A stretch of DNA of 64,000 nucleotides from Leucoraja erinacea (lineage: Eukaryota): positions 23,994,001 to 24,058,000 of the forward strand of contig NC_073394.1 of NCBI RefSeq assembly GCF_028641065.1. The letters are read 5' to 3'. The position numbers were made by a program, and so were the translations under genes. Below the pieces are notes generated by a model. It saw only the letters and a list, made by a program, of their open reading frames with translations. It did not search any database and was not told the origin of the DNA. The first letter of the stretch is position 1. Each line of letters opens with the position of its first letter. This document shows, piece after piece, positions 1 through 64,000 of the stretch.

Positions 1-208
1 AAAAAGGAACTGAAAATGCTGGTTAATATCAAAGATAGACACAAGGTGCTGGAGTAATTCATCGGGTCGGGCATCATCTCTGGAGAAACAAAAGATACTT
101 GTCAGTACTGTGAGGAAAGATGGGAAGAAAATAGGGAAAGTTAAACTGCACTTTCCCAAAATATGTAAGATTAAGCATGTGTGATACCATCTTATTCACA
201 CCATACAG

Positions 209-327
209 GTGCCTCTGATATCAGTGCTGAGCCACCAATGCAAGCTGCCGACTATTACCCCAGCAAAGTCACGGTGCTCGGAACTGGTGATTTGGGAATG
301 GCGTGCACCATGAGCATCTTGGCGAAG
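209..327 (+). CDS. UEVLD: UEVLD exon (Rossmann GxGxxG: KVTVLGTGDLGMACTMSILAK)
   Basis: cag acceptor 206-208; gtaaag donor 328. Confidence 0.88.
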
Positions 328-984
328 GTAAAGCAATCGAATCACGCATACTCCATGCGTATAATCGATCTCGGGCTGGAGTACCACTCGCTGGTGGTGT
401 GTATGGTATTTGTTGTACATGAGAAACTTCATTAGTCGGGAAGTGATCGTAATGTGGAAATTGCTGCCACGTGGATTTCACTTGCAATATGCACGGAGAA
501 GCTGCATCAATGCACACATTTGAAAGAGAGATGGATTGAGTGTGGATGAAGGAGGAGGGAGGGAGGAAGGAAGGTTTCTGTGGAGCTTAAACACCTGGCT
601 GGGTCAGTCTCTTGGATTTCCCCAAGGTTGTCACTACTTGCAGGGTTTTGGTAAGATTTGCTGAACCACATTGAAAATGTTCTTGGGGCAGTCAGGATAA
701 AGCCACAGGCAACAAGTGAGAGCAGAGAGTGGGTAGGCGAAAGTGGTCAAGGCTGGAGAGGGTCACAGGATGTGGGAGTCGATTTTCATCTGTTCAAGCA
801 ACTAGACAGTTGGTCAATCAGGTTCCAATGTGCAGTGATTCTGAGTGGGAAAGGCACATGTGAATCTCAGCTCGACACTGCATTAAACTCAGCTTAGATA
901 ACAGTTAATTGGCCAGCTAAAACTGACATCTTAGACTGAAACCTGTAGAATGAATGTGATACTGAACAGTTCACTATACCAGAA

Positions 985-1190
985 TGTAGAAACGAGGAAC
1001 TGCTGATGCTGATTTATCAAGGAATGGCAGAAAACGATGGAGTAACTCAGCAGGTCAGGCAGCATCTCTGGAGAACATGGATAGGTGACTCGGGGTCTGA
1101 AGAAGGGCCTGGACCCGGAACGTCACCTATCAATGTTCTTCAGAGATGCTGCCTGACCCGCTGAGTTACACCAACATTTTGTGCCTTTCC
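985..1190. repeat. Palindromic non-autonomous Penelope-terminus repeat
   Basis: Arms 1039-1089 and 1122-1172 are near reverse complements and match the termini of the Penelope elements at 49.4 and 55.5-56.4 kb. Related fragments at ~1-90, 1490-1620, 6385-6506, 8230-8640, 23100-23230, 28085-28200, 37340-37410, 43115-43510, 46490-46560, 54495-54600, 60360-60595, 61940-62110. Confidence 0.75.
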
Positions 1191-1295
1191 TCATTTGATA
1201 CAACTGGTGTTTGTATCCACTGAAAAGATGGAGGGGTAAGGTGGAAAACTGGAAAAATTAAATCATGCAAATTTGTTTTTCTCTTCCATTTTTAG

Positions 1296-1401
1296 GATAT
1301 TGTGGAAAAAATAGTATTTATTCCTACCACAGAAAATACAGTGAAGAGTGGAACATTGGACATGGAGATCTTCCATCTGCCCAAAGTTGAATTCAGCAGA
1401 G
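1296..1401 (+). CDS. UEVLD: UEVLD exon (DIVEKIVFIPTTENTVKSGTLDMEIFHLPKVEFSR)
   Basis: Polypyrimidine tract + tag acceptor; gtttgt donor; in frame with both neighbours; not in the ORF track. Confidence 0.85.
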
Positions 1402-1665
1402 GTTTGTGATTGGAAAATTTCAGTAGAAAATGTTTTTGTTCCATTAAACAAACTTTGAAACAATCCTAATCAAATGTTTGAAAATTAGTAATGAAAAGGA
1501 ACTACAGATGTTGATTTATACCAACGGTGGACACAGAATGCTGGAGTATCTCAATGAATCAGACAGCATCTCCAGAGAAATTGGATAGGTGACGTTTTGG
1601 GTCCAGACCCTGTGTCTATCTTTGTGCTTTTCTTTATTTCCAAGGCTCACTTTTAAAATTCCGGG

Positions 1666-2309
1666 TAAGCTGTGGGCCGAGCATCAAAAATGTGTCTAGA
1701 ATTCAACTTTCATGACCCATGTCTTGGATTTACATGAAATTTTGCACAGATTTAGATAAAATATAATTGAGAATAACTCGTCAGTACCAAAAGTTGCACT
1801 TATATATATATAATATAGCCCGACCGATCCTCCACAGCATCCATCAGCCTACCGACAAGCCTGACCGACAGATTGACCGACTGACACTGGCCCTAACCCT
1901 TGTTCTACATTTGTTATTTCTCATTTTTATTTAACAGTTCACATCATAACTTTATAAAGATAAAATCAATTGAAAAACAAAATTGAAAAACAAAACAAGG
2001 TTCGCATTTCCTTTATTCCTTCAAAACCTTGTTATTGTTTTGATGTAATGAGGAGGCAGAGCGACCATAAAACAAATCGCGGGATTGGTCAATTTGCGAC
2101 CGACCTCAATGTCAAATGTGCATTGATTGGGCAATTACTACTCGGAAAATTTGAGTTTTTTCTCACACATTTTAAAAAATGTTGCAGGTTTTGGTCTTGA
2201 TGAGTTCCAGGTATGATTTATATATTTTTACACAATATGTTAAAAATTCAGGTAATTCCGTGAGTTGGGTCACGAACTTGAACAAAAAAGCTCCTCGGCC
2301 CACAGCCTA
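1666..2309. mobile_element. Non-autonomous DNA transposon (MITE, ~640 bp)
   Basis: Terminal inverted repeats TAAGCTGTGGGCCGAG (1666) and CTCGGCCCACAGCCTA (ends 2309), with weaker subterminal symmetry; superfamily unassigned. Confidence 0.7.
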
Positions 2310-2572
2310 TGGGAATTTGTTTTGTGTAAGATTTTGTCATTAGTCAAAATGACCAAAGATGACCATTTGGGGTCGAGTTACAGCTAATTCATTAGTCGAT
2401 TTAAATCTTCTTCCCTTCAACACTTTGTTGACTACAGTAGAGTTTGCTCCTTTGATTCCAGCAGCCTCACTAACAACAGGCAGACATCTGCACATGAATT
2501 TGCTGCACATGGCTTTTTCCAGTGGTTTGTTCAAGACCCTTCCCTGAACTGATGACACTTTTCTCCCTCCAG

Positions 2573-2743
2573 ATTACTCGAAATCGGCGGATTCCTCTGT
2601 GGTGATCGTCACTGCCAACACCTGGGGTGGTGAGAAGTCCTACCTGGAAGCTTTGCAGAGCAACGTGGACTTGTTCAGGAGTATCATCCCCAACATCGTG
2701 CAACACAGTCCCAACTGTGTTCTTGTTATTGCCTCCCAGCCAG
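2573..2743 (+). CDS. UEVLD: UEVLD exon (YSKSADSSVVIVTANTWGGEKSYLEALQSNVDLFRSIIPNIVQHSPNCVLVIASQP)
   Basis: ccag acceptor; gtacac donor; LDH-like translation. Confidence 0.92.
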
Positions 2744-3031
2744 GTACACAGGCCGCTGGTGTCACTGGGAGATGGGGGAGAGGATTTATAAGGCAGTCGG
2801 AGGTAATAACACTTGTACAGGAAGTGTTATGGATTATTGATGCTGGTGATGTGTGATAGAAAAAACATTACCAGTTGTCTGATATTGTGGAAAATCCAAG
2901 ATAAAGTGTGTGTTTGGTGAGGGAGGGGGGAGCTTAAAGCCTATTTCAGTTTCAGAGAATAGCTGTTGTATTGGGCACATCATAGGTGTTCCATACTGCA
3001 TGTTATTTATCAATGGGACTTTAGTGTCATA

Positions 3032-3352
3032 CTAGACCAAGTGCAGACGCGTTGGGTCTGTTCCCCCAACGTACGCTTGTGGGGGGGGGGGGGGGAGGCG
3101 GCATGCAGTGTCACACACACTAACGTGAAGGGGCAGAGACAGAGAGAGAGACGCACAGAGAGGGGCAAGAGGGATGGGGGGTGGAGAAGAGGGAGGGTGG
3201 GTGAGGGGGGAATGGTGGGGGAGGAGGGGAGGAGAGAGGGAGGAGTGAGGGGGGAGAGAGGGGGTGCTGAGGGGGGTGAGGTGGGGAGCAGGGAGGGGGA
3301 GGAAGGGGGAGGGAAGAGGGTAGGGGGTGAGGGGGGGAGTGGGGGGGGGGGG

Positions 3353-3383
<31 letters not shown>

Positions 3384-4020
3384 TGTGGGGGGGGGGGGGG
3401 GGGGGGGGGGGGGGGAGGGGGGGGGGGGGGGGAGGGGAATGAGGTGGGGGCAGGGGGTGGAGGGAAGGGGAGGGGGTGGGGGGTGGGTTGGGGGAGGGGG
3501 GGGGGGGGGGGATGGAGGGGAAGGGAGAGAGAGAGAAAGGGAGAGAGACGGGCGGAGAGAGAGAAAGAGAGAGGGGTGGGGAGAGAGAGGAGGGGAGAGA
3601 GAGAGAGGGTGCCTTTTTACTTAAACCCAAACAATCATTTGCAGGCAGTGCTTTTTTCCCTCGAATTAACCATATTTTCATTTTCAAACCACATTATGGG
3701 TACTCACAGCTGTGGAGACATTTGCTCAGTGTTATTTAGAGCTCTGATTGAGGCACACCACTTGCAGAGATTGATTGAGGCACCCACTTCCTGGTTTTAT
3801 AGTCCCTCCCCCTCCCTCCAGCAGAGAGAATGGGGAATGTTGTAAAAACATTAATATCTCTGTCATTATTCATCGACGGGAAAAATCCTCGGCACACATG
3901 CGGCGGAGGGGGGCTCTGAGCGAGGTGGCCAAAAATGACGGCCGTAGATGGCAGCGTTCTCTCGGAAATTGCAGCACAGTAGGGCAAAAGCAGTCAAGAA
4001 CAGAGATTTAGTAATATAGA
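3032..4020 (-). mobile_element. Non-autonomous Helitron-like element with G/GA-rich interior
   Basis: Minus strand reads A|TCTATATTACTAAA ... CAGACCCAACGCGTCTG hairpin-CACTTGGTCTAG|T: TC start, hairpin + CTAG end, A/T target, no TSD. Confidence 0.75.
3078..3610. repeat. Poly-G / GA low-complexity tract
   Basis: Long G homopolymers at ~3340-3430; source of the spurious Gly/Pro-rich ORFs. Confidence 0.9.
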
Positions 4021-4431
4021 TAACTAGGTAAAGTGAAAATCCTTTTGCATACTGTTCAGTAACAATTTTACGATACAGAAGCACAATCATACATAAGTAC
4101 AAGAGTGTAGGAATAGTAGATTACACTGAGACAGTACACTAGAGTTGCCACATTTCTGACACCATTTTGTATGATTCAAGTCCAAATTGTTAAAAATGTA
4201 GAGTCTTGACGGCCAGTGATGTTGTGATAGTCCTCCAACGCTGCTCTGTTCTGCTGCAGGCCTTGTCTAATCCACGTGGTCATCCACGCTCACAGGCACT
4301 GCTCCTCTTCTCCATCTACCGCCGCCATCTTGAATCGTACCGCAGAAGGTCCTGGTGTGCACATGCTAGATGGGCTGAATTACCACATGTTACGTTGCAT
4401 GGTGATTAACCTTTGTCTTTTGTCTTGTCAG

Positions 4432-4605
4432 TTGACGTGATGACATATATGAGCTGGAGGCTGAGTGGGTTTCCTCCGCATCGTGTGATTGGGACGGGTT
4501 GTAATCTGGATACTCGCCGCTTCCAGTTCATCCTGGGGAAATCAGTGAAAATGTCACCAGCTGAAACGGAGGCCTGGATCATTGGAGAGCACGGGGGTAA
4601 TGAAG
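4432..4605 (+). CDS. UEVLD: UEVLD exon (DVMTYMSWRLSGFPPHRVIGTGCNLDTRRF...WIIGEHGGNE)
   Basis: tcag acceptor; gtatgc donor; 174 bp like the LDHA equivalent. Confidence 0.93.
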
Positions 4606-4816
4606 GTATGCACTTCATGAGTCACTGCACTGTTATCAGACTGGTTACTGGCAGATAATTCAAATAAAGTTATAGTGGGTTCTTTATGTGCCCTGCTATT
4701 GTTGTCATTTCCTCTCTATTCCCAGCTCTCTTAACTTGATGTAGAGGGTACAACTCTTTCTTAGAAGTATTGTACAGGTATTAAACCTTAATTTTTCACA
4801 TTCACCTCCAAAACGG

Positions 4817-4975
4817 ATGGTGCAGCTGGTGGAGCTGCTGCCTCACAATGCCTGAAAACCGGGTTTAATCCAGACCTCGGGTTTACATGACCACCCTGTG
4901 ACTGCGTGGGTTTCTTCCAGGTGCTCATGTTTTCTTCAATGTCCCAAAGACATGCAAGTTTTTAGGTTAATTTAC
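4817..4975 (+). mobile_element. tRNA-derived V-SINE (HE1-like) fragment
   Basis: A-box-like tggtgcagctggtggagctgctgcctcac and V-domain-like gggtttcttccaggtgctc. Confidence 0.65.
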
Positions 4976-4984
4976 CTCCTGCAT

Positions 4985-6125
4985 TGTCTTGGCTGTGTGT
5001 TTAGGGTTGTTGTCCTGTTGGAAGGTGAACCTCCGCCCCAGTCCAGAACGCTCTGTAGCAGGTTTTCACCAAGGATCTCTCTGTACTTTGTTCATCTTTC
5101 TCTCAATCCTGACTAGTCTCCCAGTTCCTGCCGCTGAAAAACATCCCCACAGCATGATGCTGCCACCACCATGCTTCACCGTAGGTATAGTATTGGCCAG
5201 GTGATGAGCGGTGCCTGGTTTCCTCCAGACGTGACGCTTGGCATTCAGGCCAAAGAGTTCAATGTTGGTTTCATCAGAACAGATAATCTTGTTTCTCATG
5301 GTCTGAGACTCCTTTCGGTGCCTTTTGGCAAACCCCTAGCGGGCTGTCATGTGCTTTTTACTGAGGAGTGGCTGCTGTCTGACCACTCTACCATAAAGGC
5401 CTGATTGGTAGAGTGCTGCAGATATAGTTGTCCTTCTGGAAGGTTCTCCCATCTCCACAGAGGAACTCTGGAGCCCTGTCAGAGTGACCATCGGGTTCTT
5501 GGTCACCTCCCAGACCAAGGCCCTTCTCCCTGAATTGCTCAATTTGGCCGGGCGGCCAGCTTTATGAAGAGTCTTGATGTTTCCAAATGTCTTCCATTTA
5601 AGAATGACAGAGACTGCTGTGCTCTTCGAGACCTGCAATGCTGCAGAAATTGTTTTATACCCTTCCACAGATCTGTGTCTCGACACAATCCTGTCTCGAA
5701 GGTCTACGGACAATTCCTTCATCTTCATGGCTTGGTTTTTGCTCTGACGCACTGTAAACTGTGGGACCTTATATAGACAGGTGTGTGCCTTTCCAAATCA
5801 TGTCCAATCAATTTAATTTACCACTGATGGACTCCAACCAAGTTGTAGAAACATCTCAAGGATAATCAATGGAAACAGGATGAACCTAAGCTCAATTTTG
5901 AGTGTCATAGCAAAGAGTCTGAATATTTATGTAAATGTGATATTTCAGTTATTTCTTTTCAATTACTTTGCAAAAATTTCTAAACACCTGTTTTCGCTTC
6001 TTCATTCTGAAGTATTGTGTGTAGATTGATGATAAAAAAAATGAATTGAATCAATTTTAAAATAAGGCTGTAACGTAACAAAATGTGGAAAAGTGAAGGG
6101 GTCTGAATAATTTCTGAATGCACAG
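4985..6125 (-). mobile_element. Truncated Tc1/mariner (IR/DR type) with defective transposase
   Basis: ORFs 5336-5752 (paired-like HTH, GRPAK) and 5066-5299 ([19 protein letters not shown]); further FQQDNNPKHTAK motif at ~4990-5025; left end CTGTGCATTCAGAAATTATTCAGACCCC flanked by TA (6126-6127); inner DR ~5910-5935; right end missing. Confidence 0.92.
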
Positions 6126-6761
6126 TATGTCTAAGAAAGAGTTGTACCATCCACATAATAGAGCAGATAACCTCGCAACCCATATGAATTCAATGAATGG
6201 GATGCACTATATCTTAGATGATTCTGGTGTCTAATGGGTTTAGCTGTTAATTGTGGCATGTTGGGAATTGTTATTGATTTAGGAATTGTCTTTTTTGTGG
6301 AATCTGAAGATTTGTATTAACTCAGATTGAGAGAATGAGGTCCATTTCCCAAGTCAGACATAGCAATCCTAAAAAAAATATTTAAGGAGTTACTGCAGAT
6401 GCTGGAAAATTGAAGGTAGACAAAATTGCTGGAGAAACTCAGCGGGTGAGGCAGCATCTATGGAACGAAGGAAATAGGCAACATTTTGGGTCGAAACCCT
6501 TCTTCAAAAAAAAAAAAATTCCCCAGTATTGTCTCCCAGCAAGGTTCCCATTGGAGCTTTGTTTTGCATACTAACTGTAGACTATCAATCTGAGAAATGT
6601 AAATGTTTCAAAACACTTCTAGATTTTTCTGCATATTTGGGAATGTGTTGACTCATTTCAAAAACACTCATTTTATTTTTGAGGATTTGATATAGAGGGA
6701 ATGAAAAAATATTTGAGAAGGATAATTCTTATAAACATTTGGTTTTGCCCTTGGTTTTCAG

Positions 6762-6855
6762 TGTGTGTGTGGAAAGGCTTGGAAGGGGATAATGGCCAGA
6801 ATAATAACCCGGATATGGTAACGGACCATGAAACATGTAAACAGCAGGCATACAG
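6762..6855 (+). CDS. UEVLD: UEVLD exon (CVWKGLEGDNGQNNNPDMVTDHETCKQQAY)
   Basis: ttttcag acceptor; gtacac donor; phases 1 and 2 fit the flanking exons; VCVW aligns to LDH VPVW. Confidence 0.8.
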
Positions 6856-6959
6856 GTACACTTATTCGAGTGCACACCTAAACATATTTTATTGTCTTCA
6901 TATATGAAGGACAACTTTCCCACAGGCTAAGTGGTATTCACTACTTGAATTAATTGCTT

Positions 6960-7270
6960 GAAAAGTACGGCATGGAAACAGGCCTTTCAGCCCACGGAGG
7001 TTGATCATAATGCAGAGACCATCACCTTTTTGCACTTGTTCTATGTTATCCCACTTTCTCATCCACATGATCTGCACACTAGGGGAGATTTACAGATGCC
7101 AATTAACTTACAAACCTGCAAGCCTTTGGAATGTGGGAGGAAACCGGAGTACCTGGAGGAAACCCACGTGGTCACAGGGAGAATGTGGCAACTCAGCACA
7201 GATAGCACCCAAGGTCAGGATTGAACCTGGGTCTCTGGCGCTGTGAGGCTGCCAGCTCCACCAGCATACT
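6960..7270 (-). mobile_element. V-SINE (HE1-like)
   Basis: tgtgggaggaaaccggagtacctggaggaaaccca V-domain in reverse orientation; CR1-like tail. Confidence 0.75.
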
Positions 7271-7439
7271 GGCGTGGACGGTCGTGTCTGAAATGCATCT
7301 TTGGTTCAATTCAATACAACACACTGCAAACATAAACATTAACTAGACATTAAGTGTAAATACTTTATTAGTGATTTTATCAGTAGAAACCTCTTGCTGG
7401 GGTTCACTAATAGTTTTCAGACCTGCATGGAAAGATTAC

Positions 7440-7705
7440 AGGGCATAGTTTTAAGGTGAGGGGGATAACATTTAAAGGAGATGTACAGGGTCATTATTTT
7501 ACGCAGAGTGGTGGGTGCATGGAATGTGCTGCCAGTTATCCTGGTGGAGTCAGATACGATAGTGACATCCAAGAGGCTTTTGGATAGCAGTATGGGAATG
7601 TATGGAATGGAGAGGTATGGACACAGGAGATTAATTTAACTTGGCATTATGTTTGTCACAGACATTGTGGCCAAAGGGCGAGGTCCTGCTCTGTACTGTT
7701 CTGTT
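7440..7705 (+). mobile_element. CR1 LINE 3' fragment
   Basis: gggcatagttttaaggtg...acgcagagtggtgggtgcatggaatg, typical CR1 ORF2 C-terminus and 3' UTR. Confidence 0.65.
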
Positions 7706-7854
7706 TTCACAGCTGGGGATAAAACGTGTCAATTATATTACTGCAGTTATGGATTTGATTCAGATTCAGATTCAACTTCAACTTTAATTGTCAGTGTACA
7801 GTACAGAGACAACGAAATGCATTTAGCATTTGAATGCTTTGTTTTATGTTCTAG

Positions 7855-7978
7855 GGCGTTTAAAGGGTTAAAGGATAAAAGTCAAAGGTCGTGGTCTGTT
7901 GGCTTGTCCGTGACTGATTTAACTGAGACTGTCTTAAGAAATCTGGATCATTCGCACTCTGTCTCCACGATGGTGAAG
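7855..7978 (+). CDS. UEVLD: UEVLD exon ([41 protein letters not shown])
   Basis: ctag acceptor; gtgagt donor; 124 bp. Confidence 0.92.
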
Positions 7979-8700
7979 GTGAGTGGAACATAATTAGGTT
8001 GCAAGTCCGCAATGACCAGGTATAGAGAATAATTCAACTTTTGTTGCTGCATCGGTGATTGGAAGTGTCGGTCCAACTGTTTGCCTTCAGTGCATTTCTG
8101 GGTAGCTTCCCTCCAGCTCTGGTTATGCTGATTCATGGATTCCAGTTTAAAATTAATATTCTGAAGGATTATTATTTTTTTTTTTTACTTTCACTGGATA
8201 TCTCACTCAAATATCTAAAACTGGTGAATCAAGGAACTGCAGATGCTGGTTCGCTAAAATAGACACTAATTGCTGGAGTAACTCAGTGGGCCAGGCAGCA
8301 TCTCTGGAGAACATGGATAGGTGATGTTTTTATCTGAGGAACTGAGGTTTTTCCACCTTGGAAGGAAGAGCAGTAACGGTCTTTCTTTCACATGACAAGT
8401 CCTGCAACATTCAATGGGCAGTCTTGCACCAACACCACCTGTTTGCAATATTTGGGGATATTACAAATAGTAAAATATTACACATGCCAGTGAAAAGTAT
8501 ATAGTGTCTACCAAGACTATGAAATCTTCGTAGAGTCTGAAGAAGGGCCCTGACCGAGAAGAAAGGTTGTGACCCACAATGTCACCTATCCATGTTCCCC
8601 AGGGATGCTGCCTGACCCACTGAGTTACTCCAGCGTTTTAAGTCTTTCCTTGGTTTTCCTTGTCACACTAAGGATTAACCCCAGTGCATTGTTCCCACAG

Positions 8701-8865
8701 GGCTGGTACGGAATCAGCAGTGAGGTGTTCCTCAGCCTGCCATGTACACTAACCAGGGCTGGAGTGGTCAGTGTAAGTGCACCAAAAATATCGGAGCAAG
8801 ATGAAGAAATGTTGCAGAACAGTGCAGCAACTCTCCAAAACCTCTTTCAGCAACTGAAGATTTGA
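8701..8865 (+). CDS. UEVLD: UEVLD last coding exon (GWYGISSEVFLSLPCTL...QQLKI*)
   Basis: cccacag acceptor; TGA at 8863-8865; 165 bp. Confidence 0.92.
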   Translation, partial: GWYGISSEVFLSLPCTLTRAGVVSVSAPKISEQDEEMLQNSAATLQNLFQQLKI

Positions 8866-8869
8866 GCTG

Positions 8870-9165
8870 CTTTAGACTTCGGAGATACAGCGCGGAAACA
8901 GGCCCTGGGACCCACCAAATTCGCACTGACCAGCAATCATCTGTACACTAACACTATCCTATGCACTAGGGACAATTTCCAATTTTACCGAAGCCAATTG
9001 ACCTACAAACCTGTACATATTTGGTGTGTAGGAGGAAAGTGGAGCACCCGGAGAAAACCCACGCAGTCACAGGGAGAACGTACAAACTCCATCCAGGCAA
9101 TACCCGTAGTCAGGGTCTCTGTCACTGTAAGGCAGCAACTCTACAACTGCGGCACTGTGCCACCC
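8870..9165 (-). mobile_element. V-SINE immediately after the UEVLD stop codon
   Basis: Same family sequence, reverse orientation. Confidence 0.75.
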
Positions 9166-9399
9166 CTGCTATTGGACAATTATTCGTAACAGCGAAGGAC
9201 TCTCATTGTCTTCCTGTGCTCATGCCTTGAGAGCATGGGCACTCTGCAACTGGAAGCAGTTTGCCTTAAATGGACTTGCAGCCTAAGGCACTTTATTCCC
9301 CACTGCCATGTAGCCTCTGTTTAACTCAGGAGATAGGCCTGATTCTGTTATTAACAGTTTCTGGTTAGGTGCACGTTAAATGATCTTGCATAAATTTAG

Positions 9400-9635
9400 A
9401 ATAGATAAAAAAGACACAAAGTGCTGGAGTAACTCAGTGAGTCACGTAGTATCTCTGGAGAACATAGATTGGTGATGTCTCATTTTGGGCCTCTTCTTCA
9501 GACTCTAGTTCAGACTAGAAGGATCCTGACCAAAATGTCACTTATCCATGTTCTCCAGAGATGCATGCTGCCTGACCCTCTGAGTTACTCCAACATTTTT
9601 TTGTGAACCAGTATCTGCTATTCCTTGTTTCTACA
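9400..9635. repeat. Palindromic Penelope-terminus repeat in the putative UEVLD 3' UTR
   Basis: Inverted arms ggagtaactcag...ctggagaacat and atgttctccag...ctgagttactcc. Confidence 0.7.
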
Positions 9636-10009
9636 CTCAGGAAAGCAAGTTTTGCCAGTAACCGCGCTGACATTCCTTAATCAAAAATCACAAGGAATAT
9701 AGATTTTACTATTACATACAACCCTACTTGGCATCTTCACGTCCAAAGTGATGACTGCAGGTCTACATGGCAGTTATCAACTGAAGGGCAGTGGATTGCT
9801 TTTATTTTCTTGGGGGGGGGGGTTATTGACGATTGTCTCCTTGAAACGAGTTATTTAACATTTTAAAATGTTTTTTTGTTAAGGGCCTGTCCCACTTTCA
9901 CAACCTAATTCATGACCTTTTTTACTCGTGGGCATTTTTCATCATGCTAGAAAAAATGCCCCGAAATAACGAAGGTAGACTACTTATAAAACCGCTCTTT
10001 GAGTTTAGT

Positions 10010-10205
10010 TTTGAGTTCTGAGAAACAGGGACAATTTTTAGAGGGCCATTTAACTTACAAACCTTTTGGGATGTGGGAGGAAACCCTAGGTCCCGGAGAA
10101 AACTCACACAGTTACAAGGGGAATGTGCAAACTCCACGCCTACAGGACCAGAGGTCAGGATCAAACCTGGGTGTCTGGCGCTGTGAAGTAACAGCTGTGC
10201 CACTC
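10010..10205 (-). mobile_element. V-SINE
   Basis: gggatgtgggaggaaacc...tgcaaactccac family motif. Confidence 0.7.
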
Positions 10206-10733
10206 TGAGGTACTTGACCCCTCACTCAGGGGAAACGTTCTCCCTGCATCTCTCAGCATCAGCCCCCTTAAACATCTTCACAACTCCAAAGAATTTTCCC
10301 AGTCAGCCTAATCTGTCCTTCTATGGCACACCCATCATTCCCAGAACATCCATTGCATATGCTTTATGGCAAGTTCATATTTTAAGAAAGCAAACCAAAG
10401 ATATGCACAGTATTCAAGGTGTGGTCTCACCAAGGTTCCATACAATTACAATTAGTCTTCCCAACTCCTGCAATCAGACCTTTTAATGGACGTTAATATT
10501 ACCCCTCCAAAATGCTTGCTCCTCCTTTACGCTGTCGTGCAGTGATATGTCCACAGCGACGTGAGGCGATATGAAGAATAAGAGTCTGGACAAGCAACAA
10601 GAAGTATCAAAATAGCGGTGGCTGAAGTTCATGCTGCAATTAGGCCTGTTTGTGAAATATATTGTCCCAGAATGAGACAATAATTAGAGCTATGAGCAAA
10701 TGCTTAAAACACTATACTGTACATGTAAAATAT

Positions 10734-10739
10734 AATAAA
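10734..10739 (+). terminator. Candidate UEVLD polyadenylation signal AATAAA
   Basis: First AATAAA I found after the UEVLD stop codon. Confidence 0.4.
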
Positions 10740-10849
10740 TAATAATGCAAGCCAGTCCAATGTAATTGTCAAGTCTCAAACTTATTGATAGTGGGCTGTC
10801 GCATTCTATTGAGCAATGAATAATGAGCAATGATTGTCACTTTGTCAAT

Positions 10850-11050
10850 TCATGTGATAGGAGCAGAATTAGGCCATTTGGCCCTTCAAGTCTATTCTGC
10901 CATTCAACCATGGCTAATCCATCTTTCCCTCTCAACCCCATTCTCCTGCCTTCTCCCCATAACTCCCGACAGCTGTATTAATCAAGAATCTATCAATGTC
11001 TGCCAAAGATATCCATTGACTTGGCCGCCACATCCTTCAATGGCAACATA
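10850..11050 (-). mobile_element. CR1 LINE 3' end
   Basis: catgtgataggagcagaattaggccatttggccc tail, also at ~21970. Confidence 0.6.
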
Positions 11051-11519
11051 GTTCTCAGTATTGTAGCGCATCAGTCCTAGAGATAAATTACAATGTCCAT
11101 CCACATTGTGGCTAATTGGACAGTAAGTACCTTAGTGAGGAAAGTTTAAAATATCTTGACAAGCTAGCTTTTGATATCTGGAGGCATGAAAGATCTCATT
11201 TGCTTTTGTTTGCATTCTCCCTTCCTCAGACACTGATATTGTAGCAATCAGTAGCTTGGTGAATGACAAAACCAACATTGTGACAACCTCCAAGGGGTTC
11301 CTTTACATTAAGTTCCCTAATCAAATCTGGTTCTCCAGTGATGCTGCCTGATCCCATGACTTACCCCAGCACTAGAAGTGAAATTTGTAATAAATGCCAT
11401 AAACTGAGGTACTGTCCAATTCACCTCATTGTGGACATTGGATTTTATCTCTGGAACTGATGTGCTACTATGATGAGAACTATGTTCTGTACTATGCATC
11501 TTCCTCCCCTTTGAGTATA

Positions 11520-12383
11520 GGGAGGTTTCATGGCAGTCGGGTCACGACCCATGACCCGCACTGTTGCTAGGCTACTCCAAATGGATTACACGCAAAGTAC
11601 TGCAGGTAGGCACTTACCATTGTTTCCAGCGTAGCGGGCCCGTTAAAACCCGCTGAAATTGTCAATTTTTGCGCTGTAAATAATTATGGAAATCGGGATA
11701 AGCGTGTGAGACATTTAGCCTACTTCCAAACGAATTCCAAAAGTGAGGAAAAATGACGATAGAAAGAAACGAGCTGAAGGGACAACAACAGCCAGAGTGC
11801 TTAGCGAACATTGGCCGTTTGCTCACTGCATTTCATCAACTAATTGTGTTTTTTCTTGATTCCTTTGGCATCTAAAAAGTTTCAGAAATGATCAATCTGG
11901 CTGTAATTTTTTTAAATCGCCCATGGTTCTCGTGGGTTTTTACATACAAAATGAAACGCATCTGAAGAAAAATTTACAGCCAGATTTATCACTTCTGAGA
12001 ATTTTTAGATGCCAAAGGAATCAAGAAAAAACACAAATAATGCCTTACTTGATGAAATGCAGTGAGCAAACGCGATAATTCCCAATATTTTCAATGTTTA
12101 CCAAGCACTTTAGCTGTTGTTGTCCCTTCAGTTCTAGCTTCTCTATACCTTCATTTCGCTTCACGTTTGGAATTCTGAAGTTGGGTACATGTCCCTCACA
12201 CTTACCCCGACTCCCACATTTTTTTCAGCGCAGAAATTCAACATTTTGGCGGTTTTTAACAGGTAGGAAAGTACGCGTTTCTACCATTAATAACATATAC
12301 CGGAAGTGCCGGATGTCATCCAGTTGGAGTTAGCGGCTCCGTGCGTCGAGCCCTATGACCCAGTGACCTTCCGTGCAACCCCC
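11520..12383. mobile_element. Foldback-type non-autonomous DNA transposon upstream of TSG101
   Basis: Termini GGAGGTTTCATGG / CCGTGCAACCCCC; long imperfect internal inverted repeats (e.g. 11760-11912 vs 11967-12147). Confidence 0.7.
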
Positions 12384-12399
12384 TTATTTAGGTATCTGT

Positions 12400-12900
12400 T
12401 GGGATCGCAAAACAAGCGCATAGACCACGCCCCATTGTTCCGTCACAGAGCCCCGCCCATCACGTGTCAACGAGCCCCGCCCACAATAATTCGTCACTTT
12501 ACCGCGCCCCGCCCATGATTTATGTGGCGCTCCGCCCTCTTCTCTTATCACGTGACGGCGCACTCCGCGTCTTCGCTTCCGCTCGGGGCCTGCGTGGGCG
12601 GAAACGGAAGCAAAAAGCAAATCAGAAGACGCAGTGAAGTAAATACATGGAAAGTAAGCGAGCTGTCGCCATGGCGGTCACCGAGGGGGCGCTGAAAAGA
12701 ATGGTGTCAAAGGTAAATGCCGCAAATGGGGCGTGTAGATATACGGCCGGAGGTCTGTGGGTATCGGTCAGTGGGGAGGGGGTAATGGAGGGGGGCCAGT
12801 GTGAGGCCGAAGCTGGGCGGTGGGGAGAGATGGATGGATGGGAGGGAGAGAGACTCGCTTTTCGTCACGTAACCGCGCACCGCTCACAACTCGTGCTGGG
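12400..12900 (+). promoter_or_regulatory. TSG101 CpG-island promoter and 5' UTR
   Basis: CpG rich; GC boxes CCCCGCCC at 12451, 12475, 12507; CACGTG 12461; TCACGTGAC 12548; CGGAAG/CTTCCG ETS cores. Confidence 0.8.
12671..12712 (+). CDS. TSG101: TSG101 exon 1 (MAVTEGALKRMVSK)
   Basis: Kozak gtcgccATGG; gtaaat donor. Confidence 0.93.
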
Positions 12901-12989
12901 CTGTTCTGGAGGGTGGGGTCCAGAGCTGAATGATTAGAAAATTGTCTTCATGGAACATGTCTTCATCATCTCTGTGATGGTGGGACGTT

Positions 12990-13760
12990 GCTTTTTCGGA
13001 CTGAAGGCCTGTGACCAGTGATGTGCCTCAAGGTTCAGTGTTGGATCCATTGCTGTCTGTCGTCCGTATCAATGATTTGGATTAAAACGTACATGGCATG
13101 ATTGGCAAGTTTGCAGGTGACTAAAGTGGGTGGTATTGTAGACATTGAAGATGGTTGTCAAAAATGCGGCAAGATCTTGTTCGGTTGGGCAGGTGTGCTG
13201 TGGAATGTTTGATGGGATTTAATACAGAGAAATGTGAAATGTTGCATTTTGGGAAGTGTAACATGGGCAGGACCTACCCAGTGAATGGTAGGGCTCTGGG
13301 GAATGTTGTACAACAGAAGGATCCAGGCGTGCATGTACATAATTCCTTGAAAGTGGCGTCACAGGTAGATAGGGTAGTCAAGAAGGTTTTCGGCACATTG
13401 GCCTTTATCAGTCAGAGAAATGAGTATAGAAATTGGGAGATTATGTAACAGTTATGTAAAATGTTGGTGAGGCCACATTTAGTGTATAGTGTTCAGTTTT
13501 GGTCATCATGTCATTGGAAAAGGGTCAAGCTGTGAAGGGTGCAGAGATGATTTTACGAGGATTTTGCCAGGACTCGAGGGCCTGAGGTATAGGGGGGGAA
13601 GGGAGGAGAGGAGGGGGATTTAATACGAACCTGAGGGTTTACTTTTTCACACAAGGGGGGTGGGTATATGAAACAAACTGCCAGAGCTTGTAGTTGAGGA
13701 AGGTACTATTGGAACGTTTAAGAAACAGACAGGTACATGAATAGGATAGGTGTGGAGATT
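12990..13760 (+). mobile_element. Degenerate CR1 LINE (RT C-terminal part)
   Basis: ORF 13155-13448 FNTEKCEMLHFG...SLKVASQVDRVVKK, homologous to the 28.5-29.3 kb ORF. Confidence 0.85.
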
Positions 13761-14115
13761 GAGGAAGCGTTGGGAAGGGGGGAGACAAGGGTGGCATTAG
13801 GAAAGGGGACAAGGGCGGAGCAGGGGAAAGGAGGAGACTACGGTGGGTGGGGGATTGGATTGTGAAATGGGTTGGGAGTGGGGTGGCCAGGAAGGTAGTG
13901 GGAAAAGGTGGGAAAGAGAGAGACATGGCCGGGGATGGAGGACGCGTGGTGGGGATGTGGGAGGAGAGGGGGGGGACTAGGGTGATGGTAGGAACGGGTG
14001 AGGAGGGGGAGGCAAGGGTGGTGGAGGGGACGGGTCAGGAGAAGAACGAAGCACAGGCAAGGAGTGGAAGAGACCTATGTGGAAACTGCTATGTGGAATA
14101 TTTTATCTCTTGCAG

Positions 14116-14200
14116 TATAAATACAGGGATCTGACAGTGCGAGAAATTCTAAACGTTACCTCAACATATAAAGACCTCAAGCCCGTGAACGATGCATATG
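14116..14200 (+). CDS. TSG101: TSG101 exon 2 (YKYRDLTVREILNVTSTYKDLKPVNDAY)
   Basis: tgcag acceptor; gtgagt donor. Confidence 0.95.
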
Positions 14201-15031
14201 GTGAGTATTAAGATAACACTTGTAAGATGCATCTGTTAATTTCAGTGATGTTGGTTTTGACTTTTCTAATGGCATGGCAAATGTGTGTTTTGTGTAACCC
14301 AATGTGTTGTGAAGATCTGGAACCTAAGATATTGGTAAGGCAGTGAATATGAATTCACCGTATTCACAGGTGGTTGATTGTTGATTTAGTTCAGCTTTGA
14401 AAGTGCCGGTCTGGATGAGCAGAATCTTCTCTTCTGGCATAAATGACTGACAAATGCAGATAACACAACTTAAAAGTATTTATTGGAACTCAGCCAATGC
14501 CCAAAACCCCTGGTAATGGAATGTAAAAAATGATACTACCTGCATCAAATGATTCCTATTTCACTTTGCTTTGACGCATTCTATTTAATTATGTACTTTC
14601 AAAGTGACAAACTTTCTATTTCTTTGCCCTGATGGAGTTGCTGCAGCTAGACTGGGACTGCCGATGATATGAGAATTGACAGAGGAACTAAGCATTTTCC
14701 AGCACCATATGGACCTATAAAACACAGGAACAGGCCCATCTGATCTGTGCCGCCCAAGATACCAATCTAACATATGTAACGCATGATCTGCAGCCCTATT
14801 TGTTCATGTGTGTTCAATTCCTCTATTCTAGACAGTCATTCCCTCTCCCCCCCCCCCCCCCCCCATGCCCAAATCTTAAACCTGTTCCTTCTAGCATTTC
14901 ATATTTCCATCCAGAGATAACAACTCCATGCTATCTATGCCCTTTGTAATTTTACATACAAGTATCAAATTTCCCCACCAACAGCCTCCCCCTCGGGAGA
15001 GCAGCTACCATAATCGAGGATCACTCGTACC

Positions 15032-16841
15032 CAGGGCTCTCGCTTAACTTTTTTTCCCTGTTGCCAGCCGGGCAACCTTGGCAGCTTTTTAGGTTGCCAA
15101 ATGACAGTTTAGGTGGTCATTTAAGACGGCTTGCATGACGCGTGCGATAATGTGCTCGGTCGAAGTGCGTAGTTACCAGTCGGAATTATACTCAATGAAG
15201 CATTCACATATTATTTCTGCTTCAAATAAAGTCACAAACTAAACATTCACCAATCAAGACATGATATATCCCACAATGACATGCAGCAACATTATAAGAC
15301 AGTATCTCAACTCTTTTTACACATTGCACTTAATGCAATTTCTATGTTCTTTCTACTTCCAAACAAAATAGTGGTTGAATTATTCAGCATATGATCGACC
15401 TGTGTCAATAAATCCTGGACCATGGTAACATATATGCGTACGTATAGTTGTGAATGTTGCTCTTTAAATAACTACAGTACTGATATTCCATATTAAGACC
15501 ATTGATTTGCCGTTAAAATGAATCCTGTAATAACGTGTCAACGGTAGCAGTGACAATCGAACTTTGCGGTTTTAATGATTCACGTGTTCACAATATAATT
15601 AATCCGTCTTTACGGATTAAAACAAATAATAACATTGGGAATTAAAACATATTTGATTGCATTCCGTTATCAAACATAGTCAATGTTCGCTCTGAAGACA
15701 TTTCCAGGACAATAGGGTCAGGGAGGGGGGTGTTCGTGAATCAGTGCGGGGTGGATAGATGGATGGGGGGTGGGGGGGGGGGGGGGGGGGGGTCAGTACA
15801 GTGTGGATCGGAGGGTCTGTGCAGAATGAATGGGGGATCGCTACAGGATGAATGAGGGGAAGGTGCAGGGTAAATGGAGGGTGGGTCAGTATGGGATGAA
15901 TGCGTTAATTAGTACAGGATGGATGGGGGATCAGTACAGGATGGATGGAGGAGAAGTGCAGGATGGATGGGAAAGGGGTAAGTACAGGGTGAATTGGGAA
16001 ACCAGTGTAGGATGGATTTGGGGGGGGGGGGGGGGGAGGTGGCAGGGGAATCAATGCGAGGTGGATAGGGTGATCAGCGCAGGATGAATAGATTGGGGGG
16101 GGGGAAGTTGGGGAGGGGAGCACAGAGGATGTCGGTGAGGGCTGAATAGAGGCGGGAATGGGGATCAGTGTGGGATGGAGAGGCGGGGTCCCAGGATAAA
16201 GGGGGGGGGGAGGGGGGCGTACAAGAGAAAGAGAGAGAGAGAAGGGGGGCGAGGTGGGGAGGAAGGAAGGTCAGCGCTCCTCGGACAACATCGCCATCGC
16301 CTCCCTCCTCCGCCAGCCAACAGCAAGGTGTGGGGCCGAACGGTGCAGCTCAAAGACCCTATAGCTACAGGATCTTTGGTGCAGCTGCTTCAGACGGCAG
16401 ATGGAGCGCCTGACCCCTCCGGGAGCGAGGGGGAGGCCTCGGCGTGCGGGAGGGTTTGTTTTGAAAGTATTGCAAAGATCCTATAGCAGCGGGTTTGCAA
16501 GCAGTGGCCCTTATCAGGGCGGGCGGGGTGCGGGAGGAGGAGAGATGGAGCCGCTGTCGCTCACTGTTCAGCGCCCGTCATTCGCTGCGACCCTTCCTCA
16601 CCCCGCACCTAGACCTAGTATCTTTCCCACGCAATACAGCCGTCACCGCCGACACAAAACATTGCGTTCCTTTTGTACAGAGATGCTGCCTGACCCGCGG
16701 AGTTACTCCAGTTTTTTGTATCTATCTTCGGTACAAACCAGTATCTGGTTGCCAAGCCGGGCAAAATTACTCGGTGTTTAGTTGCCCGGCGGCGCTTTGA
16801 GTGGTCAGTGGCACCCGGGCAACCTTTAATTTCGAGTCCTG
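15032..16841. mobile_element. hAT-like non-autonomous element inserted in a Rex1-type LINE remnant
   Basis: Termini CAGGGCTC / GAGTCCTG; subterminal GTTGCC..GGCAAC repeats at both ends; flanks cgtacc / tgtacc; LINE remnant at ~14980-15031 and ~16842-17190. Confidence 0.65.
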
Positions 16842-18384
16842 TGTACCTCGTCGTTCTCTCTTCTTGCTGCTCCCTTTCGGCAGAAGATACAACAGATTGA
16901 AAGAACGTACAAACCAGACTAAAGAACGGCTTCTACCCTGCCGTCCCGCTGCTATCAGACTCTGAAATGGACCTTTCGGATGCTGAGGATGAACTTCCAT
17001 CTTCCAGTCTACCTTGTTCTGGCCCTTGCACTTTTTCATCTGCACTTTCTCTGTTGATCTAACACTATATTTTGCACTCCCGTTTATTTCCTTTTGCCAA
17101 CCCAAAGTACCTGTGTATGATATTATTTTGCCTGATTAGCATGCAAAATATTTTTTAAATTATGTCTTGGTACGCATGATAATAATAAACCAATAGTATA
17201 TTTCAAGGATGTAAAATCTGCCATGCTTGGCCCATTTGCTCTATGTTTGATTTAGTTCCTAACATGGCTAACCTTAACCAATAAGCTACTCAATTCAAGG
17301 AATAATTTGGGATGTCCACATTGTGCGATGAGTGAAAAGATCATATTCGCTGCGTGAGCCATGCATCAAAGACTGATGTAAAGGCAATTGAGACGCGCTG
17401 ACATTGGTTACAGTGTGCTGCTGTCATGCATAGGCTGACTACCTGCTCTTTGCATTGGATGGCCTCAATGAATTTGGTATCCTTTCTGGGTACTTTGAGT
17501 TTTCTCCCAATGCCTTCAATCTATCTGTGGTTTGTGCACTAGAATTATTATTGCGTAGATTAAATTTACGATTTTGCTAAGTGACCTTCAACTCCATGGC
17601 CCCCTTCAATTCCACTGCATCAGTTCCACCCCATTTGCAACCGTCCAGTGCCTCTCGCTAATGGCTTTTTGTCAAATGGGGAATGTGTATGTACATTGAG
17701 CAGTGTTGTCCTGTTTGACTGCAGGAACATATTGTTGCCCTTGTGCCCACATAATTTGCCCCTTAAAGTAGGATCCAGTAGTCATCAAGAGTGTTTAATT
17801 GTCATGTGTACCAAAAATGAAACTGAAATTCTTGCTTGCAACAGCATAACAAGCCATGAGGCACAGTAAACAAAAATCATAGCACAGAAACAGGCTCTTT
17901 AGCCCAACTCATCCATGCTAACTAAGATGCCCGATGTATGCTAATCCCATTTACCCATGTTTGGCCCATGTTCTTCTAAACCTTTCTTATCCATATACCA
18001 ATCCAAATGCCTTTTAAATATTAAAACAAGGAACACAGATGCTGGTTTACAGAAAAATACACAAAATGCTGGGTTTCTGGAGAACGTGGATCGGTGACAT
18101 TTTGTGTCTGGACCCATCAGACTCGAAGGTTCATTCCCACTGACGTTTTGATTGTGGTAGGTCACAAATGTGTAGACTTCTTCAGCTCCACACCACATGC
18201 AGCTCTACTACTTGTGGAATGTGTATTATTCCCTGTGCTGGTCTCCTTTGCTGCACCAGGTGGCATGGTTTCATTACATATTGGTGGTGTTTGAGCATTT
18301 TCTCCGTAGACCCAAGTCCTTTATTACTGATGTTCGTGATGGAATGAAATGTTGATTTTATTTTCTTCCTTTTTCTTATTTCAG

Positions 18385-18450
18385 TATTTAACAATGGTTC
18401 TTCTCAGGAGCTGATGAGTCTCACTGGAACGATTCCAGTTAGCTACAGAG
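18385..18450 (+). CDS. TSG101: TSG101 exon 3 (FNNGSSQELMSLTGTIPVSYR)
   Basis: tttcag acceptor; gtaaga donor. Confidence 0.95.
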
Positions 18451-18914
18451 GTAAGAAAGGAGAAGTGAACAATTGTAGGGTTTATTTTTCTGTCAGCTGT
18501 TGCTGATTTTAAACCCTTTAAATGTCTCTTAAAATAGTTACAACTTTAAAATAGTTATTTGAAACATACAAACATTTAGATAAATGTAAACTCATTGAAG
18601 CAAGCTCTTTGCCTCTGTTCTCGAAACCCGTTGAAATTATTGGGCTCTTGGTTATGATGGGTGTGGTTTCACTGGCTGTCTGTTGTATGACAGGAAAATC
18701 ACGAGTGCTTGTATCACTAATGGGCGACATATCTGCTGCGTTATTTAAATAGAAAGTGAAATCTTTGAGAAATAGTCCATTCTATATTAAATATGAATGC
18801 TCTTCAACATATAGTTTGACATTAAGATATTTAGTAGGTAGTTCTCGGGGGCCATGTGGCAAATGGTTAAAGCGCCTGATTTTGACATTTGTTGCAATGT
18901 CATCAGAACATTGG

Positions 18915-19222
18915 GCAGTGCAGTAACACAGCTGGTAGAACCTCTGCACCAGAACCTACAGCATCAGAGACCCGGGTTAGATCTTGACGGTGGATGCTGT
19001 CTGTGTGGAGTTTGCATGTTCTCCTTCTGACCATGTGCGTTTCCTCCAGGTGCTCCGGTTTCCTCCCACATCTTAAAGATGTGTGGGCTTGTAGGCTAAT
19101 TAGTGTCTGTAAATTGCTCCCTGCTATGTAGTGAGTGGATGCAAAAGTGGGATAACATAGAATTGGTGTGAGCACGTGCTGAAGGGCCTGCTTCCATGCT
19201 GTATCTCTCGAACTAAAACTAA
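18915..19222 (+). mobile_element. V-SINE
   Basis: tRNA-like head, V-domain tttcctccaggtgctccggtttcctcccaca, (actaaa)n tail. Confidence 0.8.
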
Positions 19223-19474
19223 AAGTTGTATCACTGAAGGGAGATTATACTGCATGCACTGTGGAGCAATGCCATTTTGAGTATGAGACAACCTGTGAGC
19301 TAAGCTAACTTGTGAACCAAGCTACCTAATGGGTGTGATCCATTAATTTCCGGCGGAGGTCTTCCTGTAATTTTCTTTTTGGGTGAATGGTTGGGGGCAG
19401 GTGGTAGGGGTTGGCAGTGAATAGGGAAGATTTTGAGTGGCTCATTGGTGATGGCCTTCTGACCTGGTGCTTCA

Positions 19475-19803
19475 GTCTTAGTTTTAGTTTAGTTTAGAGA
19501 TGCAGCATGGAAACAGGCCCTTTGGCCTACCCAGTCCACACTGAAAATTAATTCAGACATGATTCCAGTTTACATTAGTTCCATGCTATCCCACTTTGTC
19601 TGCACTTTAAAAGCAATTTTACAGAGGCCAATTAACCTGAAAACATGCACGTCTTTGGAGGTGTGGGAGGAAATCGGAGCACCCGGAGGAAACATGCGGT
19701 CACAGCCAATTAACATGAAAACCTCTCACAGACGGGTAGGATTGAACCCAGATCTCTGGCACCGTCAGGCAGCAGCTCTACCAGCTGCCCCATGGTGCTG
19801 CCC
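19475..19803 (-). mobile_element. V-SINE
   Basis: (ttttag)n tail and V-domain in reverse orientation. Confidence 0.75.
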
Positions 19804-19965
19804 CAATGTGTTAGTTCATAGATATAGATAGGAATATAATGTTTATCATTGAACTTTTCTTTGTATTTGAAATAAATCCTGATCTCCTGCGTTTATCCTA
19901 TTTAAATAAACTATAATGTATTTTGGCGACAAGAAGTTCTCTGTCTGACCTCTTTATCTTTGCAG

Positions 19966-20129
19966 GAAATATGTATAATATCCCTATATGCGTGTGGTTA
20001 CTGGACACTTACCCTTACAATCCTCCAATCTGCTTTGTAAAACCCACCAGTACCATGATGATTAGAACAGGAAAGCACGTTGATGCCAATGGGAAAATCT
20101 ACCTCCCCTATCTACACGAGTGGAAACAT
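19966..20129 (+). CDS. TSG101: TSG101 exon 4 ([27 protein letters not shown]...HEWKH)
   Basis: tgcag acceptor; gtgagt donor. Confidence 0.97.
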
Positions 20130-20845
20130 GTGAGTATCACAGGATTTAAAGAAGACAATTACTTGTGCCCCTGCGTTCTACCGAAGAGGCAGATATTGGC
20201 ACCTACGTTCTTGGGGAGAGGCATTTGTTGGCAGCTGTTACCCCTAGAGGTAGTCAGAGACAAATATTCTGAGTAACAGAGTATGGAAGCGATGGAAGAA
20301 GTTAGATTATGGAGTGTCAACAAATTCATTTAATGGAAATCTAGGTCCTTCAGTCTGTACAAAATTATAAACTAATGCACGAGAAATCTCTTCGACCCAG
20401 TAAAATGACTCTCCTCACGGCTCTAACCCTGTCATTGTCTAACTTAATTTAAGAATGCATTTAAAGTGTATGGAGCCAACATTCCTAGAATCCCGAAGAC
20501 TTGGTGGCTTTCAATGCGGATTGCTACTCTGAAGGAGAGGGAATTTAGAGAAGTTAGATTTTGGATAATGCCTGCCGAAGTATGTCGGAGGAATTGGATC
20601 AGCAGAGGCGACTGATGTCAGAGCTCCATTTTGCTGCTCTTTTGAATAACATCCCTCGTTCCTTTTCTGTGGTTAGTTTAAGTTTGTGAGTTTGTTCTGT
20701 TGCGCTTCTGCTGTTGATCTGGTTTGTATTTCTTGACATTGTATCTCTGTCATCTTTTCAAATGTATTCAGTAGCATCTCTACGGAATTATGAATAGAGA
20801 ACATTGGTGAGAAACATTAATAAATGTCTTGTCTTTTTATATTAG

Positions 20846-20972
20846 CCACATTCTGACCTCTATGGGCTGATACAGATGATGATCGTCATGTTTGGAGAGG
20901 AACCTCCTGTCTTTTCGAAGCTCGCTGCACCTCCATCTTACCCTTCGTATCAAGCTGCAGGGCCACCAACTC
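20846..20972 (+). CDS. TSG101: TSG101 exon 5 (PHSDLYGLIQMMIVMFGEEPPVFSK...AAGPPT)
   Basis: attag acceptor; gtaagt donor. Confidence 0.94.
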
Positions 20973-20999
20973 GTAAGTAACTTTTGCAAGGAGACATTG

Positions 21000-21280
21000 T
21001 CGGCACGGTGGCACAGCTGGTAGAGCTGCTGCCTCACAACACCGGAGCACCCATTCCGATCCTCACCTTGGGTGCTATCTGTGTGGAGTTTACACGTTCT
21101 CCCCATGTGGCTATCTGGATTTTCTCCATGTGGTACGGTTTCCTCCCACATCCCTAATATGTAGTGAGTGGATGAGAACGTGGGTTAACATAGAACAGTG
21201 TGAATGGGTGTTTGCTGGTCGGCACGGACTTGGTGGACCAAAGGGCATGTATCCATGTTGACGTATCTCTCAACTAAACA
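21000..21280 (+). mobile_element. V-SINE
   Basis: ggcacggtggcacagctggtagagctgctgcctcac head and V-domain. Confidence 0.8.
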
Positions 21281-21564
21281 TTAGAGCTATTTGCTTGCAT
21301 CATTAAATTCTGTTCATGTAAACGTATCCTTTTTACAGTTGGAGAAAACCCTTTCACTGCTGAAGCAGAAATTCATATTTTGTTTATTTTAGAGATGCAG
21401 TGTGGAAACAGGCCATTCGGCCCACCAAGTCTGCACCGAACCTGCACACTAATACTATCCTACACAAACGAGGGACAATTTACAATTTTACCAAAACTAA
21501 TAAGTGCATTTGGTATTCCCACTGCGCATGCCCAGGTCGTAGGTCACTCGCGATAAACATAGTT

Positions 21565-21810
21565 AACATAGAAACATAGAAAAATAGGTACAGGAGTAGG
21601 CCATTCGGCCCTTCGAGCCTGCACCGCCATTCAATATGATCATGGCTGATCATCCAACTCCGTATCCTGTTTCTGCCTTCTCTCCATACCCCCTGATCCC
21701 TTTAGCCACAAGGGCCACATCTAACTCCCTCTTAAATATAGCCAATGAAGTGGCCTCAACTACCTTCTGTGGCAGAGAATTCCAGAGATTCACCACTCTC
21801 TGTGTGAAAC
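21565..21810 (-). mobile_element. CR1 LINE 3' end
   Basis: (catagaaa)2 microsatellite tail followed by CR1 3' UTR in reverse. Confidence 0.7.
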
Positions 21811-24105
21811 AAGTGAGGATACGAAGGAGCTTAAAGTTGTCAGATGCAATGCTGTGGGAAATGCTCAGGAGAGAAGAGCAGAATCAGAATCACCCATTCA
21901 TCCATCCAACTGCCTTCCTTAATCCTTCAATTAAGTGGCCCTTCCAATTTATCCCCAAGGCAAATAAGGTCATGTGATAGGAGCAGAATTTGGCCATTCA
22001 GCCCGTCAAGTCTACTCCACCATTCAATCATGGCTGATCCATCTCTCTCTCCTAACGTCAAAAGTGACCAGCTAGTATACAACATTTCCTATTTGTGTTT
22101 TTGTTCCAGTGAAGTTAAATTAAAGCACATTAACTGTTGTGTTTCAGTCTGATCACACACACATTTATGCCTGTAATTCTTAAATGCCACACTCCCATAA
22201 TATGTGGTTAGGTTTAGTGAAATGCTGAGATGTAATGTTGTGATGGACACATCACTGAAAAAAATCTAAAACTATTATTTCAGGCAACTTATGTTACTCC
22301 TAGCATCTGATATGGTATAATTTAACAAAATTGGCTGACCATCTATCTGGAGGGAGGGTGCATATAGAGAATGCTTCGCAAGCTTTGTGAAACAATTTGC
22401 AATCTGAGACTTGTAACACAAATGTCATTGTGGTGACAATGTATAACTGCATGAACGTAATTGAAAGTCTAAGCGAAGACATAATTGGTAAATTATACAG
22501 CAGAGGGTAATGTGGAACATATTATCTCAGCCACTGCTTGGTTTAGGTTTGTTATTGTCACGTGTAGCGAGCTTTGTTTTGTAAGCTATCCAGACAGATT
22601 AGATACACCATATATACAATTAAGTCTAACTCAAGTTCAATACAAGAGAGAAAATAAAAGAGAGGAAAGGGGAAGATACAGAGTGCAGTAGATAGTTCTA
22701 GTGCATCTGTTCCATAGACTCTGCTTCTCAGCATGGGAGCTAACAATAGCTCAGTACATTTTCAACATTACATCACCAGTAGTAATTATAAGTTATTGTT
22801 TTTAATCAGTAATGCAGTTTAGAAACGTTGTTTTTTATTAGATAAATATATACAGACATATTATAGTTTTAAATAGGATGTAACTGCAATAAATCACAGA
22901 TTTGTTAATATTTCCATTCAGATGAATAAACAGTGGTGAGTTGACAATCATCAGGTGGAAGCATTAATCCACAAGATATGATGTTCTACCTGCATGGTTA
23001 TTTATAACACACCTCTCTGCCACTAAACCCCACCAATCACTATCTCCAATGCCCCCTGTCCCAAATCCCAATGAAAGTAGACCTACCTGAACACTTCTTC
23101 AGTCTAAGAAGGATTCCGACAATAAACATCACCTGTCCATCCCTCCATCAATACTGCCTGACATGCTGTGTTCCTCTAGGACCGTGTTTTGATCCAAATT
23201 CCAGCATCTGCATTTCCTTGTGTCTCCTACTTGAACACTACGTTGATAGTGTTTTCATGATTCTGCAGCAGCAGCATGGTAGTGCTAAAACCCATGAGAA
23301 TTTGCAGGATATTGCACAACAATTAGATGCAACTGCTTCATTCCCTTGTGGTGTTTGTGGGACCACCTTTCAGCAGTCCAGGTGAAGCAAAAATTCTGGA
23401 TTAAATATAGAGGAGACTTGGCTCCTAGAAGGATTATAGGCTGGCATGTGGGTGGTGGGCCCATCAATCACAGAGGGACTCCACTGATGCACCCGCTTTC
23501 TCAGCAGAAACCGCCATATGTACAGATAGTTGGCGATCAGTGTCTGCACATCAGTCAGCTGATCCGGCCCATGGGCTTACATCTTCAGCTGGAAGGTTTG
23601 TGCATGGCCTCTGCACCGATAACATTAATTGCGCCAAAATTAATTGCACTTTTAAAGCCACAATAAGACTCAATAATTTCTAAGAACTTTGAAACATGAA
23701 AGATACAAGATACAAGAAACATGGCGACTCTTACGTGCTGCCTTAGTGTAATCTAGTATTGTTTCATTTGGGTATGATTGTGCTTATGTTTAGTAAGATT
23801 TCACTGAATTGTTTGCAAAAACATTTCACTGTATCTGGTTATATACGACAAAGTAACATTGAACCATTAATTCTGTTTATGTTGGTAGTATTCATATATA
23901 ATTTATCTATGATGCCAATGTGTAAAGAACTAATATGTTCTCAACCATTAACACTGCATAAATGTCTAATACATAACTGATAGAATTTCTTTATTATTAT
24001 TATTAAGTAATTATTTCAGTACTTATTGTGGTGACGTATGCACATCATTATGTGTGCTGTTTGAACACACCATTAATAGCTATGCTGTTTGTTTTCTTAT
24101 TTCAG

Positions 24106-24169
24106 CTTCTTACATGCCTGGAATGACAGCAGGAATGGCACAATATCCAGCAGGCCATGCCAATACTGG
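24106..24169 (+). CDS. TSG101: TSG101 exon 6 (SYMPGMTAGMAQYPAGHANT)
   Basis: ttcag acceptor; gtacaa donor; SYMPGM conserved; phase fits exon 7. Confidence 0.87.
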
Positions 24170-24290
24170 GTACAATTTATATTTACAAGATTAGCAATAC
24201 TGAGCACTTTTAAAACTATTTGAATGCTGCCTTTTACCATATAGGTTTGGCTGGTATTCCTCAGTACTGTGCGTGTATGCGTGTCCCAAT

Positions 24291-24700
24291 CAGTGTTCCC
24301 TCTAAGCTGTGCACGTGTATGCGCGCACACAAGTTTTGAAACCAGCGCACAAAGAAAATTTATGCGCACAAAGGATTTTGAAATTTGGGGGGGGGGGAAA
24401 TCGCCGCTATGACATTTCTCTGCTATAAATGATAGTGGAGACATTTTATAGCGGAGAGTTTTTTTTTCGAATGTCAAAATCCGCGTCTCGATGCGGCATA
24501 TGGGACAGCTGCAGCCCCCTCTGGCATCGGGAAATCCGGTCCGCATCCCCACGCTTCAGCAGGGGGAGGGCCAGGGCCGCCCTCCTCAAAGATGGTGGCG
24601 CTGTTGGCTGGAACCCAGCGGTAAATGGACAGGACTCGACCTTGGAGAGGGAGGTAGGGAGGGGATGGGAGAAAGGGAGAGAGGGAATAGGGGAGGAGAG
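24291..24700 (+). mobile_element. hAT-like element fragment (one terminus)
   Basis: CAGTGTTCCCTCTAAG terminus followed by gcgcaca repeats and a GC-rich interior; no matching second end seen. Confidence 0.45.
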
Positions 24701-25543
24701 ATCAACTCTCAGAATGGGACATTCAGACCCTTTCTGCTGGAGTGACTGATTCTTTACTTTCTTAGTAATTAATAATTTCCCCTTCCTCGGTAATGTATCT
24801 TTTTCTTGGCAACGTTGCCTTTCCTTTTAAAATTAAAAGCATTCTTGGGATGTGGCCATCTCTCTGAAAATTAGCGTTCATCCCTCTCCCTTACAACCCT
24901 AGACAAGGTAAGTTATCTTCGAATTGTTGCACACCATGTGATACTCTCACAGCACTGTTGAGTTGAAGTATAAAGTATTGTTAACCCAGGGTTGTTGTTA
25001 AGCACGGGGGTTCAGGGTTTGAAACATTTCCATCATCAACAGATTGTGCCAGAAAGCTGCAATGCCTAATGTATGAAATTCATCGCCATGCGCGTTATGG
25101 TAATTGGTGATGGTATTAACTGCTTCCCTTTGTCAGGAACATCTACTTCCTGTTGTAGATGTACGGATGCCACATGCAATTCCTATGTTATATCTGTTTT
25201 CAGCATCTACTAGGAAAGACACTGCAGGCTACAGCTGGATGAACCATTTGAGGAGATGGAAATAGTCAGTAATGTCAGTTGGGTCATGAATATACTTCCT
25301 CCTAAAATACATTTTCCAATATTCGATGTTTGTGTGCTTTATTGTGTACAGTCAGAGATTGTGATAACAAGAGTCCATGTTGATCCTGTGGCCAGACATC
25401 AGGCTGGGATCTGGTATCAATGATCCTCTGGCAACTGTCTGTCTGCTGCAGAATTTTCCTTCTCTTCCATCTATTGTACTTTGATTTTACTAAAATATTT
25501 TATGAGATGGTGAGGTTTGGTTTTCTTTCTTTCATGTTTGCAG

Positions 25544-25647
25544 AGGGTTTCCAGGATTTCCTTATCCCCCGGGAGGTGCATATCCTCCAACCACAGCCAC
25601 AGCGCAACAGCATCCATATTCCAACCAGCCACCTGCCGCAGGTGTTG
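25544..25647 (+). CDS. TSG101: TSG101 exon 7 (GFPGFPYPPGGAYPPTTATAQQHPYSNQPPAAGV)
   Basis: tgcag acceptor; gtaaga donor; Pro-rich region. Confidence 0.92.
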
Positions 25648-25854
25648 GTAAGAACACAAATACTTAATCATCTGTAGGTTGGATACTGGAAATACTGGGC
25701 TGTATAAGCTGGCATCTGACCTGATATCAGTCGGTTCCTTTTAGCATATACTCAGTTCCTGTCTAGTGGGCATGATGGAGGAGCACTGTGAGCTGATTGA
25801 TGTTCCATTGATCCAGTGTCTCACCAGTGACTTTGCAAGTTGGCAATATTGAGT

Positions 25855-26090
25855 TTATTTTAGAGTGGAAACAGGCCCTTTGGCTCACTGAGTCTGCCCT
25901 GACCGCGATCAAGCCATACACTAACACAATCCTGCACACTAGAGATCATTTACAGAAGCCAATTAACATACAAATCTGCACAGGCAGAACATGCAAACTC
26001 CACACAGACAAGCACCCACGGTCAGGATCAAACCTGGGTCTCTTGTACCGTAAGGCAGCAACTCTCCCACTGCGGCACTTTGCCGCCCCC
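25855..26090 (-). mobile_element. V-SINE (internally deleted)
   Basis: ggaaacaggccc...tgcaaactccacacagac family motifs. Confidence 0.7.
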
Positions 26091-26609
26091 CTGCCAAATC
26101 ATGAAAGTGTCGGATCAAATTATTTGCGATGGGGATCACAACATAACCTTTATTGCTGTCCAATAGTAAATTCCCACATGTGTGCTTGCTTGCAAAAATC
26201 ATGACGATCAAGAGAAGAAACACTGGTGCTTTCACCCCTCTCTTAACCCAGGAGCACAGAGTCCTCATCACTACTTTGATCAGTGCCTTAACTAAGATCA
26301 GCCACCTCGGCTTTTTAATGTCACTTGGCTATATCAGGAACAGGAATCTTAGCTGACCTCTAGCTCCTCATAGAGCACGCACCAGAAGCCTATTAAGTTT
26401 AACAGAAAGGAATCTTCTGCATTTTGCTGATGCTAAACTTGGTGGACAGCCACAAGCAACCACTCAGCAGTGGAAAACTTGCCTCTTATACTTGTGTACA
26501 ATACAGTATAGCAAAATCCCAATCGAGATCCTCAATATAAAACAGCATTTTAAATCACAGGACAGTGATTATTTTCATATTTCTTAGAATGATTTTTTTT
26601 AAATATGAC

Positions 26610-26900
26610 AGGCAGCACAGTGGTACAGCTACTGCCTTGCAGCACCAGAGACCCAGGTTAGATCCAGACTTCGGGTGGTGTTGGTGTGATATTTGCACAT
26701 TCTCACTGACCACCTGGGTTTTCCTAGGGGTGCCCTCTGCTCCGGTTACCTTCCACATCCTAAAGATGTGTGTATTTGTAAGCTATATGGCCACTATTGC
26801 CCCTAGTATGTAGGATGATACAGATTTACTATGAACAAGTGATCGATGGTCAGTTTGGACTTGGATTGCCGAAGGATTTGTTTCCATGTTGTGTCTTTTA
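26610..26900 (+). mobile_element. V-SINE
   Basis: Family head and V-domain, degenerate. Confidence 0.65.
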
Positions 26901-27517
26901 ATCAATGAAACTGGAGATAAAAGTTCCTCTTCCGTCAGGCTTATCGACCCAATATTTCAGTATGTGAATCCACTCTTCTTGGCCCAACATACCATTTTTT
27001 TGGATTCCCACTATTTTCTTATTGCTAATTGTGGAGTTTCACCAATACCAACAGGAATACTTTCTTCCAGTGTTTTTTCATTTTAATTATGGAACTTAAG
27101 TTCCAATGTCCCCCATTGGTTTAATCAGACAGTAGTTTTAACCGCTTTAGTCCATTCACCATCCACAATTAAAACATTTTTCTTGATGTCCATGTCACAA
27201 TTTTGTTTTCGTGTTTCTCCGTTTGCCTCTTCCTGCAAAATGTTTCCTTTAGAGACTCTAAATGAAAACATTTATAAAAGCATAAAATGAAAGATTCTGA
27301 GCTTTCACTCAGTTCTTTTGAAGTGCTATTAAGGTTAACAGCAACACCAGAAGAAAGGTGTGGTCTGTCTTGTGTTTGGAAATGACCAGATCAAAGTGTG
27401 TGAATTGAATCTATTCCAAGGCTCAAGGACAATGTGTATATTTTGTCCTGGACAGTTTGCTGATTGAGCTTAATAAGAGTTTAATTATTTGTCAACATCA
27501 AGCTGTTTGTGTTGCAG

Positions 27518-27717
27518 GTCCCGGCAGAGACACCATTAGTGAGGATACAATCCGTGCTTCACTGATCTCTGCAGTTAGTGATAAACTGCGCTGGCGGATG
27601 AAAGAGGAAATGGACCGTGCCCAAGCTGAACTTGATGCCCTCAAACGGACAGAGGAGGACCTAAAGAAAGGCCACCAGAAGCTGGAAATGATGGTCAATC
27701 ACTTGGATCAGGAACTG
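27518..27717 (+). CDS. TSG101: TSG101 exon 8 (PGRDTISEDTIRASLISAVSDKLRWRMKEEM...DQEL)
   Basis: tgcag acceptor; gtaaga donor. Confidence 0.96.
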
Positions 27718-28200
27718 GTAAGATCAAGTCACAGTAAAGGATTGCAACCTTTTCTAATCTAGTAATGGCAGCTCTCATTACTTATTGCACCATAAATTTG
27801 CCAGGAGGACTAAAAGATTAGCCTAATAATTTCTATTTAAACATGTTTCAGGTCAGATTTTTACCATGCAAGTTGCAAAGATCAGGATTACACCCTCCAG
27901 TCTGACTTACTCAATGATCCTGTCAATGTAGTAAAATCAGTGGAACAGTCTTAACTGCAGGCTGTAAAACATGTGTCTGGACATAATTTGGAACACAGTT
28001 ATATTAAGAAAAGTAAATTATCAACCTGCAAAAGGGCTGCTCCAAACGAGCCAGTTCCAAATTTAACCAAATTTCCTTGCCTCAGAGCAAAACACAAAGT
28101 GCTGGAATAACATGACGAGTCATGCAGCATCAGTGGAGGGAACGGACAGGCAACATTTTGTGTTGGGACCCTTTGGCCCGAAACCATGCCTATCTATTCC

Positions 28201-29322
28201 ATATAACAATTACAGCACGGAAACAGGCCATCTCGGCCCTACAAGTCCGTGCCGAACAACTTTTTTCCCTTAGTCCCACCTGCCTGCACTCATACCATAA
28301 CCATCCATTCCCTTCTCATCCATATGCCTATCCAATTTATTTTTAAATGATACCAACGAACCTGCCTCCACCACTTCCACTGGAAGCTCATTCCACACCG
28401 CTACCACTCTCTGAGTAAAGAAGTTCCCCCTCATGTTACCCCTAAACTTCTGTCCCTTAATTCTGAAGTCATGTCCTCTTGTTTGAATCTTCCCTATTTT
28501 CAAAGGGAAAAGCTGATCCACACATCTCTGTCTATCCCTCTCATCATTTTAAAGACCTCTATCAAGTCCCCCCCTTAACCTTCTGTGCTCCAGAGAATAA
28601 AGACCTAACTTATTCAACCTTTCTCTGTAACTTAGTTGTTGAAACCCAGGCAACATTCTAGTAAATCTCCTCTGTACTCTCTCTATTTTGTTGACATCCT
28701 TCCTATAATTGGGCGACCAAAATTGTACACCATACTCCAGATTTGGTCTCACCAATGCCTTGTACAATTTTAACATTACATCCCAGCTTCTATACTCAAT
28801 GCTCTGATTTATAAAGGCTAGCATACCAAAAGCTTTCTTTACCACCCTATCTATATGAGATTCCACCTTCAAGGAACTATGCACGGTTATTCCCAGATCC
28901 CTCTGTTCAACTGTATTCTTCAATTCCCTACCATTTACCATGTATGTCCTATTTTGATTTGTCCTGCCAAGGTGTAGCACCTCACATTTATCAGCATTAA
29001 ACTCCATCTGCCATCTTTCAGCCCATTCTTCCAAATCACTCTGTAGACTTTGGAAATCCTCTTCATTATCCACAACACCCCCTATCTTGGTATCATCTGC
29101 ATACTTACTAATCCAATTTACCACACCTTCATCCAGATCATTGATGTACATGACAAACAACAAAGGACCCAACACCGATCCCTGAGGCACCCCACTAGTC
29201 ACCTGCCTCCAACCCGACAAACAACCATCCACCATTACCCTCTGGCTTCTCCCATTCAGCCACTGTTGAATCCATCTTGCTACTCCTGCACTTATACCCA
29301 ACAGTTGAACCTTCTTAACCAC
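28201..29322 (-). mobile_element. Young 5'-truncated CR1 LINE (RT domain)
   Basis: 257-aa ORF with GVPQGSVLGP and YADD motifs; intact 3' tail; ATTCC duplicated at 28196-28200 and 29323-29327. Confidence 0.95.
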
Positions 29323-29619
29323 ATTCCTTCCACAGATGCTGCTTGACCCGCTGAATTATTCCAGCACTGTGTTTTGCCCATCTTTTTGAATAGCGGATTG
29401 CCAACCTTCGTTTAAGGGAAAAATTATATTTTTATTTCAGTGGATATTATATTTATATACTAGGAATTGCAGATGCTGCTTTACACAAAAAAAAAGGTGC
29501 TGGAGTAATTGAGCAGGTCATGCAGAACCTGGATAGGTGTGTATGTTTATAATCAATCTAATGTTTTCATATTCATTTTTGAATATTTTCTAACTATTTT
29601 AAACTCCATAAGCTTGCAG

Positions 29620-30360
29620 GTGGAAGTGGTGGCACTGCCATGCAACTGTGGCTCGCCTGCAGTCCGTCTGTCTTTTCCTTTTTTTGTTTTCTTTTGTCTT
29701 GTTAGATGTATGTTTTAGTTTTTTAGTTGAGTATGTGTGGGGGGTGGGGGAAACTTGTTTTAGTCTCTTCCTTCAGGGGGGATGCGACCTTTTCTTTGTC
29801 GTGTCTCCGTCTCCGTCTGCGCTGAGACCTAATCGCGGAGCTGGAGGCCTCCAACTGGGTCAAACCTCGAGGCTCCGGAGGCAGAGCCAGGACTCACCAT
29901 CACGAAGCTGGCTGACTTCGGGGCTGTGGCAGCGGCCTGACTTCGGCCCGCCTCGGAGGCCTCGGCCACGGGCCCAGTGGATGATAACATCGGGAGCTCA
30001 CAGGTCCCAGGTTGGTGACCGATTCTCTGGAGCTCCCGCAACTACAGCTTCGTCCGCCCCGGGCCGCAGAGTGTGAACCGGCCCGTTCACGGAGCTTGGA
30101 TTCGGCACTTACCATCACCCGGTGGGGGCCCCAACATCGAAAGCCTGGATCGCCTCAACGCAGAGAGAGAACGCAAGGAAGGAAGAGACAAAGATTTTAA
30201 GACTTTTGCCTTCCATCACAGTGAGGAGGAGCCTGGTAGACTCACTGTGTTGGATGTTAAACTGTGTTCATTGTGCGTTCTGTTATTTTATTTTCTGTCA
30301 TGACTGCAAGGTACGCAATTTCGTTCAAACTAAAAGTTTGAATGACAATAAAGGAAACTT
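29620..30360 (+). mobile_element. GC-rich non-autonomous retroelement
   Basis: CpG-rich interior; LINE-like end aatttcgttc...aatgacaataaa; no recognisable protein. Confidence 0.45.
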
Positions 30361-30725
30361 TATACTTCATGGAAGGGTCACACCGGATCCATTAGAAATA
30401 ATGTAATCATCTGTATGTTGGGAGTTTAGAGCTGGCGAAGAACAGAGGCATGGCCTCGTTTTTGCAATCAGGCCCCTCAAAGAATTAGTCTTCCTGCCTC
30501 CTCTCCTTCACTCTCATTTATCACAGAACTGGATATTAAAATATAAATTGTCATAAGTATTTTCAAAGTACTGATGTGGGACTACCATCAGTAGAGCTTT
30601 GTGTTATTAAATATTGATTGGGAAACACCTGCCTCTGGTTTTTAAAGTATTCCTGCAAACTGTCCTATCCACTCAGTGATGTTTGATCGTTTTAGTGTTC
30701 AATGACTCAAAACCTTCTTTTTCAG

Positions 30726-30965
30726 ACTGATGTAGACAAAAACATTGACGCACTAACGAAGAAGGATGAGGAGCTGAGTGTTGCACTGGAGAAAATGGAG
30801 AGCCAGACTGAAAATAATGACATTGATGAGGTTGTTGTGCCTACAGCACCCCTCTACAAACAAATCCTCAATCTTTATGCTGAGGAGAATGCCATTGAGG
30901 ACACCATTTTCTATCTGGGTGAAGCCCTGAGACGAGACGTCGTTGATTTGGAAGTCTTCTTAAAG
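30726..30965 (+). CDS. TSG101: TSG101 exon 9 (TDVDKNID...VPTAPLYKQILNLYAEENAIEDTIFYLGEALRR...FLK)
   Basis: ttcag acceptor; gtgatt donor. Confidence 0.96.
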
Positions 30966-32539
30966 GTGATTAGTTTGAACTGATGTGCTAACTATTTATG
31001 GTATTGAGTTCCTGCATCATCCACCTCATTCTCCTGAGTGCAGTAGCAACATTGAATAGTAATATGATCAGGTTGAGTGTTTAAAGTTCTCTGATCAATG
31101 TGGTGTGAGCCCCAATCCTAAAGTTGCATCTCTGGTTCCATACATATCACTCTTTATTGCCTCCTGGTCTGTGAAATCTTATTGCTCATCTATCCTTGTT
31201 CCATTAAATTGTGTTTCAACTTCCCTCTCTAGTACCCATTTTAGTGCATACGAGAGATCATCCGTGGGTACTGACCCTTTACTTTCATATCTGCCCTCAT
31301 AATTCCCTGTTCTTAGCTCTCACCTATATCAACAGTATTGTAGTCTGTCATCATGAATAATTGTTCTGACAATAATGCAGTAGCAGAGTCCATTGCTAAT
31401 GTCACATTCCTCGAGCGCTTTGATGACTAGTTTCGTGTTCTAGAGCATGTTCCAAACAAGCTCTTTCCAATAAGACCTTTTGTGGCTTGGTGCCAAAATT
31501 TAGTTAAGCCTCAGGTGAAGCATTATGTAATGTTTTACTTGGTTAAAGACAATGTAAATTACCAATTGTGATTCAACATTGTCAAGGGAATCAGTTCAAA
31601 TTATAATGATAGTTTGTTTACATTTGTTTGTAGATTAGGTTATATTAAATATACTTGATTATTGTAGAAAGCCCAACAAACTGCTATATCGTTATTTAAA
31701 TAGATTTTTTGTAACTTGAGAGGCAGGTATCAGTTCATTCATAATTTATGAATGCGCAATATGCTGTCAGTTTGTAACTTAAATCAATCTAGCAAATAGT
31801 CTACCATTAAGCATTGGTTATGAACCAGCAAGTAATGCATTAAAAGGAGGAAATAGATAAAATAATACAGCTCTTAGCCATTATTTCAGAAATATACAGT
31901 AGCTAGTTCCATCTGAATTTCCTTGTATAGTTCTGGTCTTCCCCATAAGTGGTAACATTCCCTCTGTATCCACTATCAAAGCCTTTCAACAATCTAAAAG
32001 ACATCACCAAATTCTATACCCCCACAATTCTATTATTCTTAAGCCTCTAAGGATGTGTAAAATAACGTGGGGGATAAGTATGCTACACTGGAGTGGTCTA
32101 AACAAGATTTTACATAGGTTTGACTTTATTTTATTGGTGGTCTTTTTTACCTCCGACATAACTTTAGTGTATTGATATAGTAGGATCTCTGTCCCTTATT
32201 ATCATGCAGACTTGATCTTCAATGTTATAAATGACTTTCCTATTCTTACCAAACTGCTGCTTGCATTTGTGTTGATCCTCTTCTGCAAGTTTAATGTTCT
32301 CTAATATTGTCAGTATCACCAAGAATGATTTTGTAGATGATCCAGAAATCATACAACTGATTACTCTATATATGCAATGATTATAAAAGTGGTCATGATT
32401 TGAAATCATTCATGGTAACTTGTTAAAGTTAATGAAACAGAATTGAAACACTAGCGTTTAAGCTTAATCATATTTCAAGATTACAAAACATAGCATGTCA
32501 CCACCATCTACACAAATTTTATTTTTCTCCTCTCCACAG

Positions 32540-32629
32540 CACGTGCGTCTCTTATCTCGCAAACAATTCCAGCTTCGAGCGTTGATGCAGAAAGCAAGAA
32601 AGACAGCTGGCCTTAGTGACTTGTACTGA
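32540..32629 (+). CDS. TSG101: TSG101 exon 10 (HVRLLSRKQFQLRALMQKARKTAGLSDLY*)
   Basis: ccacag acceptor; TGA at 32627-32629. Confidence 0.97.
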   Translation, partial: HVRLLSRKQFQLRALMQKARKTAGLSDLY

Positions 32630-32808
32630 GTGATTCTTTGATATTTAGAACCGGATCTGACTGACTGTCTGCAATTAACCAACTTTAACGAAAGGATAAG
32701 TTATTAGATATTCTAGCTGTAAATTATGTTAATTGATTGTTTTCTTAAATATGGTTTTGTGAAGGCACTTTGTATGTACCTGTAACTTTCAGGAGAGGTA
32801 GAAATTGG

Positions 32809-32814
32809 AATAAA
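32809..32814 (+). terminator. TSG101 polyadenylation signal AATAAA
   Basis: First AATAAA, 180 nt after the stop. Confidence 0.7.
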
Positions 32815-33049
32815 GATTCTTCAACTTGTAAGCTAAATGTAATTTTATCACATTTTCTAATTTTGGTAGCTTTCTTACAAACGCCTGGATCATTTTTTCT
32901 TTAGAATCTTGACTTCTACCAACACCATTCCAAATTATTTAAATGCACCTCATTAAGAATACTTAAATCAACTTCAAAGCCGATTTAATGATGAGTAAGT
33001 TTTCAGAAATCAAGAAAAGTGAACTTGGGTTTGTTTTAAAGTGATTGAC

Positions 33050-33055
33050 TTTATT
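33050..33055 (-). terminator. LDHA polyadenylation signal AATAAA
   Basis: tttatt on +, ~220 nt after the LDHA stop. Confidence 0.7.
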
Positions 33056-33273
33056 CAAAGCTGCCTCCTCTACATAAATACTGGCAATACTTGGGTAAGT
33101 AGAACAACATGATCAAACATTACAACACTGTTCTGACCAGGGTTAGAAAAATAGCCATAATTTACTCAAAGTAAATCCTTACAGTCAAGATAAGGGGGGG
33201 GGGGGGGTTACATACAACTGGTGATATTGTTAGCAGTGGAGTTTACTTCTGCATCAGAAGACAAGAGAGGGAT

Positions 33274-33438
33274 TCAGAATTTCAGGTCTTTCTGAATGTC
33301 CCACAAGGTGGTAGCACTCTGCTGAAGCTTTGCTTCTTCATCAGACTTTAGTGTCATCTTCACAACATTAGAAATTCCATGATTATCCAAAACACTTGGG
33401 AGACTCAGGAACACTTCATTGGTAATACCATAGAAATT
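33274..33438 (-). CDS. LDHA: LDHA last exon ([17 protein letters not shown]...IQKDLKF*)
   Basis: ccag acceptor on -; TGA stop. Confidence 0.95.
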
Positions 33439-33580
33439 CTGGTGGAAGAACAGGATGGTTAGTGTGCTGAAGCTGTTATTCAATTATTTCCCCCTCCCTC
33501 AAAGAGCTACCATCCCAGAGTGAGGGCAGGATATAATACTAGTTCCGCATTGCCCTGGCATGCAGCTTTGCTCCTCTTAC

Positions 33581-33704
33581 CTTAACCATTGTAGATACTG
33601 GATGAACTCTACGCAGGTTTTTCATTAAAGTTTCTGCCATATCTGCCACGGACATCCCAATAGCCCAGGATGTGTACCCTTTCAATTTTATCACCTCATA
33701 GGCA
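33581..33704 (-). CDS. LDHA: LDHA exon ([41 protein letters not shown])
   Basis: acag acceptor; gtaaga donor. Confidence 0.95.
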
Positions 33705-34040
33705 CTGTGGAACAATGAAACCCCATGTCACTCAGCACTTTGGTAAGATTATGATACATTTTGTTACCATTAAGCAAAATATTCTACCTACAACTGTCAT
33801 TCTTTACTGCCATATTATTCCCATTGTGCATGCAGTGCCAGTCTTGCCCAAGTGACACTACATGCAGACGCCTACAACTAACATTAATTGCTTGACCATC
33901 TCCATAAACACTTCAGATGTGGGTTACTTGACTGTGGTGCTTCAAATATTTTTGGCATATCGTTTATTTATTACTGTATTGGATGCTATGACTATTAATA
34001 ATTTCAGGTTGTGTAGCAGAATTGTCCCTTTTATGGTATA

Positions 34041-34860
34041 CTAGACCAACTGGGACCTGTTGGGTCCCTGTCACATGGGATGCCTGCTACCCCACCACTA
34101 ACTTGTAGCCCCCACGGGAGCTGTGGTTCCCCAACCTCAGATTCCACCCCTCCCCCAGCACTGGACTTAAAAAAAAAAAAGAAAGAAAAAATTCCAATTA
34201 CAATTCACTCTCCCCCTCCTGTTCAAGCACTTGCTGCCAGGAGCTGGAGTTGCAAATGTCGGATTGAAGGACTGAGATCCCATTGTGACGTTATAGCTCC
34301 TTTCAGGTGAAAACCTGGTGGAAGCACAGTGTTCCTGGATTGCAACTTTGAATGAAAGTTTGTGGCAAGCTGGGCCAGCAAGGATTTAACAGTAAAAGCC
34401 CTGTCTCACGGAACGAGTTCATTCCAAGAGCTGTCCCGAGTTTGCCCTGATTCGAACTCGGAGATTTACAGTAATGGGTACTCGGGGCTCTCGTGGACAT
34501 TTTTCAATGTGTTGAAAAATCATCACGAGTCTTGCCGTTAGCGAGTCTTCCCTAGTACCTGCCGTTAGCGTTACGAGCCGCTAAGAGACGTCCCCGCTAC
34601 TACGAGACATCCGTGCTTACTACGAGTTTGATTTTTTTTTTAAACTCAGGAGAGCTCTTGGAATGAACTCGTGGGACAGGGCTTTAAAAATCTGTTTAAA
34701 CTTGGAATTTTTTAACTTAAAAATCATGAATAACTTGTGAAATATAACATCAAATCTGAAGGCAACTTGACAAGACCAAGGTGAGTAAGGTCGTGCAAAA
34801 ATGTTCGCGCTACCCTGTACCGTTTTGGTGGAGTTCCAGGATCACATAGGACAACAAACA
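34041..34860 (-). mobile_element. Helitron-like non-autonomous element (3' end clear, 5' end uncertain)
   Basis: Minus strand GGGACCCAACAGGTCCC hairpin-AGTTGGTCTAG|T. Confidence 0.6.
34396..34684. mobile_element. PIF/Harbinger-type MITE
   Basis: TIR AAGCCCTGTCYCAC plus subterminal GAGTTCATTCCAAGAGCT; TAA at 34393-34395 and 34685-34687. Confidence 0.75.
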
Positions 34861-35166
34861 GCATTGCAAAATCCAGATAAAATCCTGGAAAAGACTGCTC
34901 CACCTATTCCAACTCTACATGTCAATACGTAAAAGTATACCATCTCCAAACCACTGAATTTCTAGTATTGCTATTTAAAATTAAGAATGAGATCAAACTT
35001 AATTTATAAACAGGGGAGGCACAAGTTTTGGTGGCATTTTGAAAACCTGCAAAAACATAATTACAAGCTTCTCTGATTTCTGTTCAAAAGACCATTGCAG
35101 ATGGAACTAATGTGCTAATATTGACAGTCTGGTGTTGTCAATGGGGTTGGTCACTGCATTTATTAC

Positions 35167-35284
35167 CTGTCCACCACATCCCTGTGCACCTTCTTCCAGT
35201 TCTCCTTGTCTTTGTCAGTTCCTATCTCAGGGTGAAGTTCCTTCAGGTTCACACCCGCAACATTCATGCCACTCCACACAGGCA
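35167..35284 (-). CDS. LDHA: LDHA exon ([38 protein letters not shown])
   Basis: tcag acceptor; gtaata donor. Confidence 0.95.
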
Positions 35285-35833
35285 CTGATGAAAGAACCAA
35301 AAATAATCAATATAAAGCAGCACTTGAAATGACACAGCATTTCTCAATTAGCACGAACTCAAAATATCTGTTTTCTTTTTAAAAAATAGTTCTGACATTG
35401 TGGCAAGATTATAGTTACTCCATACAATCAGGGTTGGTTTATTATTTTAATGTGTACCACGATAGTGAAATGCTATGGTTTGCGTGCTATCCAGCCCTTC
35501 CTTGAAAGAGAACATTTAATTTCATTTCCCCCTTTTGATTTAGCCCTTTATACCATTAGTTCAGAACAATAATAAAATAGGTTAAGACACTTGGTTCTTC
35601 AAGCCTCATCACCAGCCAGTGATTGTGGCCAAGCTGCCCCAGACTTTCTCCTCTGTCAGTTCCCCTGAGCTCTCAATCCATATAGTTCTAAGTCTCTCAC
35701 AATTACTGCAAGCAGCTGTTAAAGATATCCGACAGCTCTCTGTAGTAACTGACCTGCTCAACATTGACATTTGACCTACTTCAATTTCAACCAAAGGTTC
35801 CAGCATAAATTGGAACAGCTCCGGTAGACATAC

Positions 35834-36007
35834 CGCTTGAGTCTCCGTGCTCGCCAATCACCCAGCCATGACAGCTGGAGCTGTGGATTCCAAGTCTCTC
35901 CCCCATGAGGTATCTGAAACGTGCAGAGTCCAGGTTGCAACCACTACCAATAACACGGTGCATGGGAAGGCCACTCAACTTCCACGCCACATAGGTTAGG
36001 ATGTCCA
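35834..36007 (-). CDS. LDHA: LDHA exon ([30 protein letters not shown]...GEHGDSS)
   Basis: tcag acceptor; gtatgt donor. Confidence 0.96.
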
Positions 36008-37807
36008 CTGATGGGGAAGAGAGGGTGTAAGAGAAAAAAAATTAATGCATGTAGAATAAGTCTCAATGTAACAGATTTGTTCACTTCTTCCTCACTCTAT
36101 AATAAATAGATCCTCTTCTGTAATTATTAAACAACCACTTATAACACTGGATGCTAATACACAGAGTACACTAGAGCTAGTTCATTTGCTTGATTGCCTT
36201 TGCCATTTTAAAAGCTTACTTCTGTGTTTTAATTCAGGCACCTAAAACTGAAGAATAATGCAATGGATTTCTGAGATTTATTTTGACGCTGGGGATTAAA
36301 TTCTGAAGTTTTATTATTCAAATACATGTTATTACAGTAAACTCCAAAGTGACTTGATCACCTTTGTTGTTGAGACATTGGCAATGATGTTTTGTACTGG
36401 TGTTCCCCGTTCAAGGTATTTAACAGAAGGAGTCCAACCTGCTCAGCTTATTCCGTCACCCATTTCTATTGTGCCACCAAACCCCACCCTAATTCATTCT
36501 CACGTTTGCCTCGTTTATATGCCACTTGCATTTCCCTGCCACCATCCTCCCACAAATGCACAAGATCTGCAAGAAACCTCGAAACATGCAGATCGAGTGG
36601 CCTTTAACTCATGATACAAGCTGTAGGCTAAATACTCTGGTGTAATGGGCTCACAGAGCAACACCAGCCATTGCAGGCTGAGAGCTCTTCCAACAAAGTA
36701 CAAGTGCAAGCAGAAACAAATGGGCAAGGATGTGTTAAGCAATCCTGAGGGCAGTACACAGGTAACTTGACAAGAACAATTTGGTACCAGATAAAAAAAA
36801 TGGCGTTTTCCCAATTTGAAGTGATAGGTCAGTGGATATGGAATAGGCAACATGAAAATTTTACATACAACAAACATGTCAACAAAGATTAGGAAGGAGA
36901 GTCTTGATGATTTGGAATAGAAGTCATTCTAAAGATAGAATTTGAAATGACCAGAGAAAAAACCCCACTGCTGGAGATTTACTGGATAACTGAAATAGAT
37001 AGGAATGGATCCAAACAATGCCACACTAAAAGCACATCGAAGAGAACCAGGGATAATGGTCTAAAGAGATTTCTCATCAATTACAAATGTTGCCATGGAT
37101 GAACAATTATAGTTTGCAGGAGTCAAGAATTTCCGTCATTTCATGGCAACAACATTAAATTAATAGGCCAGATGTACAAGTTTTGAATACAAAGCAATAG
37201 GCAAAGACTGCATTAAGCCAAAACCATGGACTAGATGGTTGGACAAAGGTCTAGCCCCTTCACCTGTATTCACCCATCACTTGCCAGGCTTTGTTCTGTC
37301 CTCGCCTCTTCCAGCTTTCTTCCCTCCCACTACAATGTCCTGAGCCAAAACATCCCCAATCTATGTTCTCCAGAGATACTACCTAGACCCGCTTAGTTAC
37401 ACCAGCACTGTATTTGTTATGTACTAGATGCATTGAAACTGGACCAATTAGGAATGGCGAATCAAAGATGGGCTCTATTGTAAATGATGCTGCAATGCCT
37501 TCAAGTATCTATTTTGTTAATTAAAATTCCAATTTAACTAGACTTCCTGTGTATTTTATTTAAGACTATGTTCAATATTAGATAATTGTTTGCCTTACTT
37601 AGAATATGGAAGCATTAATTCAGGATGGATTTTGTCATCAGCTAACCAGACTAATAACCCATCCTACTATGCCCCCCAAAAAATAGCGACCCTTTCATCA
37701 ATAATGCTTCCCTGCTGAACACAGCACTAAGTATTTGACCACGACCTCATTTATAATGTCAAACCCACAATAATTTCAAGCCCTTGATCCCTCCCACGTG
37801 CACTCAC

Positions 37808-37981
37808 CTGGGTTGCTCACGATGAGCAAGATACAGTCTGGACTGTATTTGACTATATCCGGAATAATATGTTTGAAGATATTCACATTACGCTGAACCA
37901 GATTCAAGCGACTCTCTCCCTCCTGTTGTCGAGCGCCAGCTGTGACAACAACCAACTTGGAACCAGCGCTGACACAATAAT
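37808..37981 (-). CDS. LDHA: LDHA exon ([31 protein letters not shown]...VSNP)
   Basis: acag acceptor; gtgagt donor. Confidence 0.96.
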
Positions 37982-38577
37982 CTGTCAAATGAACAAAGTA
38001 ATTAGTCTCATCTGCCAATGACACCATCATTTATGATCCAATAAATGCTGATAACTGCTCTGAAAGGTTTGCATAACTTCCACCTCCACAATGTGTACAG
38101 GAAATAATATTCCAGCCCAACCCATACACAAAAGACCCTGATCACTAGGAGGCTAAACAAACTCTTGCAGAGAATTGCAGTTCTAGATCTTGGCATCCAA
38201 TTTCATGCCACCTTGACCCATTGTTCATAGTTTAAGTCACTGACATTCTTCGTGATATATTTGATCTAACAATTCTATGTCAAGATTACCAAGTTTCCCG
38301 CATTATTCTTTTGTTTAATGCTATTCTCTACCTCCTCAAACTGTCCATGAAGGACATTTATTATCACCACTGTTTTTGAGTTTCTGATCAATTCAAAGCA
38401 CATGAGCAAATGCACTAGCTAATCCTAGCATGACCCTACAACATCTGTAATATGTAATCAGTCCAACAATATAGTCGCTCTAATAGTGCCATCATTTTTA
38501 ATACTGCATCGTGTGATTAACTGGTAGGATAGTATTTTCTGGAGGCAATCTGAAAACAAACAGGATAAGCATGCCTG

Positions 38578-39214
38578 CTGATCTTGTACTCTTCTGGTTT
38601 GCTGGGTTTTTTTATTTGCGCAAAAACGGTATATATATATATATAATAAGAGACGGAGACGGGGAGACACACGGAGAGGCAGGGGGAGGGAGAGAGGGGC
38701 AGCTGTGGAAGGGAATAACTGCAAATGCTGCTTTTTATGGATGGAGGGAGTGACTGAGGGTAGGGAAAGGAGAGGGAGAGATTGGGGGAGTGGAGGAAGA
38801 GAGGGGAAAGATCCTGGAGAGGTGAGGAGATTGACGGAGAGGAAGAGGTAGGGAGGGAGAGGTGAGGATAGTGGGGGAGGAGGGGAAAATAGAGGGAGAG
38901 GAGGGGGAGATAGGTAGTGGGGAACAGAGGGAGAGAAGGGCAGTGGGGAGAGGTCAGGAAGGATAGCGGGGCGATAGGAGGGGGGAGGAGTTATGGAGGG
39001 AGGGAATGACGGAGTGGGTAGGGGAAAGGTGAGGAGAAAGAAGAGGGAGGGTGAAGACGAGGAGGAGGGAGTGCTGCAGGATGAGATGAAATGAGCCATG
39101 CCTGCGCAGTTGGGGGCTATGGGCGAGTGGTGAAATATATTGTGTTGGGGAACTGGTTGCGTTGGGGGACCAGGCCTCCCGTGTGACGGACCCAACGGGT
39201 CCCACTTAGTCTAG
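38578..39214 (+). mobile_element. Helitron-like non-autonomous element with purine-rich interior
   Basis: 3' GGACCCAACGGGTCC hairpin-CACTTAGTCTAG|T; 5' end appears truncated. Confidence 0.65.
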
Positions 39215-39428
39215 TTGTTCATTAAAAATGCCTCTATTGACCAATTAAATTATTCATCTCAGAAACACAGTCAATCAGGGAGATGCTGAGATAATGCTCG
39301 CCTTGGTGTCACACCGCTCCCCAGCAGGTCCCACAACCTATCTTCTCCTCACCCCCAACCAAAATACTTGCTGGCATTCATCACGATTCCCACCTCTCCC
39401 ATTCCCTAGTCCAAAACATTACACTCAC

Positions 39429-39546
39429 CCTTGCCCGACACAATCTTGGCAGTGTGGAGGAAAAGGCTACCATGCTGCAGGTCCATCATCTCCCCCTTCA
39501 ATTTATCCTCCATTACATCCACTAGAGCCAACTCATCTGCCAGATC
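39429..39546 (-). CDS. LDHA: LDHA exon ([39 protein letters not shown])
   Basis: ttcag acceptor; gtgagt donor; not in the ORF track. Confidence 0.95.
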
Positions 39547-40145
39547 CTGAAACAGACAACCACAAATCACACATGTTCAAGTGGGCAAGACACCAAGAGG
39601 CTAATGCCATGAAGTCCTGCAGTGTTACGGTTTGATTGTTTTTTTCTTTCAAGTTACATACTTCTGGCTTGGATAACATTTAACTACAAGTTTTATTCTC
39701 TGCCCCATCCTCCTTCTACACGGTCCCACAAACTCTCTCTCCCTCCACCAAAACACCTGTTGACACTTTCACAATTCCCCCCACTCCCAACATAAATGAG
39801 TGTGGGACGAAGTGGGGGTGGAAAATTATACAGCATTTCTATTGCTGATAGCTCTCGGAAAGGTTTGCTTGGTGGTTGTTCAACTACAGGCAACATCATT
39901 CCAGGGTAGCCAGATGAACAATGGCAAGGGATCCTCAGCCTGCTAGAATCAGCATCTTGAGTGGAGGTGTGGATAATAGAGAGATGGTAAATGAACAGAA
40001 TTCAAATTTGGCAAATATCACAATCACATGCAAGCGACTTCGAGGCATGCCAGATTTTCCATTTTGAAGGGTTCAATAACTATGGCATCTACATCACTCT
40101 TGTCCTGGTGGGATTTACAACTCTGTCACCCAAACCTTGTCTTAC

Positions 40146-40274
40146 CTTCATCAAGATGCTGATGGCACATGCCATTCCTACTGCACCCACACCAACAACT
40201 GTTATCTTGTTGTGTGAGCTCTTGTCTTGGGATGTCTCCAACTGGCCAATTAGCTTTTCCTTCAGGTTTGCCAT
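40146..40274 (-). CDS. LDHA: LDHA first coding exon ([10 protein letters not shown]...[16 protein letters not shown])
   Basis: ATG at 40274; gtaaga donor; acceptor tag/cag 5-8 nt upstream of the ATG. Confidence 0.95.
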
Positions 40275-43200
40275 GTTTGCTGCTAACAAGAAACAATAGA
40301 CATCAGTTCACTCATCTTCAACCACTTCCCCAGAAGTCAACTGTAAATTTAATTTTAATTTTAAAGACATTTTCTGTCACCAATTCAAAGTCACTTGGTC
40401 TGCTCGAGTCCTTGCTGCTCGAGGCATGATAATAACCAAATTCACTCGTATATAGTCCAATTCCATTGCTGATTTTAAAAACTGCCAAGTTACATTTAAC
40501 TCAACTTGCCTCTTTATGATGGAATTTCTAATGTGAGAATTTCTACACATAGAGTAAAAAGGATAAGCTCTGCGGATGAGCCGATTAGCAGTCTGGTTAC
40601 TTTCGCCAATGTACCGAAGGATTATAGTCGAATGCCATAGACAACAGTTTCAGGTTCACTGCAGTTCAAAGTATATTGATAATAAAAGACAGAAAACACT
40701 ATGAAATAGACAATTTGAGGCAAGAAGCTTGGGTAGCTTCGAACAATGAGAAAATCAAAAGGAACAAAGTCAGCAAAATCAAGTTATGCGACTTGCAGCT
40801 CAAATCAGGACAAAAATGTTAGAGCAGGGAAGCAAAAAGAAAATAGCTGAATAAATTTGAACACCGTCCTAATCTCTGATTGCCAAGCTAAAATGACAAG
40901 CAGATAACGTAGATTTAGGCATTCGAGAATCAATTCATTTAGGGTAAGGAAGGTTTAAGGAGCATACTATACAAGTTTATCAATTGCTAAAATGAAACTA
41001 CTGCTCCATTTTCCAGAATCGGGAAACACTTGGTCAAGTTAAAAGTAGAAAATAGATTCGACACAAGCACTTCTGTCTAAACTAGATCTGGGAAGTAGAT
41101 GGATGGAAACATCTGCATAATGTTATATTAGAGGGGGCGAACAAAATGACAGGTGACATTTATTTTATTTTATTTATTATTTTCTTTTCTATTTATTTAT
41201 TTATTAGGGGTACAAAAGGTTACAGTAATACACACCACATATATCTTATTACATTTGTTGTACTCCTTCATTTTTTGAGCTTTAAGATTTAAGGTTAAAT
41301 TTTGATTGTCCAAATTGACCACTGGGACTTTGTGCTGCACACTTCAGTATTTCCAGAGATCACTCCAGTTACTCTTCCCAGTTACTCTGCACATTGTTTC
41401 AGAATCAAATATGCACAATAAATAGACTGTGAGATGAAGATTTGCACTTACTTTGCTCTTCAAAACCCTACTATGCCTTTGTAATTGTTTCTCCATAATC
41501 TCACATTGCTGGTAAATGTCATTGACAGGTTCTTTATTTTTTTTTAATACAATAATTTAAATTATTTCTGCTAAGGTTAATTTTTTTCTCAATATTGAGT
41601 CAGTATTATATTTCAACTAATCTGCTTGATTATATACCTGACCCAAATCAGTAACCCCTACCCAAGCGCAAAATTAGTTTCTGCATCCAGGCTATATATG
41701 GCAATAATGTCAGGTTAGCCGAGACGTAGAAATCTTGCCGAGTTACAAGCCAATAACTACTTAGTCGCAATCAATAAAATGACAAACCTTGCATTCTGCA
41801 CTGATTTATGAGCTCAAGTTTCCACCTTTCTATTCAGGAATGGGTTGGTGGGGGGTGGGGTGGAAGAGGTTTCCGCAAGTAGTAAATCTCTCTCTGCTCC
41901 CTAGGTGGAATGCATTGCAAATAACCTTGTCCTGTGACCTTCTTTCCTCCATTTTATGTTGGTATCAGGTTTTCACATTTCACTCATCACATTTCCTCGG
42001 TCTACAGAATTTAATTCCCCCCCCCCCACTTTTTTGCCTTTTTTAAATATCCAATTCTTCACAACGCTGGCTGGTTCTGACTACTTGTCCTTCATGTTGG
42101 TTTCTCACTTACCAAGGTAGGAGTAACATTGAGTATTACAAGTGCATTTACCCAGCCACACTTGCCTTCCACCAATCTCTTACAGATCATCACCCAGCCA
42201 AACAATTATGCAATGTTGTGGACTCTTAAGACTGAACCTGGGCTGCTCAGGACCATCTTTGTCCAAATCTTCCAGGCTATTAACTAGGCTTCCCTCAACC
42301 ATTCCGACCTCAACTGATTTATCATTGTTCACTAACACATAAAATAATCATATCACCAATATCCACATTCCAGTTGCCTCAACAACATTTGGTTCAATTT
42401 GAATGGTCCACTGCTGGATGCTATTTCATCAAGACAAAGAATGGGAACACTTATATGACATTATCCAGCCACTCCGGCTTGTAAGGCATGAAATCTTCAA
42501 GTCTGTCGCAGCATTTTCAGATGACCCATTGAGGCACTCGTCACTATCGCTCAAGAAATAAAATAACCACTCATGGCCCATCCTACCTCTTCTGCATTTT
42601 GCAGGCTGTGACCAATCACAACTGCATGTTCTAGCTTCCGATTTACTGCAGTACTGGCAATAAGTACAGATGGCCATTTAGGATGGAGACGCAGGAGAAA
42701 GCATGGAGAAGCATTTAGTAGTTTCATATTTTAAACATTCTAATCATGGTATTGATAACCTTTTCCTGGGAACCTCTGGTCCATGACCACCTAAGTGCAG
42801 AAGACTATTTGAGGTGGCATTTGAGTACAGAAGCTACAGAAATCCTAAGTGGCAAAAGAACACACCTCACAAACCACCCATTCACGCCCTCACTGCCACA
42901 TTTGTGGATGATTCCACCATTCCCACATTGATCTCATCCACCGCCTCAAAAACAACAATATCAAATCATCTTTAATTCCTAGCAACTAACTATCAAGTTG
43001 AGATAAACGGCCAACTGTTGCCAACTAGCATCAGTCCAGTGATCAAGGAAGGAAGAAAAATTACAGGGGAAAGCAGCAAATAAGTCATTACTGCACAAGG
43101 ATCGCATGGCCATGTAAGAAACTACAGATGGCGGAATCTTGAGCAAAAAGCGAAGTGCTGGAAGAACTCAGCAGGTCAGGCAGCAGCTATGGATGGAAAA

Positions 43201-46200
43201 GACAGATGATGTTTTGGTTCAGAATGCTTTATCAAACCGATGGAGGAGGGGGTGGGGAGAGAGGGGGGGGGGTGGAGCAAAGCTTGGCAAGAGAGATGTA
43301 TACAGGCGAGATGGGGATTGGCAATAGAGGGTGGCAAAGGCTAGAGGCGAAATAAGAACAAAAAGGTGTTGGGTAAGGAAGGGTGAAATTTACAGCAGGA
43401 GGGAGGGATATGGGTGGAAGGGGACTAATCAGTCTGGAGGGTCCCGAGCCAAAATGTCAGCTGTCAATTCCCTCCCTAGATGCTGCCTGACCCACTGAGT
43501 TCTGTTTTGTTGTTTTGCCAAAGATCACGTGGTACTTTGAAGCACTAAAACATAATGGTTAACAGATGAATCAGCAGAGAAGTTATTCATTGTTCTGCTA
43601 TTAAAAAGCAAGTCATCTTTACAAAGAATATTATCTATCTCAAGTAACCACACCCAATAACGTGCAAACAGCTACACAGTGACACAAGTGAAGATCTTGA
43701 AGCAGCCAAAATATTTTATATAAACATTAAATGGCCGAGAAGAGGTAAATTACCTCAATAGTACAAAACTAGCTTTGTACTAAAAGTTATAGTTCAAACA
43801 CTTAATAAAATTCAACAATGGCTAATCTGCACATTGGAAGAAGTGGATAGAAAATTAACTTGTGCGGATGTTGCTAAATCAACTTCCTCTTGCATTAAAC
43901 CAGGTCGTGGCCTTACATTGCCAATGCAATATAGAAACATAAATAGGTGCAGTAGTCGACCCATCGGCCCAGCACCGCCATTCAATATGATGATGGCTCA
44001 TCATCTACAATCAGTACCCCATTCCCACTTTTTCCCCCATATCCCTTGATTACTTTCGTCCCAAATAAATGTAACTCTTATGTACACAAATTCTTAGGTA
44101 CACAAACTGTTACTTAGGTAACAGTCTTTGTGTACCTTCGATTTTCCAGCATCTGCAGTTCCTTCTTAAATAAATTTAACTCTTTCTTGAATCTATCAAC
44201 ATCCATGAAATTATGCAACCATTAGCTTCCTTGAATAAGAATTGCATAGTAAAGGAATCTATTTTGAATGATGAAACTGGCACAAAATACCAGTCTTTTA
44301 TCACATAGTATTAATCGTTATTGAGCTAACATGTCGAAGTCAAGACCTGAAATGCATGGGTACACATGTAAGAAATATGTAGAAAAGGAAAGCAACTTGT
44401 GGTTAGGGTTTGTGTTTTTAAATTAGCTTTCATTGAATTTCCATACAAAATATACAGTTTTGAAAACCCTAGTTGCCTTTTGCATTTCTTGCATTTGTAA
44501 GTCAAGTTCAGTAAGGTTTAATTTGTGTGATTGTGAAATTTCTTATTAGACAAGAGATCCATTCTCCATGGGGAGCTGTAACCAGTGATCCAGTAGTGGA
44601 ACTGTCTTTTAACTCCATTAAAACGTCCATCTAACCAATTTAAACTATATCTGATGCTATATAAAATGCTTTGCAAGTTATTAAAATTTTAAGTCAAAAA
44701 AATGCAAGTTCATAATCAGTGGGATTTACGTGGATCTGAAGATACTAAAAGGTCAGTTATTGAAAGCTTTGGGAAATATTATTTAGTCATTTCAAAATGC
44801 CACAAGCTTAATTGTGCAAGTTCCACATTCTCAAAGAAAAGCATCCGTCATGAAACCAGGTTCAGTAATATGAAACCATCCTTTAATCATTTTGAGCAGG
44901 GTTACAAGTTTAATCATACTATCGTGCCAGATCATAAAGAACCAATGGGTTTTGCTTGGTAGAGGAAACTATTCCACAAACGGAAAGAATCACCAATTTG
45001 CACTCTTACTGCAAACAATTTTTCCGTAAGAACAGATTTAGTATGGTTGACCACATTGGGGAGGTCACCACCTCTTCTACTACACAACACTAGTTCCATT
45101 CTTCACTATCCAATCATAGCCAGAGAACCAACAGGCAATGCACTCCATGTTCTCTTATGATTCCATTGAAGCTCCATACCTTATTTGTCTATTCAAGTCA
45201 ACTGATGCTCACATAAAAGTAGACCATCTGTTTTACTGATGACATTCTGCTCACTGTATTGTTACCTCTCTCAACTCCTCCAAACATCTCAGTTGTCTGG
45301 TTGCCTGGATTTTCATTCTGGATCAATCAAATACAGGGGAGGAAATCAATGCCACCATCTTTTCGTGGTGTGATGAAGGATAGTGCTAGTTGCTAAATTC
45401 AAGGGAATATTGGTGTATTCTTGATAAAAAATCAACCTCTATTGTGATTCTCATTCCACCAAGAATGTCTACCTCTATATCAGCAGACACTGTGCCTGTT
45501 TTGCCTAATTGCCGACTGAAGTGCTCTATGCATGTTGCTATTTATAGATTTTGCGCTCTTGGCTGAGCTCAAGTCTACCTTCCCTAAAATAGAGCTCACC
45601 CATGTCCTAACTTGCATTGCCCCATTGACTTATTACCTGTACTTACTGAATGATACTGGCTTCAGGTTAAGCTGTTACATTACTTAACTCTGCACCTTGG
45701 TGATTGCCAGTCAACCCCCCCCCCCCCCCCCGACACTCCTTCCCCCAGAAAAATGGCACTACTACTACTGTATGTATATATATATTTTATTGCTCATTAT
45801 TCTATGTTCGCTCTTTTGGGGAGATGCTAACTGCATTCCGTTGTCTCTGTACAGTACACTGCACAATGACAATATAGATTGAATCTGAAATGAAGGTTGA
45901 AAATACGTTCCCTTCAGTTCATCTGCTGCTGCCACTAACCCTGGATCCCAACCCCCACTCCACCTCTTCTCCAGCCCCAGAAACGAAATCTCTGCTTCCT
46001 CCATTGGTTCTCTTGAACCCTCACATTAATGACGTCACCATCCCTTTAAAGCTCCAAAATCCCCAAATCTACGTTTCCATCCATCTCAGGATACCAAAGA
46101 TACTCAGTCATGATATGGTAAATCGCGGTCAGAATTTGTCAGAAAACACTGTTGTTCAGCGCCGTTTAACGATATTGAAGGCACAAAATACATTGTTGCT

Positions 46201-47287
46201 CACCCCTCCCCCACTTTGAAAGCCCAAACCCATAATTACTCTATTCCTCACATCAGCCCATTGACATAAATGGTTTCTAATGCAAATATATCAAAGGGAA
46301 AAAAACATTATATTTTACATGTGAATTTGCCAAAGGAATTTTGGAAGTCATTTTACACATGCCATTCAGGACAAGACATGTCGTCACGTACGTCATATTT
46401 ATCCCGCTAGATTACAAATCTTCAAGTATTCTCCCACATTTATATAGAAGTGTGCAGGTTCGAATTTCATTTTACACAAAAATCGTATTGATCAGTCTGA
46501 AGAGGGGTCTCGACCCGAAACGTCGCCCATTCCTTCTCTCCATAGATGCTGCTTGTGTCTCTACCTTCGTATTAGCCAACTTCACGTGGTTTCAAAAGTG
46601 ACCAGCATATATGTGATAGCCTTTAATGGTTTTATACAACAATTTTGAAGGAAACATCGAGTTCACCACCAACTGGGTGAATTGTAATTCAATGTTAGAC
46701 CAATCTTAGCTCAATCCATGAAAGTCACCGCAGAAAATGAACGAGAGCAACGGCAGGGATACTTTTGCAACTAAAGGGCATCGCATGTATTCTGTCAACG
46801 GTGTTGGGTCGAAGAAAGCAATTGTTTAAATACTCGAATGGAATGAAGGTTCATATCAGAGCTGACCTGTGACTCCAAGTCACGGCAGAGCCGTGGTGTG
46901 GGTGCAGGTTAATTCATTTATAAATCCCACCCCACCCCGGTCGGGAGAGTAGTGCTGCCCCTTAGCACTTGTGTGCTCAGCAAGGCGAAGCCTGCGCCAT
47001 CGCACCAGGAACTCAGCACCATCCAATACAATTTCAATGGGGCTACGCCAAACACTAAATGAAAGCAAATACTCTTGCACCATGCTGCGACAGTGTACAA
47101 CGATATTTTAGTAGCGATGCAACTTCATTTCCTAAAAAAACAATTTACGTCAACACAGAGCTTCCATTTATAACATGCAAAATTGCGCAAAGGGTAAACT
47201 GCATGCAACCATTTACGTATATTCCGGTGATAACTATTTGTTTAAATACTGTAAACCACTCCAGCCACTCCAGCTGTTGCAACTTAC

Positions 47288-47540
47288 CTTCTTCGCCTGT
47301 CCGAGTACTGCAGTCAGACGCACGCTTCCGACACCCCTCTTTTAAGCAGCGCGTCACAATGCATCACGCATCGATCTGCATATTACGTCAGGGAGGTGCA
47401 TCCTGCCCTGTAACGCTGCAACAGGGAAGACGGTCGTGTCCGGAGTCACGTACTGTGGCGAAGGGGAAGTGGTTGGGTGAGGGGGAAAAAGTGCTTAGTA
47501 AAAAAATGGACAATGTAGTATTTGCATACACGTTCAGGGC
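47288..47540 (-). promoter_or_regulatory. Probable LDHA non-coding exon 1 (~47288-47315) and promoter
   Basis: AAG|GTAAGT donor at 47287; TATA-like CTTAAAAG 47339-47346; CRE-like TGACGTAA 47383-47390; RCGTG sites at 47365, 47447, 47529; local CpG enrichment. Confidence 0.7.
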
Positions 47541-49372
47541 AAATCGCCATAGAAAGATACTGGGTTAGAGGTGCATCCTTCACGGGGTTTGTCTAATTTT
47601 ACTAAACTGCCCAGAACATGATACCAAATAAACGGTATTGTATTGTATATTGTATTCTTAATAATGAATGAAAAGTCTGTCTTCGCCATCATTTTAAATG
47701 AATGGTCATTTGCACCAAAGATCCTATAGCGGATATTTGATTTGTACGGCCCTCCATCTTTACCCCAAGCAGTTTCCTCTGTGGCACGTAGAATTTCTAA
47801 TTCAAGTTGTTCTCTGTGCAATGTTTCATTTTCTACGTACCATGACGACGCGTTTTCAAATGGATTGCGCGCATTTACTTGGAATTTATAAAGCCAAAAT
47901 ATAGCGTAATTTGTTCCTAATAAATTACATTTGTGTGGCGCACTAAATCTACTAAACATCTCCTTCAAAAAAAGTATCAAACACGATTTCACATTGAAGA
48001 GATTAAAATAGGACAGCTTCCGAGTAAAAAATGTATAATGATATTGAGGTCGCGAAACCACTAAACACTGAAGAAAGATAATAATTGAAATTTGTGTGGG
48101 ATGGAGAGGTTTATTAAACTTAAAACGACGGAACGAATAACGTATGTTTGTCTCGGCAGTGATGCCTGGGGATTACGAGGTCAAATTACAAAGTAGAAAA
48201 AAAAACTGCAGATGCTGGTTGTAAATGTGATTTGGTTTAGATAAGGGAGGGCAGGGCGGTCATGACGAGAAGTGATTTCAGTAAGAATGGCGTAATTATA
48301 ATGGAAACTCGCTTTCCTTCTGGGTTATTTAAGTCAAGTTTTGTTGGCACGTCGATATTCCGGTGTGTAAAATACTCTGAAAATAATTCATATTGAGGTG
48401 ATTTAAAAAAATAATCACGAAGAGGAAATGTTTCAGCAAATGTTTATAGGTTTATCTAAATGATGTGGTTTTTATTTTAAACAAGGGGGTTTGGTCTCAA
48501 TTATTCTGGCTGCCAATTTACCAAATCATTTTGTCTTTAATTCTATTAATCAATGTAATAAGCGAGTTTGGTATTCTGACTGTGCATGCCCAAATCATAG
48601 GTCACTCACTATAAACATTCTCGGCGATGCTGTGTTGTGTGCTGGCTTGCGTTTCGTCCCTGGTCCGGGCACTATTGAGTTGCTGCTACCGAACTAGCTT
48701 ATTTGCAATCCTCCATCAAACCTACCAGGAGGAGAAAAACACTGCGAGAGCCTACAGTAAAAGCCTTCACTACGGCATTACACCATTACCTTCCTTCTCT
48801 CTTTCAGACTTCAATTACTACACCTTTAAAATTCTGGTTCCTCGTCAATTCTGCCCCTGCTAATTTGACATTAAATTTGGAAAGATATTTATTGGGACTA
48901 TAGTCGTTCTGGTAATATTCACTCTTTTGTTGTCACCTCCATACTTTTATAACTGCCTGTAATGGAAACATAGAAATTGAGTTTTGATATTTTGTGAAAT
49001 TTCCGAGACTACTAATTCTCAACTGCAGTACATCACCTAATTCCACCTTTGCTACAATTCAGCTGCTAAAACCTATTTATTGCACTAAGATTAGACTGGC
49101 CTTCCAAAGTATTGAATGGCCCCCTATTTAGCAGGCTATTCAATACACTGCTGCCCTTATTCTAGTTTATAACAACCAGGTTGGTTCAGCATTAAACAAT
49201 GTATTGATTTTAAGTTCTTGTGTTTTGTTTTCAAAATATTTCATAACCTCTCATGTGTGATCTCCTCTGGGCCTATATTTGAGACAGCATCCCTAGATTA
49301 AATTGCTCTAACATGGTGACTGAGCCTTTAGCTAACAAAGCCCAATCTATCAAAATACCCACCTCAATCCTT

Positions 49373-51050
49373 CGTAGGTAGACAAAAATGCTGGAGAAAC
49401 TCAGCGGGTGAGGCAGCATCAAGAAGAGGGAAGAAGAAAAGAAGAGGCGGAGACAGTGGGCTGTGAGGGAGCTGGGAAGGGGAGGGGAAAGAGGAAGAAA
49501 GCAGGGACTACCTGAAATTGAAGAAGTCAATGTTCATACCGCTGGGGTGTAAACTACCTAAGCGAAATGAGGTGCTGTTCCTCCAATTTACGATGGGCCT
49601 CACTCTGGCCATGGAGGAGGCACAGGACAGAAAGGTCGGATTCAGAATGGGAGGGGGAGTTGAAGTGCTGAGCCACCAGGAGACCAGGTTGGTTATTGCG
49701 GACCGAGCGGAGGTGTTGGGCAAAGCGATCGCCAAGCCTACGCTTGGGTCTCACCGATGTAGAGCAGCTGACACGAAGAACAGCGGATGCAATAGATGAG
49801 GTTGGAGAAGGTGCAGGTGAATCTCTGCCGCACCTGGAAAGACTGCTTAGGTCCTTGGATGGAGTCACGGGAGGAGGTAAAGCGACAAGTGTAGCATTTC
49901 CTGCGGTTACAAGGCAAAATACCAGGAGCGGGGGTGGGAAGGAACAAATTGACCAGGGAGTTATGGAGGGAGCGGTCTCTGTGGAGGGGAGATGGGAAGA
50001 TGTAGCCAGTGGTGAGATCCAATTGGAGGTGAGGAAAATGTCGGAGGATTATCTGTTGTATTGTGACGGCTGATAGGGTGGAAGGTGAGGACAAGGGGAA
50101 CTCTGCCCTTGTTACGAGTGAGGGGATGGGAAGTGAGAGCAGAGTTAATGGGTATAGAAGAGACCCGGGTGAGAGCATAATCTATAGTAGAAGAGGGGAA
50201 CCCCCTCCCCCCGTTCCCTAAAGAATGAGAACATCTCCGATGCCCTGGTTTGGAACACCTCATCCTGGGTGCAGATGTGGCGTAGACGGAGGAATTGGGA
50301 GTAGGGGATGGAGTCCTTACAGGAAGCAGGGTGGGATGTAGTTTAGTCCAGATAGCCATGGGAGTCAGTGGGTTTATAGTAGATGTCGGTCAGTAGTCTG
50401 TCAACTGCGATGGAGATAGTGAAGTCTAGAAACGGAAGGGAGATGTCGGAAATGGTCCAGGGGTATTTGAGTGCCGGTTGGAAATTAGTGGTGAAATGGA
50501 TGAAGTCAGTGAGTTCTGCATGGGTGCAGGTAGTACCAATGCAGTCTTCGATGTAGCGGACGTAGAATTCGGGGATAGGGCCACGGTACACTTCGAACAA
50601 GTGTTCGACGTACCCTATAAAGAGGCAAGCATAGCTTGGGCCCATGCGCGTGCCCGTAGCTATGCCTTGGATTTGGAGGAAATGAGAGGAGTCAATCTAA
50701 AAGTTGTTAAGGGTAAGGACCAGCTCCACTAGGTGGAGGAGAGTATCGGTAGACGGGGGTTGGCTGGTTCAACGGTCGAGGAAGAAACGGAGGGCTTTAA
50801 GACACTCCTAGTTGGGGATGGAGGTGTAGGGTGACTGGACCCATGGTGAAGATGAGGGAATGGGGGCCTGGAAAACGCAAGTCATGGTGGAGACGACGAG
50901 TGTGTGAGGTGTCATGAACATAGGTAGGGAGGGATTTAACCAGGGGGGATAGGATGGAGTCAAGTTATGTGGAAATAAGTTCGGTGGGACACGAACAAGT
51001 AGATATAATGGGTCTGCCAGGACAGTCAGTTTGTGGATTTTCAATCCTTC
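49373..51050 (-). mobile_element. Penelope-like retroelement (RT + GIY-YIG endonuclease), frameshifted
   Basis: ORF pieces MGPSYACLFIGYVE...RYIEDCIG...PFLD...YYKPTDSH (RT) and FTCTFSNLIYCIRC...LYIGET / RRLGDRFAQHLRSV...VAQHFN (GIY-YIG). Confidence 0.92.
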
Positions 51051-51469
51051 CATCTCTTTGGGTCTTGCTCCTAGATTAAGATTTTTTTTGCTGCATTTAA
51101 GTAGTATTTTTAGGTCACAGGTGTCTAAACGTAGAGATAGGAGTCTGCTCCCTGGGTAATTATGGTACAAAGTTCTGGTTTCACAAACTGATGCATTAAT
51201 CAAAATTGAGCAACAATAAATTGCATTTACATGGCCTATTCAAAAAAAGCACTTCTGAGATCAACGTAAGGGCATCATAGAACAAATGTTTGACACAAAA
51301 AGCTGGAGTAACTTAGCGGGTGAGACAGTATCTCCTGTCTATCTTTGGTTTAAACCAGCATCTGTAGTTCCTCTTACACATTGAATAAATGTTAATGCCC
51401 AAAAGGAGATATGGGTTGTTAGTAAGTTTGCAGACAACACCACAATTAGTGGAACTGTGAGAAAGGCTG

Positions 51470-53637
51470 TTTTAGGCTGTTTTATTGTCATGTGTCCCAG
51501 ATAGGACAATGAAATTCTTACTTGCTGCAGCACAACAGAATATGTAAACGTAATACAGAACAGGAGATAAAAGTTCAGTGTGTCTATATACCATAAACCA
51601 TATATATATATATATATACACAATAAATAAACATATAAAGTGCAATAGTAATAATAGATTGTTATTGTTCAGAGCTTGTTTGATGTTGTGTTTAATAACC
51701 TGATGGCTGTGGGGAAGAAGTTGTTCCTGAACCTGGATTTTCCTGATTTCAAGCTCCTGTACCTTCTTCCCAATGGCAAAGGAGAGATGAGTGTGTGGCC
51801 AGGTTGGTGTGGGTCTTTGATGATGTTGGCAGCCTTTTTGAGGCAGCGACTGCGATAGATCCCTTCGATGGTGGGGAGGTCAGAGCCGATGATGGACTGG
51901 GCAGTGGTCACAACTTACTGCATTTCTTTCCGCTCCTGGGCGCTCAAGTTGCTGAACCAAGCCACGATGCAGCCTTTCATTATGCTCTCTACTGTGCACC
52001 TGTAGAAGTTCGAGAGAGTCCTCCTGATGTGCCTTCTTTATAATTGCACCAGTGTGCTGGGACCAGGAAAGATCTTCGGAAATATGCACGTTCAGGAATT
52101 TGATGTTTTTGACCCTTTCCACCATTGATATAAATGGGATTGTGGGTCCCTATCTTACCCCTTCCAAAGTCCACAATCAGTTCCTTGGTTTTGCTGGTGT
52201 TGAGAGCCAGGGTATTGTGCTGGCACCATTTGGTCAATCGGTCGATCTCACTTCTATACTCTGACATCAGTGATTCATCCCACAACAGTGGTGTCGTCGG
52301 CGAACTTGATGATGGAGTTCGTTCTATGTCCGGCTACACAGTCATGAGTATAGAGTGAGTACAGCAGGGGGCTGAGCTCGCAGCCTTGAGGTGCTCCTGT
52401 GCTGATTGTTATCGAGGATGACACATTTCCACCAATATGGACAGACTGTGGTCTGTGGATGAGGAAGTCGAGGATCCAATTGCAAAGGGATGCGCAGAGA
52501 CCCAGATCCGTGAGCTTGGTAACCAGCTTGGAGGGGATGATGGTATTAAACGCCGAGCTGTAGTCTATGAACAACAGCCTGATATATGAGTTTTTGTTGT
52601 CCAAGTGGTCCAGAGTGGAGTGGAGTGCCAGTGAGATTGCCTGTTGTGGCGGTAAGCGAACTGCAATGGGTCGAGGTTCTTGTCGAGGTAGGAGTTGATA
52701 TGTGCCATAATCAACCTCTCAAAGCACTTCATCACCACAGACGTTAGTGCCACTGGTCAATAGTCATTGAGGCACGTCACCTTGCTCTGTTTGGGCACCA
52801 GTATTATTGATGCCCTTTTAAAGCAGGTGGGAACCACAGACCTCAGAAGTGAGAGGTTGAAAATGTCTGTAAAAACTCTAGCCAGTGGGGCTGCACAAGT
52901 TTTGAGAACACGACCGGGTATACCATCAGGTCCAGGCACTTTCCGAGGGTTCACCCCTGTGAAGGATCTTCTGACGTCGGCCTCTGTGACTGTAACTGAA
53001 ATACCATCACAGCAAATGGAGGCTCGGGAAGGCACGTCAGTGTTCTCTCTATAAAAGCGTGCGTAGAACGCGTTGAGCTGATTTTGCCTTGTAGGAGGTG
53101 ATGGCATTCAAGCCCCGCCACAATTGCCGAATATATCCGTCTCATCCTCCAGCTTGGAGCAGAAGTCCCTTTTGGCCTTTTTGATGGCCTTACCAAGGTC
53201 ATATCTGGACTTCTTGTAGACCTCTGCATCTCCAGACCTGAATTCCCAGGATCTGTTCTTCAGAAGAATGCGGATCTCATGGTTCATCAGTGTGCTGGGA
53301 CCAGGTTAGGAAACACTCTGAAAGTTATTGTTGGGACGCAGTCCTCCACATATTTCCTAATGAAGTCTGTAACTACTGTGGCGTATTCATTCAGGTCCAT
53401 TGCCGAGTCCTTGAACATTGCCCAGTCTACAGATTCCAAGTAGTCCTGGAGAGTTGTTCCTCTGCCTCCACCGACCAGCTCTGTGCAGACCTCACCTCCG
53501 AGGGTGCTCTCTTCAATTACTGCCTGTAGACAGGAAGAACCAACACTGCAGTATGATCGGATTTACCAAAGTGAGGGCGAGGGATAGGGCGATAGGCATC
53601 CTTGATGGTCATGTAGCAGTGGTCGAGGGTGTTTGAA
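51470..53637 (-). mobile_element. Rex1/Babar-clade LINE, decayed ORF2 (EN C-terminus + RT)
   Basis: [49 protein letters not shown] and HFGKSDH motifs across frameshifted ORFs. Confidence 0.9.
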
Positions 53638-53649
53638 GTGGTAGATGAA

Positions 53650-54022
53650 GTATAATGCGAGCAAGTGTGAAGTGTTGCATTTGAAGCATTGCTTGCAGTT
53701 CTCGTCATCCCATTACAGAAAGGATATAGAGGCTTTGGACCAGAATGAAAATATCAAAGACTGGAGGGCATATCTTAAAGGTGAGATGAAAGGTTTAAAT
53801 GAGATTTGCGGGACAAGTTTATAAATACAAAGAGTGTTAGATGCCTGGAACCCTTTACCACTATGGTATCGGCTTTGAAAGCAAACACAATTGTGGTGTT
53901 TACGATGTTTTTAGATTGCACACGCAGGGAATGGAAGTTTATATGCACTCAGAGGAGGTTAATTTATCTTGACATCATGTTCGGCACTGACATTGTGGGC
54001 TGAAGAGCCTGATCCTATGCTG
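53650..54022 (+). mobile_element. Degenerate CR1 3' fragment
   Basis: aagtgtgaagtgttgcatttg...ggcactgacattgtgggctgaagagcctg; appears to continue the CR1 piece at ~51400-51470. Confidence 0.55.
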
Positions 54023-55319
54023 TAGATAGACACAAAAAGCTGGCTGTCCTTTATTCTATTAGAGCAGAGGACTAAAAGCTTTGTAAAAACAAAATTATTT
54101 GGATGTAGTTCTGAAAACTAAATTTCAATTGTGTAACCTATTCAAAATCTATAGCAATTGCATTGTGAGTGCATCAAACGTAATATTCAAAGTTTGCTGA
54201 TTGCACTTAACAAAAGTAGGAACACGAGAAGTGATAAGGGTACACAAGAGACTTTCAAACAATAACAGACATACCAAGTAAGTGTGCAACAACACAGTAG
54301 ATGGGGAACAATGTGAAAATGAGTTTTTTAGTTTAAAAAAAACTAGAAATGCTATTTTTTATAATGTGAAATGTTGACTTCACCAAAATTATATACGGTA
54401 GTTTATTACGTCAACACTTAAAATGTTGTTTCCAATATTGGTCCTCAAAATATACTTTCTATAGAGGGAGTGCAATGACGATTATTAGACTGTAGATACA
54501 AGGACCTACAGATGACACAAATTGCTGGAGTAACTCAGTGGGGCAGGCAGCACCTCTGGAGAACATAGTGACGTTCCGGGTCAGGTCCCTTCTCCAGACT
54601 GCAGGAGTGGCAGAGTCACATATAGTGAGGTAAGACTCAACATCTCTTCATAGTTCAGAATTATAGGAAATGTCCTAATTGAAATACACACAATTCTTGT
54701 AGGACTTGACAGGATAATAGGGAATTGGCGGGAATAGGATTCTTCTGGTGAAGAGATCCAGAACAAAAAGTCTCATTCAAAAAATAGCATAGGCCATATA
54801 GAATGAAAATAAGGAGATAATTCTTCAATCGGAGGCTCTGATTTTTCATACTTTTCTACCTCCGAAGGATATAGAGGCTTGGAGACTGAATTACTTCAGG
54901 ACATATTTCTGGATAGGTGGAAAACAAAAATCGAGGCACTTTGGAATAAAACAGCAAAGTAATATTTGAACCTCATCACTTATGATATTATTGAATAGCA
55001 GACCAGGCTGGAGGGAATGAATTGCCTATTTGAGTAGTAGTGTTTTATTGTCATATGACCTGAAAAGAAACAATAAAATTCTAACTCGCATTCCTTCTAT
55101 TTTTATCTAAAACCATGATCATTTTAAAATAGTATCCATGGAATGGAATGCATTCAAGACCCATGCCTGGTTGCAATGCACCCACTGAACTTGATGCATT
55201 ATCTCCTTTACAGGTCTCTCAACCATCATATCAGTTAAACCAGTTTTTTTTTTGCAAACAAAAATTTTCCTTGTAAATGATCACATATCCTTTTGTCTTT
55301 TGTTTTCTAATTGGTAAAT

Positions 55320-56505
55320 GACGGCAGCACAATGTTAAGAATTAAAATCTCTGAGACTGTCACAAAATTGTGCTGTTTGTGTGGAGTGACCGCGTGGTTT
55401 TCCTCCAGGAACTCTGGTTACCTCCCACATCCCAAAGACATGTGTTTCTACGTATATTGACCTCTGTAAAAATTATTCCTAGTGTGTAGGGAGTAGATGA
55501 TACAATGGAATAACATAATAAGTGTGAATGGGCGATCGATGATCAGTGTGGGGAGACAAAAATGCTGGAGAAACCATGTTGGGTGAAGCGATCGGCAAGC
55601 CTGCGCTTGTTCTCACCGATGTAGAGCAGTAGATGAGGTTGGAGGAGGTGCAGGTGAACCTCTGCCTCACCTGGAAAGACTGCTTGGGTCCTTGGATGAA
55701 GTCGAGGGGGGAGGTAAAGCGACAAGTGTAGTAGTTCCTGCGGTTGCAAGTGAAAGTACCAGGGGAGAGGGTGGTTTGAGTGGGAAGGGACAAATTGACC
55801 AGGGAGTTACCGAGGGAGCGGAACTGCGGAAAGCCGAAAAGGGAGGAGATGGGAAAATGTGGCCAGTGGTGGGATCCCGTTGGAGGTGGCGAAAATGTCG
55901 GAGGATTATCGCAGACCTCACTATCTCCATCGCAGGTAACAGACTACTGATCGACATCTACTAGAAACCCACTGACTCCCATGGCTATCTGGACTACACT
56001 TCTTCCCACCCTGCTTCCTGTAAGGACTCTATCCCCTACTCCCAATTCCTCCGTCTACACCGCATCTGCACCCAGGAAGAGGTGTTCCAAACCCGGGAAT
56101 CGGAGATGTCCTCATTCTTTAGTGAACGGGGATTCCCCTGTTCGACTCTAGATGAGGCTCTCACCAGGGTCTCCTCTATATCCCGTAACTCCGCTCTCAC
56201 TCCCCATCCCCCCCTACTCGTACCAAGGACAGAGGCCCCTCCTCTTGTCCTCACCTTCCACCCCATCAGCTGTTACATACAGCAGATAATCCTCTGACAT
56301 TTTCCACCCCCACATCAGTCTGAAGAAGGGTCTCGACCCAAAACATCGCCTATTCCTTCGCTCCATAGATGCTGCCTCACCCGCTGAGTTTTTCCAGCAT
56401 TTTTGTCTATCTTTGATTTTTCCAGCATCTGCAGTTCTTTCTTAACGATGATTAGTGTGGACTCGGTGGGCCAAAGTGCCTGTTCCATGCTATATCTCTA
56501 AACTC
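55320..56505 (+). mobile_element. V-SINE split by a Penelope insertion
   Basis: SINE body 55320-55551 resumes at 56446. Confidence 0.7.
55552..56445. mobile_element. Rearranged Penelope-like element with outward-facing termini
   Basis: GIY-YIG fragment on - (55575-55908), RT-linker fragment on + (55910-56305), terminus at both ends; 15-bp duplication CGATGATYAGTGTGG at 55537 and 56446. Confidence 0.85.
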
Positions 56506-58284
56506 TATAGCTATCCTCTTCACTGGTACTTCAATTGTCACAGCATTGAAGTGCAAATAATTTTCCTTTCTTTTCCTGGACTTAAAAACTGACCTCCATG
56601 GAGCACCATTCAAAAGCACAACTAGGTTTCAAAAACATTCATCCACCACCTGAAGGGGGAGAAATATTTATCTGGAGGCTTTGATGAGCTTCTGTCCTTT
56701 TCAATCTATGCCAAAACCCTCTCTGTGGTGATATGTTAATTGGTAATCAAATTATGCACAACAAAGTTCCATAAAAGACAAAGTGATACTGAGAATAAAG
56801 CCTTTTAGTGATCAATAAGAGGTCGGTGTTGGCTTGGGTACTGGGGGAGAACTCTCCCTCTCCTTAAAATAGAGCTGTGTGATATGTGTCTACATAAGAG
56901 ATGGGATGTCTGACTCAAATGCCAACACTTCTAAACACGTAATGCTCCTTGAGTACTTCAGTGGAGAGTCGGCCTAGATTTTATATTTTTTATTTAAACA
57001 TTTATACCATGGTGTCCCAACTTTTTAATAAGCTCCCTGTGGGACTGGCACAAATCTGCATTAAAATGTATTGTAGTTTCTTGATTAGCTCTCTGTTAAC
57101 TTTTATCAAATAATTCAATGGAATTAGTCAGATTAATGTTTTTTGATTAATCCATGATTTCCAATTGATCTTTTTTTGCTCTGATACAAGTTTTGAGTAA
57201 CTTCACTGCAACTTGTCTGTAGTTATCAGAATTAGTAATTTTCTCTTAAATAAAATCTCCATTGGTGATTCATCGTGGATCAAATGCTTCTTTTACTTGT
57301 AACTGGGATGAATTTCATCTGGATCAGCTGATTTACCTACTTTCAGTATGCTATTTCTTACATTCATTTTTTTTACTACACGTATATTGGGACACTTCAA
57401 ACCAAACAATTATATTAATTCTAATAACTATTATTATGGAACATTCTGCTTCCAGGAAATAATTTAATATTCCACACCCTCAAAATTATATCATAAATTA
57501 TATGGGGGAAGGAAATAGAGAAGAGGGTTCACGTTCAATAATCTTTGACCACCCACAGAACAACTTGACAAGGCTCTGACAATAAAGCGGGTCTTTGATC
57601 TAATGGAAGCTAGATGTAAAATTAATGATAAGCCTACTTATACCTCATCTGGACAATTGCCCATTTTTGAGTCATCTGCTCATTTTTAGAGAGGAATGCA
57701 TGATAAAGAAGCCGAGAAAAAAATATGAATGTAGGGATACTTCCGTTATGCTATGACTGATCAAGGTAGGATTGATCTCAGATCAAAGGACATTAAGGAG
57801 AAATTTAATGGCTTGGAAATCTTTAAGTGAATTTGAAAGATAAGGACAGAAAGCAGAGGGCACGTTTAAGGTGAATTACATTATATAAAGTCCCCCACTT
57901 CCTCCGTAGCTAATTGTAATTATTTGAAGCAGCGGTGAAATTAGTTCAGTGTAACTTTTCGTAAAAAATATAAGCATGAAAGTGAAAATTGTATTACTAT
58001 TGTGGAAAAGGGAGGCGAAATTGTTGAATATTTTATATTGTGCAATGAAATTTTAGCTAAAAGGCAAACCGCACCTAAAATCTGGTAGAAATGTATCCTT
58101 GACCCGAGACATCGGCTGCTTCCCTCTCCACTGGTGCTGTTTGACCAACAATTCCTCTCACTGTCGGATCTCAGCCTCTGAAATGTTTCTTGCCCTCGAC
58201 TTGTTATTTGCTTTCGGATTGCTCATTTTTCCTCACCTAATTCCACATGGAAGCGTCTATTGTTTATAAACGATATTTTTAAAC

Positions 58285-58700
58285 AGGAGCGGAAGGCAAA
58301 CTGTCAACGCCGTACTGCGGCACCGTCAGCTACTTAATTTAGCCCCGGGCCTGAGGTTGGTTCCCGGAAGTGAAGGCCGCGCTCCGCTCCTGAGCCGGGG
58401 TCCTGTCGCGCATGCTTCACCGCCGGTCACGTGTCCCGAGGCGGCGGTAGCCGCCGCTAGGAACCTTTGTGCGCGGCCCAATTGTGTGGGTGCATAGTTC
58501 CGGGGGGTGGGGGTCCGGAGAGACGCAAAGGTGATGTTGATGGTGGGTGTCAGATAAGTTGTAGTCGAGTTTGGAACCAGAGCCTGAAAGGAACAAGCGT
58601 TAGGAGGTAAGCAAGGACGAGACCTGGGGCAAGCTGGGCAGGATTGATCTTGTGCAGAGTGGGCTTGCAGCAATGTGCCGGTGAGTGCTCGCTGTACACC
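58285..58700 (+). promoter_or_regulatory. CpG-island promoter / probable first exon of an unidentified gene
   Basis: CpG rich; CCGGAAGTG 58364; GCGCATGC 58408; GTCACGTG 58426; + strand donors GAG|GTAAGC (58607) and CCG|GTGAGT (58681). Confidence 0.55.
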
Positions 58701-61264
58701 ACACACACCAGTTTGTCAGGGTAGAAGATGCACCCACTGCGTGTACGTGGGACACATTATATATATATATATATATACATATGCGTGTGCAATAACCGTG
58801 CCAATATATCCAAGATGGTGTCTACATCTAATAGTGTCGACACCCGGATCGTGTGCAGTAAAATATATAAGCATAAATTGTTGGAAGCACCAGGCAGCAT
58901 GTATGAAAGAGAAACTGAGTTAACGTCTCGGGGCAAAGACCATTCGTTTGAACTATTCTTCGATTTGAAACATTACCTTTTCCCTTTCCAGCGATACTGC
59001 CTGAATTAACGAGTGCTCCCAACATTTTCTGTTATTATATCATCTGCTTTCGATTTCACTGTTTGTCTAATATAGATCCCAAACATTGCGTGCATATAAA
59101 ATAATGCCTGTACTCTTGGGATAGAATGTAACTAGTAATGTCACATAGCAGGCTGTCGATCTAACACTTTGCGGGATGTTTTCAGAATATAAACATCAAG
59201 CATTTGTTGGCTTGTTGACCGTGAAAATCTATAGGTGTGCCAATATTCAAACGGCAGGAACACTGCACATCACTGAAATGCCAATGACAACAGTGCAGAA
59301 TTAACAAAAAAACACGATATTACAAATGCTGGAAATCTGAAATAGAAAATGCAGTTGGCAGAAGAAAAAGCAGCTAGTATCAGTGGAAAGGTAAAAGAAG
59401 ATAAAGCTATTTTTAAGGTGCAGTAAGTAAGGCAAGGAGATCATGGAATCCTGTGATAGGAAATAAAAGCAGAAGTAAATGACAAAAGGGATATGACAAT
59501 ACAAAGTGAAATGGGGATTAATCAGTAAATTTGATTTGGAAATTATTGTAAAAGGGAGAAGTAGAATAATTGTATGACAATACAAAGAGGAAAAGAGCAA
59601 TGTTGATTATTTGAAATTATTAAAAGATGTTGATTCCAGAGGTAATGATGTGCACAGTGGTTAGATGCGCTTTGCTTCATAAGTTTCATTAGAACATGAT
59701 GAGTACAAGGCGAGAGTGGGAAAAGGAGTGAGAGGGAAGATTCAAGCAACATGCAGCTGAAACCTTGGTCATATTTGTGAATTGGCAGTGGTGGTTCCTA
59801 GACCGATCCATGTTTTCATTTATGCTTGCTATCTGAACAGAAATTGAAATATTAATTGGAGGAGCTTGGTGACTGAATCTTTTGAAGTTAATTAAATGTT
59901 TAGAGCTATCAGCGTAGGGAAGGGAGAAGACATAGCACAAGTTGAAGCTTTTCTTGCAGTTGTACGTTGTGAACATGGAAGAGTGAAATGGAGAGTACGA
60001 GAGGTTGGGGGAAGGGAAGTAGGTAATACTTCAGAACCTGAAAGGAGAGAAAAAGGAAAGATTGCCTTTTTGGAATAATCTACTATTCTTGTCCACTCTG
60101 TCCTTTGATACCAGACCCAGCAATGTGGTTGATTCATAAATGCTTCTTCAGCCAATAAGACGGACAATAAATGTCAGCAGTACCTGTGATGTTCTTTGTA
60201 AGTAACAAATGAAGAAAACGCTCTGGTGGCATGATTTTGAAGGTGTCAATTGAATGCTGCTGTGGTAGCAGGTGGCCACAATCCTTGTTTTGGGTTGGAG
60301 TGGAAAAAGGGAGACCAAGATTGCAGGAAATAGGATGTAGAAACAACTAACTGCCAAATATGGACACAAAATGTTGGAGTAACTCAGCGGGACAAGCAGC
60401 ATCATTGAAGAGAAGGAATGAGTGACGATTCGGGTCGAGACCCTTCAGACTGCTGGTTTACACAAAAAGACACTGGAGTAATTCAGTGGGTCAGGCAGCA
60501 TCTCTGGAGAATGTGGATAGATGACGTTTCGGGTCGGGATTCTTCTTTAGACAGACAAAGTTTGAAGAAGGGTCCCGACCTGAAACATCAGCTATCCGTG
60601 CAGGAGACAGGGCAGCTGTGGTTGAGGTCCCTGACAACTGTGGTGATGAAGCTGCAGCTAAAGAAAACAGACCATGAATTGGAATTACTTTTGTGTAAAA
60701 AAAAAAAAGTATAGAAAGTATTTAGCCTAGATGAATCTCAGCCTGGTATGGCATTGTTCTGCTCTTGACCACTTGAACCAGCATGAGTGCAACTGTAACT
60801 AAGAGAATGGATTGGAGTCTGTAAAGTAACCAGGATGAGTCGATGGCGCTTTTCTACTGAATGGCTTTTGGCAAACCGACTGTTGACAGTATGAAAATGA
60901 TATCCAGTGCATTAGCAAGAACGCTCAAAGTAACATCATCATACGAAATGGAGGCACTAATAGGCAATTTGGCCTGTCATTTCTGCTCCATTATTTAATA
61001 AAGTGACACTGACAGTTTCCATACAACCAGTTCTTACACTAACTTTGCCTTAACCTTATTTCTCTTGATACACTTAATCTTTCAATCTCTCCCTTCACTG
61101 CCTATTTCAGTAGTAAATTCTAAAGATTCATTGACCTTATGAAGATTCTCCGTGTCTTTCCTGAGAGGGCAGTCCCTTGTAAAGTTCAAGCCCCTGATTC
61201 TGGACACTTAAGTTAGAGAAATCATTGTCTCTGAATTCACCTTGTCCCTACACCTCCTCTCTCA

Positions 61265-62112
61265 TTTCTGTTTGGGGACCAATAGCAGTTACAGGTGAGA
61301 CAGAAGTTCACTTGCATCTATTGTGTTTTATGCGCCCAATGCGGCCTCCTCTTCATCAATAACCATATAACATATAACAATCACAGCACGGAAACAGGCC
61401 ATCTTGGCCCTACAAGTCCATGCATCAACAAAACCAAGTGTAGATTAGGTGACTGTTTTGATGAACACTTGTACTCTGACCTCCAGGCCTGTTGGAGGTC
61501 CCTGTTGCTAACCATTTTAACTTTTCTCATTCGCATTCTTACCTTTGTCTTTGACCATCTCCACCCCCAATGAAGGCCACATACAGACCTGAAGAACAGC
61601 TCATTTTATTCCACCTGGGTAGTCTACAACCCAATGGCATGAACATTGAATTTATCAATTTTAACCCCGCTTGCATTCTCCCATCTCATATCTCTCCTCA
61701 CCCTGGTGTCTCTACCTTTCTCCGATACACCCTGTTCTTTTCCCTTCCTTTTGCTCATCTCCCATCCCTCCTTATTTGGAGTCTCCCATTTACCTCTTAT
61801 CCCCCTCTTTTCATCTCACCCTTGTTCCCTTCCACCAAATCCCTCCCGCCTGCTTTACATTCCTCTTCCTTATCTGACACCTTTTTGTCCTCATTTCAAC
61901 TATAGTCGCTACCCTGTGCCCCACCTGGACTCTCACCCATTTCTGGATGCTGGAATCTTGCGTAAAACAAAATGCTGGAATAGCTGGGATTGGCAACATT
62001 TCAGGTCAGGACCAAAATCTGAAGAAGAGTCTCTGCCCATAAGGACATCTATTCATGTCCTCCAGACCTCCTGCCTAACCCGCTGGGTTACTCCAGCATA
62101 TTGTGTTTTGTT
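61265..62112 (+). mobile_element. Degenerate Penelope 3' part (GIY-YIG, pyrimidine tract, terminus)
   Basis: RQKFTCIYCVLCAQCGLLFI...KTKCRLGDCFDEHL and EEQLILFHLGSLQPNGMNIEF. Confidence 0.8.
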
Positions 62113-62729
62113 TTGAAGATTGCTCCCTGTTGATCTATTTATTTCCTTGCTCATTTCTCAGCGGGTGAAGCATGTGAAAAGGCTCTCATAGAAATAATTG
62201 TTGTAATAACATTGTTGGTAATCTGACACAATGAAGTTGTTATATAGCCGGGATGAAATTTGTGAACCTGGAGTTGTGGACTATTGGATTGAAGAACTAG
62301 AGATAGCTACACATCTATCATAGATGGCAAAGCTAAAACATAGATCTTTAATTATACAGAAAATGTTCCAACCTGTTTCAAGGAGCATTATCACACACTA
62401 TTCCATATAAGGGATATTATGCCATTAGCTAAAACCTATCATCTAATATTCATGGCCATGCCTCTTTACTTGCTGAGGGTGGGATTGTTCTCTTCATCCT
62501 GGCCCAGGGTGCGGATTATCGTTGGATTTCATTGAAAATATTTTTGTACGTGACTTAATCTGAGTTGAGCATGGAGTAGAGTGTTTAAAACCTTTTCCAC
62601 TTAACAAGAATGTTTTTCCCTCCTCCCAGTTCCCACCTTTGTGTCTATCATCATTGCTCATGCTGAAAGTTAAAGGTTGGTTGGTAAGTACATTATTTGC
62701 ATAATTCATTGTTAACTGTTTAATTTATA

Positions 62730-63022
62730 GGTACAGCATGGAAATAAGCCCTTCGCCCCACTTCGTCCACGCAGACCATTGATCACCCGTTCACACTAGT
62801 TCAATGTCATCCTACTTTCCCACTCCATACACACTAGGGGGCAATTAACAGAGGCCAATTAACCTACAAACCCGCACATCTTTGGTATGTGAGATGAAAC
62901 TAGAGCACCCGGAGGAAACGCACGTAGTCACAGGGAGACCCTGCAAACTCTGCACAGACAGCAACTAAGGGCAGGATTGAATTTGGCGCTGTGAGGCAGC
63001 AGCTCTACCAGCTGCGCCACTG
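62730..63022 (-). mobile_element. V-SINE
   Basis: Family motifs in reverse orientation. Confidence 0.75.
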
Positions 63023-63679
63023 TTTTGTATATCAATATCCAGATATAGAACCTGGGTGACAATCTTATGTTTACTATGATCTTTTAGTGTCAGTGTTGGG
63101 AGTGTACTGGGGCCAATTGTATTATCTCCTTTGCTGCACCTCGCTTTGCTAATTCAATATGCTTCACTGGCTGTGCTCTCTCTACTGTGAGTACACCTGT
63201 GCCTTCGGAGTCAGAAGCGGGAAATCAGCAAAGTCACAGAGAGAAAGTATGTTTAAACAGGATGTGGTGTTTAGATAATTTCAACCCTTGGTTGCATAAA
63301 CCAGTAGCTGGAAATAATGAGGAGCAAAGAAGTTTTGCTGTTTTGAAATCTCGAGAATAATCAATGAAGGAGAGCATGCAGTTTGTCTTAGTCTTGATGC
63401 AGCAACGTGGAAGAATATGTTTGCATCTATGATGATTGACAAGCAAACTTGAATAATGTCCACAGTAGAGGAAAGTTAGTTAGAGTGAATACATTGCATG
63501 CTATATGAAAGAGGATCACTGATCTTAGGAAAATCTATTTTTTACTTAAGAGCTGTCAATCTGTTGCTTCAGCATTTATACTAATTCAACAGTTTTAATT
63601 TGGGCTCATTCACAATTTAAAAGTGCACCACATTTCCTCCCGAGACTCTTTAAAACAAGTCAACAGTGTTTAATTTTCA

Positions 63680-64000
63680 TATGTACTGAAATGGAACAAT
63701 GAATATTTTCATGCAGCAGTATAACGAGTCTGTCAATGCAGTACTCATAGAAAACATAATAAACAAAAAAAAGAATAAATTAACAAAAAACAATATTATT
63801 GCGAAGCTCGAAGTCCCTAGTGCAACCAAGACAGTTCGTAATTGGTGTTCAGTGTTTTAATAGCCTGTTGGCTGTTGGGAAGAAGCTATTCCGAAACCTG
63901 AAAGTCACGTTTTTCAGATTCCTAAACCTTCTTCTGGATGGCAGGAGTGGAATGAGAGCATGGTCCGGGTGGTGTGGGTCCTTGATGATGCTGGCTGCCT
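63680..64000 (-). mobile_element. Rex1-type LINE 3' fragment (runs off the window)
   Basis: Homologous to 51690-51840 (ggctgtgggaagaag...ggtgtgggtc...gatgatgytggc). Confidence 0.75.

Follow-up and report, generated by a model that had tools for sequence, protein, structure and literature searches.

The hammerhead-like motif at position 46497 of the 64-kb stretch of DNA analysed here (the window) is best explained as a minimal type I hammerhead ribozyme that fronts the terminal repeat (pLTR) of an abundant Penelope-like element of the Neptune type. The copy at 46497 is 5'-short, antisense to the gene in which it lies and decaying neutrally, and it likely never acts; we place the probability of this reading, taken as a whole, at about 0.8. 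Where the motif lies in the element, how the copies are oriented, how they decay and where they begin and end are direct observations. Minimal hammerheads at the ends of Penelope elements are already known in kind, having been described in 2014 in the pLTRs of Xena, Poseidon and Neptune elements (Cervera and De la Pena, PMC4209133), where they are reported as occurring in thousands per genome and as being inactive as monomers and weak as dimers.

The motif, CTGAAGA-G-GGGT(CTCG)ACCC-GAAA-CGTC on the plus strand at 46497-46524, was pointed out in a first-pass annotation of this DNA, and the letters and position of its 28 nt are as described there; by its sequence, the cut would fall after C46524 (Table 1). 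Its parts are those of the minimal hammerheads of PMC4209133: the CUGANGA box with one inserted base, the G10.1-C11.1 pair, a short stem II, the GAAA box, a loopless palindromic helix III with a C-G pair at 15.2/16.2, a UH cut site (here U16.1, then C17) and location in a pLTR. Stem II has at least 4 bp after the inserted base (assigned by sequence, with only one-sided variants), and ACGU is the majority form of helix III in young subfamilies. Helix I lies at the weak end of what PMC4209133 describes. It had been put at 2-4 bp, of which the lower figure stands, for the 46497 copy as for 29 of 49 descriptor matches; the upper does not, only a U.G and a G-C pair being available. The copy is a stub from which about 25 nt are absent after 46552 (family RNA reads have 25 extra letters at the junction), an internal deletion that recurs 0 times in 1.4 Mb of gene interiors. 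Its flanks may form a target-site duplication; among 314 sampled family copies, 18 have flanking repeats of at least 7 bp, compared with 6.2 in shuffled pairings.

Table 1. Features of the window that bear on the hammerhead copy at 46497
Feature	Position	Strand	Basis or remark
Possible 7-bp target-site duplication TCGTATT, left copy	46483..46489	+	sequence
Short stub of Penelope terminal repeat (pLTR front and part of tail)	46491..46566	+	~80 nt
Helix I, 5' strand GU	46495..46496	+	sequence; 2 bp only
Hammerhead core CUGAAGA (C3-A9)	46497..46503	+	followed by one inserted base (G) at 46504
Stem II GGGU/ACCC, loop CUCG	46505..46516	+	sequence
GAAA box, loopless palindromic helix III (ACGU, 46520-46523) and C17	46517..46524	+	sequence; architecture as described in PMC4209133
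Helix I, 3' strand GC	46525..46526	+	folding
Possible 7-bp target-site duplication, right copy	46567..46573	+	first three letters fit the element's own tail too
Penelope relic with terminal repeat and broken hammerhead at 56320 (+)	55525..56447	.	inverted linker/GIY-YIG piece (-) and RT C-terminal piece (+)
Second, 5'-truncated Penelope relic: RT, CxxxxCxxC linker, GIY-YIG, terminal repeat	49363..50881	-	hammerhead part deleted
Intron 1 of LDH (A-type) gene, hosting the stub in antisense	40283..47288	-	spliced reads, translation, Pfam, PDB

A loose hammerhead descriptor has one match in the window, and 23 of 100 shuffles also reach one; by itself the loose pattern is not above chance there. 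Rfam, proposed earlier as a check, detects a hammerhead neither in the window nor in four further loci, a miss that is to be expected of motifs without helix III and is not counted against this one. It is the family that gives the motif its weight. Exact matches to the 28-mer, its inserted base set to N, number 15,577 in the 2.19-Gb genome (7,795 on the plus and 7,782 on the minus strand; reversed control, 0), and one exact sub-pattern of the motif has 33,712. A profile built from 30 family copies with the motif finds 32 fragments in the window at E<=0.1, among them all ten places at which decayed copies had been noted before; the core pattern is matched only by the 46497 copy. Assuming that the density in 1.40 Mb of sampled introns holds genome-wide, there would be ~965,000 fragments, ~75,000 of them with an intact motif, as against about 9,000 in Xenopus and 4,000 in the coelacanth (PMC4209133). 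The number is no record, since up to 120,000 type I hammerheads are given for the axolotl. The motifs of Fig. S3 in PMC4209133, as far as that figure goes, include none from cartilaginous fish, and a search for literature joining hammerhead ribozyme, Penelope and cartilaginous found none, the supplements of one chondrichthyan preprint lying outside its scope.

The terminal unit lies downstream of the GIY-YIG region, in sense, in 27 of 30 reverse transcriptase (RT) loci, with the core region present in 23, which supports the earlier assignment of a minimal type I hammerhead with a loopless ACGU helix III to a Penelope terminus. One long element (L091) begins at the hammerhead, its upstream flank being unrelated, and two loci (L092 and L093) are partial tandems in which the unit stands between GIY-YIG and the next ORF. 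The locus L059 has a natural open frame of 464 aa in which RT-like motifs (by eye) and a C-x4-C-xx-C linker precede a C-terminal GIY-YIG domain (Pfam E=1.9e-4, just under the curated cut-off); Pfam RVT_1 has no match in this frame, and a PDB sequence search with the Penelope ORF found nothing. The C-x4-C-xx-C before GIY-YIG is a hallmark of Neptune/Nematis elements, and Neptune is preferred on account of the linker and of its reported occurrence in vertebrates (PMC8557442). The Neptune-clade elements of PMC8557442 likewise carry RT, a CX2-5CxxC linker and C-terminal GIY-YIG in that order, together with partial tandems, inverted 5'-truncated copies, a tail extension and a hammerhead in the pLTR, and the pLTR here is recognized by its partial tandems, inverted 5' copies and tail end points. 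They differ, as far as PMC8557442 describes them, in the variable 27-nt tandem array found here in the 5' coding region, which runs from a few to >20 units in L093, L097 and L098 (oriented ~3000-3800).

Two Penelope relics lie in the window. The first-pass annotation had placed the decayed 56320 copy at the end of a Penelope fragment, and so it is: an inverted linker/GIY-YIG piece at 55525-55915 (-) stands in front of the C-terminal part of the RT at 55851-56303 (+), which is directly followed by the terminal repeat, with a hammerhead broken at G12 and 16.2. The inversion at 55525-56303 looks like the outcome of template switching or twin priming.

Other repeats share the window with these relics. 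A second dispersed SINE-like repeat of ~180 nt, unrelated to the Penelope terminus, occurs on both strands (7082-7263, 8984-9114, 10029-10207, 18956-19138 and 62820-63019). Relics of one Tc1-type transposase and two non-LTR reverse transcriptases lie at 5336-5797, 28549-29355 and 52275-53107 (-). A long inverted repeat at 11814-12072, with 72-nt arms that are 92% complementary, is probably a MITE-like fold-back element (a weak match to a plant miRNA model is far below cut-off), and an intron contains, at 3146-3607, a low-complexity run of about 460 nt that is almost entirely G/GA.

Clues to how the copies were made come from their ends. These were tallied in 140 of 160 planned stretches (1.40 Mb) between the exons of 39 genes with myosin, kinesin or ANF-receptor domains, in which the profile has 616 matches at E<=1e-3. 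The start lies 1-5 nt ahead of C3 in 335 of these and at the cut site in only 19, compared with 15 and 20 in the neighbouring bins. The 3' ends form two clusters in the tail, at model positions of about 105-114 and 125-129. Once two copies at stretch edges are discounted, 361 reach the front: 166 are bounded by unique flank, 107 stand head-to-head and 88 run through into the 3' UTR, diverged run-throughs possibly being counted as unique flank. Many run-throughs reach GIY-YIG coding sequence, and young, main and older sequence types are all represented among them. Close pairs number 147, of which 113 are head-to-head, 14 tail-to-tail and 20 same-strand. As in PMC4209133, most copies across the genome are single ones from truncated elements, to which opposite-strand pairs are added; one difference is that a single family with little master-level variation is seen here.

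From boundary counts, run-throughs and pair orientation, the templates were uncut, and the stubs are best read as by-products of autonomous elements. The first-pass annotation had proposed an amplified non-autonomous derivative. No sequence type or promoter that is absent from ORF-bearing elements, as would mark a SINE-like family, was found; a separate non-autonomous family is unneeded, since ORF-linked copies have the sequence types of the stubs, and the proposal lacks support. Fold-back at a TCAG-T-CTGA palindrome was considered as the origin of the head-to-head junctions and set aside, accounting for only 9 of 107.

The sequence of events might then be as follows. Transcripts of the element likely start a few bases upstream of the core. 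On this RNA, still uncut, the element's RT/endonuclease would find its priming site in the tail just downstream, and copying would run off the 5' end to leave stubs of 100-130 nt, often as head-to-head pairs; where the transcript is a tandem, copying would carry on into 3' UTR and ORF. Cleavage by the ribozyme is predicted to require a dimer, in which its ACGU pairs with the ACGU of a second copy. Lunse et al. have reportedly dealt with dimer cleavage of Penelope hammerheads. Given the 2 bp of helix I and the competition of a rival helix, the ribozyme would depend on the element's protein for its folding. The processing of element RNA is therefore likely to be slow, host RNA being essentially spared.

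A precedent is the anole Penelope hammerhead (PAc, a Poseidon element), which cuts only with the element's protein, and whose hammerhead mutants still insert in vitro (PMC11167929). PAc and the present element have in common a hammerhead near the 5' end, 3' end points that fall into two clusters in the tail, uncut RNA as template and RNA-seq reads of which none end at the cut site. PAc belongs to another clade, however, and protein-assisted cleavage is a PAc result only. That the ribozyme of the present family acts weakly, with the help of the element's protein, is likely on this model.

Folding calculations give an idea of what stands in its way. The purine-rich core is predicted to pair with the pyrimidine tract downstream, and because this rival helix forms, the predicted probability of stem II is 0.00-0.03 in the 46497 copy and does not exceed 0.06 in 25 of 27 intact copies. 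A forced dimer fold comes out 14-25 kcal/mol worse than the rival folds, in a calculation that has no positive control and ignores tertiary contacts. Folding the alignment returned no structure and is uninformative. An 'off-switch' hairpin, selected as such, was entertained and rejected: shuffled tracts fold as well or better (median 39/100) and disrupt stem II about equally, so that the hairpin looks compositional. The main subfamily does lean to the specific fold (3-20/100, 7 copies); the youngest does not.

Selection on the motif is hard to read from the copies. Divergence is 5.8% at non-CpG sites of the core, 6.1% in an invariant block downstream and 30% at CpG sites of the core, and core divergence is 12.1% in sense and 13.1% in antisense copies: the copies, cores included, are decaying neutrally. 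Conservation of the core, which had been suggested as a check, is found, the CUGANGA/GAAA core being kept in subfamily majority sequences that are 7-19% diverged, except for CpG decay at G12/16.2 in the oldest clusters; it is not diagnostic, since the downstream block is equally invariant. The companion check, covariation of stem II, came out negative. There is no common two-sided change in any stem pair among 279 copies, only one-sided, pairing-neutral changes and no compensatory subfamily. Position 10.3 is altered in 4,469 genome copies, and among the first 100 of these a count by eye gives about 5 in which the pair is restored. The family may be too uniform to reveal covariation. Five changes of the motif at the subfamily level (two loop bases, 11.4 A>G, C17>U and 1.1 A>G) are all compatible with the fold, which suggests, as modest evidence, selection in the active lineage.

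It is at this point that one must ask whether the hammerhead is vestigial even in active elements, its sequence being kept for an overlapping RNA start and protein-binding signal and not for cutting. The 2 bp of helix I, the low probability of stem II, the lack of compensatory changes, the copying of uncut templates and the normal insertion of the anole mutants in vitro (PMC11167929) are all consistent with this. Against it, none of the five subfamily-level changes touches the core or breaks a pair (rough p about 0.01 if transitions fall at random), and Penelope-like elements of many phyla preserve equivalent motifs whose helix I has 2 bp (PMC4209133 Fig. S3). We regard a purely vestigial hammerhead as unlikely, without being far-fetched, and retain a weakly acting one.

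The 46497 copy is likely of no consequence for its host gene. In 4 of 4 RNA runs, spliced minus-strand reads join 47288 to 40282/40279 and 40145 to 39545, and the exons encode lactate dehydrogenase (translation; Pfam Ldh_1_N; PDB matches to LDH M4/A, best 6LDH M4, which we take to be the dogfish entry). Since the copy is antisense to the gene, the LDH pre-mRNA does not contain the ribozyme, and two stranded runs have no plus-strand read depth in the bins flanking it. The intron has two acceptors 3 nt apart in the 5' UTR (40279 and 40282, NAGNAG type), both used in 4 of 4 runs. LDH (~39430-47480, minus strand) stands tail to tail with TSG101 (UEV domain) and together with a UEVLD-like gene (LDH domain), the exons at 2548-2856, 19917-20276 and 27409-27762 being on the plus strand; the grouping is presumably the same neighbourhood as in human.

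For host genes at large, the question is one of orientation. With the host strand taken from Pfam exon matches, the 616 in-gene matches divide into 315 sense and 301 antisense (p=0.6). Of the 341 copies that cover the core, 48 are intact, 29 in sense and 19 in antisense (binomial p=0.19; intact versus broken, Fisher p=0.28). A purge of intact sense copies is thus not seen, and the strand bias that had been proposed as a check is not borne out as a deficit; the confidence interval of the sense share is 45-74%, and with only 48 intact copies a slight bias (sense share down to 45%) is compatible with the data.

RNA reads tell much the same story. They come from raw-read runs with the same species label, four at the 46497 locus and four on L093, two of them shared. 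Stranded family reads over the core at 46504 number 906 in the hammerhead sense and 751 opposite in one run and 1,224 and 758 in another, and over the L093 core 5,446/5,337, 3,980/4,018, 5,185/3,670 and 4,263/3,510; hammerhead-sense reads are not depleted over the core. Neither the four runs at the locus nor the four on L093 list any accumulation of molecule ends at the cut site, ends being listed only at a fifth or more of local depth and reads coming mostly from other family copies. A low level of cleavage is still compatible with these reads, given fragmented libraries, the listing threshold and possible decay of cut products. A go-back (circular) joint at the cut site is absent among the 15 joints listed per mapping (226 and 227 others being unlisted), from libraries that are unsuited to finding one. 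Just upstream of the hammerhead in L093, a pyrimidine tract (7356-7437) has element-sense reads 3-8 times commoner than opposite ones in 4 of 4 stranded runs, an excess that may reflect either mis-mapping of low-complexity sequence or the boundary of an element transcript.

These counts bear most directly on the proposal that introns and UTRs have been colonized by a non-autonomous, retrozyme-like derivative whose same-sense copies pair in cis or in trans and cut host pre-mRNAs. Such a derivative would have material enough in the extrapolated intact motifs and in the RNA, where 43,610-63,891 records per run map to the L093 stretch, some of which derive from another repeat. Same-strand intact pairs do exist: genes contain four sense pairs whose members are within 10 kb of each other, and a natural dimer candidate is formed by two exact cores that share a strand at a distance of 103 nt (L018 and L019, G000:C1:2477692 and 2477795). 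Tandem retrozymes from Penelope ends have moreover been reported in vertebrates, including one chondrichthyan (bioRxiv 2026.07.22.740005). Those retrozymes share with the present family a type I hammerhead in a pLTR-related repeat (PMC7229834, bioRxiv 2026.07.22.740005); they are described as head-to-tail arrays with mostly canonical hammerheads and circular RNA, whereas the copies here are dispersed or head-to-head, the 46497 copy is single and only 20 of 147 close pairs are on the same strand. L018 and L019 both have an A.A mismatch at the closing pair of helix I, and the penalty on the dimer fold (uncontrolled as it is) also speaks against cutting. Self-cleavage of host pre-mRNAs, as the first-pass annotation had envisaged it, is left without support by the antisense position of the copy, the undepleted sense copies, the prevalence of inverted pairs and the lack of RNA ends at the cut site. 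ORF-linked copies have the sequence types of the stubs besides; we give a host-cutting derivative little credence, and it is likely that the family cuts host RNA to no meaningful extent.

A more extravagant variant would turn the ~75,000 intact, normally misfolded hammerheads into a latent, protein-gated nuclease network: wherever the Penelope protein is made, in the germline for example, it would fold and dimerise them, and thousands of host pre-mRNAs would be cut at once. Roughly half of the intact intronic copies are in sense, and the missing purge would be accounted for by a switch that is rarely thrown; we consider this a very long shot. The suggestion that the pyrimidine tract and CAG just before the core are a splice acceptor, and that splicing supplies a longer helix I as in Penelope of D. 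virilis, draws on that precedent and on long copies in which a pyrimidine-rich tract ending in CAG directly precedes TCTGAAGA, and is rejected because short copies often retain all or part of a CAG that splicing would remove, 360 front-reaching copies have no common exon-like sequence upstream, and no GT-AG/CT-AC joint falls at the site among the 15 joints listed (227 others being unlisted).

What this genome contributes, on the reading of the motif as the minimal hammerhead of a Neptune-type terminal repeat, is scale: about 1 million dated end-copies form an in vivo record that agrees with the copying of uncut RNA in vitro, and they mark the likely start of the element RNA. That no orientation bias is seen suggests that vertebrate introns can accommodate intact minimal hammerheads by the tens of thousands at little cost, which fits a protein-dependent and very low activity.
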